Shown here: positions 1-64,000 of the stretch, in pieces
Layout of the letters: every line of letters starts with the position of its first letter
Position numbering within the stretch: the first letter of the stretch is position 1
Assembly (NCBI GenBank): GCA_047495785.1
Contig: JBLDXI010000042.1
Span: forward strand, 3,100,001 to 3,164,000
DNA length: 64,000 bases
From: Lepidodermella squamata
Lineage: Eukaryota; Animalia; Gastrotricha
Direction of reading: 5' to 3'
Made by a program: the position numbers and the translations under genes
Notes under the pieces: model-generated
The model's input: the letters and a program-made list of their open reading frames with translations, nothing else
The model's database searches: none
Told to the model about the DNA's origin: nothing

Positions 1-45
1 CGGACTCTTCAATTCTATGTATTGTTATAATTTTCATGCTAATAG

Positions 46-422
46 ATGTGGCTATGGCTGAATGTTTAGCCGAAGTCGGCGTTCCAACGATAGACACGCC
101 AGATCACGTAAATAGGGCTCGGTTCATCCCTACTGCAGTCATCGATAGTTTGACCCCAGGCGAATTGCGGAAGACCGGATGGCTTTGGGATTACATGAAC
201 AATTTCACAGATGGTGAAGAATGTTGTTCAAGTATAGCAATCGGCTTTCATTACGTATACCCTGAAGACATGGTACTTTACGAGTACATTGTGTATAGAT
301 TGCATTTATTTGGTAGGAATGTTTATGAAAACAATTACGCGCTCGCGAAGTTGACGCGAGAAACTGTTGTAGAGACTTTGAACATGAAAGGATACGCGGA
401 AATAAAGACACCTCCTGCATGA
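46..422 (+). CDS. C1GALT1: Core 1 beta-1,3-galactosyltransferase (C1GALT1-like), last exon; 5' part lies outside the window
   Basis: Acceptor AG at 44-45. The translation DVAMAECL...RARFIP...W.WDY...EECCSSIAIGFHYV.P..M..YEY.VYRL matches the C-terminal pattern of GT31 T-synthases. Confidence 0.85.
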
Positions 423-918
423 CGCTTCTTGATGATGTTTATTCATTGAGCCTTTACAGTCTATGTTGCAGATAGCGGCAGTCTGGGGTAGTAGCTACAC
501 GAAATGCGACTTATTTCAGCTGCGCAAATATGAAAGTAGTGTTCATGCGAATAGAGAGTTGTGTCGGCCGTGCTTGGCGTACTGGTCCCGGTGCTTCGCT
601 TTCGACTTCTACGACACAAAATCAGGGGGCTTGTTTTGAGTAAAGCACCTTTAGGTTCAACGGAGATCAATTAGAGAATCAATTTTGAATTAATTTCCAA
701 CATGCTTGAAACTAACGGATATCCTTTGCGGTGAAGTTCTCATCTTAATTTTCTACGCCAAGCGTGTCTGCTGTTCTCTCCCAGGAAGTGAAATGGCGCG
801 ATGTGAAAACGGAGAAGAATAAGAGGAAAGTGGGCGGAGGGATTGCGCAATATAAATGCGAATAATGAAGCTCAAAGATCGACATTGTTCATATTGCGAG
901 GCAAATAGGGTCTTCGAA

Positions 919-3300
919 ATGATCTTGATGCCTTTGACCGCCCTGTTAAGCTGGATAGGGCAGAAGCCAGTAACGGCCGAGATCAACATGACTTCAATCA
1001 TGAGTCCTATCGAAAAGCCTTACACCATCAAACTGCTGAACATGCTACCCACTTGGCTTACTTCGAGCGTCAAAACGGTTGAATTGCTCACTCTTATCGT
1101 AAATTCCAGGCGAGATGTCTTGCCAAACTATCGACTGGAGGTTCAAATCGAGGATGACGATGTTGGCAGGCTGTCATCCCAGCGGGTGATTTCATTCGCC
1201 CGTCAATTTAATGGCATGACGAATCGATCAATCGTTCAATCGCCAATAGTTGTTGGACCCTTTTATTCAACTGGGTGTAAGCAAATCGGGAAATTCATGC
1301 ATTACATCAATCAAGTCGACATAGCCACCAGCTGTACATCCCCAGTTCTCAACGATCGTCAGCTGTACCGCAATCTATACCTGACCCAAACAACTGACAA
1401 GTACACAGCTCAGCCAATACTCAACTTCATCAGAGAGATTGGTAAATGGAATAAAATCGCGATAATCTCTCACACAGGGTCTGCAAACGACTACTCAAAT
1501 GCTATATTCATCCACCAGAAAGCTGTGGAGGCTAATTTCACAGTAAAATGGTTTGACCTGGTTGACGGGGCTGTTATGACTGACGAGGCGATAATATCCC
1601 TGAAAGAATCGGATGCTCGCATAATAATTGCTTACATGTCAGACCTGAATATGCTCTATTCTTTCATATGCAAGACTCTGCAGTTTGGTTTAACCGGCCC
1701 GAAGTACGTCTTTATTCTGAACCTTGAATCTTACATAGATGATTATAGCGGAAGGCCGACATTTTGCTCGGATGAAGATTTTGAGAAACAAATGCCGAGT
1801 AGCTACTGGTTCGGACTTTCAATCTCATCGGCTGACAATAAACTCAAAACCCAGCTGGGCTATAGTTCTTTCGAGTTTGATGAGGCCATCTCGAAGTTAA
1901 CAAATGGATCTGTTAGGGAGGCCCATCCTGCAACACACGACAGCTTGCTGCTGGCAGTCATGGCTTTGGACAACACCGAGAAAGAGTTAGCGAAGCTTAA
2001 TATGTCATTGCTGAATTATCCGCAGCATCCTGATGTCGTAATGCGAGCTGCAAATCAATCTGTTTTAAATTCGAGATTGGTCGGTGTTCGAATTGGCTTG
2101 ATGACTTACTCCAAGGGTGGCCTTCCAGATCGGGACAATAAAGTAATCTCATATTACTCCAAGGATCAAAAGAGGCCGGTGGATTTTGCCAATTTAAAGC
2201 AAAAGCCAAATTCCCCAGATTTTTATTACGATAGCTACTTCATTGAATTCATGCAAGGATACCAAAATCTCACATCTCTTCAACTCCCAAAATTCGACTC
2301 GAGGCCTATTATAAAATCGCGGGATAAAATCTCAATTGAAGTGTTCGCAGTCATCCTTATTTTGAGCGGCGCAGGTACTGCAGCTCTATTTTATCCTATG
2401 CGGTTGTCCTATCACTTGAATTTCACTCTAAAATGGCAACTACTTTTGACGATGTCTGGGTGTCTTTTGCTGAATGTTGCAGCAAGCCTGTACGCGATTC
2501 CTTACAATTGGTCTGATTCATTGGCAATATGGAATGCTTCTCTAGTTATTACAGTGATTGGAGCTTCCTTGATTAACGGAACATTTGCCTTTCAACACAT
2601 TATCTTGGAACACGCTTTCAAAACTCTTAGCGCCCAACGAGCTTCTTCAGCGTTGATGTGGACAAAATCTGATCACGTTTCGTTACGGGTCTCTGCAAAT
2701 CATACCTCGACTTCTTCCTTCAATAAAACATCACTAAGGCCGAGTTCGGTGGCTGAAGTCGAGGAAATTAATGATGATTTTAATAAAAAGGTCGATCGGA
2801 GCATCGCTGTATCATCCATCAGTTTTGCTGGTTTGAATGCGGTCATTCTTGTGGTATGGTTGATAGGACTTGGTGGGGTGACGTGTTCGTTAACACTGAA
2901 CTCTAAAATAGACGATGGCCAAGCGGATGTTTTCATAGAGCAATGGCTATTCGATTGCTCTTCTCGCAGTGGCTCAGTTTCAGCTTGGCTATTGTCCGTT
3001 GCGTTTCTGAGCTTGGCTGTCCTTCTTCTTGGTGCATTTTCTGCTTATCATATTTCAAAGCGATTGAAATTACGACGTTTCGGCAGGAAGTATCAGACAC
3101 AAATATATCGCTGGGGCCTGGCTAATGCAGTATTCTTGCTTTTAGGTGGGTTGCTGATCGTTTTTATTCTCAATGGGCAGAACTCTAAGCAGAAAATAGC
3201 TTTGGCGGTTGACAGCATTTTATTATCTCTGATTACATCAGTAGTGCTTACGTTGGCGTTGCGAGCTAATAGAGGGACAGCTGAGCAGAGCCGGCAATGA
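919..3300 (+). CDS. Class C GPCR, GABA-B-like (Venus flytrap plus 7TM, no Cys-rich domain), intronless
   Basis: ORF 856..3300 with a likely signal-peptide start at 919. It has ANF-receptor-type motifs (VNSRRDVLPNYRLEV, IVVGPFYS, WNKIAII, LKESDARIII, GLTGPKYVFIL) and seven hydrophobic segments. Confidence 0.85.
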   Translation: MILMPLTALLSWIGQKPVTAEINMTSIMSPIEKPYTIKLLNMLPTWLTSSVKTVELLTLIVNSRRDVLPNYRLEVQIEDDDVGRLSSQRVISFARQFNGMTNRSIVQSPIVVGPFYSTGCKQIGKFMHYINQVDIATSCTSPVLNDRQLYRNLYLTQTTDKYTAQPILNFIREIGKWNKIAIISHTGSANDYSNAIFIHQKAVEANFTVKWFDLVDGAVMTDEAIISLKESDARIIIAYMSDLNMLYSFICKTLQFGLTGPKYVFILNLESYIDDYSGRPTFCSDEDFEKQMPSSYWFGLSISSADNKLKTQLGYSSFEFDEAISKLTNGSVREAHPATHDSLLLAVMALDNTEKELAKLNMSLLNYPQHPDVVMRAANQSVLNSRLVGVRIGLMTYSKGGLPDRDNKVISYYSKDQKRPVDFANLKQKPNSPDFYYDSYFIEFMQGYQNLTSLQLPKFDSRPIIKSRDKISIEVFAVILILSGAGTAALFYPMRLSYHLNFTLKWQLLLTMSGCLLLNVAASLYAIPYNWSDSLAIWNASLVITVIGASLINGTFAFQHIILEHAFKTLSAQRASSALMWTKSDHVSLRVSANHTSTSSFNKTSLRPSSVAEVEEINDDFNKKVDRSIAVSSISFAGLNAVILVVWLIGLGGVTCSLTLNSKIDDGQADVFIEQWLFDCSSRSGSVSAWLLSVAFLSLAVLLLGAFSAYHISKRLKLRRFGRKYQTQIYRWGLANAVFLLLGGLLIVFILNGQNSKQKIALAVDSILLSLITSVVLTLALRANRGTAEQSRQ

Positions 3301-3517
3301 ACCTCACTCACTCATGTTGCTGTTTCATTGCAGATGCGAGAATCAATTGTTCTATTATTCAACGGATAAATTATATTTCGAAACCAAACCGCTTTATTTG
3401 AGAGACAAAAGCAACGTAGTACAAGGATCACTTCTCCGTTTGCAAGTCTTCTATCGAAAGCTTGATATTGTCAGTGTTGTGATTTGAGTATTCAAAATGA
3501 AATTCGCAATATCCTCA

Positions 3518-3863
3518 CTACACTCGCAAGTACAGATACAGCCATGAAGCGGGTGCAGTGGTGGATGATGCGATAGTCGAATAAAGCTGGCAAGCGTTGG
3601 CTTGCGAATCCCACCCAATCCCCTTGCATTTGGCTGTGTAGGTTGCTGATAAGCACAGAGTCGCACAATCTTCTGCGCTGGTGACACTGAATTTGACATA
3701 GAGCATCGTGTTTCCAAAGGTAACAGTTGACGCCGTGAATTTGTCCAGAGCTGAAATGAAAGGAGGAATGCACATCAAGTTAACAATATCTTAGCAATCT
3801 CTTACATGCTGCCATTGAAAGGCCGATGAAACAGCCGGCGATTAGAGCTAGTTTGCAGAACAT
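3518..3863 (-). CDS. Small secreted single PAN/apple-domain protein (96 aa), paralog 1
   Basis: Exons 3863-3806 and 3750-3518 with a 55-nt intron. Signal peptide MFCKLALIAGCFIGLSMA; 4-Cys PAN pattern CxxxC...CKGIGWD....CQLY; two paralogs at 29.5 and 31.3 kb. Confidence 0.8.
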
Positions 3864-3899
3864 TTTCTGAGGAGGCGATAATGAGAAGTATCTGGTTTG

Positions 3900-4085
3900 T
3901 GATTGAGACCGCCTTTTCTCGCCGCATTTATAGCCGGTAACTTGAACTCAACCCAATGTTTTTCACTTGTTTATTTGATCACCTGTTTGAACCGGTACGT
4001 ACATTTCGCTACATTTCACGACTGAAATCACTGTTTGTTCATCTGTTGTTTTCAACGAATCAGGCTTGCCTAGCAAATTCCAGAG
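3900..4085 (-). promoter_or_regulatory. Promoter of PAN gene 1: TATA box plus repeated E-boxes and a forkhead-like site
   Basis: TATAAAT at 3932-3926 on the - strand. Upstream AACAGATG, AACAGGTG, ACAAGTG and TAAACA; the block is conserved upstream of both paralogs. Confidence 0.6.
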
Positions 4086-4442
4086 TACGGCTATAAGTGT
4101 GACGTAAATCGAGGCAGGTGTTATTTATTGAACTAGTGCGACTTAGCTTCTACGAATTCATTACGCACTTAATCTGAGCGGGATTTTTGCTATATAATAT
4201 CATTCCGCAATTCACATTTTTTATCTAGATAGCGAATGCTGCATTATTCGCGCATGATTAGTCAAAACATCCGCTCCATCATCGGCAGTTTAGAGTGCTG
4301 AACCTTGGACACTTCGCCTTCTCAGAGTTATATGGAGGCGTTTCCTTAGCGTGGTGCGTAATATAATGCCCTTATAGTTGGCGGATTTTATGGATCAAAC
4401 TCTTTAGCCGTTTGAAATCGTACATTAAAACAGAGTATTAGA

Positions 4443-6773
4443 ATGTTTTCGATTTCAGCTTTCATCTTGTATTTAGCAGTATGGCTAGAATCGAGCTACC
4501 AACTTAACATCACTGAATTGAAACCTATTAATAAGAAATTTACTATCAAATTGCTTAATATGATGCCACAAACCACTGCACTATCCCTGCAATATGCCAA
4601 AGGTTGCGAGTTTCTCGCCATGATTGTCAATTCCAGACGAGATATTCTACCGGACTATAGGCTGGAAGTTCAGATAGAGGAGGAGGATGTTGGCAGATTA
4701 GCAGCACGTAAGGTTATTGCTTTCAACCGGCAATTCGAAGGCACTGACATACCTCAAAATCTTGTTAAATCACCTATTGTTGTCGGGCCATTCTACTCGA
4801 CCGGTTGCCGTCAAATTGGAAGATTCATGCACTACATCGATCAAGTGGCCATTGCGACAGCTTGCACCTCATCTGTCCTTAGTGAGCACCACCTTTACCG
4901 CAACTTGTACCTCACCCAAACAACGGACAAATTCACAGCTCAACCTATACTAAATTTCATCAGGGAGTGGGGAAGGTGGAACAAAATCGCAATAATCTCA
5001 CAAACTAGTTCAGTCAATGACAATTCGAATGCTCTGTTCATCCATCAAAAGGCAGTTGAGGCAAACTTCACAGTTGTTTGGTTTGACCTCGAGAGTGAAG
5101 CTTTAATGACTGGTGAGATTATGAGTTCGCTCAAGCGATCGGACGCTCGCGTTATCATTGCGTACATTTCCGATCGAAATATGACCACTTCGTTTCTTTG
5201 CAAAGCCCTAGAACTTGGTATTACCGGACCTAAGTACGTGTTCATCCTCAATCTCGAGTCTTACGGACCGGCGAGTACGAGGCCAAAATTCTGCTCAGAT
5301 GAAGATTTTGAAAAGCAAATGCCGGGCACTTTCTGGTTTGGTCTATCAAAAAAACCGGTTGATCAGAATTTGAGGTCAGAGTTGGGTTATACCGCAGCAG
5401 AATATAGCAAAGCCTTAAACCAGTTCACAAATGGATCTGCGACAGAAGTTCATTCCTCAACTCATGACAGCTTGCTACTTGCAATCCTGGCTCTGAACAA
5501 CACAGAAACTGAGCTTAACAAGCTAAACCTTTCTCTTAAAGACTATCCTCGATTCCCGGAGTTGGTTATGAAGATTGCAAATCAGTCCGTGTTGAATGCA
5601 AGAGTGATTGGTCTAAGGATAGGACTGATGACCTATTCTAAAGGGGGCCTGCCCGACCGAGATAACAAAGTCATCTCATACTACTCGCAACAAATGGGAG
5701 AGCCTGTAGACTTTGCCCGGCTCAAACAGATACCAAACTCAGTTGATTTCGAATACAGCAGTTATTTCTTCGAGCCGATCCCTCCATTCAAAAATCAATC
5801 AATTTTCGATTTTCCGAAATTTGACTCAAGACCGACCGTTAAAATTATCGACACCGTCTCTTTGCCGTTATTCGTTGCTATCGTTGTTCTGTCCGGTGTT
5901 ATCGCATTATTTATGGCTTGCTTGTTAATAAGGGCTGCGATGAAGCCAGATGGACTTCCGCTTGTAGACACATTGACCCTTACCGGAGGCATAATCGTCA
6001 ACGTTGCTTCTTGCTTATTTACTCTACCTGGCGACTGGGGAGATTCGAGAACAGCATGGATAGCATCAGTAGTAACCTTCGTTATAGGAACATCGCTAAT
6101 AAATGGATCTCTGGCCTGTCAATTTCTGCAAATTAAACGCAATTTGGGAAAAATCATCCCGATCAGAATAGCCTCTTCTATGACTCAAGCATATTTTACC
6201 ATGCGATCGCGCCCTACTAGGTCGAATAGATATCGCTCGAGATTTTCTCCTATCATGGATGAAAATGATACCGATGATATCTCACTGAAAGGTGCAGATA
6301 AAGCAGCAGCTTCATTTTCGGTTTATTTTTTCATTGCCAACGCCGTATTTTTAGCAGTATGGCTTGCTGGTCTTGATGGAGTTAGCTGCAATTCTCGTCT
6401 TGTTGAAACGGAAGATAATTCGGAAGATGATTTATTCCTCGAAACCTGGCAGTTCATGTGTGACTCTGAAATCGGGTCAATAACGATATGGACCTTGTCT
6501 CTAGCTGCGATTCATGTCATCGTTCTGCTGCTGGGCGCAATGGCGGCTTATCAAATTTCTAAAAGAACCGACTTCCGACGTTATTGCACGACTTACAAAT
6601 TGCATTTGAGAAGATGGGGACTTGCTAATTCAGCTCTCTTGCTACTCGGAGGCATGTTGGTCATGTTTGTTCTCAACGCAAGCACTTCCTCGCAGCGAAT
6701 CGCGATGGCAACATTAGGGCTGCTCCTAACCTCTATAACCGCTGTTGTGATTGCTGCAGCCATCAAGGCGTAA
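4443..6773 (+). CDS. Class C GPCR, GABA-B-like; tandem paralog of 919..3300, intronless
   Basis: 776-aa ORF with signal peptide, VFT domain and 7TM. Long stretches are identical to the first receptor (e.g. IGLMTYSKGGLPDRDNKVISYYS). Confidence 0.87.
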   Translation: MFSISAFILYLAVWLESSYQLNITELKPINKKFTIKLLNMMPQTTALSLQYAKGCEFLAMIVNSRRDILPDYRLEVQIEEEDVGRLAARKVIAFNRQFEGTDIPQNLVKSPIVVGPFYSTGCRQIGRFMHYIDQVAIATACTSSVLSEHHLYRNLYLTQTTDKFTAQPILNFIREWGRWNKIAIISQTSSVNDNSNALFIHQKAVEANFTVVWFDLESEALMTGEIMSSLKRSDARVIIAYISDRNMTTSFLCKALELGITGPKYVFILNLESYGPASTRPKFCSDEDFEKQMPGTFWFGLSKKPVDQNLRSELGYTAAEYSKALNQFTNGSATEVHSSTHDSLLLAILALNNTETELNKLNLSLKDYPRFPELVMKIANQSVLNARVIGLRIGLMTYSKGGLPDRDNKVISYYSQQMGEPVDFARLKQIPNSVDFEYSSYFFEPIPPFKNQSIFDFPKFDSRPTVKIIDTVSLPLFVAIVVLSGVIALFMACLLIRAAMKPDGLPLVDTLTLTGGIIVNVASCLFTLPGDWGDSRTAWIASVVTFVIGTSLINGSLACQFLQIKRNLGKIIPIRIASSMTQAYFTMRSRPTRSNRYRSRFSPIMDENDTDDISLKGADKAAASFSVYFFIANAVFLAVWLAGLDGVSCNSRLVETEDNSEDDLFLETWQFMCDSEIGSITIWTLSLAAIHVIVLLLGAMAAYQISKRTDFRRYCTTYKLHLRRWGLANSALLLLGGMLVMFVLNASTSSQRIAMATLGLLLTSITAVVIAAAIKA

Positions 6774-6985
6774 AATGTAAAACTCGCATTATTTATGACG
6801 ACGCCGTATCCGAGTCCAAGGTGAAAATTGTAAAAATAGAACCACCTTGAAGGTGACTCATTTTAGCAGTAAAATGATGGCTTCCTGCACAAAAGGGGAA
6901 GGCAATAATTATGGATCTTGAAATATGTTAAAAAACCGAGTTCGACTAAATCTCGGCTTCAATATACCTATTTCTGTGTATTAAT

Positions 6986-7209
6986 ATCCCAGTCTCAAAA
7001 CAATGTGGACCCTGAGTTGATCTAAATTTGATACAGGGGTAGATTTTATAGGTTCAACCCTACGTAGATCGCATGGATTCCTATAGATCCTGTATATATT
7101 GGATCAACAATACAGGTCTCATAAGGATCGCAATTTTGGATGAATATTTTGCCTTGTGGATGTACTCACGATCTATTGAGCTCTGGGTCTAGTGATTTCT
7201 GTCTGGGAT
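6986..7209. mobile_element. Degenerate MITE-like element
   Basis: Imperfect ~35-bp inverted ends: atcccagtctcaaaacaatgtggaccctgag versus the reverse complement atcccagacagaaatcactagacccagag. Confidence 0.4.
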
Positions 7210-8584
7210 GGAGGTCTTACAAGTCGACTTTATTGTTGCTGTTGTAAGGTTTATTGAGGAACCATTAGAAATGGGAGCAAAAATGGTAACTGCATCAGAT
7301 TTTGGACAGTTTATAAATAAAATTGACAGAAATAACTTCGATTTAGTGTCATCTCAGCTATTACATCGCATTCGGCCCGGGTACTGACTGGGGCCTTGGC
7401 ACGCTTGTTGGATGAAAAACTAACTTGACAATGCGCAACAAGGGATGTGTTCGCTCTGCGACTTATCGGTTCGTTAATGTTCGTTAATGATTCCGTCAAG
7501 GCTGAGCAACCGCATCCAATTCCAGCTATTCAGCGAATGATTTATCTCTGAGAACTTTTCCTTTCATAAGTTCCACTCATCTTCATTTTTACTTTTACGC
7601 AGTGGTTAAGCTACTTCACTTCCATATAAGACCTCATGGACGCGTCTCAAAACGATTTACCGTATAAGAGCAAGATTCCTACGAACTTGCATGGTACTTC
7701 TTAAACTCATTCTGATTCCAATCAACGGCATGTGTATATCAATTAGACACAAAATTAAGGGATAGGGCGTCTCCTATTTACGTTGTCTATTGTCTTAGGA
7801 GTCGTAAGAACACAGGACTTGAACCATTTGTAAATTGATCTATATTTTTGGTCTTCGTTTCAAGTTCATGGTGATTGAAAACAGGTCATGTTTTGTCATG
7901 CATTGCGACATTGTTTTTTATGGGCTAAGCGTACGTGTTGCGCGGACTTCGGCATCACGGATGTACGCAACCGAACGACAGGCATCTATCTCCGTTAATT
8001 TGTTAGTATACACAGCAATCGTCATAGGGGTATCGGAACAATCAATTAACTTAACATGAACAGCAGTGAGTTCACAGCGGACAAAAATTGCATTAGAAAT
8101 TAATCGCCGTAATTAGCAGTGGATATCCGCTGAGTTGCATTGCCCTACTTTTTTGCTGTCGTCGCTATGTCTCTGAATCCAATTAGCCATAATATTGTGT
8201 TGTTGTTGGAATGAATTCCTAATAATAAGTGCCCTTTTAAAGTTTTATCAGAAGTGACCAAGCTCATTTAAAATGCTGCGATGAAACTATTGAGGATAAT
8301 GGTCATCAGCCTGCCAAAAAGAGGTCACAAAAGAGGTCGTATGGGGGATGAAATCTGCATGCCCAATATTATTTCAGAAGTGATCCAGGAACTGCTTCCA
8401 AAAATGAGAATTTCTGGTCAAACTGGATGACGTAAGAACTGACGTAATCTTACACTTGAGTTTAACCGCCCAAAGAAGAATTATTTGAAACTTTATTGGA
8501 AAAAAATCACATGTCTCAAGTCTATAACATAATACCTAATCACTGAGATTCAATTATAAATGTTAGTTGAAATTCTAAAAGTGT

Positions 8585-9133
8585 TCAGCTTGGTGAAACT
8601 CTCGGCGTTACACCAATGCTGTTATTTTTCGCTAGTGATTTGGACGCCTTGACTGAAGTTCGATCTGAGAGCAGCCAGCGCAGTTGTTTTGTAATCATGT
8701 CATGTTTAGAATGACATTCTTCTTCATCTGAAAAAACATTTTCATGCAATCCCGACTCAGCGCCCAATCCATCCTAATGATTTGAAGATAAATGAAAAAT
8801 TATACTCACATCATATTTGGAGAACTCACGCTTTGATTCATAGGCTTTTGGGTAGCTTGAAGGTCGAAATCAGGAATGTCGTCATCATAAGATAGGAGAA
8901 GACTAAGGGCTATTGATCTCGGCCTTGGTTGAGGGCCTGCATCCGACATCACCTGCTAAACTATAGGAATATAAAAACTATTGATCCAGACGTCAGGAAT
9001 TTCTCACCTTTGGTGCGGAGGAAAGATTCCTTAATCCACTGCAACCCGTACTCAGACTTCTCGTTCGTTCATCTTGAAACTTAGATGAATGCGGCTTGGA
9101 TTGCTTCACTACTAATCGCTTTTGATTCTTCAT
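8585..9133 (-). CDS. Orphan LxxLL microprotein A (145 aa)
   Basis: Exons 9133-9008, 8952-8830 and 8773-8585, with in-frame GT-AG introns of 55 and 56 nt. Motifs SIALSLLLS and ITKQLRWLLSD. Confidence 0.6.
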
Positions 9134-9404
9134 CTCAAGCTAAACTTTTTTAGAATAAGGAAACCTAAAAATGCATTTGAGAAAATGAGTAGTTAAGTTG
9201 GTTTATCGTCTTAATGCGAGGCTAGAAATGAGATGACCACCAAAGTTCTTCTTTGTGCATGTATAGGGGTAAACTGGCGACGAGAAATCAGCCTCACTGG
9301 TTGTTATTCTTTAAAATGAAGCAGATAAATAAATTCGGGCCTGGATTATATTTTTTTACTGCCAGCAGAAAAAGTCACCCAATTCGGGTGTAAAATCACC
9401 TTAA

Positions 9405-9806
9405 CCCTTAGCCGCCGAAGACGTGTACACGCGTTAATTCCGGAGAAAATTCACCGTGGTCGGAGGATTTGGGCTATCGAACCCATTGTTGCGTCATAAA
9501 TTATGATAAATCAATAGCAAGAAACAAGCACTCCCCGAAAATCCAAATTTTCAAAGCCATTCTGACCAGGTCGAAAATAGTGAGACAAATTTTAAATGAC
9601 TTGTAAACACGTCATGAAAACGCGTTAACACGTCATAGCAACGGCAACCCAGGTAAATTTCTTCAGAAAAAGAGGTCCGGCTTTCAATCTAAGGCTAAAT
9701 GTAAGACTTTCTGCCGACTCAGAATTTGATTTTAGCCTCTTCTTGATTTTCTGGGATTTTCTGAAAGGTGCTCGAGTTAACACGTCATTGCGCCGGCGTC
9801 TAAGGG
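9405..9806. mobile_element. piggyBac-type MITE (402 bp)
   Basis: TTAA on both sides (9401-9404 and 9807-9810). TIRs CCCTTAGCCGCCG / CCCTTAGACGCCG match at 12 of 13 positions; no ORF. Confidence 0.85.
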
Positions 9807-10851
9807 TTAATTACTAGTTCATTTTTTCTGGTGCATGAGATATCCCGAATAGTCAAGAGGAACAAATAAATTAGAGCTTAATACGGTCAATTGCCATTAT
9901 TAAATGTTATAAAACTTGGTCAGTGATATTTAGGACGCCGTTCTTCTAAAATGGTCAGTGTCTGAAATGGTCCAGTGATCATCCATGTGATTATTTAAAT
10001 ATTAAATAGCCAGAATAGCCAGAAAAACAAGGACGATTGACCTGAATAATAAGCTCGCAAATACATGATGAGCATTTTGGCAATATCTAGTGTTCATATA
10101 ACGTCTACTATAATTGAATATCTGGCCCTCTGTCTTAGCAAATTCAATGTCACGAGTATATCACTAGTTCGAGACATTGTGATTCATTTGATGATAATCT
10201 GACAAGCGAAGTGAATGGAATGATGAGTTCTCGTAACACCGTTCAGGACACGTAAAATATAGCTATAATTCTAAAAAGTCAGATAATTTAGGTTTGCTCT
10301 AACTTGCGGTAAATCTGCTGCGTGAATCCATGCCAGACTGACATCGTATGGTGGTAGTAATAAAATAATATCACAAACATTTAAAATTATGGGATATTGT
10401 GCGTAAACGCATGGGCAGCAAAGCGGTAAAAACTGAACCGGCTAAGTGCAGTAACAGCGGAAACTAAAGCTGTTTGCTAAATAGCTTATAGTCATTCTTA
10501 CAGGAGAGTAAAGCCAGCAAAGAAAATTCTTGGAAAAAGATCCAAACCAGTCTGATGATATTTAATGATATTGATTTTATGAAATCTGCAATAAATCCAT
10601 ATAAAATTCGAGAATCAAACCGAAAATGGTTTTCAGTTACAGATGAATCATCCAAAGTCGAAAATGTCCCAGTTGGGTTCTGGATGTGAATGTTGCATCA
10701 ATGAAAAGTGGGGTTCCGGTGCGAAATCCGAACGTTCTTGCACTAAGCTTTTTCGACTCAAAAATTACTTTTATTAGTAATCATTGTATAAAATTATAAG
10801 TTCCTTGAAATAATCACTGAGAAAGCATATATCATAAGTTCAATTTGCCAG

Positions 10852-11271
10852 TTAATTTTTAGAGTCAAGCATCCAAGCTAAGCAGCGCCAAACAGAGCTT
10901 CTGCTGCGGAATTCTGGTATAGTAGCAGTAGCCCCACAATTGGTGGATGCGTTTTCGTTACTGGTTTCAACAAGTTTTCGCAATGGCTCTGCTCCAACTT
11001 TGCATGGAGCCGCTTGACTTGCGTTGTCCGAGGCTGTTGGAACGACGTTCAAGTGAATATTCTCGGCTTGTTTTACAAGACAAAATGAATTCGGATGAGG
11101 ATTCGTTTCTTTGATACGTTTAACCTAGAAATGAAATGAAGCGGTTATTTTTGCCTAATAGCTGGCAGATAGATATTAACAAACCTGGTGTTCATTTTCG
11201 CTATCACTTTGCCGGCGTTTCTTGGCGACTTTCGGCAGATCAAAGCTCAATGGTTGACTTGCAAGAGCCAT
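10852..11271 (-). CDS. Orphan LxxLL-like microprotein B (119 aa) with NLS
   Basis: Exons 11271-11185 and 11124-10852 with a 60-nt intron. Basic KKRR...KRIK segment; motifs PLRKLVE and VWRCLAWMLD. Confidence 0.62.
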
Positions 11272-12533
11272 TTGTAAGTTCTCAGAAACTGTCATTAAAT
11301 TCTGATAAAATCAGTTTTAGAATTGCGTAAAAGCTGACAAGCAACGTTACCTTTTATACTCCATTTAGCTCTGTCCGATCCAGTAAGGTGACGTTATTGC
11401 GATATATAACAATATCAATGTCTCAATTATCTTGCCTACTGTACATCAGGCCTCTGAAACTGGGCACCGATTGAACCGTAGCATTCATATCGGGCACGTT
11501 TGATTACGGCATGCCGGAAAACCTTGACGCCGTGTCCTTCCGCTGGTCTATTCCCTCAAAATCAAGTACTTTCACGTCTGTACTTCAACAAGTAGTGCTC
11601 CAAAGTTTGTCTAGATAATGCTATTTAAGTTATTAATCATGGAACTTACGACAAAACTTGACGCAACATTTAATTAGCTTTTGTCTTGAACGTCGAAGTG
11701 AGTCACCGGCAGAACTAGCGCACGTTATCTACTAATAACAGCTAATTAAAGCCGCCCGACATAGGGCGCGTGTAAAACGAAGTGTCGCCAGCTTCCGTGG
11801 TGTGGACTCGCACGATCATCACGCGACTTAAATGTCTTCTTGCAATTTAAACCTGAAAATGTGCGTCCGGATAATGAAAAACGCCATGTCGGGTTTTGTT
11901 GGTGACATGGGACATGGGATAGCAGAGATCGCCACTTTAATTGGCTTATCGCATTGCGACACCTCATATGGACATGCCCACCAGACCCTTTTGTTGCATG
12001 CTAATGATCTCCCAAACAAATCAAGTTCGGGGACTTGAAAATGCTATACATGGTTTAATTAATCATTATATAATTAAAAGTCTTTAGGAGGATAGACGTG
12101 GAACGATTCACCTCTAGTCGATACTTGAGACGACAGACTCATTTAAAGAGACAATTGTTTCAGAAAGAGTTTCCACGAAAAAATTCAGTCATTGAGACAA
12201 CAAGTCGTTCGTTTAACCAACTGAATCTCATTGCCTCATTACCATTACTAGGTTCCTCCATCGTGGCTAAAATCAGTTTCAGCTATCATTGCTACCTACA
12301 TGGAAAATGTTTCGACAGCTCCTTGATTTGCTATGGGGATTACAGCTTGTTTCTGCCCGTTATAGAATCTATGTGCTTGTAGCGAGTTCGAATACTTCAT
12401 TTGGATGGTCAGTTTCCGGTCCGCTCAGATCGCATAAAACTACTGGAGCATAGCATTCCAAGTTTTATTCATATTCGCTTCAGAATTTCTACCTCGAATC
12501 AATTTACTCATCTTGGATGGATGTCAGTTCAGC

Positions 12534-14012
12534 TTAATAATCGGTCGGAAATTTTTTTGCCAGACATGCCAAGTTGTAATCAGCATAGGACTTCGGGGTA
12601 AACAGCGACAGGTGTGGGCGATTGGCCTGAAGAGCCCTAGCCAAGTGATTGCGCTCTGATTGGATTTGCAACAAAATGCTCGTTATCTGACCAACTTTCA
12701 CGCTGCGGTCATTGTCTGACACGTAATTGCCATCATTCAACTCGACAGCTGCCTTCAACTTATTTAGAGCGTGGGGCCTTGATTGTCCTAAGCGATAATT
12801 GAATTCAAAACACATACAGCTTGACAATATTATTGCGAAAACCTGTAATGAAAAGTGTCACTAACAGCAACGAAAACTCCCTCGGTGTTGGATGCCAAGC
12901 ATTGAGTACGCTGGCCAGGTGGCAACACTGTTGATAATAGGTCTGTCATATACACAAAATTTGAACTATTGAATAAGGAAAGCTAGGAACTTACTGCAAA
13001 TTCTGGCAAAAACTGTAAAATGATTTCGCCTTTGTGCTGAGATAAGCCGAAAGGTGCAGGCTCTAGGCGGTTAGTTTCTGCAAGAATAATAGGCAGCCAA
13101 AGCTCTGGTTGCTCTAAAGCTATTTCTGATGGCTCGCCAATGCAATCCGCCAGCTTTCGGAGGTAGTTATTCGCAGCTTTTGAACCATGCTCAAAGCTCT
13201 CCATCATCACAGTCCAGCAATCGGTGTCGCTGCACATGTACGTCAGTCTTGCATCGTTCCTAGCATGGGGTAGCTGAAATCGGAAGGTAACATGAACGTA
13301 TGCTTTGAAGGATATAGTTAGGTTACCAATGCCAACGATGCCGACAATTCCAGAGTCGCACTCATCACCTTGTCTCTTATGACTTCAAGTGATATACCTT
13401 CAGGAGAACCACTCTTATATGCAACGGTTGATAGTCTTTCTGGAAGGCTACTGAAGCTGCCATCAGCTGTCCCTTCTCTAAAGAAGTGCTCTGGGAAGTA
13501 TGTATAAGAATGAAATTATGAAAAAATCAGAATGACAGCCTCACCTGAGCCGATATCCATGCATCTCATGAAGCGGCATTTAGGACATGACATTCGAAGG
13601 AACACGCCGGAACCAGTTAGAATGGCGTTACGGCTTGCGACGGCGCATTTGTCGGTACCTGTGGTACAACGAAGTTTAGCAGCCCTGGCAGTCAAGCCAT
13701 GATTAGAAGCGTGTCGTTTGAAAAATTTCTGAAAAACAATGCTCCTGAAGCCATTTATCCTATGCAGTAATGTATAACCTTGCAAGCTTGGCATATCGGA
13801 ACGGATTGAGCTCTCACAGGGAACCGACATACCTATATACGAGTAAGGCATTTCGAAATTAAGTTCGAATTGAATAGTCGAATTGAATAGTTTACCAAAC
13901 AGCTGACGACTTCTGGTCCTATAATAGCTCTGGAACTTCCGGCTGCCTTCTTTCCCATCGAGATAACTTCAGATTTGCTTGCCCGAGGCTCAATGGTTAC
14001 TACATTTGCCAT
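12534..14012 (-). CDS. Divergent nuclear receptor (C4 zinc-finger DBD plus degenerate LBD, 383 aa)
   Basis: Seven exons: 14012-13896, 13832-13779, 13728-13545, 13490-13327, 13273-12995, 12942-12843, 12787-12534; all introns are 50-63 nt and in frame. DBD reads CLVC..CQACKKFFKRH..C..C..CPKCRFMRCMDIG. LBD helix-7/8-like segment LNAWHPTPREFSLLLVTLF. Confidence 0.85.
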
Positions 14013-14910
14013 GGAATATGACTATCGCACTTGGAAAGTTGAAATAGGTAATTTCTTGTAAATAAGTCGTCTAACAAATTCGAGACAATAATTCGCTCAT
14101 ACGGTAGCAGATAGAGCGTGCCGAGATGGGTCTGAAGGGATGTAGGTGAAATCAATTACGATAGCGGACGATTCGCCCACACATGGGTGTGACTTTGTGG
14201 ACATCTGCACGATTGCCCGATCACTACCCTGGGCATTAACTCATTTGTGATCAATTATCAGATAAAAGTTCAAACGCTATTTCAAGCTCTGTTTGTTTAA
14301 TTTGACTTCAATCCGTGCATACGTCAGAGCCGACTCTCATAAATTAGGAATTAACTCGGTCTCAGCTTGAAATAACGTCAGCAGCTCGCGACATCCTTCC
14401 TTGCCACCGACATGCGATAGGTGCGGGTACTTGATAAATTCGGTCAACTTTTGCTCGAGATTTTCCAAAATAAGTAGCTTGCAATTTCAACCATTCGGTT
14501 GATTAATGCCGAACTATAAATTACTCCAAGCCATCCAACAGATATGAGATAACAGTAATAAAGTTAACGCGCTGCCCGAAAATGATATCCGTCTCATGAC
14601 AGAGTAAATGACAGAGTTGGAACAATTGAATTTTGGAACCCGCTAATCTGACTATTTCGGTTCGGCATTCTGACTTGAAATTGCTCTTATTTTGGGCAGT
14701 TCGGTTGATCAGTCCTCAAGGAATCAGCATCCAAGTAATTAGTAATTAGATGGACGAGTGGGCCTGCTGCAAACGCCACTGAAAGCCAACAAGCGCTCTT
14801 TTAAATCGTCAAGTGAATTTAAAACCTCACATCTATGAGTAATTTATTCATGTCACCATGTCACCTTATATAAACGAGAAAATAAAGCAATATACAAGAG
14901 TAAATTCGAG

Positions 14911-15278
14911 TCAACATTTTCCGAGATCTGAAATTTGAAGTCCGAATCCAGCCTGGGCCATCTGGTGTAGGGATTTATAATTCAGAGTTTTCTGACAAGC
15001 TTCAGCATCGTCATAAAGGAGCCAAGCCAAACTTCGAGTTAAAGCGTCTGAATTGCGCTGGTCCATTTTGGGAGCCAGGAAACTTCCGTCGCAAATAGCT
15101 ACACTGTTTCTTCTCAGCTGAAAGTAGAAATAGTAGGTAAATATCCGATTAGAGTGGCTATATAAGTTGCTACCTCAAAGGTACTCGTCTTATGCTGTTG
15201 TAGTCTTCCTACCAACTCCCTTTCCGTGGTCAGCAATGCGGCTAGTGTTATTGAAGGAAGGTTCGTATTGACAGCCAT
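14911..15278 (-). CDS. Orphan LxxLL microprotein D (at least 103 aa; may extend 5')
   Basis: Exons 15278-15174 and 15117-14911 with a 56-nt intron; absent from the ORF track. Motifs PSITLAALLT and ALTRSLAWLLYD. Confidence 0.62.
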
Positions 15279-16150
15279 CTTATTCTCATATAGTAACGGA
15301 CTGGCATTTTCGGGCTCATAGCTGGGTAGATATATACACTTCGAGGTTCGAGACTGGTGACCTTATTTGTAACTTGTGACTACAACCTGTACCGAGCAAA
15401 AAATGTACCATTGTACGATAATGATAAAATAGTGGTCGAAAGACCGGTAAATGTCTTTTGAACTATGTATATGTGCAGTTAAAATCGTTGACGAGAGAAG
15501 TAACATGGTGCCCTAATTCTTGACCTAAAAATAGCAATCATCCCATGCCAGGCATAGTTTTGATGAGATTTACGTTGACAAATCAACGTTTGGGGACATT
15601 CAGTGCCAATGCATCTTGCATGTGATCAATTTTCTCAGTGTCTATGGTCTAGGACTCGTATTAGCCTCGCCCTATTATTGTATTATTGAATCATTTTGAT
15701 CATTATACAGACGTGTTTCACAGAATTGTACGTGAATACAAACTCAATTGACGTAATTGCTTTGAAAAGTGAGACTTTACATTGAGAGAGATGTAAAAGT
15801 GGACCATGGTAAATGGTTGAAGGGGGTATGGCAGACTGCAGGCCTAATCAACGAGGTTGTGGATCTTGGCTGCCACACAAAATTGAACATCAAATCAGTC
15901 ACGGGTTCAGTCACGGGTCGTATATGGAAGAAAAGAATCCCCATCGCTCAGTGTTCCCCACGACGTTATTTTTTATTTGCAAGGGCTGATGTTTCGAACA
16001 ATCGAACGTCGGGGATTTTGGCGAAAATCCTTGAATTGAGTCAGGAATTATAGAGCACAAGAAATCTCATAGCTGTTTTATTTTTGCTCAGGGCACAGTC
16101 AATATCAAACAAATCATTTTTGTTATTGGTTTTTGTTAATTTACGCAGTT

Positions 16151-16658
16151 TCATTGATTAGCGCACGCACTGTGGCGATTTGAGAGGATGGGTAAGCCGT
16201 AAATCGGAATTTGATGCATTTTCCCAGTCTTCGAAGTCACCGGCGCGATGTCTTGCTCAAGGAGCCAGGCCAAACAGTGACTCAGTGCCGTAGTTTTAGA
16301 AATCTGGCCTCCATTTTGGATGGGCAAGTCTTTTGATGGAGTTTCGCTATCCTCGGGTTGACTTGTTACCAAGCGCCTCAACGCATCACTTGAGTTTGAC
16401 GATGCTTGATGCTTTTGAATTTGATTTTCCAAGTACCTGTGGAGAACGTGGTTTGGTCCTAAATCCATTTCCTTGATTGGCTTTTTTAGGGTAACCTGCA
16501 ATTATCAAATAAATTATGAATGAGGCTAGTTAAAGCTTAAGCTGTCAACTAACCTTTTTCTTGAGCCAGATGTACTCTTGGAAAGATGACATGCTTTCTT
16601 TTGAGGAAATTGAATGTTGCTGCTGGATTTGCGCAGTCAAATTTTGTGACGAGATCAT
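16151..16658 (-). CDS. Orphan LxxLL microprotein C (149 aa)
   Basis: Exons 16658-16554 and 16495-16151 with a 58-nt intron. Motifs VLHRYLE, ALRRLVT and ALSHCLAWLLEQ. Confidence 0.65.
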
Positions 16659-18190
16659 TAGGCTGCGGCTTTGAGCTTAACAAAACTTTGAGATTGTGTC
16701 TGGGTGAAACAGCGCCAACTTCCGCAGCTTATCCCAACTTAAATAGAAGTAGGAAAGTGACCGAAATCAGGTGTCCGCAATGTGTCAAACTTGACTAAAT
16801 TTAGTAGCGCGTCATGACCAAATTAATTCCTAGCTGGTATAAGTGACGTCGATCGACATTAAGTCGGGTAAAATTATACCTAGTATCGCTTGACCTAATT
16901 TGCCATCAACCAGAACGAGACATTTGCCTTAAGCAATATTGACCAGCCGTGAAACAAGACGTGGGCGGTATCGCTTGGCTTGATCACTAAATGAATGTCG
17001 ATCCCTTGATCGTATGGGAAACTCGGCTAATGTTCAACTTCGTTTTCGCTTAGGACAGACAGCTGGCTTACGATTTGAGCAAAATAACAATCATGTACTA
17101 AAGCCATTTAAACATTCGACATTTAAGACACATTATTGAGTTGATCAGCATTATCGATGAAAAGAGTGACCGTCAGAAAATCTCTGGTCCAAATATATGG
17201 CCTCATGATGACGATTAATGAACTAAATTTACTAAAAATGAACAGTCAAATTAGTTGTGCAATTGGATTCATGATAATTTCTTTGTCATGCTTAGACGAT
17301 ATTTTTTATAAATGTACGTTAGTGGATAAGTCGGGCGTATTTCAATGTTAGGGATTAAAATCTCGGTCAAACGCACATCAGCAGCAATGTTTCATTCCTT
17401 GATTAAACAGAAATGAGGCTAAATTGGATCGGCTACCCGGTGACGGTGCCAAACCTAAAACTTGAAATCATAGACATGTTCGGAGCGGCCTCAGAATAAG
17501 ACAGTACGTCGGTGATCCGGTGAACAGAAAAATACATTCTTTTCATTTGATGAATGAACAACTTTGAAGCAGCTTCACTGTCAACAGCTCCAGAATATGA
17601 GATAAGCGCATGAATCAATTGGTGAAATTTGCATAAATACAGGAGTGGATCCAGGTGTTTATTCAATTTGGCAGTAGGATAGTAAATTTTATGAATGGAA
17701 ATAGCTGCTGTTTACGGCCTGGTATCATACGCCAGACAACGGCAAATTTAAAACCACCTTGTATTCCAAAACCATTTGTATATGATTAACTCACACTGAA
17801 ACTCAGACTATAAGTCGCACTTCAGTTGCCGCCTCATTGTTAACTACGGTTAGCTATGGTAGGCCTATGCTTTTATGGTCTATGGTTTCCTATAAGAAGA
17901 AGCAAGTAAACATACGAGCCTTACTTCTTTTGAGTTTGTTCAATTTATATATTATGCAAGTCGGCCACGCGTTTAGCGGTCCCATAGACGATGAAAAACA
18001 ACAACACGAATGCGTCAAAAGCTTGGTTAGTTCTTATACCGAGGCCTTTTGCTCGTAGCAATTGCATCAAATGCACGGAACCCTGTAGTTTTTCTCTCCT
18101 TGTTAAGGCCTAGTTTCACTTTTCTGAACTTATACACTCCGGACATTTGCAACAAGCAGATTGTTACAGAATTTCTCGATCGTGATTGAG

Positions 18191-19056
18191 ATGGATCATA
18201 ATCATGACCACAGCATGCACGGCATGCAAATGCCGATGCAAATGGCGTCAACAACAATGAAATCGCTCGCCCAATCTTTATTTACAACGACCTTCCAACC
18301 GAGTTCTCCGTCCACCAAAATCTCCACGGTTGCTGCTACAACAACAACTGCTGCAACGTTTGCTGCTACCCAAACAACTACGGCCGAAAAAGTCATGGAA
18401 GCCATGCATATGCATGACCATCATGATCATGATCATGGCGATAGTCTTCCATTAAGTGATAGCAAAAGCGAACACAGCATGTCTATGCCGATGGTTTTCT
18501 TTGAAAGCAGCAATAACTTCAAAGTCCTGTTCGAGGCTTGGGTGGTCGACCACCAGTGGCGTAAGTCCCTAAAATGCAAATTCGCTTTCCTAGTTTTCTC
18601 ATTTTTTAACTGATAGAATTCGCCCTTACTATAATCGGCTGCTTTTTCATGGGGTTCGTCTTTGAAGCTCTACGAATCCTGCGCCAGGTCCATTTCCAGA
18701 AACAAGGGCGAAACATGTTGCCATGGAAGAGGACAAACAGCAAACAGGCTATCAACCAGCAAAGTTGCTGTGAAAGCAACAGTAACAGTGAAGATGCTGC
18801 CCCCAGCAATATTAAAGCTACGTCACTGAACCAAGGAATTGAAGTGAACACAGGTTTTTTCAGCGCTTTCCACGTTGTCCAGACGATTCTTCACCTACTC
18901 ATGGCTTGCCTTGGCTACCTGTTGATGCTAGCCGTTATGTCTTTTAACATTTGGGTTTTCGTGGCGATTGTAGGCGGTCTAACCGTAGGCTACCTCGCTC
19001 TAGGCCATTTTGTCAAACCAGGAAAATTCACTGGAATTTGCGATGACTGCTGTTAG
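18191..19056 (+). CDS. SLC31A1: Ctr/SLC31 high-affinity copper transporter
   Basis: Exons 18191-18560 and 18617-19056. His/Met-rich ectodomain, MxMxMxF, VLFEAW, TM2 MLAVM (MxxxM), TM3 GLTVG (GxxxG) and C-terminal DDCC. Confidence 0.93.
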
Positions 19057-19187
19057 TATTTAAATGCAACTGAACATTTAATATTTCTTGAATAAATTTA
19101 TTATTTTTATTTCAATATTAAGAAAACACTGTCACTTGATGATCATAATTAACGAAACTGCACAACACTTAGTTATGACAAATGCGT

Positions 19188-20408
19188 TTAGAAGATGAAA
19201 CGGTTCAAAGCTGGTATTCCGGCCAAAGAGATGAACAACAAGGTAGATGAATAGGCGATCCTTGGGCCACAGTAGGATTTTACTGTTTTCGCCGTAGTAC
19301 CAGCAGCGGTAGTTGGGGCGGCAGTCATCGCAGCTGTTGTAGTTGTTACTTCTGTCACCGCAACAGGTGCAGCTCGAGGTACCATCGCTGTCGATGAATC
19401 ATTCGATAGAGCCACAGTGTCATTCGCAGTTACTTGATGATCGATCGTACCATTTAAAGCCCCACCGGTGTCATTTGCTTGGTGCATAGTTGTATCCATC
19501 ATAGCAGCCGTAGTCATTATCATCATTTCTGTGGTTGGAGGTGGTTGAGTTGTAACCATCATGGTCGTAGACTCTGTTGTAGTCTCGTGGTGTAAAGCAG
19601 AAATTGCCATCATAGCTACTCCAGCAACTTCATGATCGCAAAAATGGCCAGCGTCGTTGCATAGTTCGGAGCAGCAGAAGCAAATCTAAATAACTGAAAC
19701 TCGGAAAAAGTTGAAGATGAAGAGTCAAGTTTATACCACAATTCTCTGGCCATCTTTAGAGTAGGAATCCGAACCATTTACGCCGTGTTCACATGTTTGG
19801 GAAATGCTGCTGTCGTTTCTCGGCGGCATGCAACCATGCCGTTTCCAGTTCGTTGGTAAGGAATCATTTCCCGACATCGACTCGATCGTCATATGGCTGA
19901 GAGATGACTCATCCAAAGAAACGGTTTTCTGTGAAAAAGTCCAATGATTTACTTGTGAATTATAAGATGGCTAAGGATTAAGGATTCGATTTCTACCTTA
20001 TAATCCTTTCTTTATTGGAGAAACTCAAAATTAAGCTGGAGAGCAAAAACTTGGAAGCTTTCCTTAAATCAGACGATTCAAGGCAAAATTCTGAGACTCA
20101 TTCTGGTGATACCGTTGAACTCCTTAGCCTCATTTGAAATGCACGTTTCATCTAGCTGGCACACATGAATCCTAGATTCCGCAGGCGAATAACGAAACGA
20201 ACCCGGGTTCTTACTTACTGTGCAAAATTCGCAGCCATGGACGATGGAAACATTGCCGGATTGTTCGTCCGAGTGGTAACACGTAAAGTTCGCTGGAATG
20301 GTAAATTCTCAAGGAATGGTTTTATGGACAAACCGTGGTGGTTATACCTTGGACGGGGCAGGTTTGTAACAGGATAACAGTGAGGCTAAATACTGCAAGA
20401 ACAATCAT
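19188..20408 (-). CDS. Ly6/three-finger (Quiver-like) protein with Met/His/Thr-rich stalk and GPI-like tail
   Basis: Exons 20408-20348, 20292-20219, 19928-19737 and 19685-19188. Signal peptide, FTCY, CEFC, CFCCSELCN and a hydrophobic C-terminus. Confidence 0.78.
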
Positions 20409-20790
20409 GTAAGCTCTCGATTCGTAATAACCGAAGATATCTCTAAAAATCACTGCGATATAAGAACGTGTACCCCTATGATGATGATTCGCGCAGTGTT
20501 TACCTTTCTGAATAAATTAATTGCACCGGGATGACGACGAAAAAACGGCTGATGGTATGATAAACATCGCATCATCTAAAAAATGATTGGCCCCGGTTTT
20601 TTTCAGACTAAACGTCCGCAATTGATTTTTTTTATCACAGCCGGATGGCGGCTATAAAAGGCCGAGTTGCTCGGCAAATAATCGCCTGAAATCAAAGTCC
20701 TGTAATGTTTGCACACGACTGAGCTCATAAGTGAGCTAAAACAGCAAATAAAATCAGCTTTCAGCCTGCATCAAATGCTCATTTATTATT

Positions 20791-21256
20791 TTACATCGGC
20801 CGGTTATCCGCAGTCGGCTGAAGAGTCTGGCTTTTGAAGTTATGAAATATGTCGGCATCATATTTGCCGGTCATGATGTCGTTCGATAGCATCTGCGCCC
20901 ATAGGTGGAAGGAAACGTTGCCTTCGCAAACGCTGCGCGATTTCAGCATTTCCATACACTTTTGCATGCGCAGTTTTCGTACCATTCGAGCGCGAATGCG
21001 CGGCGGAAGGCGCTCAAATGTCGATGGCATTTCACTTGGCATTACCGCATCCAAAGTTTTGCGAGCCATTTTACCTGGACAATGTTTGATCGTTATTAGG
21101 GCTGAAAAAACCTGGGTATAACTTACTCTCTATAAGCGCGAGCTTTTTCAACATTGTCCTGCCAGTTGGCTCGATCGAGTTCGCCTTTGATCGGCTGAAA
21201 GCACTGGCGGGAAGTAAGGTCACACTCAAAAAACAAGCTCCAAGTAGTAGCCGCAT
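20791..21256 (-). CDS. Orphan secreted protein or possible peptide precursor (137 aa)
   Basis: Exons 21256-21127 and 21074-20791 with a 52-nt intron. Clear signal peptide MRLLLGACFLSVTLLPASA, KK/RK sites and one Cys pair (C-x9-C). Confidence 0.68.
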
Positions 21257-21662
21257 TTCGCCAAAGACAGTAAAAGTTCAAAACTATAGGACAAAAGTTG
21301 AAATGATCAATAATTGCTATATAATTCAAATGTAACGCGCTCTATGCTCTTTGTCTAATGAACCTAGCGAATGGTGAGAAATCCGGTTTACACAAGTAGG
21401 TAAAGGATGAACAGGTACTATAGGACTCGAGGCATGGTCAGCATGAATCGAGAACGATTTCTGAATGGCTTCCTGTACTGTCGGTCAAATAAAGCTTGCG
21501 AATATTGCGAGCCACTCACCGCCCACAACTGGATAATATTTAGCGAAAAATTACGGTTCCGACAATTCGCAGTGCGTAATCTATTAGCATGAATTATTCA
21601 ATAGCTTTCGCTGTTCCGTGACGTTTTATAGACTGGGGTGCTAGCGCAGTTCGAGAGACATT

Positions 21663-21917
21663 ATGGATTGTCAAATCGCACTTTGTCTGAGTGTTCTCTT
21701 AATTAATGCAATAATTATAGTGATGCCGCAAATACTGGCCCACGCTCGTTTAGTAACCCGAGCAACACCAGGTTCCACCCTCAAGGGCCCGCCCTCGAAT
21801 AGTAGCCGAGGTCAATACTGGTTTGTCTTGCTACCTACGTCAATATGGTAATCATCACAAAGCCGATTCCAGAGCAAATCCGCAATTGGCATTACGATAG
21901 TGAACAGCAGATTTGAT
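21663..21917 (+). CDS. Possible tiny secreted peptide
   Basis: Signal-like N-terminus MDCQIALCLSVLLINAIIIVMPQILA. Candidate intron gtcaat...ttccag; the 3' structure is uncertain. Confidence 0.3.
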
Positions 21918-22179
21918 GTCGTAGAAAGGAAGATCAAGTGAGGGTAAGGAACTTGGAACAGCTATAGCATTAGACAAGCAGACATGGCGTGGTTTTTCGA
22001 ATGCACCATTGTTCGAGTTTTTATTGTTCTTCTTGCAGACGGTCTCTTTAGCAGCATTGTGGTAATGATATGAAAATCAACTTATCAGACGGATTGCGAT
22101 AGTAGTTAGCTCATATCTATAATCCGCTTGCTCAATTTAACGGAGGGATTGATCGGGCATAGTATAAAAATAATGAGGA

Positions 22180-23545
22180 ATTTTATCGGATTCTACTTGC
22201 ACTATAGGAAAAACCAATCATCCTGATTAAAAGGTCCAATTGACGGGCACTTCTAACTTGATCGGAGCGTGTATTATGTTCCTATTCCGCGGATTTTCGA
22301 ACATTATCTAAATTGATGGTTAAGATTCCGCTAAAAACTCACTAATCACAACTTTGATAATTGGATAATTATTCTAATACAAGAGTATTGCGTTTTAATG
22401 CATTATCCTGTCTTTGAAAATTCCTCTGAAACATGTTCAACTCGTTAATAGTTCTGAGAACCGCGAAACAAGTTTTTCCATCAAGAATCAGCGTGAAAAG
22501 TAGTTGTGGTTAGCAAACTGCGCGCGATTATCTAAGGAATTGAACGAGGGGTGAGAAGTGTTGATATTTTATCAAATTAAGATTAAACTTTAATAACCAA
22601 GAGCAGCACTTTTCTGCATGTGCGCGCTCACGTGTGAATGCGTAGTAGAGTATGCGCCTGCCCCTTGTAGGATTGTCAGAATCAGGCAGCAGGGGGTCGT
22701 GCGTAGCTAAATTTATCAGCCCTCTTGGTATCAACTTCGCGCCAAAACACACCCGTGCTCGCTTTTTTCAAGTAAATTTATCAAATTTTATCGCGCTGAT
22801 TCCGAATAAAATTAGACTCTAATAAACATTTACTAAATGTTTCTAAAAAAATGTGGTGTGGATTGTCATGTGGCTTCTCTGGTTGAACTAGATGGAGCGG
22901 AAATTCTAAAAGAGAAAGGATAAAATCCGGTATATTGAGCAATTTTATCGGATTGCTTGCTCCAGTAAAAACCAATCATCCTGATTAGAGCACTTCTAAC
23001 TTGATCGGAGAATGTATTGTGTTCCTTTTCGCGGATTTTCGAACATTATCTGAATTGAGGTCCGCTAAGAACTCAGTGATCACAATTTGATAATTTGAAA
23101 TTATTCCAATATATAGGTAGGAGTGATTGCCGCTATGCGTTCTAATGCACTGTCCTGTCTTTGAACTAGAAAAAATTGCATGTTAAATGGGGCGGTACTC
23201 CTTACTAGTTTTGAGAACTGCGAAACTATTTCTCCATCATTAATCAGCGTGAGAAGTAGCCATAGCTAGCAGCATAGACTGCACGCGATTCTCTAAGGAG
23301 TTGAACGAGGGGTTTGAAGAGTTGATATTCTATCGAATTAAGATTAAAATTTATCAGCTATTTTGAAATCTTCGCGCCAAAACACGCCCGCGCTTGTCTT
23401 CAAGTAACAAAAACGTGGGTAAATATAGCAAATCATATAGCGCTGATTCCAGATATTTCTAAAATTAGACTTGTTGTGTAAGATTCTAAACAACTTGTGT
23501 GGATTGTCAAGAGGCTTCTTTGGTTGAACTAGAGAGAGCCGGCAA
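22180..23545. repeat. Diverged tandem duplication, two copies of a ~0.65-0.75 kb non-coding unit
   Basis: Shared blocks aaaaaccaatcatcctgatta, gcacttctaacttgatcggag, gcggattttcgaacattatc, ttcgcgccaaaacac and gtggattgtca..ggttgaactaga recur at about 22.2-22.9 kb and 22.94-23.54 kb. Confidence 0.85.
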
Positions 23546-23910
23546 GTCTATAGGAGGAACAAAATCCCATTTATTGACTATTGACCTATATGATTGTCTT
23601 CGAAAGTGTATGGGAAATGAGTGGGAAAGTACTTTCAACTCTAATTGAGTTAACCTTTCCATTCTGATTGCTCTTAGAGGGAAGTTTTCTATCCCTGCAC
23701 ATTTCAAAAATTAAAATGTATACCGATGTGACGCATGTGATTTTTATCGGGGTTTCCATTTGTTAAATGAAGAAAACATGTTTCCACGCAAACATGAGCG
23801 GATTTGTCCCAATGCTCTCAATAGAAAGGAAAACACGAATCAGAATTTTATTGATACATCAGACAGTAATGCATCATCGGTCTTGAGAGCAAAAAATCAG
23901 CAGTCATCAA

Positions 23911-24926
23911 TCAGCCATTCATAAGAAGCAGTCCTACTAAATTCGCTATTACGAGAAGAAATGATATCGCGTAGTCGTTCGAGTGTATCGAATTAGACTT
24001 GGAAAACGTCGAACATGTTAATTTTGAATTGCAGCCATCCGAGCAGCACGTGCAGTAGTAGACGTAAAGGCCATTCAAAATCCGCCCACCGCTGTTCCAA
24101 TAGCCCTCGAAACCGCCGTCGGTACAAGTGTAGCGTTGAGTGCCTAAATAGCCCCAACTGTTCCACGTCGCCCAGCCGCCTAATAACGAAGCTGTTATGT
24201 TAGGGTTATTCACTAAGGCTAGGGTGTTTGGTGTGGTTGTCGCGTTATAACCGCCCGCGGTTAACCACGCCGTCCAGATTGACCAGACGCTCGACCAAGA
24301 GTCGGTCCAAGAGCCGCGCCAAGCTCCGTTCATCACGTCCAAATTGCTCCACGCCCATGAAGTACTGCCCCAGTAGGACCAGGACTGCTCGCTCCAAGTG
24401 GGTGACCAAGCGATGGGTTGAAGCTGGGCGCTCCAAGCTAGGGCCCATGCGACGCTCCACGATGGGTTTGTCTCGGCGGGTGTCCACGGGGTGGTTTTTG
24501 CTGCCGAGTTCCAGGTGCTGATTTGACCGGTGTACCACCATGACCAGGACGGGGTGTAGGAGCCAAAGTCGGAAAAGCCTTGGCAGTCCCAAAAATATGT
24601 CGCAATGCCACCCTGAATCGGCTCGACTTTTCCTCTCTGAATAAAGATGAATCATTTTGGAATTTAAAAATGTGGAATTTAATAAATTTACTATACAGCC
24701 AGCAGCATTTGCGCAGGTTACTAATGTTGCTGATGTCGGTATTTCGGAAGTTGCGCTAATTGCTTGATAGCAATAATTTGCTGTTATCGGATGAAAAAAA
24801 TTACCGTAATACTTTATTTGCAAAATTAATTATCTCACCTTGAATGACTGAAGGTTTGAAAATGAACAGAATCAGCATGAAGTAATGCTGTAAACAGCTG
24901 GGAATTCTACATTTTATCGACAACAT
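23911..24926 (-). CDS. Ly6/three-finger GPI-type protein with a 152-aa Trp-rich insert
   Basis: Exons 24926-24839, 24780-24692 and 24636-23911. Motifs NYCY, C..GC, WDC, CTDGGFEGY and CTCCSDGCN..C, followed by a hydrophobic tail. Confidence 0.8.
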
Positions 24927-25440
24927 ATTCCCTAATTTCTGAGGAGAAATTAAATGATTAATGTCCCATAAGTAACGCAAATCAAGGAAAGGGATCAAAA
25001 GCTCTAAAATGAGATAGGAATTGTAAGAAAGATCTTAGAGAAATCTAAAATGCCCTCGGTATAGTAATTAAGAATGTCTCCTGCGAATGGGATTAAAAAC
25101 ATCCGAAGAAATTTGATCCAACCAGGTAAAAACCGAAAAATTACCGAACCAGATACCATCGGGGTATTCGAGGTTTCCTCCGGTACATTAATAATTTCTT
25201 CTGTAAAATCGGGCATAAAGAATGGAAGATTCCCCCGAATTGAAATAATTAAATAATTTCCTAAAAAATCAATATATTAATTTTCCAAAAATTTGACAAA
25301 AAATTAATTGCGATTTTTCATACATTTTCTGATAAATGCAGGTAAGTTTATGTATGTCATAGACTTCCGGGTGCTTACTCGCAGAAATCACGGTCATATT
25401 TATCATGAGGATTTTTAAATATCCGGCATGGCTTCAATAA

Positions 25441-25496
25441 GTATGGCTAAAGTATGTAAAGCTAAAGTAAAGCTAAAGTAAAGCTAAAGTATGGCT
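25441..25496. repeat. Short tandem repeat of an 11-bp unit (gctaaagtaaa)
   Basis: About four imperfect copies are directly visible. Confidence 0.7.
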
Positions 25497-26321
25497 TCAT
25501 CTTGGCTAATTTTAAAATAAATATATCACGTGACTCCATTTCACAGGCTTTTGCAGCAGCTAAAAGGTGCGATAAACAATAGCTCAAGGCGACGTCCGGT
25601 TTCCGTCACAATTCATAAAAATTAATCGCTTTCAACTATGCAAGTGTCTACAAACTAGTTGAATAAAATCTATATATTGCCTGGCTGTATTTTTGAGCTT
25701 ATAATTCAATCTTTTCCTTTCATTCCGGCTATGAATAGCCACTTTTGATTGTAATAACTGGCTTGCTATTTTTCATCTCATGTAAAAAGATGCAGCAAGC
25801 AGATCAATGCCGGTGCGACTCGTTGCTAAGGGCGTGCGTAAAATACAAGAAATTGTTCATAAATCCTTACCTGGAACGTCGCTCAGCAACCCGAATGACT
25901 TTTTATGAAAAAAATCGGAAATCGGAAATGTTATCGATAACGATAAAAAGAAAAAAATGCGCAATTTTTCGATATTTTTTTATTCTCGTATTTTCTCTCC
26001 TCTTTGATTAATATATAAATTTCAATAAAAGCGAAAAAAATTGTTATTGAAAATCTTTGTTACAAGATAACGTGGCTTTATAGAATGGAATAAACTAGTA
26101 TCGCACAAGAAGATTGCAGTGAGTTTTTTCCGACAAAAAATTAAGCAAGACACGTAAAAACGGCTTTTGATCATAGTTCTCGAGAGGAATCAAGACGTTG
26201 ACATGACTTGATATGATAATAAAAATAAGCTAGGGCTCAAAATGACAGAAATGCGTGTAATTCATTTTTTTGAGATTTTTTATAACCTATTTACAGCGCG
26301 GATAATGCAATGCGATTTGTG

Positions 26322-27114
26322 TTATGCGTTGAGAACAGAGACAAGAGCGAAAGCGAGCAGCAAGCCGAACGAGGATGACAAGGTAGCAGCGCCGTTGAAA
26401 GTTTTGCATCGCGAATCGCGGTTGCAGTAGTCGGAACAGCACACGCACATGTACGCGTTGGCTGATAGCGAATTCGAATAGCCTTCGAAGCTGCCCTCGA
26501 CGCATAAATTAGCCGCTGTGTTGTAGAACGGCCCGGCGGGTGGCGCTATGGCGGCGCCCCAGGCAGCCCATGGGTAGCTTGTCCAGGTATTTTGGCCAGC
26601 CCATTGGCTGAAGGTGCCGGCTGCCCAGGCTGGGGCGCCCCAGTTCTGCCAGTTGGACCACGTCGACCAGGGATTGCCGCTCCACGATGCGACAACTGGA
26701 GCGCCGCCCCAGCCGCCCCACGCACTGGGCGCCGCACCCCAGGAACCCCACGCGCCCGGGTAGACACCCTGCGCAACCATTCCAGTGCTACCGGTCATGC
26801 AGCCCCAAATCCAAATTGTCCCACTTTGGCCGTTTGTGTACGCATATTTTCCTCTCTAAAAAATATGTCATAAAAAATTATATTTAATTAATTTGAATAA
26901 ATTACCACACAAGCTGTGCAATTCGGTGCCATTTGGTACTGGCCAGCCTGGGGGAAGTTTGCATCTGAAGCCGATCCGACGTAGCATATGTAGGCTGAAA
27001 AAAATATTGAATATTTCTATCGAAATTTTATCGAAAATTCTTACCTTGAGCTGTTGTGAAGAAGATTAAGCTTATAGCAGAAAAAGTCAAGGTTATCCGT
27101 GTTTTAGCGGTCAT
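26322..27114 (-). CDS. Ly6/three-finger GPI-type protein with a 98-aa Trp/Gly/Ala-rich insert
   Basis: Exons 27114-27045, 26994-26906 and 26855-26322, with the same intron phases as the 24-kb paralog. Motifs ICY, CTAC, WGC, CVEGSFEGY and CVCCSDYCN..C. Confidence 0.82.
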
Positions 27115-29493
27115 GCTGATAAAATGTAAAATTGTGATGAATGGGCGCTATGCCTTCTTTCAATGTATGCAAGAAATTTTTACCTAAGTAAACTAAATAA
27201 TAATAGAAACGAGAGCGTGAATAGCCGGGCAATATATATATTAACATTCAATAGTGATTGCGCCTTTTATTTTTACACGTAATATATAATATAAATTCGC
27301 GCTTGTTTGTTCATCGGGAGAAAAGGTGGCCGAAATAGTTTTGGGCCGAGAGAGGCAATAGGTTTTCCTACTCTTGAACCGATACACATTTTATATACAA
27401 TATATAAAAACGGCCTATTATATTGCAATTTATCGTTATATATATTAAGGGTAAAAAAATTTGAAAATTTTTGCCGTTAGCGCGCAAGGGCAAAATGTCC
27501 GCTATTTAAAGCCTAGCGAATAACCATAGTGCCGCGGTTTCAGTTGTGACAGCCGAAGCCTTGGCGACGCTGCAAGTCAATATGCAACTGTAGTATAGCC
27601 TGGTTCTTGGATTGAAATATAAATATTGCGCTTGCTTAGGCAACGCGGCGCGTGATTGTAAAAAGATGACGAATTCTTGAACACATTTCTGCCAGGAAAC
27701 AACTCGACATTGAGTTGCTAAGGCCGCCTAAAACCCGCTGCTGGTCATTATTCAGCAGTTTATAGCGCGTCTCGAGAGAAATCATTTTTTATTACATACT
27801 AGTATAGAAAAAATCGAAACAGTTATATGAAAAAAACTTGGCTGCTTTAGTATTTTGGCCTATTTCTCAGCCTTTTCCGTATAAATGCAGCAAACAAGTG
27901 GTTGTTTACGTTCGGCATTTTTTGTCACCCTGCACAGGCGGTGCGGGAAGTGTAATAAATAAAGACAATAGCGTCGCGTTATATTGTGTCGGTTTTTTTA
28001 TTGTCTGATTACTTATACCGTCGAGACGGATGCAGCCTGAGCAAGTGCTCCTGGATGTGGGCGGCGAAAAAAAAATAGATAATCATATAAACGCTTTTTA
28101 AGTGGAAGTGCCTCGGTAAACATCTTGAGCGCATGTGGCTGACTTGGTTTTACCCGTTTTCGTCCACACCTCTCGCAGACATCTGTAACATGAGTTGCAC
28201 TTGCGATGGTTTAACGTAAATTGGCGGCGAGCTGCAGGTTTCTGTTTTTGAGTACGAAGACACGCGCCCCGGAAGTAGAGCAAATGACCTGCATCGGTTA
28301 GCATAAAAAATACACTGATAGGGCTAGATGCAATTTATTGTTCATGGTATTAATCTGGCCAGCTGTTAACTCTCAGATATGAAGGTGGGGTTTGTTGTCG
28401 GCTCGTGATTCAACCGTTGCATGAGGCCATCGGTTTGTTGTAGGTAGTCGTCAAGCGTGGCGACCAGCGCGAGACCTTCCTGAGTGGCCTGTAAACAACA
28501 AAAAATTTGCATCATAAATCCTCAAGTATTCGCGCACTCCTTGTAGGTACTTACTTTTTCGAAATCGGCAACAGATCCCTATACTCGGACTTTTCCGCCA
28601 AATCTCGTATGCCATTCTTCATCCCTGCCCAGAAATGTTTAAGATTCTCAGAAAGCCATTTCTAGCTCGTTTTAGCTCCGCTTCAACATACCTGCGACGT
28701 CTAAATTACAAAGGTGGCAAGCTCGATGACTCGCTGCTTTTCTCCCCACCTAGGGCTGACCTTAGCGGCGAATTCGTTGGTCTAGCATTCTGCGCTCTCT
28801 ACAAGACAGCGCAGGCCTTCGAAGCTGTTTCAGGAGTGTCTGCTGAACCCGTCTTCTGAACCCGTCGCATGCGTTGTGTTGGAAAATTAATGACAATTCG
28901 TTCTTGACTCAGACTGATCCATGAAAGTTTGGTTCGGGAAATCGCCACCATTCGCTTCCTGTGAGCCTTCAAAATGACTCATTAAGGCTTCTAATAGATA
29001 TTAGTAGTAGCCACGAGGTAAAAACTATGCGCGACTTCTTTGGTTTAGAAACTGTTTGGGATAATGCGAAGTTTTTAGTTTGCTTAGTGCCAGGATAGAA
29101 GAACATTGAAATTGAAAAGAAGAAAACTAGATCGTGCTATTCAAAATGAAAAACGAACATCTACGAAATGAGTGCAACAATAATTTTCCTAAATTTTTAC
29201 GGAAGTTATTGACCTTAGTCAAACACTATAACCACCTGCTCCGATTTGCGTCACGCATAGCCGACGGCCCAGGGAACTTGCCAGACACGCCTGATTTGCC
29301 GCTGAAAACAACAGATGAACAAACAGTGATTGCAGTCATGTGATGTAGCGAAATCAACATACTGGTTCAAACAGATGATCACACAAACAAGTGAAAAACA
29401 TTGGGTTGAGTTCAGGTTTCAGGCTATAAATACGGCGGGAAAAAGCGGTATCCATCACAGATTAAATATATTTAACAATCACCTCCTAAGAAA

Positions 29494-29839
29494 ATGTTCC
29501 TCAAACTAGCTCTAATCGCCGGCTGTTTCATCGGTCTTTCTATGGCAGCATGTAAGAGATAACTGCGATATTGCCGACTTGATGTGCATTTTCCCTTTCA
29601 TTTCAGCTCTGGACCAATTCAAGGCGTCAACTGTTACTATGGGAAACCAGTTGCTCTTTGTCAAATTCGGTGTTACCAGCGCAGAAGCTTGTGCGGCTGT
29701 GTGCTTGTCAACCCAGTACAATATGATGTGCAAGGGCATTGGGTGGGATTCGCAAGCCAACCTTTGCCAGCTTTACATGGCTATTGCTAAATCCACCACC
29801 GCGCCAGCTTCCTACATGCATTATTACTACCGTGGATAG
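29494..29839 (+). CDS. Small secreted PAN/apple-domain protein, paralog 2 (96 aa)
   Basis: Exons 29494-29551 and 29607-29839; TATAAAT near 29425; same 4-Cys pattern as paralog 1. Confidence 0.82.
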
Positions 29840-30415
29840 TCAGGATATTGAGGACTTCATTTTCAATGATCAAGTCGCAACATCACTGATAACATTAAGC
29901 AAGCCTTGATATTATGCATTACGACAAATGCACTCCGAGAAGCGTTTGCTGTACAAGGGTGTTTTTAGTCAAATAAAAGGGAAGGGTTTCGAAACTTTCG
30001 GGCGACATTTTCTCTGCACTAATCGTTTGTGAGTGATTTCGAGACAATTAGTTAAGGGCTGAATTCAGCCCAGCTCTTCCATCACCTCATCGGAACCAGG
30101 AAAGAGGCTCATGCTACGATATTTTCTTATGGTTGGTTGACAGCCTTCACGCGAATCATACCCGGCCCGGTTTGGATTCGCCGCCGCAGGGTGTTCTGGC
30201 CTCCAATAGTGGGGTATTTCAAAATAGCACAATCGGCTGATTTTAGCGTTTCCCTGAGCGCATTTCTTCAAACTGTGTTCCACTTTCACGGCAGACTATT
30301 CGGGACAATATTCGGTGTGATTGGGTATGATACTTCTTTTAAAATTTATATCTTTCCCGATATAAAAGTTACTCGTATCTCGTATGCCATTCTTCATCCG
30401 TGCCCAGAAATACTT

Positions 30416-30512
30416 AAGATTTATTTATTTATTTTATTTAAAGAGCCATAACGCCCAGAAGAGGACAGCTCAGACAAGTGATCAATAGAAAAGTAAAGAC
30501 AACAACAAGATT
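30416..30512 (-). mobile_element. Short 5'-truncated retroelement-like insertion
   Basis: 85 bp present in duplicate unit 2 and absent from unit 1. It is flanked by an AAGATT direct repeat (30416-30421, 30507-30512) and has a (TAAA)n-like tail on the - strand. Confidence 0.65.
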
Positions 30513-31345
30513 CTCAGCAAACCTTTTCCAGCTCGTTTTAGCTCCGCTTCAACTTACCTGCGACGTCTAAAACACAAAGGTGGCAAGCTGCCTTTCTTCC
30601 ACACTCACGGGCCGACCTTAGCTGGGGGCGGTGAATTCGTCTGGGCAACTGAACTATGGCAACTAGGGGCTGCTGAACCCGTCCATGAGACGTAGGTACG
30701 TCTCATGAACCCGTCGCGCCTGTTGTGTTGGCTGCGGTGAACATTGGTGGCGATTCGTTCTTGACTCACACTGATCCATGAGAGTTTGATTCGCGGAAAT
30801 CCCAACCATTCGATATGACTCATCAAGGCTTCTAATAATAGATATTAGTTGTCAAAAGGTGACAGCTATGTTAGGCGCAGCTTCTTTGGTTTAGAAACTG
30901 TTAGGGAAAATGCTAAGTGCTATCTTTGCCAGATTTATTGTATCGTGTTAGCTTCAGTTGAAAAAAAGAAAACTAACGCGTGCTCTTCAAAACGAAAAAC
31001 GAAAATCTACGGGATGAGCGCGACGAGAATTTTTCGAAACTAACGGAAGTTTTATTGACCGTAGTCAAACACTAATCACCTGCTCCGATTTGCGTAACGC
31101 ATAGTCGTCTTGCCAGGGAGCTTGCCAGAAACGCCTTATTAGCTGAAAACAACAGATGAACAAGTAGCGATTCCTGTCGTGAAATATATACATATCGAAA
31201 TGATCATACTCGTTCAAACAGGTGATCAAATAAACCGCAGTGAACAACATTCCGCTGAGTTCACGTTTCTGGCTTTAAATACGGCGGGAATACGGTGCTC
31301 TCCATCGCAAATCAAATATTTTCGGTAATTAAAGCCTAATAAAAA

Positions 31346-31709
31346 ATGTTCTGCAAACTAGCTCTAATCGCCGGCTGTTTCATCGGCCTTTCTATGTCCT
31401 TCGGCCTTCAGGCTGCAAAATGTAAGAGATAACTATGATATTGCCAAATTGATGTGCATTCTTCCTTTCATTTCAGCTCTGGACCAATTCAAGGCGTCAA
31501 ATGTTACTCTGGGAAACCAGTTCCTCTACATAAAAGCCGCCGTTTTCAGCGTGGAATCTTGCGCGTCTGAGTGCTTGTCATTCCAGTACAACATGCTGTG
31601 CAAGGGGATTGGGTTTGATTCGCAAACCTTCATTTGCTATCTTTACATGTCCGTTGCTAAATCCACCACCGCGGCAGCTTCAAATATGCAATATTACTAC
31701 CGAGGTTAG
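31346..31709 (+). CDS. Small secreted PAN/apple-domain protein, paralog 3 (102 aa)
   Basis: Exons 31346-31421 and 31477-31709; six extra codons at the end of the signal-peptide exon. Confidence 0.8.
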
Positions 31710-32488
31710 TAAAGATATTGAGGATTTGATTTTCAATAATCAAGTCGCTAAACTGAAAACTTAAGCAAGCCTTGATATGATGCATTGAAAGAAATGCAAT
31801 CCGAGAAGAGATTCCTGTGTCAGGTTGCTATGCTATTTTGTCGAATAAAATCCTTAACCCGAATACTCGGGCGACATTTTCGCTACATGAATCGTGTGGG
31901 ACTGATTTCAAGACATTTCAGTTACACGCCTGAATTCAGCCACGCTCCTCCAACATCTCAGCGCTCAGGCGACTTTAGTCTCTTATGTGCTCATCTAGCC
32001 CCGGTTGAGTGCTTTCACGTGGTTTGGATTCTCCATCAGGGCGCCATGGGCTAAGGGTGAGGTTAGAAATAGCACAATTGGCTGATTCCAGCGTTCCATC
32101 CACCCTGAGCGCATGTTTTCAATCTGTGTTTAACTTTCACAGCAGACCCTTCGGGACAATGGCTAATGAGTTCGTGGCGCTTTCTTATCGTTTGGGGGTT
32201 TCAACTTTTTCCATGTTCCGTGGCCTACAATTTCTGACTTTTCCTGAGATTTTTCTGGAAGGGAGCGCACAAGAGAAAGCGCATCAAATTTAATTAGCTT
32301 CAAACAGACGTCAAACTTAACGGTCTAATTTCCGCAGAACAAGATGCACGCATTTGACATATGGAATTTTTCGTTTTTATTCAAATTTTAACAAGGGCGA
32401 TTCAAATAAGGAGAGTTTAACAACAGATAAAAACAAGATAGAATGCGCATATTAGATTTTCGCTTAGTTTTTTTTCTTGTTGCGATTT

Positions 32489-35400
32489 TTAGTCGAGTAA
32501 AATGTAATTTTCATCAGCGATCGATCGTTGCTTTCTGGAAAAGCCGGTAGTCACTTTTTGAATCCAATCCATAAAATGCCAGACGCGCTAAAAGAAGGGT
32601 AAAATGGAATAATTCAAACTGCTCATTCAATTCGGCTATGGTGAGAAGTTAAAAGGAGGCTTGGCGCCATGAAAATAGATATGAAAATAGAAAAATCTTA
32701 CCGTGTAAACACCAGGTGCATTTTTGCCGCCGCATAATTTGCCAAACGAAACAATGCCGTGAAGTTCCCACCGGCCGTTGACGTAGCAGTGCAACGGCCC
32801 GCCCGAGTCACCCTGGCACGCGTCTATGCCGCCCTGCTGGTAGCCAGCACAAAACATGCTCGGCAATACGAGGACCTGGTAATTAGTGTTCATGCCTCTG
32901 CACACGTTGTTGTCGATAATCGGCACTACAGCTTCTTTAAAGATCACGTTCTCGTAGCTTGAATTTTCGGTGTCACCCCAGCCAACAACAATACACCTGT
33001 CGGAAAGGCGGACATCTCGACTAGGCAGGCAGATGGATTCTCCCAAATGAGTTGCTTGGATCTGCAAAATCGATAAAGAATTGATGACAAATCAATACAC
33101 CTTTTTGACTTTGCAATTTCATTATTTTTATTAAAGAAAAACGCGTTTATTTTTTCATGATTATCAGCGTATTCATTTTATTCATTTTCTTACTTTTTTC
33201 TACCCAAGGATTTACTCGATCTTCGAAGGTTCGCTGTATGCGACTACGAAACCCGAATGGGATGAATTATATATCAAATTGAAGCTAGATATATAATCTT
33301 TTCAAATAGTATGCGATCAGATCGACAAAATCATTATTTCTTTCGCAGAAACTAAGGAATACGTAGAATGAACTGCAAAGATGTTTTCCTTGGGTAGTTT
33401 TTATATTTTATAGGTATAAGGCCCCTCCCTCCTCCCCAAAAATGATTAGAACAATCAGGCGAAGGTGATATCTCGAGTAGAAGCGATAGAACCTCAAAAA
33501 ATTTGGCTTTAGTAGCATTTTGGGCAATAGCTTACGCGGGTGCTGAGGTAGTTTTCACAAATATTGCTTTGGTTTCATCATGAAATGATGAAATTAGCGA
33601 AGACTAAGTAATAGAATAGTTCCTTAGTAGTTATTTGTTGAAAAATAAACATCATTGTAGGTAAAATCAGAAGAAACTTTCCGATCAACCAGTCGGCTAA
33701 AACGTTGAATACCTTCAAGAACAAAATGGCATCCAGTATTCTAATTTCACAGCTAGATAGATCAGATCTCTAGCTTCAATTTGATATATAATTCATCCCA
33801 TTCGGGTTTCGTATTCGCATACAGCGAACCTTCGAAGATCGAGTAAATCCTTAGGTAGAAAAAAGTAAGAAAATGAATAAAATGAATACGCTGATAATGA
33901 TGAAAAAATAAACGCGTGTTTCTTTAATAAAAAGAATGAAATTGCAAAGTAAAAAAGGTGTATAGAGTAAAAGTCATTTTAAACATTTCAAAATTACCCC
34001 TTCCTCGAGTAAAATGAGTGCGATGTCGTTTTGTTTGCGATTCGGTGGTTTCCCGTAATTCTTATGTATCATGATATGCTTGATTTTCGGTTTCAGCAGC
34101 GGTGATTTGCCGTCGAAAGCGATATTTTCCAACTTTTCATGGCGACCAATGACCGCCTCCCAGCCATGTTTCTGCTTTAAAAGATATTCCTTGACGAAGC
34201 AATGAGCGGCAGTAACGATCCACCCTAATACAAATAAACTCGAGTTTCACGTGGCGAAAAATGTTGTGATTTGATACTTCTGTTGAGAATCGAAGCCCCA
34301 CACAAGTGCTCGCCACGAAATGCCAGGGAGACGGCCCATTTCCAAGCCCCTCTGCCGGCTTCATTGCCTCCAACGATTCGCTGCAAAGGCCCAGAGCGGA
34401 ACCCCATCGCTGGTGGTAGAGCATTCGATCGGCCGCAATTCTGCGACAGCGCGAAGGTCGGACGGCTGATTCTAGAGCCATCATTCGTTTCATTGCGACT
34501 CGCAATGACAGTAAACCCCATGGAGAAACGGTGTTTCATCCCATTCGGGTAGAAATATATATCAAGAGGCCGAAATGTTGTAGCTTTATCTTCATCATCA
34601 AACGGCGGAACTTCGTCACCGCAAGAGTAATGAGTTTTGACGATTTCGCCAGTCTTGGGGGATACTAACTCGATGGTAAGAATAGGCTTCGAGCAGTCGG
34701 TATGACGCGGATCGACGGCAAAGTCGTAGAAGCGGATGCCGATAGCTTGCTGGTACGAACCGGCTGGCAGGCGAGGGTCTAGGCGCCAGTGGCATCTGAC
34801 GACGCCAGGTGCGATATTCTCGGGGCTGCTGATTATGCCGCTGCGAGCGTGGTAGGCTACTCCAGCGCCAGCGCAAGGATTCGGCACCCATTTCGCAGCT
34901 AATTGCTGGCGATTTTCAACGAATATTTGCAACTCTGCAGGCTTTGCTGTCGCCTTCATAACAAAAACATGCATAATTTGGAATATTTTCGAAGGTTAAA
35001 AATTAGCTTGAAAATCGTGATATTTGAAGCAAAGGTCGGCAAGGTGGTTCCTGGTTTTTCGAAATTTTTTGAGAATTTTACTAATTTTACCTGATTTTTG
35101 GCAATTTAAAACATGTTATTCACTTAATGCGTAATTAGTGGGTCATTTCGAACTCATTTGCATATGCATCCATTATGTGCGTATACTCATTTGCATATGC
35201 AACGGCCTTTCCTCTTGAAATGCTGGTCTAATTTTGAAATTTGAACTTCTAAGTGAGAGAGATGATGAACAACATTTCTAGTTTAAAAGTACCTTCGGCT
35301 TTCCAGGCCAGTCACCTTTATGTTCTGGGTCTTCATGTTCGCCCGTGTCATACGTAATTGTCCCATCACTCCTTTCCTCATCCTCATCTTGATTTTCATT

Positions 35401-36897
35401 ATTCATTCCATAATCATCCTCGCCATCTTCGTCCCTAATATCTTCCGTATTATCGTCGTCATCTATCGCAATTTCATCAGGATCAGTCGCAGCCTCATTC
35501 ACGCCAACCGCTTCATTTTCGCGAATTTCAGACACCTCAATCAAATCAGCCCGCTCTGACGGCCGTTCTAAATATTTGTCCGCCTTCACAGCCGTCCACG
35601 TAAATTCAAAGCCGTCGTACGCGTTTTCAGAATCAGTCTCGAATTCGACCAAAAGCTGGTTGGTTGGTACAACTGAAGCATTAGGAGGAAAGGCGCCGCA
35701 AATTGCTGCAACCAGTCTTACAGGCTCAACGAATTTTTCATCGACAGAGAAAAACGACAATCTGTCATGAAGGCAATCTTCGGCATGCACATCGTCCGAC
35801 ATTTCTATGCCAAATTTGTTCATATTGAATTCAATTTTGATGTGCTATAATGAAGGTTAAAAATTTGGAAAATTTGGACAACAAATTAGGTCAATTACCG
35901 TTCCAGTTGGTGTTAGGATTCGCCATCTGCACCGAGCGTTGTTTTGGTAAGGACTGGACGGATAGCCCATAGAACGTATCACCCCAGTTTTGCCGGTTTG
36001 AAATGACTCATCGCCACAATTTCGGGGAAGATCGCTTCTCGTCAGAGGACCAGCGTGGCATGATGACTCATCCTCGCCATTTTTGCAATCTCTAGAGCCA
36101 TCGCACTGAAAATCAATTCAATACATGAATGAAAATCGATCAGCATAATACCTTGAATTCATCTGGTAAGCAACGGGTGCCGAGTACAGGATCAGGGCAG
36201 GCGAAAGAATTATTTCTCGGGCAAATTGCGAACTCATCAATGCCAGACTCATCTCGATCCTTAGCTGATAACCGCTCGAACTCAATACGGAATCCTCGGA
36301 AAGGTTCGGAAATTAGGACTGTTATCGTCACAGAGCTACCAATTGGGACATTGTAGGGTGAGACGAAACCGTCTCCGCAATGGATGCCGAGTAATTTAGT
36401 ATCCTGCCCTTTTTCATGGGACTGGATTTTTACGTAATTTCGCTCGCAAACCAGCTCATTAATGTTGGAAATCTCCTCCGAGATATAATCTCCATTAAAA
36501 TACGGAATGTCAAAATCAACAAATTCCAGTTTAATGAAAGCCTTATCGTCCGGGCTATCGGAACCTAGATCCAATCGCCATGAGCACCTCAAAGGAAGAG
36601 GATTGCCGACTTTAACCGTTAAGTTGGCAAGGAATCCTTCGAATTGGTGGCTGAGAAGCTCGCCGTAAGTTATCGATGATAGATCAACAATGTTGTCACC
36701 AGAACAAATGCCATGGTACGGCTGAATGTCCCGCCGTGCTGTAGCAAACAAAAAGGGCTGATTGATTTTCCAAGGAAAAAAACCTCGGCTTTCGAATTAT
36801 TACCTCGAAAATTGTTGTGAAAACCCGCGTAAATTGCTTCAACAATAGTATAAAAAATTACTAGTAGTACCAGCAGAAGGCCATGTATTCTGCCCAT
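32489..36897 (-). CDS. Secreted modular S1 serine protease: CUB-LDLa-CUB-acidic linker-CUB-trypsin (ovochymase/matriptase-like)
   Basis: Signal peptide and three CUB patterns (C..G.I.S..CRWRI/L). LDLa motif CDGSRDCKNGEDE, activation site R-IVGG, triad motifs TAAHC, NDIAL and GDSGGP, and S1 Asp in DACQ. Confidence 0.9.
33098..33960. mobile_element. Foldback/Tc1-mariner-type MITE with ~200-bp TIRs, in a protease intron
   Basis: 33098-33295 is a near-perfect reverse complement of about 33765-33960; flanked by TA (33096-33097 and 33961-33962). Confidence 0.9.
35041..35209. repeat. Interspersed repeat or DNA-transposon end (copy 1)
   Basis: Similar to 62243-62380; both end in atttgcatatgcaacggcctt. 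Confidence 0.7.
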
Positions 36898-39799
36898 TTT
36901 GTTAATAAGGTGTCTGTCCTAATTAAAAACTGTGACTTTCGAGTTCAATTTGGCGTGGTTCAGTTGCGCCGGGAGGTAGTCGCGTGCTCAATTTTTAATT
37001 AGGTATTTACCTTATTTCGAGACCTTATACGTTTTGCTTGCTAAGACCTGTCACAGCTGGTCACGCATTAGTTTGAAATTTAAATCGCCATTATCGGGTT
37101 ATTGTAAATGAAGCGGCACTGCAAAATCAAAGGTTGTCGGGCAAATGGGGTACTGTTCGAAAGCTGAAGCTAAAAAAGCAGATTGCCAAAAAGCCACGTC
37201 ATTTATTTTTATTTCATTATAATAATAATAATAAATAATAGTTTTATTTATAGCCACTTCAAGACTGTCGTCATTTACCGTTTCCGGTTTTGAAGAGGGC
37301 GAAGGCAGGCAAAGAGTATTCCTTACCCACCCCCACAGTTGAAGATCTTGCTTTTTTCAAAAAAATCGTAGTTTTCATTCGAGTCAAAAATCATGCACCA
37401 TTCATCTTTTTCAAAAGAGACCATTTCAGCCAGCTGAAAATCAAAAATAATTTATATTTATTTTTCTCTATTTTCCTTCGGCCCAATCCCATATTAGCAT
37501 ACTTAGTTGCGATTCCGTTGAAAATCTCGCTCCTTGTGGTCAATTCTTCGCAATCAAATGGCAAAAGGAATAGGTTGAAATACATCGGGAAATATTGTTG
37601 AAACTCGTTTAAAATATGTGTGCCTAACAATCCATGAGGATTCCGATGTCCGTTCGGCCCAGGATACATAAGTAATTTTGAAAAATTATGTTAGCTATTT
37701 TTAGAGGTTTTTGTTTTAAGAGTTTTACGATAGGATAAGAGGCTACCGACCCTATCCCCCGACACTACGTGCTCTTGGCGTGAATTAAATTAATGAACTT
37801 CATATCGATCCCTATCGGCTGGGTGGGCGCTGGGCATGCAGCAGTGATTTTTGCTTTATAATTTGTCCTTCTCATCATCCTCTTCTATTCTGGAGATGTT
37901 AATCAAGATAATGTTTTGGTTTGTCCATAATATTTAATGCGAATTAATGAACCAGCAGTTTCGAAACTAATACCGCATCTGAAGATAATTATTTGCATGT
38001 ACTCGGGGATCCTGTCGAGTTATTTCGTGGAGTCAGAATTTATTCTGTTGCTAGATCGATTTTCATAAGCGCCACTATTTGAATCGGGACATTCTACCGG
38101 TGTGGATCATCCACTACAGTCGGCAAACAATTATATTTGCATGCTTCACTCAAATCACAGGTTATTAAATTTTTTGTTTTAAAAATAAAATCGTTTGCAG
38201 ACCAGGTCTGAGAGAAAATTCTCAGCTAGAATTCCTCATCGCCAAATATGCCACATTATTAGCGTAAATTGCTTAAATTGAGTAAAAAATTTCGGATGAT
38301 CACTCGCGCGCGCAGTTTAATACAGCGATCACGCGCCGATTTCGACCCCAATAATAATATCGCCACCAAAAATTCAAAGTGTGCACTCGAAGTTACGCGA
38401 CAATCGCCATATCGCATCAATATTCCAAATTACGCGCAGAAACATCTCATCTCGCCCTATAACTCAACCAATCTTGTTCGGAATTAATCAACGCAATATA
38501 TTATTATCACATAAATTTCTAGTAATAATAACGTCATTGCGAGACGTATCTTATTCCAAAAATCGGTCGCGTAGAAATAAAAATGCGACCGGAACTTTGA
38601 GAGCAAATAAAAGAACCATATAATATAACATAGTTTCCGTTGTAAATATAGAAAACGTTATTCCTTCTTATGGAATCACTCAATAGCCGTAGTGATTATA
38701 CAGAGTATAGAATTATCAACTGAAAATTTACTTCCTATGAGAATGAACGCGATTCGGAGACAATGAACTTCATTTAATTAATATTTTATTCCCCGTTTAC
38801 TAATTCCAGTTTTAAGGAACTTTGTTCCAGTTTTTTCCGTACCAAAGAAATTGCTTCTGGGATCAGAGAAATCGCCTTTAGCGCATTTATGTTCGTTGCT
38901 ATAAATTATTATTTTATATAATCAAATCCATGATAGTAAAAATTAAGCCGTCGTGAAAACAACAAATATCGATGTTTTATTATGGCAGTTTTTTTCACCA
39001 TCAACGTGGCCTTCTTATCTAAACAATCAGCGAACCGGACTTAATCGCGCGTTGAAAAATGGGATGCGCGCGACGACTACGCCTGGCAAATATTTACCTT
39101 GAAAAATAATGTTCCCTAGCTATAGAACATAAAATCGACAAGGCAATAAAAACGCCGAAAAATAAATATACAATTTTCGATGTATCAGAGAGCTAAACAT
39201 CGCTATGTAGAAATGATTGCAATTAGCATTGTAGTCCATTTATAGGTGCTGATATTTTTACTCTGATATAGCTCTATGCTTTAACCGCCAATCGTTTCAG
39301 GAATACCGAATCGGTATACTACTACGACAGCTTATTATCATCATCAAACACGTGGCCATCGCACCACCTTTTTATAAGATATCCCGTTAAATTACTAATG
39401 CGCAATATCGCGCGTGAATATTGCCCTTTCTCGCGCTATAACAATAAAAACAATAGAAAGCTACGACGAAAAAACAATACTACAAGCCCTATTGCGCGAT
39501 GTAATGAAGTCAGAAATCGATTGCCTCGTTAATAGATTGAATACTACAAAAGCCTCTTACTAGGTTCATTACTTTTTAATCGGGCAAACCTTGGCAGAAA
39601 TGGCGAGTTTGGCGCCAGCTTTGTATAGTAATTTTGACGATTTGCTCAAGTACGCTCACACCTTTTGGCAACAGCGTCGACAAAAATCACAAAATTATAC
39701 ACATTTCCTATCCGGCCTAATTAGTTTGTCTTTATTAGTTCTTCAGGCTGTCATGAGATTTTTTACGAAAATAATTGTCACATCGAATTGTTGATTTTC

Positions 39800-42700
39800 A
39801 TGGGGCCACCAAGCTGGCAGGTATGGTTGGCAGCCGGTGTTATTCTGGTGCTAGCCTTCGATGATTTTGGACCATTGCCATGTCTCGCTTTCGGCCGAAC
39901 GTATCGAGGCACCGGGCGTACGACAAACATATCGTTACCTGGTGTTCAAAATTCGACGATTCGCCAGATTATGAGCAATACTTCAGATCTGCTGGAAACT
40001 GTTTTCTCATCGTATGACCGGCTTTGCAGGCCTAGCCTCGATCGCCCGCTATCTGTGACGATAAGTCTCTACGTTTACAGTATTGGTCCGATTTCGGAGA
40101 AAGAAATGGTAAGTTAGAGATTAAATAATGGAAAATCCAAGTATCGTCCTAATCCCTGGATATCCCTCCCAAATTGCTCTTGAAAAAATCAAAATTCGTA
40201 GTTTTATATCGATTTTCATCACATCAAATTTTTCATTTTAATTCTTTGAATACTACTGGCCTGTCATCGATTAAAAACAGAAGCTATTTTGATTGAAATT
40301 AAAAAATTAAAAATCGGGGTCTTACTTTGAGCAGAAGTTTGATTTTTCGTAATAAAAAATGCTTAGCATGTGAACCGAATTTTAAAATAATTTTACTCTT
40401 AATAATTTCTTTGGCTTTTAGCAATTTCTGGGACTTATAGGAATACAAAACCCAAAATGAGGATAAAACTAAATTCATTTTTTTGGCCTTTGCCTTTTTC
40501 CACAATTTTTTTCTGCCATTTCGAGGTAACCGAAAAAATTCCGCATAAATTTTTGTCAAATTCCTCATCATCACCTTGAGAACGTGGCGTAATGATAAAT
40601 TCGAAAGTTGTCACTTAGCCTCGCCATAGTTCACTTCCCCTATCTTTCGCGAAAATAGCCCGCAAACGCAAAAGCAAGTTCGGAAAAGTTCGGGGGGAAT
40701 CTTCAAGCGGCTTCCAGTCCCCTTTACAGTAATCTAAAAGTATTGTTTTCGAACTTAGGTTTATACCATCGACTGCTACTTCCGGCAATACTGGCAAGAC
40801 GAGCGATTAGCTTTCACCGCAACTTTGGAACAACTTTCCCTATCAGCCGGTATCGTCAACTCAATTTGGCGGCCGGATACTTACTTCTGGAACTCGAAAT
40901 ATGCGATGCTTCACAAAATTACGATTCCAAACAGATTTTTGCGAATCAAACAGGATGGCACGATATCTTACTCGCAAAGACTGACCATCATGGCAGGCTG
41001 CTCAATGTACCTACGCAACTATCCCCTCGATGTTCAAAGGTGTAAACTCACCGTTGGAAGCTGTAAGATTAAAGAAAATTTTCTAAAAAATTAGTCAATG
41101 TTTTATTTTCAGTCGCGTATCCAGCGTACGACATTCAGTACGGTTGGGTAGGAGTCAGCCGTGCTCCTAACATTCAGCTTTCACAGTTTGACGTAACCAG
41201 CCTAGTGCTGCACAATACAACAGTCCCACGTCATTTAGGTATGGAATTTTTCCCAAGAATCGAGAAATTTTTCGCCACGGCATTTTTGAGCATTATTTAT
41301 CAATTATTTAATCCCAAAATAATTGGCGTATCTGATTGAAGGAACTGGATTTTTCGATGGGTCGAATGGTAGGTACCTACAGCACTTGTGAATCGAGTTT
41401 GAACTGCTATTTTAGCAAATATCGCCGCGCAGAAGCCAGCATAACTAATAAATATATTATAGGCGCAAAGCTTGTTTTCTTATTTATATGTTCAGCATTT
41501 CATTTTGGCATATCAATATGCCAATCTTGTAACTCTCGAGTTTCATTTTCTTTAATCATTGATTTGAAAGCTATAACATGTTTCCGCGTCACCGCTTAAT
41601 TTCGCTGTGATACTTCTTTACAATAACTAATGACTAATACAATAACATTTGTGAAAATCCCTTTTTACAGAAAGACTCGGTATGATCAAGGATTGAAGTG
41701 TGAACGTTTTTGTTTTTTATAGTATAGCTTCAATTCTTGCCAATTTTCCTTTGTTTAGGCCGATTGACGATTTACCCTAGGACTAAGACTCGATTAGCGA
41801 ATTAGACTTACTGACCAAACTATATTTTTTGCTTATTTTTTCTTCTTTCTCGTTAACCTCAGCGCGTGATAAAAAAAACTTGGCTCTGTTCTAGCATAGA
41901 AATTATTTCAACACCTTTTCTAATGTTTACTTTAACACCTTTCCTTTGTATTTTTTGCTCAGAGGATTACTCCATAGCTGAGGTCGAGTTTATTCTCACT
42001 AGGCGCATCGGATGGTTTTTGATCAGTGAGTTTTTTGCCTCACCTTTATTTTTGAAAAATCTCACATGACGGCCCAATATTTTCGCAGATATTTACATCC
42101 CATGTGCACTGCTAGTCGTAATATCCTGGGTACAGTTTTGGATAAATCGCGAAGCGGCAGCCGATCGCATCAGCTTATCGATCATGACTATTTTGACAAT
42201 GACGTGAGTTTGATAATATTAGCTTTTTATCCGACGCTCTCACACGCTGCATGCTCGTCTATTTCGAAAGGTTCATCGTGTTTGAAATGAACGAAGATTT
42301 GCCAGATGTCGATTATCGAACTGCCCTTGATATCTACGTGTATGGATGCTATGCTTTTCTCTTAATATCCGCGATCGAATTCGCGATTGTTCATCGATAC
42401 ACGAAAGGTCCGGTATTTGACGAGCATGACCTCGAAATGCTGAGAAGGCGGCTTTATGAGCGCGAAATGCAATTGGAAGCTGAAAGGGTAGGTCTTTTCA
42501 GCTATATTTCTTGTGTGGTTAAACAATTCCTTAAAACAGGACCGCCAAGAAGAGGAAGAATTTATTGCAGCAATGAACAGTCGAGGGGCGATTGAAATGA
42601 GCGAGATGGGCTCTTTGCCTAGACAACGAAAGGGTAAATCAGCTCAAAGTCCACCGGGGAAGAAACGGGCAAGTTTTGGAGCTCAAGGTCTTGGATATCG

Positions 42701-42908
42701 CAAATCTTCGACGTCTTCCGAATCAAAACCTCCACTGTCGTATTACCTTGACGAGTTTTTCACCGCTCATTCCGTGTCAAGCCTCGACTCGTTGTCACGC
42801 TTCGTCCTGCCGCTACTTTTCGTCGCTTTCAATCTGACTTACTTCAAATATTACCTGGACGTGCGAGAAGAGCAAAAGCAGCAAAACGTTGGAATTAACA
42901 AGTTTTAA
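39800..42908 (+). CDS. Cys-loop ligand-gated ion channel, GABA-A/GRD-like subunit
   Basis: Seven exons. Motifs [28 protein letters not shown], Cys-loop [16 protein letters not shown]1 IYIPC..SWVQFWI, M2 [16 protein letters not shown]3 TALDIY and M4 [10 protein letters not shown]. Confidence 0.92.
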
Positions 42909-42974
42909 ATCACTGAAAAGCGCGAGTGATAAGAATTGCGAGAAATAATTTACTGAAATAAACGCCATGGCAGG

Positions 42975-43960
42975 TCAGCCTAGCAAATGGCTAGAGTATA
43001 AATTTGTTTGCAACATAATTTTAATGAATTCCGTCTCATTTACTGCACCATCGCCATCTCTATCAGCCAAGGTCAACATTTCCTGGCAGGTTTTGGTCGA
43101 AAGATCGAATCCAATCGATCGAGATAATGCCGTCAAACTTTCCGCAGTAATCTCGCCTGTTCCATCTGTTAATAACAATAATGATTATTTGAATCTGAAA
43201 AAACTAATATCTTACTGATGTCAAAATACTTGAAGGCCATTGATAACTCGTCCATGTAATCGTAAGATTCTCCTTGACGAGAAATTATGACTTCAAGAAA
43301 CTGATTTACGCTGAGACCCTTGAAATAGGTAATTCTGTGTTCATGAACAACGTCGGAAGTTGCAGTAGCCGGCGGAGCGAGCTCCAACACCTGTGGGATC
43401 TCTACTGTGCCATCAAGGCCGTTATCGGCATTAGGCTCTGCTGTTGGCTCTTTAACTGCGTGATCATGATAAGACGCTTTAGCCGCACGGTGAAACACAC
43501 GCTTAGCTTGTTCTTGAGAGCATGATAGTCCAATTGATCTCATTGCTTTGATGAACTCATCTTCCGTCAAATATCTGGGAACAATTAGGCTTTGTAAATA
43601 TTTCCGCGCAAAAAATGAAACTAACCCATCCTTATTATAGTCAAAAAGATCAAAAACAAAATGAAGATCTCGAATTTCCTGAGCAGTGAGCTTTTTCGAT
43701 ACGTTATTTGTTACTTGGATTCCATCAATATCTTTATCGCTCATCGGATTTTCAGCCAATATGCCCACTAACTGAAAATTAACTCAATTGAAAATTTTCA
43801 AATGTATCAACAGAAACGTGTCGGTAATTACCGTCTCGAATGGCAGTGGGGGAGGAGGTATAATCTCAGGAATTATTGGGTCCAGCAGCAGCGCTGACTT
43901 GGGAGTTTCTTTCTTTGAGCTCTTCTTCCTCTTTCCGCTCTTTTTCCTTTTCAGTGGCAT
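42975..43960 (-). CDS. Centrin-like EF-hand protein with basic N-terminus and internal insertion
   Basis: Four exons. EF-hand motifs FDLFDYNKDGYL, FDINGTGEI and ADRDGDGAVNETEF; centrin-like end IMLQTNLY. Confidence 0.8.
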
Positions 43961-44545
43961 TTCCGGCTCGAAAAATGTGTTACTTCTGACTCTAATAAGG
44001 ACTTAGACACCTGCCAAATGTTGACGTAACGTCGTAATTGCGATGTGAACCGAGGGACAGAGAAAGTGGATGGCCTGCATGGCAACGTTTACGATTTGAT
44101 AAAAATCGATTTATTAATCACTAATGATAAACTTTATTTAAGATAATTTGAATATTTCGCTGCGAAATGTTTGTGATAAACAAATTAGGATGTGTTTTCG
44201 GTGCCAAAAATCTCGTTTTCAAACAAAGAGTTGAGGTTATCCAGTGCGTACATTGTTTAAGGATGCTGTGGCACTGCGTCGATGCACTTTCCTTGGATCC
44301 AGCCTCCTATCTCCAACTGTTTACGCTTATTCATCGTTACAACGTAATGCAAAACTCTGGCTCGACCCACCCACGTGGTAGCGTGCTCTTCGTTTGTACT
44401 CTTCTCCCCAGCTCTTTGCAATCTCAAATCCTGTTTCATCTCTGTATATATTCAGTTTCGAACTCAGAACTAAACATATTGCATGATTACCAAGTGTCTT
44501 TCCGTTTTAATTAGATAGATAGTTGTTCAGACTTCAGAGGATTAA

Positions 44546-45317
44546 ATGGCTGAAGCTCTTCAATCGAGTCAAACGAGTGATACTCTAAACGAATCATGGG
44601 TCCAGCTGCAATGCGCCGAAGCAGATGTAGATGACGACAGCATCGTGGTAAAATCTGCTGATGGCAGCGATGATGCCGAGCCTCAAACAGTTCTAACATC
44701 CGGTTCCTCGAATCTTGATCAGCAGCTACTAAGAAAAGCCCAAAAAGATAACAATTCTTCCAAGAGTACCAGCTCAACCAGCAGCGTTAAAACCATATCC
44801 GCCAGTCATTCCGGAAAAGCCAGTCCCGAAGCTCATACTCCGAAGTGGGAGGAAGATCTCCCTATCTGCAACGTGTTGGAAAATAGTGAACGAGTATGGG
44901 ATTGGGCTAGTCGACCGGAACTTGTGCCTCCTCCTGGCTTTGAGGCTAAGATGTATTATCCAGGTAAGCATTCAAGTTCCGCGTTTAGGAGACAATTTTT
45001 GACCCTATCTTTCAGGTGGTAAGAGACCTGGAACCTATTATAATCGATATGGTCAAAAGGCGAGCTTGTTTTCTTGGGACAATCTCCCCCAATTGTTGGT
45101 CAGTCATGCAACTGCTTTCTTAATTGGCGCTGCTGCGGCATTTGCATTCAGTCGACTAAGATCTGCTGCGAGTTACGGTTCCGTCATGATTGCTGCTTCA
45201 GATGCAGCCACTCTAGGGGCGCAAACTTCTCAATCTTTGCAGCAGCCACTGCAACTGAGTGCCCCCATCGACCCACCCACTCGCTCAGGCTTCTTCATTT
45301 GGGATCGGATTTTTTAA
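44546..45317 (+). CDS. BNIP3: BNIP3/BNIP3L-like mitophagy receptor
   Basis: Exons 44546-44963 and 45017-45317. LIR LNESWVQL, WDWASRPE..PP and a TM segment containing SH (LLVSHATAFLIG). Confidence 0.85.
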
Positions 45318-46509
45318 AACTATTTTTATGAGCATTTGAACTAACTAAAGTAATATTAAATATGGCCAAGTGTCACATACTATCTATATGCTCCAGTAAA
45401 ATGATGAGAAAAGATAATAGCAAGGGCAATTAATTAACGACTCTCATGGGTCAATGTGATTTCAAGTCGCAAAAATCACCAGTAAGCGCCTTTTTATCGC
45501 GTGGAAGTACGTGTATCATCCAAGTGTTAGTGCGGTCGATATTTTGTTTGACGTGTTGCTGTAAACATCACCTCTTTTATTTATTTGTGGACTCATATTA
45601 CTTGTTACGACAGAACATTACATTTCTAACATACACGACCACGATTCGTCCATCTGCTTTTCTTGTCGTTTCATAAAGACCATTTGTTAGCGTAAGAATC
45701 CCGCCCTCCTTGGTTAGAGTTCCTCCACTGGCCACCGGGTGGTCATTAAAGAAAGACATTGAAAATGTGCTTAGCCGCAGTTTAGACAGTGGCAAGTTTG
45801 CTGTACATTCGGTGACTTGAGTTTTTCATTCTGTCTCACTCTCAATTGTTCATCATCATCTCAAAATCATTTTGTGTGGAAAATCAAGTCGATTTTTAAT
45901 AACGGTAACACACCTTGCAGCGATGATAAATTTTGTGCAAATTTTTTATATATCTATGATTGCAAAGCGTAGCGAAAATTTGTTGAAGGTGCCCGCTTTC
46001 AAAGCGGCCGATGAATTCTTGCTATTAACACAGGTTAGCGAAGGTTTAGCCGTTAACAATCCAGACACGTGAGCGTTTCTTTCCATTTTCTACTTCATGC
46101 GATTTTTTTCATCAATCGCTTCACCTGTGCAGTCATATTATTACTAAATAGAAAAATATAAGATTACAACAAGTGCTATATTACTATTTTGTGTTGATTT
46201 TACGCGCCTCACTTGTGTGGTAGATGAATTTATTATATATTTAGCTTGCATGCTCTTGTCCTTTTCTGTCTTTTCTGGATACATACTGTATATATTTACT
46301 CACTCACTAAACATTTAGCATAGAATTTTTATCTTTATTTGTTTTCGAGCGACAAAAAATAAGGTACACAGGGATGTGCAGAAATTCATATTGTCTCATG
46401 CAGAAGTTTTCACATTTCATCTTAAAAAAATACAATTACATGTGTCTTTTTGGCGAGCGTTGTAAAATAAAATTTCTGCATAATTTTACGTGTGGTTTGT
46501 TGTTTTTAG

Positions 46510-49500
46510 ATGGATATTTTTGACGTTAGCGCTATATCTGGGGTAGGCAACATGACTGGCGCGAATATTTCTGCGATTTCCGAGTACCATGGCCCGGATT
46601 TGACGGCGGACTGCTCTAATTTATCGGTGAGCCAGGCCGCTGAACTGTCGATCCGCCTTAATAACACTGAACGGCAGTACCGTCAGTTTCGCGTCGAAAC
46701 CGACCGCCAATTAGCGCATTTGAAGGCCGACGTTTACGATAGGGATGAACGAGCGTCCCGGCTCGAGATGCAATTAGCCGAAACGTCGACGCGCGCCGAT
46801 GCCCTGCTGCAGTCTTTCAACGAAGACGTACACCGCCTCAACGAACAGAAGCGCCATTTAGAGTCGGAACGGCTGAAATTCATGCAGTTGAACGCCGATC
46901 TAGCGTCGGATCTCGACCGAAAACGCAACGAACTGGCGTCGGTTAAAATGCAGCTGACGCTAGCCGAGGAGAAGGCGGTGAAGTCGGCGGCTCATGTCGA
47001 GAAGCAGATGCAAGAATTCAAGCAATTGCACGATAAATACAACATGACTAAGCGCCGGTTGTTGGAAGCTGCGAAATTGAAGGCCAGAATTGAGGCGCTC
47101 GAGTCGGAAAACGACCGGTTACAGCATGAGGGTTCGGCAAAAATGCGGCTCTCCAATGAACTGCAGCAACTAAGCGATTTAGAGCGCGAAAATTCGAGGT
47201 TGAAAAGTGAATTGGGCGTAATTCGGCAGTACAACGAGAATGTTGATGTGCTACGCGAAAAAGTGTCCCATTTAACGTCTTCGCTCGACACGGCTAAGGC
47301 GGATTTAAGCCGGCTTAGTTCGGTTGAGACGGAGAACAATTTTCTGAAGGAAAAATTGCGATTTCTCGGCGTGGCGGCTGATTCGATTAGCGGGCCTCAG
47401 ACGAATGCTTCGATTGAATCGAACGCGGCGCTGATGGAGAGGATTCGCAATCTCGAGGCGGCTGCTAAGGTGGACGCGGGTGAAATATCGAGTTTGCGTG
47501 AGGCGCTGTCTGTGCATCGAGATGCGAAAAAACGCCTCACTGATGAGTTGGAACTTGCTCGTGATCGAGTTGCCCAACTCGAGCGGCAGAAGGCGGAGGA
47601 AAGCGACGCGTTGTCTCAAGTTCGCTCTCAGTTGACGATGTCTTCAAGCGAACGCGACTCCTTCCGCAGTTTATGTGAGTAAAAAATTTTGTTTACAATC
47701 ATTTAGGAATTGAAAATTATTTAGGAATTAAAATTATTGAGAAATGGAGAGATCCATATATCTCGTATGACAAGAAACGAAATTCAGATAACATTTGGCG
47801 CTCAAGTCATATATTTTCCTAAGTTAACTGAATTGAAATTTGAGTTTTTCTAGTCAAAGGTTGAAAAAGGAAATGTAATGGTATAGGTTTGATAACTTAT
47901 GATTCATCATGAACCCCAATTCAGATGATTCGATGTAAAATTTCACTGAAAATAGCCATTTAAAGGCGTTTAAAACTCGTTTCACATTTGGATTTTTTTT
48001 TTACTTTTCAAATTTTTCATTTTCAAGAATGAAAAATGAAAATGAAAAATAGAAAAATTATAATTCGGGGATTTTTAAAAATTTTGTTTGATTTAGGCTG
48101 ATCCTTATAAACCCGATCCTTATAAAATATACCATCCAAAATATTTTTTCAAAAGGTCCTTTTGAAAACATTTCTTGATCATGATTTGGTAAAATTATTC
48201 GATAATTGACTTTTTGATGCCAAATTTTGGCAATCAATTTTTGTTCAGCTAAAAATACAGAAAAATTGATAATCGAAATAAAATAGATTGACGGAAGCGC
48301 CAATCTAAATTGTGTACCATACTGGAACCTGGAACTAGAGTCCTCACAGTTTCAATTATAAAGCTATTTATTTAGCTCGATTTTAGTCATAATTTTGAAT
48401 TTTCCAAAAATTTGAAAAAATCCATTTTCAAGCAAAAATTTTCTTGATGAGATTCTTGACTTTATTTTCTTCGTTTTTAGTGCAAATGGTTGAAAGGCAT
48501 CTTGGTTTCACCGGCAGCCCGTTATCAGCTCAAGTTGCCGCAAATGTCCGCGTTCCGACGCAAATCAAAGAGCTGGAAGCAGCTTTCGAATCTCACAAAG
48601 CCGAAGTTGCGCGAATTCGCAACGAGCTGCTGGCAGCGAGGCGAAAAACCGAAACCGCCGAGGATGAACTATCGTCTCTCCGCGAAGAATTATCGAAAAC
48701 TAAGGCAGCTCTCGAGGCGAAAACCGCCGAAATGGCCGTGATTCAGTTTGAACATGCGCGTTATGCCGAGTTGATTGAAGCCTCGACTGGGTCAAAGCCG
48801 TGCTTGGATGAAGACGAGGCCGAGGCGAGGCGTGGCGTGACACTTCATTTCAAAGCGAACCCGGCCGATTTGGCGCACAAGGACTGGCTGACTGACGAGG
48901 CGATTTCGTTGGAGCAACAACGACGCGCTCAACGCGCTCGCCACATTTCAGGCGGCGGCGGGGCTGCTGCAGAGGCGGCGCCTATAGATGCGATAACATC
49001 GGCAGGTTTGGCAGAGTGTAATGCATGAAAAAGAGGGACTGTAATTGAATTGTGTTAATTCATTTAGAGGTGGAAGATTTGCGGCGGCGTCTCGACGCGC
49101 TCGAGCGTGCGCTTGAGCGAAAGGAGAAGGACCTGAAAGCCACACGAGAAATGGCTGCTTTCGGCCTCAAAGAACTCCAGTAAGTTTTCAATTTTCTTAG
49201 CCAAGCGGATTTAATTTTATTTTGGAACATGATATAAATGGCAAAGGTGTGAAAATTTCAAATCTCGATAAAAATCAAGTAGAAATTGTTTATTTTGTTT
49301 TATCTAATCTTCCATTTGTGGGAGAAAAAAATGAGATAAAATTCCGTATTTATTCAAACCTGAAATACTTTTATATTTGCTCGTGTTTGATTTTGTTGAT
49401 TGCATATTGCAAATGAATGGTCTCATGAGGTAATCATCATGGGTCCATTTTTATCGACCGAATAAATGTCCAAATAAACGGAAATTTTTTTACATAAATT

Positions 49501-50150
49501 AATTTCTCAAATATTTCAATTTTTCCGAATAATACTCTTTTAATTAACGAATTCGTAGGAAAATTGGAGAACAAATGAAAGGATAGCTTTTTTGCAAAAT
49601 AAAAATGGCGGGTAAAGGTAAGTTTGGAAGTTTGTTTCAACGGAGAACCAGAAAAATCGGCCAGCAATTTCTATTCAAAACTTCATAAATTTAAAATAGA
49701 TACTGGAAAGTTCTTTGTTTTTAATTTTTTTCACGATATTTTTGTTAGTATATTTTATCATGACGTTGTTCTGAAAATTGGAATGAGAAACAATATTAAA
49801 AGTTTTCCGTCTCGGTTTTTTTAATTTTATCTGTTTATTTTAATATGTTGTTGCATTTTTGCGTTGACAGCTCAGCCGTGACGCATCTGCTTGGTTACGA
49901 GTTGAACTTGAACGCAGCCGATAAGATCTACTCGCTGCGAAGTGCTTACGCCGAGCCGACAGAAATGTTTTTGTTCAAGCCGCGGCACAACGCTAAAACC
50001 GGCGCAGTGTCTTTCCAGTTGCTGGAGACGGAAATGGCGCGGCGTTTCAAAGAAAACGTCCAGCTTTACATTATCCAACACCAATCGATCCCGGCCTTCC
50101 TAGCTGCTGTCACTACCGATCTTTTCAGCAAACAAACCCTTATCGCTTAG
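46510..50150 (+). CDS. MAD1L1: Mitotic spindle checkpoint protein MAD1
   Basis: Long coiled coil, Mad2-interaction motif VTLHFKANP and C-terminal RWD-type end LLGY..YSLRSAYAE..LLET..SIPAFLAAVTTDLFSKQT; four exons. Confidence 0.9.
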
Positions 50151-50284
50151 GGTGGCTCAATCAATTTTTATGAAAAATTTCTTTGCGTTTCAGTTTTGTT
50201 GCCATAAAAAGCCAAACTCAATTTGGAAAAATCCGCCTTAAAAAATGACATTTTTATAGTTTTTTATAGTTTTTAAATTGAGAA

Positions 50285-50699
50285 ATGGCTAATCAACCCA
50301 TGTCGTCGGCTGGTGGTGCCAGGGTGCCTAATAGCCTCGGATTTATGGAAATCGATTACGAAGGCGTCATTAGAGTGGTTAGCTTAAGCCTCTGATTTCT
50401 TCTTTTTCTAGTTTATTATCTTCATTTTTTTCCAGTCCGAGGATGAATTGGCGAATTCTGAGACTCTGGCGGCTCATTTTGCGTCGATAATGCAAAACGC
50501 GAGTCGGCTATCTCAAGACGCGGGTGGTCCGAATCGTCTTGGAAAATTCCACCGTGTCTCACTGGTCTACCCCGACTTCACGTATCATTTAACCACGGCT
50601 GGCCAGGGCAAAATTTTTGTCGTCAAAGTGCGATCGCCGCATCTTGAAACCGGCTCAGTATCAGTTGTTCCGGGTGATTTTTCCGCCGTAAATGCATAA
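50285..50699 (+). CDS. LAMTOR4: Ragulator subunit LAMTOR4
   Basis: Two exons. RVPNSLGFM..GVI..SEDELANSE..FHRVSLVY..GKIFVVK matches the LAMTOR4 roadblock pattern. Confidence 0.85.
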
Positions 50700-51326
50700 A
50701 AATTGCAAAGCATCAGATCAAATATTGATTTATCCGCAATCGATAACTAACGCTATTTAAATTTTCCAATCGGTTCTAATTTGATTTGAATAAAAGAAAA
50801 GCTTGGCTTGACATATTCTGAAATCTTTTATCGATCGGAGGAAGTCCGAAATGTTGTAAGCTGGTGTTTGTATCGAAAAACAGCGCGCGGGATAACAATG
50901 AGAACGCGTAATTGCTAATAATATTACACCCCCAACATCACGCTAATGGTGCTTTAAGGCGGCTGCCGTTGTTATTTTGCGAATATCGACAATGTTTACG
51001 CTATGGGGCTCATTACAGCTCGTGTATATTCACGCGCAATATTGCTTCAGCGGGAGACGCGCGTGGCCTTGTATGGATGATATACATCATAGTCTATTAA
51101 GGGCGCGTGGCAGTGGAATACTAATGCGCCAAGTAAGGTGCCAAGCTCTGCACTCAAAAATGAGCTGTGCCTTATATGCCCACAACACTTCAGAAAGACT
51201 TGGCTGAAACACGTGCCTACCATTAAGGTGTCAGGTAAATAAACCATGGGATTGAATTACAAACACGTAGAAGAGCCACGCTTCATAGCAATGTAAATTT
51301 TTATTGTTATTTCAGGGTCATTCGTG

Positions 51327-52328
51327 TTAGGAGAAAAGTCGCCATAAAGTGTCCCACAGGTAAATGACACGAACCTGCTCGAGATTGAGGCACCTTGTCG
51401 TGGTTTCATTCTTAAGCTTAACGAGTTCTAGCTCACTAACAAACTCGGATACTTCCGCGTTTTGTTTGAGGTAAAGGCGATGCTTTAAAACTCGTTCCGC
51501 CAACACGCGAAGCCTTACCCTATCCGTATCAGGTAACGTGAGTAGGGAAAATACGTTGCATAGCAAATCCAAGGCGTCGCAGTACGAGCCTTTTATCAGC
51601 CCCATTATCGCAGCCAAGTTGATGCCGTTTTTATCACTCAAAGTCGAGTCGACAAATTCGTGGAAGTTTTTAGAATATAGCTTGATAGCGGTTTGAAACG
51701 CTGTGTAATATGCCTCAGCTCGGGCTCTGTCGTTTGCCAGCCAAATTTTGAAGGCAGCATCGAAAAATTCGAACTCTAACCCGAAACCACCACGGCCATG
51801 TGGGTAGATTCCCATGAAGAATTCAGCGAAGATGTGGAGAGCGCCTTCATTAAAGTTTCTGCAACAATTGACACTACGGAGTTTCATGAAAGCTTCCTGG
51901 CAGCTGACAGCGTCAAACCCACACGACTCCCAGTTGACCTTGCAATCCATTTCGTACATTAGGGTGGTGTTTTTGCTGTTACATTCGCAAACACAGGTGA
52001 ATACCGCGATTTCAGAGCTGTAGCCAATGTTTTTATGAAGAAGGAATTTCAATAGTTCACGACGCGTCGCAACAGGCTGGTTTTGAGGTATATCCAGCGC
52101 GGTCCGGTAGATGTTCCCGTCTTCATCGCCGTGGGCGAAAATGATAACATTCCGACCAGGTTGGTAATTTTTTCGGAAAAAGTCGAGTGAAGTGCAGTAG
52201 CCGCCGTAATTTTGAACACCACTTTGAGGGCCCAGTAGGTTCCAAATGAAGATATGCTGGCGGCGATTGATGTCGCCCAATAGATTGATAACTATATAAG
52301 GCTTATCGTCACTGATCGAATAGGCCAT
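51327..52328 (-). CDS. Intronless 333-aa protein with a possible clan CD (caspase/CHAT-like) His-Cys dyad
   Basis: Long open frame with VIIFAHGDEDG and IAVFTCVC; the family assignment is inference. Confidence 0.6.
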   Translation of the reverse strand: MAYSISDDKPYIVINLLGDINRRQHIFIWNLLGPQSGVQNYGGYCTSLDFFRKNYQPGRNVIIFAHGDEDGNIYRTALDIPQNQPVATRRELLKFLLHKNIGYSSEIAVFTCVCECNSKNTTLMYEMDCKVNWESCGFDAVSCQEAFMKLRSVNCCRNFNEGALHIFAEFFMGIYPHGRGGFGLEFEFFDAAFKIWLANDRARAEAYYTAFQTAIKLYSKNFHEFVDSTLSDKNGINLAAIMGLIKGSYCDALDLLCNVFSLLTLPDTDRVRLRVLAERVLKHRLYLKQNAEVSEFVSELELVKLKNETTTRCLNLEQVRVIYLWDTLWRLFS

Positions 52329-53557
52329 CTAAAATTGGAAAAAGAGAAGAAATGCAGCTTAGAACAACGAGATGCGACGGAGCGTTTGACACCCAAAAAT
52401 TCTGGTAAGGGATGCGGAAAGCAAGTAAAATGCTTTCAGAAGAGCTTCCGGTGTGATGCCGTCTCGATCATAAAAGACGGGAAAACCGGTGCAATGCGAT
52501 GAGTTCTAAACATAGATACACTTCTGACGATCATGCTCTTTAATACTTGATCGCCGAATTGAGCGGGGCTACCTGTAATAAGATCAAATCAAGGGAATCA
52601 GGGCTTTTATTGAGGAAATTCCCCCGCCTGCGATTTCAAACGTAGGATGAATGATGACTGATGACCAAAGACCTCCAGGGCACAAGTTCCTGGTTGTTTT
52701 TCGCCCAATTAACGGCGTTGCAAGAGTCATTGAAAAGATCAAGCAAACGCCCGAAACCTCTTGGCTGTGGACTCGTCACTGAAGAGGAATGTACGACATA
52801 TAGAAGGGCGCTTATATACATAAAAAACAGTAGTGAGCATACGGGTTCTCTTGAACGAGCCTGTTTGCATAATTTCAAACATCTACGATAGTGGATAATG
52901 ATAATACCTAAGCTCGTGCATGGCGCTGTTATAAGTGAGGTAACAAAATTAATGCGTGTAAATTATTTATAGAAAAAACAAATTGTTTACCCTTTTCATT
53001 GTTCAGTTTTATTTTCACTTGCCAAAGTCGCGTTTATGTACTTCATTAATAGCATTTTCAAGACTTCCTGCGCTCGAGACTTTTGCGAGATGAGAAAAGC
53101 GCAAAAACTTGTGAAGCAACAATGTCGTTTGTATTATTATTATTTTTGCGTTTTTCTCCCGTTCTACGCTGAATAAACACGATATTATTTTAAATAATTC
53201 ATCGCAATATCACCACAACAAATGTTGATTGGGTAGAAAAAACGGGTTCGCTCAATCGAGAGACGAACGGCGTCTTTCGAGAAAGAGTTTGTGGATTTGT
53301 AAAAAAAATAGATTCATCAGGAGAGATTCGAGGCGGCAGCTGACTCATCATCGCGGGATATCGCCTTAAAGCAACAGAAAAATTTACAATTTTTTGTAAA
53401 GAAGCATAATGAATAAAAATAATAAGCATAAGAAAGATTTGTATAAATCGAGAGTAAAATCAGCAGTGTAGCAATTTCTAAAAAACTACGCCTTCCAAAT
53501 AGAATACTGATTTCAATATATGCTGCTCATGTCTTTTGATCATGGAAATTTTGGCTC

Positions 53558-56500
53558 TCAAACCAACGTGTACGAAACAAGCTCCATATTCAGCGCATCC
53601 CCAGTTATTGCCTCGACGAGGCCTGAAATGGTTTCATCAGCTTTCGATTGCGCGACGATGACGCGATCGTCTGGGGTGACTACGATAGCCGACGGGCGAC
53701 TGGGCGAAGATGGTGACAGCGTGATCATGTAGGTTTCCGAAAGCGCAGTGAAAACGGCGACAGAGCTTGTCGAGCGATCGGTGACAAACAAATTGCCTTC
53801 TTTGTCGGCGAACAGCCCAGCGCACGCGAATGGTGCCGGGGCAGACGAAGAGACCGAAATTGATCCAGAACGGCTACGGTTGACCGTCTCTTCGTCATTT
53901 GCAGACGAGACTGAAGACGAGGTTTGCTTCGATGCGGGCTGTTAAAAAAAGCATAGAAGGTTATTGACTGATCTTAAAAAGGTTCCTCTCAAACCAAACG
54001 CAAAAGCTGGGTTTTTTGTTGGGGCATAGCCAATTCTCCGCATAGCAAAAATTCTCGAAATGAAAACTTGATGCCTGTGTCCCTGCAAAAAGGTTGATTC
54101 CTTGTTTCTAAGCTTCAACCTTTGAAACAGGGGTCGCAACCGTTACCCAAGTATCCTAAAATTTGAATGCTTGTTCCCTTCCCAATAAGGTTTGTTCAAT
54201 CATTAGCTTTTGTGTTAAAACTCGCGTTTCTTCAGTATTAGAAAATTGTGACAAGCCAAGCAAGCAGGATAGAGTGATGTAAGGAAACGGCGATGAATTC
54301 TCGAAGATCTCATCTGTTTGTGATTAAAAATAGGAAAAGAAAACAGCAAAACAAGCCTCGGGTAGGTCAAGGGTCAGCGCGCTCATTACCAATGACTGAT
54401 GGCTGCTGGTGACCGTCGACGGTCCGAAAACAGCGGGAGAAACAGCAGCTGCCACTGAGGCGACCTTGATAACACCGAGGAGACGCAACGTGCAATCGGC
54501 GTAACGCCACGCCCTGATATCATCACCGAACAGCCCGACGCTGTAGATTGTGTTACCGCAGGTCGCGAGAAAACGAGGCACGGAACCTTTCCGCTGAAAG
54601 TGGACGATGTTCAGCAGATCACCGTGGTTTGTGTGGATGGTCATCCGAGTCTTGCCTGGGTCGGCAATAACATAAACACCGCCAGATGTCGCAGTGATCG
54701 CCCATGGTTTATCGAGCAACCCAGCGCCGAAAACATGGTTCAGCCGACCCTGCTGGTCGTAGACGTGAACAGCATGGGTAGCTGCATCTGTGATAGCGAT
54801 TTGGTTGTCGTAGACACACATCGCAGTTGGCTGAGCGAGTTTGTTAGAGCGCTGCGGGAAGAAGCACTTCAGCATGCCAGTCATATCGAAAATCTGAACT
54901 CGACGTTCGGAATTAGCGCTCAAAACGACTAGTTCTCCGGTTGAAAGTAGGGCCAAAGCGTCGACTGTTCTCAACTGACGACGGACATCATCCTTCATAA
55001 TGAAGGTCTGGGCGCCGCCTTGTGTCTGAATCAGAGAATCGCCTTCAGCTGCTGGTTTGTACTCAATAATCGGATCAGCATTAGCAGCACCTTCAGCTGG
55101 CATTATGGTGCGAACTAACCGGCCTAGTCTAACTTCGCTTTCGCCAGATAGGAACTGAACAGTGAGTTGGGTTCGATCTGCGAAACTCTCGACGCTGTAA
55201 GGTTCGAATTGAAGAGCTTCGTCCAGATCGTTCAAAACTTCGCCCTTCGCCTTTAGCTGCTCGATAGGCTCGAGATCCTTTCCTAGAACTGCTTTACCAG
55301 CTTCGACCGCACTTTGCAGCGTGACAATAGTTGAATCCATGCGTTTTCGCTCGCTCTCAATCGTAGCGAAGTCGAAGAGTTGGTCAAGCTCGTCAAGAAG
55401 CGTGTCCTTCTGCTTGTTAATCTGCGCAATCAAATTTTCGGCGATAGCGCATAATTCGGATTTAACAAGGTCCTTCTTATCGTTAACGTCCTTCTCAATC
55501 TGTCCGAGCTTTGTTCGTTTTTCGTTCAAGTCAGTCAGTTCGTTCTGAGCCTTGTCGATGTAGTTCTGGCACTCGGCCAGGAATTCTTGGCGAACCTCCT
55601 GTATCGCTTCAATTTCGTGACCAGCGTGATCTGTGACGGTACAAACGAGGCAAATCGGCCCTCGGCACTGGGTGCAAAAGAAGCAGACCGGTTCGCCGCC
55701 ATGCGTGTCACAACAGTGTTGCCGCGCCTTATCGCATAACTCATCATCGGTAAGAGTTAGCAAAGAATGCTTCGCCGTAACTTTGTTTTCGCGATGCCCA
55801 CTGCCACAGTCCTTACAAAGGTTGGTTTTGCACTCAAGGCAGAAGACCTTAGCCGGGGTAGGCTGGCCTTTGAAGTTGCAAATATGGCAGTCGGTGTCAT
55901 CTGTTCGCCGGCTTAGAACATCGCGAAGTCGTTCGACGAAAAACGAGTCTGGGAAACCCTCGGCGCCCTCCTTTGGCATGTAAACCTGGCGACGGCAAAT
56001 CGGGCAGCTGAACTTGCGAAAGTCGAGACGGTAGCTTTCCATGTACTTGTTCAAACACTCGAGGCAAAATGTGTGCAGGCACGGCAGGCTCTTCGGATTT
56101 TTGAAGACGTCGAAGCAGATTTTGCAGAGGAGAAATTCCTCACGAAGACACTCCCGCAAATCTTTACTCATCGAAGCAGCGGCGCCGTTTTCGCTCATTG
56201 AAGGCAGCGGGACATCTCCAGAGTGTTCAACTTCTTCCGTTCGCGAGGAAGTTCTATGCCGGAATCTGCTGCGAGTTCGAGTCGAAGAGTAATCATCTGA
56301 GGCGCTGTCTTCAGCGGTTTTTGTCGACTCCTCTTTTTCTTTTTCCGGGCTTTTCGACCGAGGCGAAGGTGGTGCAGCTGTAGTTGAAGTCGCGCCTCCT
56401 GAGTAGTAGGAGGTTCGATGTGATGGTACATAGCTAGACGAGTAGTTAGAGGTTGTTGAACTAGGGGTGTAGTAACTAGAGGATCCAGTGCCACTTCCGT

Positions 56501-59366
56501 AATTCCCACTAGTGTAAGTTGACGAGTTGTTGCGAGGTGATGAATAAATACCGCTGGAGTAGTTCGAAGATGAGTAACTAGACCCTCCAGTACCGCCGTA
56601 TCCAGTCGCACTGGAACCATAATTGCTTGAACCATAAGTGGAGTTCCGGCCTGAGCTGCCGTAATTAGCCATTGTTCGAGATCCTGATGCTGACCGCTGT
56701 GATCGCTGAAATAACAATCAATTGATTAATCCGCTAATTAGAGGTAATTAACAATTAGGTTAGAGTTTGAGGGGTCATTAGGTAAGAAAAATTGAAAAAC
56801 CACTAACTGAAGTCTCACTAAAGCGTTCAAATGGTGATGTTCCTGGACCCAAAATTGATGATAAGAAATCCATGTGATGAGTTATAGTGCCAAAGCACTG
56901 ATGGGTTTAAATACGCTTGACTAATCACGGCGGTGAATCATTACTTATAGAACTACCGTTAAAGCGGTAAATGTCAAGCGTTGTTTGAAACAGATCGCGG
57001 CGTTTCGATGGGAACGTACTACGCTAATGAAAACATTATCAATAACGTGTTTTACCTGCTGTAGTAGTGTAAATAAAACTGTCGAAACGCGTACGCAGAT
57101 CTCGAGATTGAGTCACAATATTTCGTCGCGATATGAAAAAAATCTAGGTATATGATATTATGATTTTTTTAAGGTCACGTTTTTTATTATTATTATTAAG
57201 CGGAAAAGAATTTATAGTGTGACATTGCGGCGGGTTCCTCATCGACGGCCGTCTCGGTCTATTGTATGCGCGGGGCCCACTTGAATAAATTCGCGTCTAC
57301 TAGCCGCTCGGTGTATAGGGTACAGAAGAAAAAGAACGCACCCCGCGCCTAGGATGGTCACGGTATAATATTTGCCCAGCCCAACCCGCACTACTGCCAA
57401 TCTTCTACCCGAAAGGCACAAAAGGCCGTAACGCTGTAGCACGGAAGTTGGCTATTTTTCATATCTTACAAATAATATTGTGTACTTTGGGCGTTGATTA
57501 CTAGTATAATAATAATAGTAAATAGCTCGCATAGATACTACCTATTTTGTCTCCTTTTTCTATTTTTGAATATTCCGAATACGAGCGGCAGATATAAATG
57601 TACATCTATATGTATTGTGTAGTAAAAATCCGTGCCCCGAATGCCTTTAAGGCGTTTTACGGCAAATATATTTTTTAGGGGGTAGTAATAATGCTAATAA
57701 TAAATAACGAAGCTAGAAATGATTTGTATTTTTTATATACACACATTTCAGCTTTAAAAGCTTTGCGCACATAGCACATAATATATGCGGCTGGGTTTTG
57801 CGTTAACATCTCAATATTACACCGAAACGTTGCATGTGCTCTCTCGCTCGCGTTGGAATGGAAAGGGGAGAAAAAACAAAGCATCGGGCAAAAAAGGCGA
57901 GCATAAAAACCGCGCACAGGTACAGCGCGCGCGCTTCGCTTATTTCCGCGCCTTTTTTCTGCGAGATCCTGCTGGGCGTGTATAAAACAATACCCGCGGC
58001 TGAAAAATTGTATATACCTACCCGGTTGTATCTTGCGATGCGCTCTACCTCTCTCGGCCATCAGAAGACATATCTCTTGCATGCACCTGAAGCTACTGCC
58101 GCCCGATAAGCAAACGGGTTGGGTGTAAAGTAGTTGGTGTGTACAAAATGAACGAATTGGTATGAATTGAATGATAATATTATTATTTGCTTTATATATA
58201 AAACTACAGCCCATTCGGATGAGTTTATCCGCGGTGTAAGGTGTCGAAATCCGGTGCCTCGAGGCCTCTTCACAATGTCGAGAGCCAGGTGTGGCTGCTT
58301 CTCTACCGAAGAACTATTGAATACAAAATAAAATGCTGCAAAACCCACAAGAGGTTATGAAATAACAAACAGCGCAATAAAACGGTGCAGCTTAGAGAAA
58401 AAGATAAAAATGTGCAGAAAAAAATCAGGCAAAAAATCGCGTTAATTCGGTGAATATTTCTTTCGAACAAAAAATACAAAATGTGCTGATTTAGACGAAA
58501 AATGTGGCTGAATTCAGGAATTTCAAAAGCTTGGAAATCGCTTACCGATCCTATTACTGGGTAGCTATAGCTTTTGGTCGTTGCTGGATACTAAGAAAAG
58601 GAAGAAAGTTGGAATTCGAAGCTCAATTTCACTTTAAGAAATTATTTTTGGTCATGAAAATTGCTTCGAAAAAGAATCTGGCCTCATCTTTGATTTCCAA
58701 GGATACAAAATCGTAAGCTAAATTCTCACAAAATACTAAAATGCCGAAGGGTTCGAAATTCGAAGTTCAATCTATGAAACGAGCTTATATTCCACATGTT
58801 TGAACCGTTTGAACCTTGAACCTTGATTTGCCAACTATCGCCAAATAAAAAAAGGAAAATCTATGACTAGTAAGTCTTTGATAGGGTTCAAAGTTCAATA
58901 TCATGGGAATTTTAGTTCGGAATCCTATTTTCGAAGTTTTGTCCCATTATTGGACGGTATTGAAATATTTGAAGTGCTGAAAAATGCGAAATTTCACTAA
59001 ATCGAAGGGTAATTTCATTAAAATTGCAGATATAAGGAATTGCAGTAAGTTGGGAAAAATTACGCTATGTTGAAAATTCCAGTTTTAACGGCTAATTTTG
59101 GTTTGATACTTTGATACGAAGTTGGAACCAACCTGAAGGTACGGCGATCTCGGGCCGACCGAAGATCGCGACGACGGCCGCGGCATTAGCAGCGAAGAAG
59201 CGTCGAAGCGGCCGCGGGATAAGAGCGGAGTCGATGGCGATGATTTGTAATTGCTGCTCGAGTACTTGCTCGACGATGACGACGAGTAACTCGGCGTCGA
59301 TAACAGCGAAGATCGGCTGCTGATGTACGGCGACGAGACGTGAACACGCGCCGATTTCGACGTCAT
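53558..59366 (-). CDS. TRIM-NHL protein (RING, two B-boxes, coiled coil, NHL), TRIM2/3-like, with Ser/Tyr-rich N-terminus
   Basis: Exons 59366-59133 (spliced in frame to 56705), 56705-54390 and about 53938-53558. RING CKIC..PKSLPCLHTFCLEC..CPICR, B-boxes and NHL repeats (PTAMCV, PWAITAT, PSAIVVT). An alternative start at 56672 is possible. Confidence 0.88.
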
Positions 59367-60573
59367 TGTACAAAATTTCAATGAATTAAATCATTTTATT
59401 ATCACGTAGAAAAATGCGAAAAAACTGAATTAGCTTTGCATCTTTTTTTTACCGGGTTCAACGACGCTTGGCAATAAAACAATAAATAATACCAGCTCGG
59501 GGCGGTATTAATTTTGTTTTGCCATGCCCAAAAACGATATGGAAACAAAGTCGGGTATAATAATCTTCTCCCGACCGCGTCGAAACAAAATGAATCGCGG
59601 TTGAACGTGTGCTTTCTATAAATCCCTACGTGGCCAGTGTTGTTTTAATGAAAAAATGTTCGATAAATAGCGTTAATTTGCCGCTTCATACTTGGTGCGA
59701 TTTGTTGAAAAACGGGCGCTGCTTGCATGTGGCTTCGGTATTTAGGTATTATAGGAAACAGATTTTTGGCGCAACAGAAAAAAATATGATGAGAAACGTG
59801 ATTTTTTTCTATTCCGCTCATCTCAAACTAGGTGAATCACTTAATATATAGGAATAAATTATACAAATAAAGAGCAGCCTATGCGATAGAAAAAATCACT
59901 ATTAAATTCTAGGAAAAATGTAACGACGAATAAAAAATCGCGAAAATTTTACGATTTTATTTTTCTTAGGTATATAATTCGTGCGAAAATAATAATAACA
60001 GCAATAATTATTATGCATGATAGGAAATACACTTTTATGCGCTTTTTGGTGTATTATTCGAGCAAATAACGGCCGCTGAAATGGCGCCTGACATGAAGCA
60101 ACAAGGATTTGATGTTATTTAGTTGTTTTACTTAGCCACGCCATGAAAACCTGTACCAACTATAAGCTCTCGCGTTGCGATACAGCAGCGCTGCGTACTC
60201 GCAGTGTATAATGTAACGGCGTATAATTACATTATCATTACGGGCGGGGAAGGCGGGGCTGTTTTTGGTACTGTATGTTCCGTAGGATTTTTTCACGGAA
60301 GTTAGACAGACCACTACCAAGCGCCAAAAGATACTAAAGATACAAGGGATGGAGCGATGCTAAAGATAGAAAGCTCGGTTGCTCAACCTATCAGAGAAAC
60401 CGTGAACGGAAGAGTCAGTGAAAAGCTGAATGATGAATGCTGAAAGTTGCCATCAATCTCAAAACACTACACTGTATTATCTTTTGACAGAAACGCAATA
60501 CTCAAACGTGAAATAATGTCCCTCATCGGATATTTTTGAATCATTAAGAATTTTGATTGGGTGTGCCAAGTGC

Positions 60574-61008
60574 GCACCCTAAATTTAAGGTTCCAGCACT
60601 AAAAATGTGAGACTCCAGCACTAAATTTCCCTTAAATGGACTTTTTCGAGTTTCTTGTCTTCTCTGGAATCTCCATTTTTTTGTTATCATGCCTGTCCAA
60701 TAGATCTTCACTTTACGCGTATTTTGCGCTATGAGCGGTCAGCTTATGAGTCATACTTCAGCCTGCAGAGCCGATATCGATTCCAAGTATCGATTATACA
60801 AATCAGTGATTTTTCCGATATCAGCCGTCGTGGAACCCAACGTCGATCGTTTTTCTATGTAGCTTAGGTAGCTAAAACAAATTAATCCTAGGTTCAGGGA
60901 GGGCATCAGTATCGATTAAAAAACTAAAACGCCGAAATCTCAAAGAATATGAAAAATGGAGTGCCAGGACGCTTAAATTTAGTACTGGAACCTCATTTTT
61001 AGGGGTGC
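60574..61008. mobile_element. MITE with ~30-bp imperfect TIRs
   Basis: gcaccctaaatttaaggttccagcactaaa versus the reverse complement gcacccctaaaaatgaggttccagtactaaa. Confidence 0.75.
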
Positions 61009-61575
61009 AAATATTTGGACCCATTTTGATTCTTTAAATTATGACGCGCCTTGCCACGTAGAATTTTTCCGATATTTTTAAGGGAATTTCGATGGCTGAT
61101 TATGAAATTCCCAAAGATGCCGAGAAGTCATTCTGGGGTTCCCTAAATATTTCCAGAAAATCTAAGTTTATTCAACAGCTTAATCTAATTAGTCTAAATT
61201 CTTCAAAAAAAATCAGACTCGATCCTCACGAATGATAAATTTATTCACATTTTTCGCAGTGGTACATAGAGACACAATTATTTTAAAATTTTCGACAATT
61301 TAAATTGCATAATTTCGATATTTAAATGGGCAAGGCAACATGCTATATAATATCACATCAAATCAAATTTGAAAAGGCCCCGGAAAGGGACAAAACAGGG
61401 GTGAAAAGCGTAAAATAACTGATATCACAGTAAAATATCACAGAAATACACCAATAAAACTTGGCTATAATCAGTGAGTTTTCAACTGAAAACATGGGGT
61501 GAAAAAATAATGTATGTAGTTCTCAGTACAAAAATACTATCACAAAGCGGTTTCATATTTCAAAGCGCGTGCTGT

Positions 61576-64000
61576 TCAATATCCTTCTTCATCTTCATCT
61601 CCTTCTTCATCGTCCTCATCAACATCCATATTGTCAGGATCGATGCTTTCCTTCGTGTTATCCCGCAGCTGCTGCTCGACGTCGTCAAAATCGTCCATTA
61701 AAGTCGATTGGCGCAACGCGAATTCGCCTTTCGATTGGCTACCATTGACATTGAACACCATGCCACTCCGCCGCGAGGCCTTAGTCGACCGTGAACTGCC
61801 GGGTGGTAAAGGGGATCGAGTACTAGAAGGTGTTGGGCCGACATCTTCTGCTACGGCGGGAAGGTTTTGAGCTGCTGGTGCAGTGCCTGTTGTTGCGTTG
61901 AAACTGCTGCTGTTACTGGCAGAATCGGACCAGCATGACGTGACTGAGGTCAGCGTGACTTGGCTTTGACGCGCCGAGCCGTGAAGGTGGTTGGCTAAAC
62001 TTCCGCTTCCGACGCCGTGATGGCTTGATCCGGATAACGCGGCTAGGCGAGGATGAACAACTGCAGAAGAATGAAACAATTATAAACCATCCTCGTAAAA
62101 AAAATCACCCAAAATAAGTAAAAACTTGACACCGCAACCGAGGTCTAAATTTTGACAAAACCACGTTTTTCAATGGTTAAAGGTTGAAAAAAATTATTAC
62201 GAAAACTCTGCAAAATTCTGTAAAATTAGAAAAAGAGGAGCAAGGTGAGCCCTCATTTTTCTTCAATTTTTGAAAAATTTAGGAATTTTTAACTGATTTT
62301 TGGCAATCTAAAAAATGTTTGCCTCACTTGGGACAATTAGTGGGTAATTTTGGAATCCTATTTGCATATGCAACGGCCTTAACAGTTACGAAATTCATCC
62401 ATGATAATGATAATCGGTTCCAATTTAATAAAAATTCCACATTTTCAATTTTCAAAAATTCTAACAAAATTCGCTCCGAGAAGAATTAAATCCTTCTTAC
62501 CCTATTATTACTCCAATATTACCCTAATAACCCGATTTCATCTATTTTATCTCAACTTCAGATTGATGCCCTAATTGAACTCTCTGTCAGAATAGATTTT
62601 TTCCTTAGATTTCAGAGAAAGTAACGGCTGCTCCAATCCCCTTGACTTCAACCTCAAACAAAAACTGATGAGACGGAGAATTTTGCACAAAAATGTCCAT
62701 GCTTCCATAGTCCAACCCTGAATCATCAATCATCTGCAAAGCCAAAAGTGTCCAAGGTTACCCTGCTCAAAATTAACCTATGTTATGGTCCTGTTTTGAG
62801 GGACAAAAATTATGAAAACTCAAGAAAAATTCAACCGCATAATGAATACAAATTTTCAGCAGACCTCTCTAAAATTCTTAGGATTTTTACTACTCGAGAA
62901 ACTTACTCGTTGGTTGGCTTGATCGAATCTGTAATTCACTCGCCAGCTCAGCCAAAGCCATTTTATCATCGAAATCATCCTCATTAATGAACGAATTCTG
63001 CTCCAAACCCTGACCGCCCTCAGTTCGATCCGTATCCCCACCAACAGTCGACCTATCATCTTCAATGCCGCTCGGTTCTCCCAACAAATTAGCCGGCAAT
63101 GGAATTTGCATCTCACTTTCTTCGTTCTGAATCAACGAAATGTCCCGAGTTTGATCGCCCAGTTCAACCTTCAGCTCCTCGGTGAGCGATCGCAGCGTCT
63201 CAGCGTCGTTTTCCTCAAGCTCCCCGTCATCGTCATCATCATCGTCAACAATCGTACTCTGACGCGATTGCCGGTGAAAATTAGGCGCGGCTGATGACGA
63301 TTGCGGCCGCGGGGTTGTTGATTTTTCAACAATTTCCGGCAACAAGTTGTTCAGCTGAGATTTAGTGCCACTATTGTTAGATCTCGCCGACGCCAGCGCG
63401 TTACTCTGCGTCGCTAAGCGCCCGCAAAACCCCGCCTCGCCATCGTCATCGTCGTCCGACGACGAGCACAGCTCGCTGTTATTGAGCAAACTCTCGCCGC
63501 TCGGCTTGCTGCTATCGATTTTACCCGGCGACATTTCCTGGCGACTCGACGCCCGCCACGCTTCAATCGATTGCTGTAACGGGGTTCGAGGTTGAGCATA
63601 ACCGTGCCGCTGCGCCGCTGAAGAGGGTCGAGGGGACGGCACGACGGCTGCAGGCACCCTAGCGCGACTTATCGCACTGCCCCCAGTCACGCTTTCGACC
63701 CGCATTTCCGCCGCGGCGGCGATTCGGCCTAGAAAACCCGCACTGTTTCGCGGCGTCACGTCCTCGTCCTCGTCCAGCGACATTGTAAGACCCAACTTCC
63801 GCCTCTCCTCAGCAGTTCCGGGCCGGCTTTGAGCACTAGTTCGGCCTGATTCAATCGGCGGCTCAACTGAGCGTTGGCCCTCAGGAAATCGTAATTTCAT
63901 AACAATCGGCGGTTCGGGTTTCGCAGCGCTTTCTTCCTTCACGTCTATTGAGCTTTTAGGCGTTATTTGATCATCCTCATCTGCTGCTAACGAAACCGAG
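61576..64000 (-). CDS. 3' part of an unidentified, largely disordered Ser/acidic protein; the 5' end lies beyond the window
   Basis: Exon >64000-62907 is spliced in phase 1 to 62060-61576; long open frames with no recognisable domain. Confidence 0.7.
62243..62380. repeat. Interspersed repeat or DNA-transposon end (copy 2)
   Basis: Matches 35041-35209. The GGCC terminus followed by TTA resembles PIF/Harbinger or Zator ends. Confidence 0.65.

Follow-up and report, generated by a model that had tools for sequence, protein, structure and literature searches.

Four small spliced genes sharing a tryptophan-containing helix flank a divergent nuclear receptor in the gastrotrich Lepidodermella squamata

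Described coregulators of nuclear receptors (NRs) that carry the LxxLL NR box include the p160/SRC family, PGC-1 and RIP140, together with the atypical receptors SHP and DAX-1. Position +3 of LxxLL points away from the groove in the canonical complexes of p160 NR boxes. Activation-domain-like motifs typically bury an aromatic residue. To our knowledge the known coregulators are not encoded next to their receptors, and we know of no nuclear receptor for which a genomically linked receptor-coregulator module has been described. A different association is found in Drosophila, where genes of the Bearded family are interspersed with the E(spl) bHLH genes and their products bind the E3 ligase Neuralized, not the bHLH proteins.

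The locus analyzed here lies within a 64,000-nucleotide stretch of the L. squamata genome (the window). A preliminary description had placed four small spliced minus-strand genes around a nuclear receptor, two on each side, and open models were recovered for all of them. The five genes are co-oriented on the minus strand inside 8 kb (8585-16658), with the receptor between genes B and D:

8585..9133, minus strand: gene A, 145 aa, exons 9133-9008, 8952-8830 and 8773-8585 (including the stop codon); open spliced model
10852..11271, minus strand: gene B, 119 aa, exons 11271-11185 and 11124-10852; model plus spliced contig from run X1
12534..14012, minus strand: divergent nuclear receptor, 378 aa, seven-exon spliced model
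14012-13896, 13832-13779, 13728-13545 and 13490-13327, minus strand: receptor exons 1-4
13273-12995, 12927-12843 and 12787-12534, minus strand: receptor exons 5-7, containing the probable ligand-binding domain
14911..15278, minus strand: gene D, 103 aa, exons 15278-15174 and 15117-14911; open spliced model
16151..16658, minus strand: gene C, 149 aa, exons 16658-16554 and 16495-16151; model plus spliced contig from run X1

All four small ORFs are intact, and their five introns are short (55-60 nt) with GT..AG boundaries; those of gene A measure 55 and 56 nt and that of gene D 56 nt, each GT..AG. The six receptor introns likewise begin with GT, end with AG and span 50-67 nt, so that all 11 introns of the locus are GT..AG and fall within 50-67 nt. 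An AATAAA lies approximately 100 nt past the stop codon of gene A. Searching the window with tblastn revealed no further copies or relics of any of the five proteins.

Transcription was assessed in the public run X1 over 5,951 nt of the locus, a stretch that takes in B, the receptor, D and C. One contig joins position 11121 to 11182, skipping 60 nt (CT..AC on the plus strand) that correspond to the predicted intron of gene B (11125-11184), and another joins 16491 to 16550, skipping 58 nt that correspond to the predicted intron of gene C (16496-16553). Gene D had no cover in X1, and a receptor contig reads through the intron 13491-13544 unspliced. The predicted junctions were accordingly seen in RNA for B and C but not for D or for this receptor intron. 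Co-expression of the small genes with the receptor, which had also been anticipated, was not observed, as the word depth in X1 was ~20-30 for B and C versus only ~1-4 for the receptor and zero for D. Upstream regions contained no common k-mers or AGGTCA-type half-sites exceeding shuffles. No weight was given to the poly-A loose end that a poorly matching X1 contig shows at 16176, since its side does not suit a transcript of the minus strand. The four small spliced genes are real, and B and C are transcribed.

The central gene had been described as a lineage-specific nuclear receptor, an assignment that the spliced protein upholds by matching a paralog DNA-binding domain with an E value of 1e-16; this paralog domain itself passes PF00105 at 28.3 bits. 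The receptor DNA-binding domain reads C-x2-C-x11-C-x2-C-KKFFKR ... C-x6-C-x20-C-x2-C-RFMRC, with eight zinc-ligand cysteines in two C4 zinc fingers of the zf-C4 type (PF00105). Its P-box and the residues that follow it, CQACK and KFFKR, are rejoined by splicing out the 50-nt intron 13778-13729, and an intron between the P-box and KFF occupies the same position in the paralogs. A single receptor exon scores poorly against Pfam zf-C4 (11.7 bits, E 0.39), since two introns interrupt the domain and its loops are of unusual length.

For the putative ligand-binding domain, exon 5 gave no direct match to Pfam PF00104, which the corresponding domain of paralog L038 passes at 23.8 bits. Iterated jackhmmer from exon 5 reached the ligand-binding domains of all NRs fetched (E values to 1e-30). 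Exon 6 retains the family-invariant W, P and E, and paralog alignments back exons 5-7; two earlier models of the 3′ end were dropped, as the paralogs support exons 12927-12843 and 12787-12534. Of 34 aligned receptors only this one no longer carries the LPGF...EDR...LF signature of helices 3-5, the region of the coregulator groove. Exon 3 has 62 matches in the same genome, and the spliced gene clearly belongs to a family with at least 62 divergent NR genes there. These own-genome paralogs are the suitable comparison set, rather than the receptors of cluster C54, since an HMM built from 23 of the latter gives the receptor model just 2-9 bits. The closest paralogs have CQACRKFF and a long second finger in common with the receptor. 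Judged from its sequence, the receptor is a genuine, very derived member of a large lineage-specific NR expansion, and the analysis yields a curated seven-exon model of a gene that domain scans had missed.

A single helix, which we call the W-box, had been reported as common to the four small genes, and all four quoted copies were located on the minus strand:

8695-8663, minus strand: W-box of gene A, ITKQLRWLLSD
10893-10861, minus strand: W-box of gene B, VWRCLAWMLDS
15042-15010, minus strand: W-box of gene D, LTRSLAWLLYD
16285-16253, minus strand: W-box of gene C, LSHCLAWLLEQ

The consensus is hydrophobic-x3-L-x-W-[LM]-L, usually followed by an acidic residue within three positions. The core L-x-W-[LM]-L has four matches in the 8-kb cluster, all on one strand and within ORFs of 62-116 aa, where ~0.1 would be expected per 8 kb. 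In six-frame translation the remaining 56 kb of the window gave only two matches, and ~230 kb of other loci of this genome gave two more. Four matches in 8 kb versus approximately four in ~290 kb elsewhere are therefore not attributable to chance.

Each protein also carries the upstream motif that the preliminary description had assigned to it: SIALSLLL in A, SITLAALL in D, LRKLV in B and LRRLV in C. By motif type the genes pair as A-D and B-C, and the distance from this motif to the W-box is ~50-55 aa in A and D and ~31-32 aa in B and C. In A, LSLLL within SIALSLLL is encoded by exon 2 and the N-terminus is basic; in D, LAALL within SITLAALL lies close to the N-terminus. The NR-box pattern [^P]L[^P][^P]LL[^P] was matched twice in A, twice in D and once in C, while gene B has LAWML and LRKLV in place of a strict LxxLL; B and C contain two LxxL-hydrophobic motifs apiece. 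Two LxxLL motifs in one protein were infrequent in composition-matched shuffles (p 0.007 for A, 0.034 for D), whereas LxxLL by itself is frequent, at least one occurring in 3-28% of such shuffles. With respect to the proposed corepressor spacing, the loose form (hydrophobic-x3-L-x3-L) does fit the W-box, but the strict CoRNR-box pattern L-x2-[HI]-I-x2-[IAV]-[IL] was not matched in any of the four proteins. A segment of B running across the exon junction, KKRRQSDSENEHQVKRIK, matches the bipartite-NLS pattern, in agreement with the NLS-like segment noted previously.

Beyond these motifs the four proteins are only slightly similar, as had been remarked. In Smith-Waterman alignments scored against shuffles the best pair was B-C with a z of only 4.0, followed by A-D, B-D and D-C (3.1-3.2); no similarity was detected for A-B or A-C. 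With so little similarity beyond the motif, the case for a common ancestor of all four depends largely on motif and position; the four genes are one family, defined mainly by one helix. AlphaFold2 modelling of the product of C exon 2 returned a mean pLDDT of 56.7 and a pTM of 0.23 and no globular fold. Helices were predicted at residues 15-30, 35-44 (LRRLV) and 68-82 (W-box), so that helices coincide with both conserved motifs and the W-box is modelled as helical in an otherwise disordered chain. Among the variants listed, those in gene C are five synonymous and no nonsynonymous and those in gene B are four synonymous and eight nonsynonymous; none of them falls in the W-boxes of B and C or in LRKLV of B.

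Relatives of the microproteins were sought widely. A profile of the W-box exons found the four local genes only across the 121-Mb genome; the idea that W-box genes cluster beside divergent NRs genome-wide is therefore contradicted. Profile searches of 1.84 billion representative proteins found no true relative. Two matches among these representatives were rejected as artefacts, being long repetitive proteins with nine matched stretches and without the W-box. With C exon 2 as query, a word-indexed search of 5.8 billion proteins gave no match, the ESM Atlas no usable match and metagenome contigs no relative. A profile search of the PDB produced no match to the microproteins, and Pfam scans of single exons from all five genes gave nothing significant. 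In every collection searched the microproteins are without relatives, and they are best read as taxon-restricted.

What do these proteins do beside a nuclear receptor? The preliminary description had viewed the locus as a self-contained unit of receptor and dedicated coregulators; its lineage-specific receptor and motif helices stand, but the dedicated link is not supported, as no W-box ORF or profile match was found near ~20 paralogous NR loci (some with flanks of 3-10 kb). Docking of the microproteins, as dedicated coregulators, through an LxWLL NR box on the ligand-binding domain of their neighbour is in our judgement very improbable. It would accommodate the NR-box pattern in A, C and D (twice in A and D), the predicted W-box helix in a putatively disordered chain, the NLS-like segment of B, the packing of five co-oriented genes into 8 kb and the uniquely remodelled helix 3-5 region of the receptor. 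However, the genome has no other W-box genes, the paralogous receptors lack an adjoining one, LxxLL alone arises readily in composition-matched shuffles, no upstream motif is held in common, and X1 covers B and C well but the receptor scarcely and in unspliced form. Canonical docking would also leave the conservation of the invariant Trp at +3 of LxxLL unexplained. Moreover, ten NR genes lie in ~610 kb of the contig, and the chance of an NR within an 8-kb span is ~12% at local density and ~1.3% genome-wide. A chance adjacency of ~1-12%, given how dense NR genes are on this contig, makes adjacency weak evidence, and inferring dedicated coregulators from it is unsupported. The fullest form of the idea, in which the proteins would be private cofactors or antagonists docking via LxWLL on the remodelled helix 3-5 surface within a genomically linked module, is similarly a long shot. 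The receptor lies exactly between the two putatively duplicated pairs, with all five genes co-oriented, and this could reflect a functional unit; the lost helix 3-5 signature could go with a private partner; and two LxxLL (A, D) or LxxL-hydrophobic (B, C) motifs per protein resemble the arrangement in multi-NR-box cofactors. If true, no earlier case would be known of a nuclear receptor encoded alongside small cofactors of its own, and the locus would offer a simple system for the origin of receptor-cofactor pairs amid massive receptor expansion.

It is unlikely, though considerably less so, that the microproteins regulate another nuclear machine (e.g. a KIX/TAZ-type coactivator domain, a Mediator subunit or a ubiquitin ligase) and share with the receptor only a neighbourhood of regulation or chromatin. 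Two hydrophobic-xx-hydrophobic-hydrophobic helices per protein in a disordered, charged chain, a conserved Trp of the kind typical of activation-domain-like motifs, orphan status with fast divergence outside the motifs, and the Bearded-family precedent in Drosophila are all consistent with such a role, whereas no homology to known motif-bearing families was found and no common promoter motif indicates co-regulation. Finally, some or all of the four genes might be young, weakly constrained or non-coding transcripts in which the motif is a functionless relic of recent duplication. This is most improbable: the excess of nonsynonymous over synonymous variants among those listed for B (8 versus 4), the absence of D from X1 and the lack of homologs anywhere searched would fit, but retention of the W-box in 4/4 genes, against a divergence of the paralogs that almost reaches noise, is an argument for selection on the W-box; the variants listed for C are 5 synonymous and 0 nonsynonymous; and the four ORFs and five introns are intact.

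Taken together, the data favour, with some confidence, a taxon-restricted tandem family of largely disordered, probably nuclear, motif-bearing proteins whose adjacency to the receptor stems from local NR density. In this tandem-family model a two-gene unit was probably duplicated in tandem (C-D and B-A), giving four proteins that are likely to be largely disordered and nuclear. Their sole strongly conserved element would be the short amphipathic W-box helix, with a second, putative LxxL-hydrophobic helix upstream in each protein. The W-box is most likely a short linear motif docking on a folded partner protein, and the four proteins would act as adaptors or competitors for one common putative partner. 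The place of the receptor inside the array would most simply be due to the high local density of NR genes. The likelier reading, a young and expressed family of disordered proteins with selection maintaining a single short docking helix, can serve work on orphan genes and on how motifs evolve, but is unsurprising in itself.

With regard to known systems, the receptor resembles both the lineage-specific NR expansions of its own genome, with their remodelled zinc fingers, and, among 2DBD-NRs, the first DNA-binding domain with its P-box CEACKK (PMC10497141): the P-box of the receptor is CQACKK followed by FFKR, and its putative ligand-binding domain is alignable to the paralogs. It differs in having a first finger loop of 11 residues instead of 13 and a second finger loop of 20 instead of 9, and, unlike 2DBD-NRs, it has a single DNA-binding domain.

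Proteins A-D share with NR-box coregulators a short amphipathic LxxLL helix, a predicted disordered chain, more than one motif per protein and a probably nuclear location. They lack sequence homology to these coregulators, are far shorter (103-149 aa versus hundreds to thousands of residues) and have an invariant Trp within the motif, a residue that is not required in known NR boxes. Similarly, the W-box spacing hydrophobic-x3-L-x3-L fits the loose extended-helix description of the CoRNR-box corepressors NCoR and SMRT, but A-D have neither the strict pattern of these proteins nor homology to them. The Bearded family differs in phylum and motifs and has no homology to A-D; the E(spl) and Brd complexes nevertheless offer a parallel of clustered, small, fast-evolving proteins with short common motifs, including an amphipathic helix, encoded among transcription-factor genes. 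Since Bearded proteins bind an E3 ligase, residence beside transcription-factor genes need not mean binding to their products.

The four W-box helices quoted in the preliminary description, together with their four upstream motifs, were found at the places given when the minus-strand ORF listing and three-frame translation were read. The window spans 3100001-3164000 of contig C42 in a eukaryotic assembly of 121 Mb. Open spliced models could be read from the DNA for each microprotein gene, and all five introns (55-60 nt) have GT..AG ends:

9133-9008, 8952-8830 and 8773-8585, minus strand: exons of gene A, 145 aa
11271-11185 and 11124-10852, minus strand: exons of gene B, 119 aa
12534-14012, minus strand: divergent nuclear receptor gene
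15278-15174 and 15117-14911, minus strand: exons of gene D, 103 aa
16658-16554 and 16495-16151, minus strand: exons of gene C, 149 aa

RNA and DNA were compared using X1 and X2, the only two public sequencing runs with this DNA, over 10750-16700 (5,951 letters; gene A lies outside). Within this interval, small-gene cover in X1 was confined to the exons of B and C, intergenic cover was absent, and gene D had none. One X1 contig omits precisely the 60 nt predicted as the intron of B and another the 58 nt predicted for C, each bounded by GT..AG when read on the minus strand; therefore B and C are transcribed and spliced as modelled. Receptor word depths reached only ~1-4, and one contig crossed the intron at 13491-13544 unspliced.

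The genomic run X2 contains a haplotype identical to the window and one ~3% divergent over 10750-16700, and so heterozygosity is high in the population or individual sampled. The divergent haplotype also carries small indels (e.g. a loss of 10 nt at 14048 and a gain of 9 nt behind 11380). Among the variants listed, which are indicative only, gene C has five synonymous and no nonsynonymous changes, gene B has four and eight, respectively, and the W-boxes of B and C and the LRKLV of B have none.

Within the 8-kb cluster, the pattern L.W[LM]L is matched four times, each time on the same strand and in an ORF of 62-116 aa, against ~0.1 matches expected per 8 kb. The other 56 kb of the window contain two matches, where the ORFs are 10 and 23 aa long, and two more were found in ~230 kb from elsewhere in the same genome. 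Outside the W-box the four proteins are barely similar, with local alignment z scores against shuffles of 4.0 for B-C, 3.1-3.2 for A-D, B-D and D-C, and nil for A-B and A-C. Invariant in their alignment are L, W and L within the motif and one Lys a few residues downstream. B and C have in common LR[KR]LV, ~31-32 residues before the W-box, and A and D have in common S-I-x-L-x-x-L-L. The gene order is C-D-[receptor]-B-A and the upstream motifs pair B with C and A with D; thus the arrangement resembles a two-gene unit that has been duplicated.

Two LxxL-hydrophobic motifs are present in each microprotein; strict LxxLL occurs twice in A and twice in D (composition-matched shuffle p 0.007 and 0.034, respectively). 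B matches a bipartite NLS pattern, A and C have basic clusters, and inspection by eye found no signal peptides or transmembrane stretches in A-D. For exon 2 of C, AlphaFold2 with a four-sequence alignment gave no globular fold (mean pLDDT 56.7, pTM 0.23) and helices at residues 15-30, 35-44 (LRRLV) and 68-82 (W-box). The predictions suggest that A-D are small disordered proteins with helical docking motifs, and probably nuclear. No relatives were found in a word-indexed protein search, the ESM Atlas, metagenome contigs, PDB or Pfam, and a literature search on LxxLL microproteins and nuclear receptors yielded nothing relevant. Two matches of a profile of the W-box exons in 1.84 billion representative proteins were long, repetitive and without a W-box, and were taken as artefacts.

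The claim of a nuclear receptor inside the cluster held once the gene was spliced. Taken singly, its exons do not pass Pfam (zf-C4 E 0.39), and the locus is not among the genome-wide PF00105 matches listed. Removal of introns of 63 and 50 nt restores ...SCL|VCRFPVRAQSVPICQACK|KFFKR..., with C-x6-C-x20-C-x2-C-RFMRC downstream. A genome search with exon 3 gave 62 matches, the top one on the same contig, and the paralogs share CQACRKFF, a long second finger and an intron between P-box and KFF. The link of the receptor family to both Pfam domains comes through paralogs: the DNA-binding domain of one scores a passing 28.3 bits against PF00105, and the ligand-binding domain of one a passing 23.8 bits against PF00104. 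Paralogs support the 3' exons of the model: that encoding CCHLASVLNAWHPTPREFSLLLVTLFIT matches a W-x-P-x3-E block conserved among them, and the last can be aligned to theirs at its R-P-x-L ... DY end. In total, the receptor is modelled as 378 aa in seven exons, separated by six GT..AG introns of 50-67 nt. With exon 5 (12995-13273) as the query, iterated jackhmmer reached the ligand-binding domains of all receptors compared, including a two-DBD cluster on contig C54. In an alignment of 34 ligand-binding-domain segments from this genome, this receptor alone has lost the helix 3-5 signature LPGF...EDR...LF; exon 5 reads LADCIGEPSEIALEQPELW at the site, and a proline occupies the helix-4 position. 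Its P-box, CQACKK, is similar to the CEACKK in the first DNA-binding domain of nuclear receptors with two such domains (2DBD-NRs; PMC10497141).

Receptor genes are common here, with >150 zf-C4 matches genome-wide and at least ten genes scattered over ~610 kb around the window on its contig, C42:

2.68-3.29 Mb of C42: receptor loci L037, L040, L041, L043, L047, L048, L051-L053 and L062, mostly of the CQAC[KR]KFF, long-second-finger subfamily

Further members lie on contigs C20 (2.01-2.06 Mb), C26, C4, C10 and C19. Several receptors (L007, L008, L015; contigs C42, C54, C2) have two DNA-binding domains in one ORF, and an array on C54 (2.55-2.67 Mb) has dozens of zf-C4 matches.

The window holds other features:

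856-3300 and 4443-6773, plus strand: two tandem paralogous single-exon ORFs, 814 and 776 aa, receptor-like in appearance, each with a large extracellular-looking domain and then several hydrophobic segments
9600-9797: a 25-nt repeat (CGNGTTAACACGTCAT...) in three copies, 470-660 nt upstream of the gene A start codon; its other strand contains a TGACGTGT-like core
32636-36751, minus strand: ORFs resembling CUB-type domains and then a serine protease domain of the trypsin-like kind (GDSGGP), which probably belong to a single multi-exon gene
54324-56717, minus strand: single-exon TRIM-NHL-type protein, 797 aa, with a long Ser/Tyr/Gly-rich N-terminus, RING, B-box, coiled coil and NHL-like end; in the Atlas it neighbours molluscan, brachiopod and echinoderm TRIM2/TRIM-NHL clusters

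The genes, the receptor and the NR-box-like helix of the preliminary description are real, but the functional link it suggested between them was unsupported by the tests run. That A-D are dedicated coregulators of the receptor encoded between them would be of high interest if true, and the co-orientation of all five genes, the position of the receptor exactly between two microprotein gene pairs, the paired LxxL-hydrophobic motifs and the uniquely remodelled groove region of this receptor are consistent with it. However, the proposed genome-wide clustering of W-box genes with receptors did not emerge, as the whole-genome profile search (scoring only candidates that passed a loose first look) matched these four places only, and no W-box gene was found beside ~20 paralogous receptor loci (3-14 kb examined per locus). 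At the genome-wide density of receptor genes, the chance that an 8-kb span includes one is roughly 1%, rising to roughly 12% at the local density. X1 shows no sign of the suggested co-expression, contig depth being unfit for ranking expression; a shared upstream motif was looked for and not found, and the strict CoRNR pattern is absent from A-D. Moreover, LxxLL positions +2 and +3 face solvent in canonical NR-box complexes, and the family-defining residue is the Trp at +3; canonical docking therefore leaves W-box conservation unexplained. On balance we consider dedicated coregulation very improbable, and weakly constrained transcripts, or non-coding ones, that carry the motif as a relic the least probable reading.

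We favour, as reasonably likely, a tandem family, restricted to its taxon, of disordered and probably nuclear proteins, which would keep one docking helix for some partner protein and would neighbour the receptor through the high local density of receptor genes. Regulation of some other nuclear machine by the microproteins is a weaker possibility, for which Drosophila offers a precedent in its Bearded genes, set among the E(spl) bHLH genes; the same precedent warns against taking adjacency for binding.

Follow-up and report, generated by a model that had tools for sequence, protein, structure and literature searches.

A probable nuclear receptor gene with an enlarged second zinc finger and its many relatives in Lepidodermella squamata

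RESULTS

Gene structure and finger spacing

Three exons encoding a nuclear receptor (NR) DNA-binding domain (DBD) are read on the minus strand from position 14012 to 13545 of the window, by which we mean the whole 64-kb stretch of DNA that was analysed. With the frame followed downstream by local assembly, the gene model comprises seven exons, 1149 nt and 383 codons without an internal stop. Its six introns are all of the GT..AG type and 50–63 nt long (54, 53, 52 and 55 nt for introns 3–6). The model rests on the sequence and on paralogs; searches were run exon by exon, and the spliced protein was assembled solely to check the frame, stops and Cys spacing. The features are:

13896–14012, minus strand: exon 1, 39 codons from the ATG at 14012, in-frame stop just upstream, donor TTG/GTAAAC
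13833–13895, minus strand: intron 1, 63 nt, phase 0, GTAAAC..TATATAG, splitting the first C-x2-C
13779–13832, minus strand: exon 2, 18 codons, V-C followed by an 11-residue loop and C-Q-A-C-K
13729–13778, minus strand: intron 2, 50 nt, phase 0, GTTATA..TTTTTCAG, directly 3′ of the P-box Lys
13545–13728, minus strand: exon 3, KFFKR, linker, finger 2 and CRFMRC...IGS, ending at a GTGAGG donor
13576–13668, minus strand: finger 2 proper, Cys codons 78, 85, 105 and 108
13597–13626, minus strand: insert in finger 2, A-I-L-T-G-S-G-V-F-L, placed by profile-to-PDB alignment
13327–13490, minus strand: exon 4, hinge region without Cys; CCCAG acceptor, GTAACC donor and frame continuity
12995–13273, minus strand: exon 5, 93 codons, homologous to the helix 3–5 part of NR ligand-binding domains (LBDs)
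12843–12942, minus strand: exon 6, motif LNAWxPxPxEFSLL common to paralog LBD exons
12534–12787, minus strand: exon 7, C-terminal part of the putative LBD, stop TAA at 12536–12534

Exon 1 encodes a short N-terminal region whose last residues, S-C-L, contain the first Cys of finger 1, and the four Cys of this finger are codons 38, 41, 53 and 56 of the model. Exon 2 gives weak tblastn matches to paralog exons. The linker between the fingers has 21 residues, KFFKR being followed in exon 3 by 16 residues before finger 2, and finger 2 is followed C-terminally by C-R-x3-C. Both zinc modules are present with eight conserved Cys, the four of finger 2 being invariant in the family alignments A1 and A2, and the recognition-helix motif C-x-x-C-K-x-F-F-(K/R)-R is kept across intron 2 as C-Q-A-C-K/K-F-F-K-R. 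The canonical spacing, C-X2-C-X13-C-X2-C and C-X5-C-X9-C-X2-C, is used as a criterion for recognizing receptors (PMC10497141); here finger 1 has a loop of x11, and finger 2 has x6 and x19.

The first-pass annotation had read a finger 1 of C-x2-C-x11-C-x2-C split by an intron, a P-box CQACKK with an intron immediately after it and a finger 2 of C-x6-C-x19-C-x2-C, and all three readings were borne out, by exons 1 and 2, by the junction of exons 2 and 3, and by exon 3, respectively. It had also allowed that different splicing might restore canonical spacing, which cannot apply: the finger-1 loop lies wholly within exon 2 and finger 2 wholly within exon 3, so that alternative splicing cannot alter either spacing. 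Dependence on the splice model is limited to the first C-x2-C and the K/K junction, and introns at both positions recur in many paralogs. The intron-1 position was inferred in paralogs whose exon begins (cag)/V-C, and paralog exons at the intron-2 position begin (Q)KF(F/Y)xR. The non-canonical spacing of the DBD at 14012–13545 is confirmed as real and not a chance pattern.

The insert in the second finger

Alignment to solved DBDs (NR5A2 and RXR) shows 10 residues cleanly inserted after the ‘K-x-x’ stretch, ahead of the conserved Arg before the third Cys, and the same alignment gives a D-box with one extra residue (six versus five). Across the family, the insert carries the motif xxTxSGxVW ahead of the conserved Arg, with the Gly and the Arg invariant. 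It adjoins the D-box, which mediates DBD dimerization in canonical receptors, and is predicted with low to moderate confidence to form a short β-hairpin. An intron within the x19 loop was considered and rejected, the loop having no usable GT..AG. No description of an enlarged NR second finger was found in the literature searched.

The receptor family in the genome

In the animal's own genome (121 Mb), exon 3 matches 62 places; several dozen of these have E < 0.01, with E values down to 1.5e-10 and identities up to 49%. The first twelve loci read all have C-x6/7-C-x19/20-C-x2-C, and they share the motif L-R-C-x-S-G-T..C ... S-G-x-V-W-R-M-x-C-P-x-C-R..K-C. A profile built from 15 copies finds 125 places in the genome, ∼60 of which span the long loop, only two of these with stops. 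The ∼60 long-loop copies have x6 plus x17–24 and the motif SG.VWR..C..CR..KC, and the positions invariant in the family are the four finger-2 Cys, the Gly, the Arg and the CR..KC motif. Exon 3 of the window scores 81.8 bits against this profile, ranking 13th of the 125. The copies lie in loose clusters, and the contig that carries the window has ten of them, from 2.73 to 3.29 Mb.

Other features of the window copy vary within the family. The finger-1 loop is not fixed, ranging from 11 to 23 residues in the genome paralogs, and the residue after the first P-box Cys is mostly E, with Q, I, L, R, P, S and T also found. A search for paralogs with the same spacing, which had been suggested as a check, thus found the enlarged finger 2 in ∼60 copies, with finger-1 loops of varying length. 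The suggestion of a possible new lineage-specific NR subfamily is supported, in a more precise form. The long second finger is common to ∼60 genes and ∼75 metagenome clusters and is absent from the canonical NRs met by the same profile, whereas the x11 finger 1 and the P-box Gln, on which the suggestion had also drawn, are not subfamily traits.

Some further observations concern receptor genes in this genome (G000) more generally. Pairs of matches to the Pfam zf-C4 profile with identical scores occur in the same order on the contig pairs C25/C26, C15/C105, C28/C33, C49/C26 and C31/C48. These pairs are retained haplotigs or recent segmental duplications, and the counts of receptor genes are therefore somewhat inflated. 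Contig C54 carries, at ∼2.52–2.67 Mb, a dense one-strand tandem array of more than 45 zf-C4 matches, including the loci L014, L015, L019, L021, L022, L024 and L028–L030. Most matches in the array cover only profile positions 10–69, which points to a second, separate large receptor expansion in the genome. In the window itself, four short minus-strand open reading frames flank the receptor gene (16501–16154, 15174–14914, 11124–10855 and 8773–8588). Each encodes L-(A/R)-W-(L/M)-L, a motif resembling the LxxLL of NR co-regulator boxes, and the flanking frame of 51 codons has no other copy in the genome.

Relatives in metagenomes

The 15-copy profile was also run against 1.84 billion representative proteins, giving 93 matches at E ≤ 0.001, of which ∼75 have x6 plus x17–25. 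Twenty of the matches were looked up, and every one is an unnamed protein predicted from metagenomes assembled at ENA or in Logan. Their finger-1 loops are mostly of 14 residues, with a subgroup at 11. One relative, P0005, is encoded by an intronless gene of 387 residues on a 17-kb contig (L055; ENA ERZ27333047, contig k141_1163760), where its neighbours are ordinary animal genes, one Patched-like and one for a lipocalin. P0005 is rich in runs of Asn, Asp and Ser, and its identity to any part of the L. squamata genome does not exceed 53%, which indicates that it comes from another species. A second protein, P0001, is separated from the paralog L038 by almost no distance in the tree, so that a close relative of this animal is also represented in the metagenome data.

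The window gene itself has no ortholog among the protein matches, where the best identity is ∼42% over the DBD. Exon 3 found no relative in the JGI metagenome contigs, a word-index search of proteins with P0005 as the query gave nothing beyond P0005, and phmmer of exons 5–7 of the window against 63 metagenome LBDs of the family gave no match.

Homology of the DNA- and ligand-binding domains

Taken alone, exon 3 scores 14.3 bits (E = 0.059) against Pfam zf-C4 (PF00105), compared with a cut-off of 21.1. That cut-off is passed by relatives whose DBD is in one piece, namely the paralogs L034 (36.3 bits), L032 (28.3) and L042 (22.5) and the metagenome proteins P0024 (38.0) and P0005 (24.3). Features from ESM-Atlas place exon 3 with zf-C4 clusters at 0.79–0.82, which we take as a lead only. 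An AlphaFold model of the relative P0003, made with 44 sequences, has a pLDDT of 77.6 and shows two canonical helices, with a short hairpin of lower confidence in the insert. When this model was submitted to Foldseek, the 50 PDB matches listed were all NR DBDs or receptors containing one, with TM scores by target of 0.6–0.83 for isolated domains. AlphaFold on exon 3 of the window alone (15 sequences) gave a pLDDT of 52, too low for claims about the fold.

Pfam gave nothing on the LBD exons of the window taken singly. Exons 5 and 6 align with paralog exons in which the signature L-P-G-F..L...D of LBDs is present, as is the motif L-N-A-W-N-P..E-(F/Y)-S-L-L. Profile A3, made from exon 5 and five paralogs, matches the LBDs of Rev-erb beta and alpha, ROR gamma and LXR alpha, that is, of NR1D, NR1F and NR1H, with a best E of 3.8e-5; a paralog LBD exon alone gives weak matches to LXR and EcR. 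Among metagenome relatives, P0057 (27.4 bits) and P0009 (28.5 bits) pass the Hormone_recep cut-off (PF00104; 23.5). Taken together with the DBD evidence, the homology of the LBD exons leads to the conclusion that the gene encodes a DBD plus a putative NR1-like LBD. A DBD-only receptor of the Knirps (NR0A) type was also considered; such receptors have no LBD, whereas exons 5 and 6 here are homologous to paralog LBD exons.

Condition of the window copy and alternative readings

The window copy is a fast-evolving member of the family. In a quick DBD tree it sits on a branch of 1.01, compared with a median of 0.48. In its DBD, none of the eight Cys has been lost, and K-F-F-K-R is present together with both invariant residues, Gly and Arg; the departures from the family are a Leu for Trp, R-C for K-C and a terminal G-S for G-M. 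In the LBD signature, A-D-C-I-G-E-P replaces PGF, with three extra residues. Exon 5 has two weak relatives in the animal's own genome, and for exon 7 no relative was detected there.

A search for sequencing runs that cover the locus found one DNA run and no RNA run. Over 5,801 letters, the DNA run gives contigs of two haplotypes and no joints. The listed exonic differences between the haplotypes are five synonymous changes, one missense change (N325D) and one three-base change (K378F), and no indel in the coding sequence is among them. The excess of synonymous changes among these differences gives a hint of purifying selection. Over positions 10800–16600 of the window, the contigs of the run differ from the assembly at ∼2–3% of positions in places, and the depth alternates between ∼35–40 and ∼80; both observations indicate that the sequenced animal was a heterozygous diploid.

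We consider it likely that the seven exons form an apparently intact gene whose product is a nuclear receptor with one DBD, a member of a large, fast-evolving, lineage-specific subfamily. The most serious competitor is that this particular copy is decaying or has been neofunctionalized and does not bind DNA or ligand normally, in which case it would be a recently formed pseudogene or would regulate by protein contact only. The long terminal branch would fit such a history, as would the changes of Trp to Leu and GM to GS in the DBD, the loss of PGF with three added residues in the LBD, an exon 7 that lacks a relative and the search for sequencing runs, in which no RNA run covered the locus. Against this, the eight Cys, KFFKR and both invariant residues (Gly and Arg) have all been retained, the reading frame is intact over seven exons with clean splice sites, the DBD stands 13th of 125 against the family profile, and the listed exonic polymorphisms are mostly synonymous, with no coding indel listed between the haplotypes. 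We regard decay or neofunctionalization of this kind as unlikely.

Two other readings would change the gene model itself. The odd spacing might be the product of a wrong model, the true transcript restoring C-x13-C and C-x5-C-x9-C, and it is fair to this reading that the model was built from the sequence and paralogs only. Both loops, however, lie in single exons without a usable internal GT..AG, and dozens of paralogs and metagenome proteins share x6 plus x17–24, several of them intronless or with a one-exon DBD, which makes an error of this sort very improbable. The gene might instead be an NR7-type receptor with two DBDs, the second of them canonical and overlooked, as could be expected from the closeness of the family DBD to the first DBD of two-DBD receptors. 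Yet the family profile finds one DBD only in the 64-kb window, on which basis a second DBD in the gene was rejected; exon 4, without Cys, begins 54 nt after exon 3, and in the full-length metagenome relatives a single DBD precedes the LBD. A missed second DBD is, in our estimate, extremely improbable.

DISCUSSION

Proposed mechanism

As an apparently intact single-DBD receptor, the protein would most likely still be a zinc-dependent, sequence-specific transcription factor. Its recognition helix keeps C-x-A-C-K-x-F-F-x-R behind a first finger loop of variable length, and its second zinc module is enlarged by a 6-residue D-box and a conserved insert of at least 10 residues (xSGxVWR) before the third Cys. 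The Glu position of the P-box is base-contacting, and the residue found there, Gln in the window copy and Glu in most relatives, would tune the choice of half-site; since this residue varies across the family, a diversified half-site choice is suggested. The predicted hairpin by the D-box would change contacts between two DBDs or with the DNA backbone. The invariant Gly, the near-invariant Trp-Arg and the position by the D-box suggest that it is probably a structured hairpin, through which dimer geometry would change or further contacts with the backbone would be made. The data establish the anatomy of the sequence, the existence of the family, the fold of one relative as an NR DBD and the homology of the LBD. 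Zinc binding, DNA binding and expression are inferred, as is the altered DNA specificity or dimerization that the first-pass annotation had proposed; the helix residues K-x-F-F-K-R are retained, and the insert lies next to the D-box.

In the most far-reaching interpretation, the family would be an undescribed NR subfamily, so far seen only in this animal and in metagenome eukaryotes, which would derive from the first DBD of two-DBD receptors and whose conserved hairpin by the D-box would provide a new dimer or DNA-backbone interface, allowing response-element geometries used by no canonical receptor. This combination of claims we put forward tentatively, as somewhat short of an even chance.

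The NR DBD is among the most conserved modules of animal transcription factors, and its finger spacing serves as a search criterion for receptors (PMC10497141); surveys based on spacing would miss a whole receptor branch. An insert carried by ∼60 genes and by metagenome relatives amounts to a natural experiment on rebuilding the dimerization face of the DBD. An effect of the insert on half-site spacing or on the choice of partner, should there be one, would help to explain how targets are diversified in a lineage-specific receptor expansion.

Comparison with known receptors

The closest known counterpart is the first DBD of the two-DBD receptors (2DBD-NR or NR7), whose P-box is CEACKK (Wu and LoVerde, PMC10497141, PMC1810520). 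These receptors appear in the tail of the large protein search, where they are matched via their first DBD (CEACKK then FFLRN). The likeness extends to a C-(E/Q)-A-C-K-K P-box followed by FF(L)RN, to a CP.CR..KC tail and, in some matches of this type (P0070, P0084 and P0088), to a 6-residue D-box of the (S/R)GT type. P0088 and P0070 combine this D-box with a normal x9 loop, and the second finger of P0084 resembles that of the window copy almost residue for residue, minus the 10-residue insert. At the P-box, the window copy has QACKK and many family members EACK(K/R), compared with EACKK in the 2DBD first DBD. There are also differences: the window gene has one DBD rather than two in tandem before the LBD, the first DBDs of 2DBD-NRs are without the 10-residue insert (x9–x11), and their finger 1 is x13, as against x11 in the window gene and x14 in most family members.

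Within the genome, the best match to the family profile outside the family comes from L007, a 2DBD receptor whose first DBD scores 42.3 bits; canonical DBDs reach 34.1 bits at most, and the second DBD of L007 scores 27.2. A quick tree of 55 columns, poorly resolved and comparing the family with unnamed DBD sequences, joins the family and the 2DBD first DBDs at an SH-aLRT of 92, sets the canonical DBDs and the 2DBD second DBD outside, and places the window copy with its contig neighbours at an SH-aLRT of 87. We hypothesize that the family may descend from a 2DBD ancestor. A further two-DBD receptor in the genome, L010 (G000:C2:2590623-2593838), is a 598-codon open reading frame with a canonical DBD (CEGCKGFY) after a heavily remodelled module, which begins with Q-K-F-Y-W-R-N-R and in which C-R-T-C-R-Y-F-R-C is preceded by a very long loop; this first DBD resembles the enlarged-finger family.

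Among receptors of single lineages, the ‘divergent NRs’ of flatworms and molluscs (PMC8363021) are similar in being lineage-specific, in fitting no numbered group and in arising by independent duplications within one lineage, with P-boxes such as CEACKSFFKR and CEACKAFFQQ. They are described with canonical spacing, however, whereas here finger 2 is enlarged and the expansion is far larger (∼60 copies). The supplementary NRs of nematodes (PMC10938818) offer a parallel in evolutionary mode, with dozens to hundreds of clustered, fast-evolving receptors, variable P-boxes and very divergent LBDs. Compared with the nematode set by its description, the enlarged-finger family appears to be an independent expansion, with an LBD exon profile closest to NR1 (Rev-erb, ROR and LXR). 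The Rfam SL1 model, tried as a rapid indicator of a nematode genome, gave no match among the 50 of about 31,600 candidates scored, but its controls were silent too, and we give the result no weight.

Departures from the canonical finger are themselves on record: the only exceptions listed in the papers searched (PMC10497141, PMC8363021) are the CHC2 finger of flatworm HR96b and the atypical P-boxes of the ‘divergent NRs’. HR96b of parasitic flatworms is a precedent in that it combines a lineage-wide remodelling of the second finger with extra introns in the DBD. There, a zinc ligand has changed from Cys to His and the x9 loop is kept (PMC8363021), whereas in the family described here the four Cys are kept and it is the loop that has been lengthened.

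Follow-up and report, generated by a model that had tools for sequence, protein, structure and literature searches.

Long tryptophan-rich inserts in the putative head linker of two tandem Ly6/uPAR-like genes of Lepidodermella squamata

Ly6/uPAR (LU) domains are regarded as compact, being 60-90 residues long with their variation located in three fingers. A window of 64,000 nt from the gastrotrich Lepidodermella squamata, by which we mean the whole stretch of DNA that was analysed, contains two genes that fit this class, here termed A and B, each with a long tryptophan-rich segment between two cysteines of its scaffold; the question raised by the locus is whether these inserts are genuine, maintained parts of the proteins and, if so, what they might do. 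Translation of the minus strand reproduced exactly the counts in the original prediction, namely 152 aa with 23 tryptophans in one paralog and 98 aa with 14 tryptophans and no charge in the other, and the linker of a third paralog, gene C, was confirmed to have only 12 aa at the same position. The three genes form a small tandem cluster (Table 1). To our knowledge, segments with around 15% tryptophan and almost no charge are very rare among proteins.

Relatives of these proteins are few. When B and A were used as queries in a word search against 5.8 billion proteins, only two orthologs were found, both from one environmental taxon (contigs L001-L003), and a four-sequence profile run by exhaustive HMMER against 1.84 billion representatives recovered only the same pair. 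The JGI metagenome contigs scanned contained no relatives, and Rfam searches of the window and of L002 returned nothing. No precedent for Trp-rich low-complexity surface proteins, or for Trp-rich Ly6 proteins, was found in the literature searched, and we know of no tryptophan-based extracellular low-complexity region described so far.

Table 1. Features of the three paralogous genes, in coordinates of the 64,000 nt window; gene C was modelled from GT..AG sites and reading frame alone.
Feature	Position	Strand	Description
Gene B exon 1	27045..27114	-	70 nt, from translation; ATG at 27114; signal peptide; followed by phase-1 intron
Gene B intron 1	26995-27044	-	Joint 26994>27045; CT..AC on the plus strand, equal to GT..AG on the gene strand
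Gene B exon 2	26906..26994	-	Finger I, scaffold cysteines 1-3; joints 26994>27045 and 26855>26906 (run X1); spliced frame intact
Gene B exon 3	26322..26855	-	Finger II, insert, finger III, C-x-CC-x3-CN, GPI-type tail, stop
Gene B insert	26505..26798	-	98 aa, 14 Trp, no charged residues, six WxxW, even aromatic spacing
Gene A exon 1	24839..24926	-	Signal peptide; alternative ATG at 24878; followed by phase-1 intron
Gene A intron 1	24781-24838	-	Joint 24780>24839 (run X1)
Gene A exon 2	24692..24780	-	Finger I, scaffold cysteines 1-3; exon boundary also in the L001 ortholog
Gene A intron 2	24637-24691	-	GT..AG; predicted, with no cDNA joint among those listed
Gene A exon 3	23911..24636	-	Finger II, insert, finger III, C-x-CC-x3-CN, GPI-type tail, stop
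Gene A insert	24127..24582	-	152 aa, 23 Trp, 8 charged residues; X1 contigs cover 24068-24555
Gene C	19188..20408	-	Four exons: 20348-20408, 20219-20292, 19737-19928, 19188-19685

Lying in tandem, the paralogs A and B are both transcribed and under purifying selection. Exon joints in the cDNA-like contigs of run X1 account for three of the four introns predicted in the pair (26855>26906, 26994>27045 and 24780>24839), and these contigs are colinear through 26531-26855 in gene B and 24068-24555 in gene A, with no cover of the intergenic sequence. In gene B they cover 26531-26855 and 25986-26437, the 3' untranslated region extending to around position 25986. It had been recognised at the outset that transcripts might splice out the Trp-rich segment; no such splicing was seen in the covered parts of the inserts, through which the contigs are unbroken, and they leave room for a minor isoform. 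In both genes the insert lies in the same exon and the same frame as the cysteine scaffold.

Leaving aside the insert, the scaffold of A and B consists of ten cysteines within 82-86 aa, which the insert expands to a domain of 180-238 aa. These cysteines are colinear in all five proteins compared, gene C having the same layout, and the first of them falls 4-5 residues past the signal-peptide exon. Common to the paralogs, as had been proposed, are the FEGY motif, the intron phases (1 followed by 0) and the cysteine scaffold, which includes C-x-CC-x3-CN; first exons of 70 nt (B), 88 nt (A), 61 nt (C), 85 nt and 79 nt all have a length of 1 modulo 3, corresponding to a phase-1 intron. The three-exon plan extends to A, B and the L001 orthologs, whilst gene C has one extra intron and a Thr/Met-rich stalk of around 115 aa ahead of its GPI-type tail. 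Such tails comprise hydrophobic 11-mers at the extreme C-terminus with a mean Kyte-Doolittle value of 2.2-3.0, with S, G, A and N residues just before them. This agrees, at the level of pattern, with a GPI signal, in which small residues at the attachment site and a polar spacer precede a terminal hydrophobic stretch; A and B each encode a signal peptide and are probably GPI-anchored.

LU genes have a signal-peptide exon and two domain exons, the last of which also encodes the GPI signal, and are defined by a phase-1 intron after the first exon, the size of the scaffold and the CC..CN motif (PMC6600238). The domain itself has 8-10 cysteines in a stereotyped order within 60-90 residues, one of them near residue 3 of the mature protein, and a final C-N after an adjacent CC. 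The exon plan, phase-1 intron, position of the first cysteine, CC..CN motif and GPI-type tail found here fit the published gene definition (PMC6600238), in agreement with the Ly6 GPI-type character originally suggested. All of the named language-model neighbours in the ESM Atlas belong to the Ly6 clan, with scores of 0.78-0.86, which we treat as a lead only. A Pfam scan of exon 3 and seven exon pieces, that is, of protein fragments, gave no match to the LU clan (UPAR_LY6, QVR, Toxin_TOLIP, Ly-6_related or Activin_recp) at E <= 10, nor any other match of note; a PDB sequence search with a single protein gave two chance-level matches (E = 0.74 and 2.8), and with the profile none; and AlphaFold2, applied to exon 3 alone for B and for A with a four-sequence alignment, returned unusable models (pLDDT 29.5 and 31.7). 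The earlier claim that the flanking halves make up one three-finger domain gains from their being contiguous in gene C, across its 12-aa linker, and from the colinear cysteines, but the fold itself is without support from Pfam, the PDB or AlphaFold2. A and B are thus putative members of Ly6/uPAR, assigned by cysteine pattern, exon plan and language-model neighbours.

With single-domain GPI-anchored LU proteins such as CD59, Lynx1 and insect Quiver/Sleepless, A and B have in common the three exons, the phase-1 intron, the position of the first cysteine, the scaffold and the CC and C-N elements, as well as a GPI-type tail within around 25 residues and a small tandem cluster. They differ in lacking the loop-I disulfide (plesiotypic Cys2-Cys3), in having an extra cysteine pair (in C-x-CC, and 5-6 residues past CN), and in a CC-x3-CN spacing where LU proteins have CC-x4-CN. 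One correction applies to the original description of long loops in a three-finger protein: the Trp-rich segment is not itself a finger but takes the place of the short, putative head linker that joins finger II to finger III, delimited by scaffold cysteines 4 and 5 (plesiotypic Cys6-Cys7 in the LU consensus), these being the cysteines of ..FWDC and ..YTC in gene A and of ..IWGC and ..NLC in gene B. In CD59 this linker is 5 residues long, as against the 98-152 residues of A and B, and it is presumably to this linker that the lipid-contacting residues of CD59 map. Simulations have head-linker residues of CD59 in contact with lipids (PMC9819746). The insert would leave the head at a point some 10-15 residues away from where the GPI anchor is likely attached. 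GPIHBP1 and SP-10 (ACRV1) offer a broadly similar combination of an LU domain with a functionally important disordered or low-complexity segment of variable length (PMC6600238); however, their disordered region is N-terminal, encoded by its own exon and highly acidic, whereas the inserts of A and B are intradomain, encoded in the exon of fingers II and III, uncharged and aromatic.

In both inserts tryptophan stands in a background of G, A, S, T, P and N, all of them small or polar, and it is more frequent than would follow from the TGG frequency predicted by the base composition of the insert itself (P = 1e-15 in A, 4e-8 in B). In minus-strand translation the gene B insert has no D, E, K or R, the gene A insert has two arginines, and neither contains a cysteine. 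The aromatic fraction is 16-20% across all four inserts (A, B and the two orthologs). Gene A additionally has two N-glycosylation sequons within a 25-aa stretch free of aromatics. Neither insert contains tandem DNA repeats, and an origin by recent microsatellite expansion was rejected on this account.

Tryptophan spacing had been described as mostly WxxW or WxxxW, of which the first part holds and the second does so weakly, WxxxW being slightly raised in gene A only. WxxW occurs six times in A, B and the A ortholog and three times in the B ortholog; relative to shuffled sequences, this is an enrichment in B (1.8 expected, P = 0.003) and in its ortholog (0.44 expected, P = 0.005), with a lesser excess in A (3.3 expected, P = 0.08) and the A ortholog (P = 0.03). 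Adjacent tryptophans (WW) and WxW are depleted. Tryptophan is most often followed by G, S, A or T, and in B the +1 residue is small in five of six cases. The gaps between aromatics are more even than in shuffles in gene B (CV 0.56 vs 0.83, P = 0.027) and in its ortholog (CV 0.44 vs 0.83, P = 0.003), both of which also have fewer close aromatic pairs than shuffles do (P = 0.009 and 0.004, respectively); by the same measure, evenness was not found in gene A or the A ortholog.

Among the strain differences listed in exon 3, 21 of 22 are synonymous third positions of the tryptophan-bearing frame (P = 1.4e-9), as are 15 of the 16 listed within the inserts (10/11 in A, 5/5 in B). The notion that the frame is the wrong one was rejected on the strength of these differences and of the single-frame exon containing the scaffold. 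Between the A insert and its L001 ortholog, synonymous sites are saturated, and 48% amino acid identity is retained, with several indels; tryptophan is kept at 20 of 23 positions, compared with 40% identity for the other residues (Fisher P = 5e-5), and there are conserved blocks, one of them the ten residues that lead up to the closing cysteine. The synonymous strain differences, and the conservation of the tryptophan positions of A at saturated synonymous divergence, show that selection is maintaining the inserts. In the gene B insert, the first 17 residues are identical in the ortholog, the centre of which has become (PPVYN)n, with 4-5 repeats whose copy number is polymorphic in that taxon; there tyrosine replaces tryptophan and the aromatic content is kept. 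The suggestion that the loops are selected for composition was too simple: in A the tryptophan positions are themselves conserved, and in B the centre turns over, with tyrosine in place of tryptophan in the ortholog. Gene A's insert would appear to be constrained by position, and the centre of gene B's to be free to change if aromatic content and spacing are kept.

Several known types of sequence resemble the inserts. In the WxxW motifs of thrombospondin type-1 repeats (TSRs) and cytokine receptors, which are substrates of DPY19, there are likewise secretory proteins with overlapping WxxW runs (compare W-S-T-W-S-N-W-Q-N-W in B) and a small residue at +1; the inserts differ in being without the cysteine and arginine framework of the TSR and in having far more sequons per chain, and C-mannosylation is here a prediction. 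A thrombospondin type-1 repeat, which has WxxWxxW layered with arginines and three disulfides, was rejected, as there is no Pfam TSP_1 match, few or no arginines (two in A, none in B) and no cysteine within the inserts. The GW/WG Ago-hooks of GW182/TNRC6 are strikingly alike in pattern, with tryptophan amid G, S, A, T and N in a low-complexity chain. These hooks bind Argonaute in the cytosol, and a GW182-type Ago-binding region was ruled out because the segment is extracellular, judging from the signal peptide and GPI-type tail. The (PPVYN)n of the B ortholog is a near match to the PPVYK pentapeptide of cross-linkable plant proline-rich cell-wall proteins; the likeness is at the level of sequence, between those and an animal gene with just 4-5 repeats.

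The explanation that we tentatively prefer, whilst stopping short of confidence in it as a whole, is that the insert is a membrane-proximal aromatic sticker-and-spacer segment, carried on an LU scaffold and probably C-mannosylated. Rather than a finger, it would be a flexible, collapsed low-complexity region leaving the side of the domain that faces the membrane, with its regularly separated tryptophan (or tyrosine) side chains making many weak contacts. The partners may be further copies of the segment, whether on one cell or on two that face each other, matrix or glycan molecules, or the bilayer interface, and the LU scaffold and GPI anchor would hold the segment at the cell surface. A DPY19-type enzyme probably C-mannosylates several of the tryptophans, which would keep the aromatic chain soluble; this is suggested by an unfolded passage through the ER and the richness in WxxW with a small +1 residue. 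The DPY19 of C. elegans acts on unfolded chains, with a WxxW/C sequon and a preference for a small residue at +1 (PMC10154233), and at the level of sequence the proteins have the corresponding features: a signal peptide, enriched WxxW and a +1 position usually filled by G, S, A or T.

The pattern expected of stickers, low charge with evenly spaced aromatics, is present in B and its ortholog, whereas A and its ortholog lack the evenness. Martin et al. are said to have reported in Science in 2020 that even aromatic spacing favours liquid over solid phases. Prion-like domains of the FUS and hnRNPA1 type resemble the inserts, with their 16-20% aromatic residues, in having uncharged polar or small spacers; those domains, however, are intracellular, use tyrosine and phenylalanine, are rich in Gln and Asn and rarely have tryptophan as a sticker (PMC12677899), while the inserts of A and B are predicted to be extracellular, tethered to the membrane and looped between two disulfide-bonded cysteines.

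A different emphasis would make the insert mainly a run of C-mannosylation sequons, with a dense array of C-mannosyl-tryptophan as the functional entity; we think this unlikely, and the same is true of the role it would imply, a hydrated, protease-resistant coat or lectin ligand on the LU stalk, as a tryptophan counterpart of a mucin domain. In its favour are the enrichment of WxxW across the four inserts with depletion of WW and WxW, the signal peptide, and the small +1 residue in five of six motifs of B, matching the preference of DPY19 (PMC10154233); the Thr-rich, mucin-like stalk of gene C also hints at a recurrent use of glycosylated low-complexity segments in this small family. Yet, and this bears on the preferred account too, only around 40% of tryptophans start a WxxW motif, leaving most outside position 0, and the B ortholog does without most of these motifs, its central tyrosines retaining the aromatic content although they cannot be C-mannosylated.

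Mainly for gene A, the insert might instead be a folded domain, a new Trp-rich module grafted into the LU head with a ligand such as a polysaccharide, an idea to which we give similarly limited credence; we are equally doubtful of the forms that it could take, a beta-rich tryptophan ladder or a carbohydrate-binding surface. It would account for the retention, at saturated divergence, of 20 of 23 tryptophans and of blocks like the ten-residue one that ends at the closing cysteine, as well as for the 10 of 11 listed strain differences within the A insert that are synonymous, and the aromatic spacing of gene A is not sticker-like. Against it, there are hardly any hydrophobic aliphatic or charged residues from which to make a core, orthologs differ by several indels, AlphaFold2 gives no structure from the four-sequence alignment, and the insert has no neighbour in Pfam, the PDB or the ESM Atlas, where a query with the A insert alone gave nothing usable. 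A folded domain or specific motifs would explain the positional conservation of tryptophan in gene A no less well than fuzzy stickers would, which also counts against the preferred account.

We find it improbable that the uncharged tryptophan chain serves principally to partition into the interfacial zone of its own or an apposed bilayer, and similarly so that it thereby pins the LU domain flat, sorts it into ordered lipid patches or bridges two membranes. On the Wimley-White interfacial scale the B insert sums to a free energy of -17 kcal/mol and the A insert to -26 kcal/mol, and the insert exits the head close to the likely GPI site; the lipid contacts of the CD59 head linker in simulations (PMC9819746) point the same way. 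The B ortholog, however, reaches only -1 kcal/mol, such that the property is not conserved, and either C-mannosylation or O-glycosylation would lower partitioning. Lastly, it is hardly credible that the inserts are junk low-complexity expansions or the product of a wrong frame or mis-joined exons, as, despite all six frames being open over the GC-rich stretch, the confinement of database relatives to one environmental taxon and the polymorphic copy number in the centre of the B insert of that taxon, this is largely refuted by the single exon and frame shared with the cysteine scaffold, the cDNA-like contigs covering the insert, the 21 of 22 synonymous strain differences listed for exon 3, the conserved tryptophan positions at saturated divergence and the lack of tandem DNA repeats.

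Returning to the sticker-and-spacer account, its most far-reaching form would be an extracellular module not previously described, a tryptophan-based, poly-C-mannosylated sticker loop that projects from a Ly6 head on its membrane-proximal side and, at the surface of the animal's cells, condenses in two dimensions, acts as an adhesive or makes up a coat that protects or absorbs UV, which we regard as a doubtful prospect. The wider meaning of the locus is that a disulfide-locked LU head would seem to tolerate an insert of 100-150 residues that is maintained by selection. If the inserts are multiply C-mannosylated, they would carry that modification more densely than any other natural substrate and be a handy tool for its study, and if they self-associate, the sticker-and-spacer idea would come to apply on the outer side of the membrane as well. 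The frozen positions of A and the PPVYN-remodelled centre of B may furthermore serve as a natural experiment on how selection acts on aromatic low-complexity sequence.

Genes A and B, neighbouring paralogs on the minus strand, lie in a window of eukaryotic character, with 42% GC and introns of 50-58 nt that have GT..AG ends. In both, exon 1, which stops in phase 1, codes for a hydrophobic signal peptide; exon 2 supplies around 30 residues with three cysteines, and exon 3 holds all of the remaining protein in a single open frame. The first cysteine of the scaffold is found 4-5 residues past the signal-peptide exon; towards the C-terminus both proteins carry C-x-CC-x3-C-N and then one further cysteine, and the chains finish with a hydrophobic stretch after small residues, a pattern resembling a GPI signal. 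Without the Trp-rich insert between scaffold cysteines 4 and 5, these scaffolds are 82-86 aa long. Gene C, the third paralog, has ten cysteines in the same order, and its model bears out the original observation that just 12 residues stand where A and B have the insert; past the CN motif it extends into a Thr/Met-rich stalk of about 115 aa. This stalk is also rich in His, with MM and MxM runs, and the tail-to-tail neighbour of gene C is a Ctr copper-transporter gene (Pfam Ctr, 1.7e-20) with a similarly Met/His-rich N-terminus to its product; a copper-handling connection between the two is possible.

Coordinates of the genes and other features, in the window unless a contig is named
Feature	Coordinates	Strand	Remarks
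Gene A	24839-24926, 24692-24780, 23911-24636	minus	ATG at 24926, alternatively 24878; 300 aa
Gene B	27045-27114, 26906-26994, 26322-26855	minus	ATG at 27114; 230 aa
Gene C	19188-20408		four exons; third paralog of A and B
Gene C stalk	19188-19685
B ortholog with (PPVYN)n insert centre	L001 3725-4261; L002 4784-5278; L003 1035-1529
Ctr copper-transporter gene	18161-19056	plus
High-copy repeat between A and B	25008-25275
Trypsin/Sushi gene	L001 6839-8962
Trypsin-like ORF	34225-34974
Intronless ORFs	856-3300; 4443-6773	plus	814 and 776 aa
TRIM-NHL type gene	54324-56717	minus

Genes for Ly6/uPAR (LU, three-finger) domains are defined by three exons, with phase-1 introns flanking the domain-exon pair, a length of 60-90 residues that include at most ten cysteines, a GPI signal in exon 3 and an arrangement in small clusters (PMC6600238). 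A and B fit this definition in exon plan, intron phase, insert-free size, terminal motif, tail and clustering. Their family-named language-model neighbours all belong to the Ly6 clan (QVR, UPAR_LY6, Toxin_TOLIP, Activin_recp and DUF753); their scores of just 0.78-0.86 are graded by the tool as no more than a lead. No Pfam model matched any exon piece, a sequence search of the PDB gave no match, and two structure predictions from exon 3 alone yielded no usable model. Relative to the LU consensus, A and B lack the loop-I disulfide pair, possess an extra pair and have a CC-to-CN spacing one residue shorter. The fit of gene and scaffold, weighed against the missing Pfam and PDB matches and the odd cysteines, therefore leads us to call these proteins 'LU-like', an assignment that is quite likely.

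Transcription was followed in X1, a public run recorded only as 'RNA?'. Its contigs skip 26856-26905, 26995-27044 and 24781-24838, with CT..AC ends on the plus strand, coinciding exactly with three of the four predicted introns of A and B; intron 2 of gene A is predicted, with no X1 joint listed. X1 cover is absent over intergenic 25276-25945 and 23400-23801 and past 27286, and one contig ends in what we take to be a SMART-type cDNA amplification primer. Hence the X1 contigs behave as cDNA. They are colinear across 26531-26855 in B, where exon 2 is joined as well, and 24068-24555 in A, so splicing-out of the Trp-rich part, which the original note named as a refutation, is not seen, on contig evidence that leaves room for a rare isoform. 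Three 'opposite strand' X1 joints inside gene A, at 24327-24555 and 24692-24842, are probably assembly artefacts of low-complexity sequence. The repeat between A and B, which has many loose ends, reaches a contig depth of 6,000-7,600 in the genomic run X2, against about 70 around it, and is covered in X1 too. It probably represents a short transposable element.

The insert comprises 152 aa with 23 Trp in A, and 98 aa with 14 Trp and not one D, E, K or R in B, the original counts proving exact. Relative to the TGG frequency expected from the base composition of each insert itself, Trp is in excess in both (P = 1e-15 for A, 4e-8 for B). No tandem DNA repeats underlie either insert, hence a recent origin by slippage was rejected. 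All four inserts, including the orthologs from one other taxon, have an aromatic fraction (W+Y+F) of 16-20% and low charge. When these four were compared with shuffles matched for composition, WxxW was over-represented in B (6 against 1.8 expected, P = 0.003) and its ortholog (3 against 0.44, P = 0.005), with P = 0.03 for the A ortholog and P = 0.08 for A itself (6 against 3.3); WW and WxW pairs were rarer than in shuffles, and Trp is usually followed by G, S, A or T. With all aromatics pooled, spacing is more even than chance in B (P = 0.027) and its ortholog (P = 0.003), with a shortage of close pairs in each (P = 0.009 and P = 0.004, respectively); neither property was found in A. The A insert is composite: a conserved start precedes the Trp-rich core, a poorly conserved aromatic-free stretch of 25 aa bears two N-glycosylation sequons in each species, and the ten residues leading up to the closing cysteine are perfectly conserved.

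Two independent lines, strain differences and distant orthologs, establish the insert as constrained protein sequence. Among the 22 listed single-base differences between the window and X1/X2 in exon 3 of A and B, 21 are third-position synonymous in the Trp frame (P = 1.4e-9); inside the inserts, 15 of 16 are synonymous. The only database relatives of A and B are environmental contigs of the other taxon (L001; L002/L003), which retain the tandem order and exon plan at saturated synonymous sites (pS 0.72-0.91). Over 139 aligned codons the A insert is 48% identical to its ortholog, with Trp kept at 20 of 23 positions against 40% identity at other residues (Fisher P = 5e-5). In the B insert, the first 17 residues are unchanged and the flanks kept, with (PPVYN)n in place of the insert centre in the ortholog. 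Its copy number varies among metagenomes; the contigs are identical apart from indels in the repeat, so that only the insert varies in length. Synteny outside the A-B pair is not kept: a Trypsin/Sushi gene directly follows the A ortholog in L001, whereas the sole trypsin-like ORF of the window lies about 7 kb off, on the opposite side of the pair. Elsewhere in the window are two long intronless ORFs with ANF_receptor ligand-binding domains and a TRIM-NHL type RING/B-box gene. Close relatives of this gene come solely from unannotated contigs of ENA and Logan (71% and 33% identity), and named animal proteins reach around 30% identity; for its lineage the database offers no annotated proteome.

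On the LU consensus the insert falls between plesiotypic Cys6 and Cys7. This position is the head linker, which joins finger II to finger III, and not a finger itself. The original interpretation is thus supported in part. The residues of CD59 that touch the membrane presumably belong to this Cys6-Cys7 linker. In simulations of GPI-anchored CD59, head-linker residues contact the membrane (PMC9819746). The nearest precedents are GPIHBP1 and SP-10, in which an LU domain is joined to a functional disordered region; however, that region is an acidic N-terminal extension on a separate exon (PMC6600238). A recent survey of invertebrate LU proteins puts domain length at about 60-90 residues; searched by term, its text mentions neither inserts nor tryptophan, and a literature search did not find Trp-rich low-complexity surface segments described. 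The insert resembles a GW182 Ago hook in sequence but faces the wrong side of the membrane for one, and it has WxxW in common with thrombospondin repeats but lacks their framework.

On the favoured reading, the insert would form a collapsed low-complexity segment, the regularly separated aromatic side chains of which would act as multivalent weak 'stickers' for copies of the insert, for matrix or glycans, or for the bilayer interface. Its WxxW motifs would be C-mannosylated in the ER, since the enzyme known to do this works on unfolded chains, requires WxxW and favours a small +1 residue (PMC10154233). Amongst the rivals, a folded Trp domain gains from the frozen Trp positions in A, which are compatible with a folded module or specific motifs in that gene, and the insert could alternatively be a membrane-interface anchor. 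Against a pure glyco-array stands the B ortholog, which exchanges Trp for evenly spaced Tyr, arguing that aromatic valence and spacing, not mannosylation alone, are selected in B. Neutral junk is the sole rival close to excluded.

The original observation of Trp-rich inserts is therefore confirmed. A cysteine scaffold that is secreted and probably tethered to the membrane displays, close to it, a constrained, near-uncharged, Trp-rich chain; this insert is genuine, expressed and under selection, and unusual for LU-type proteins.
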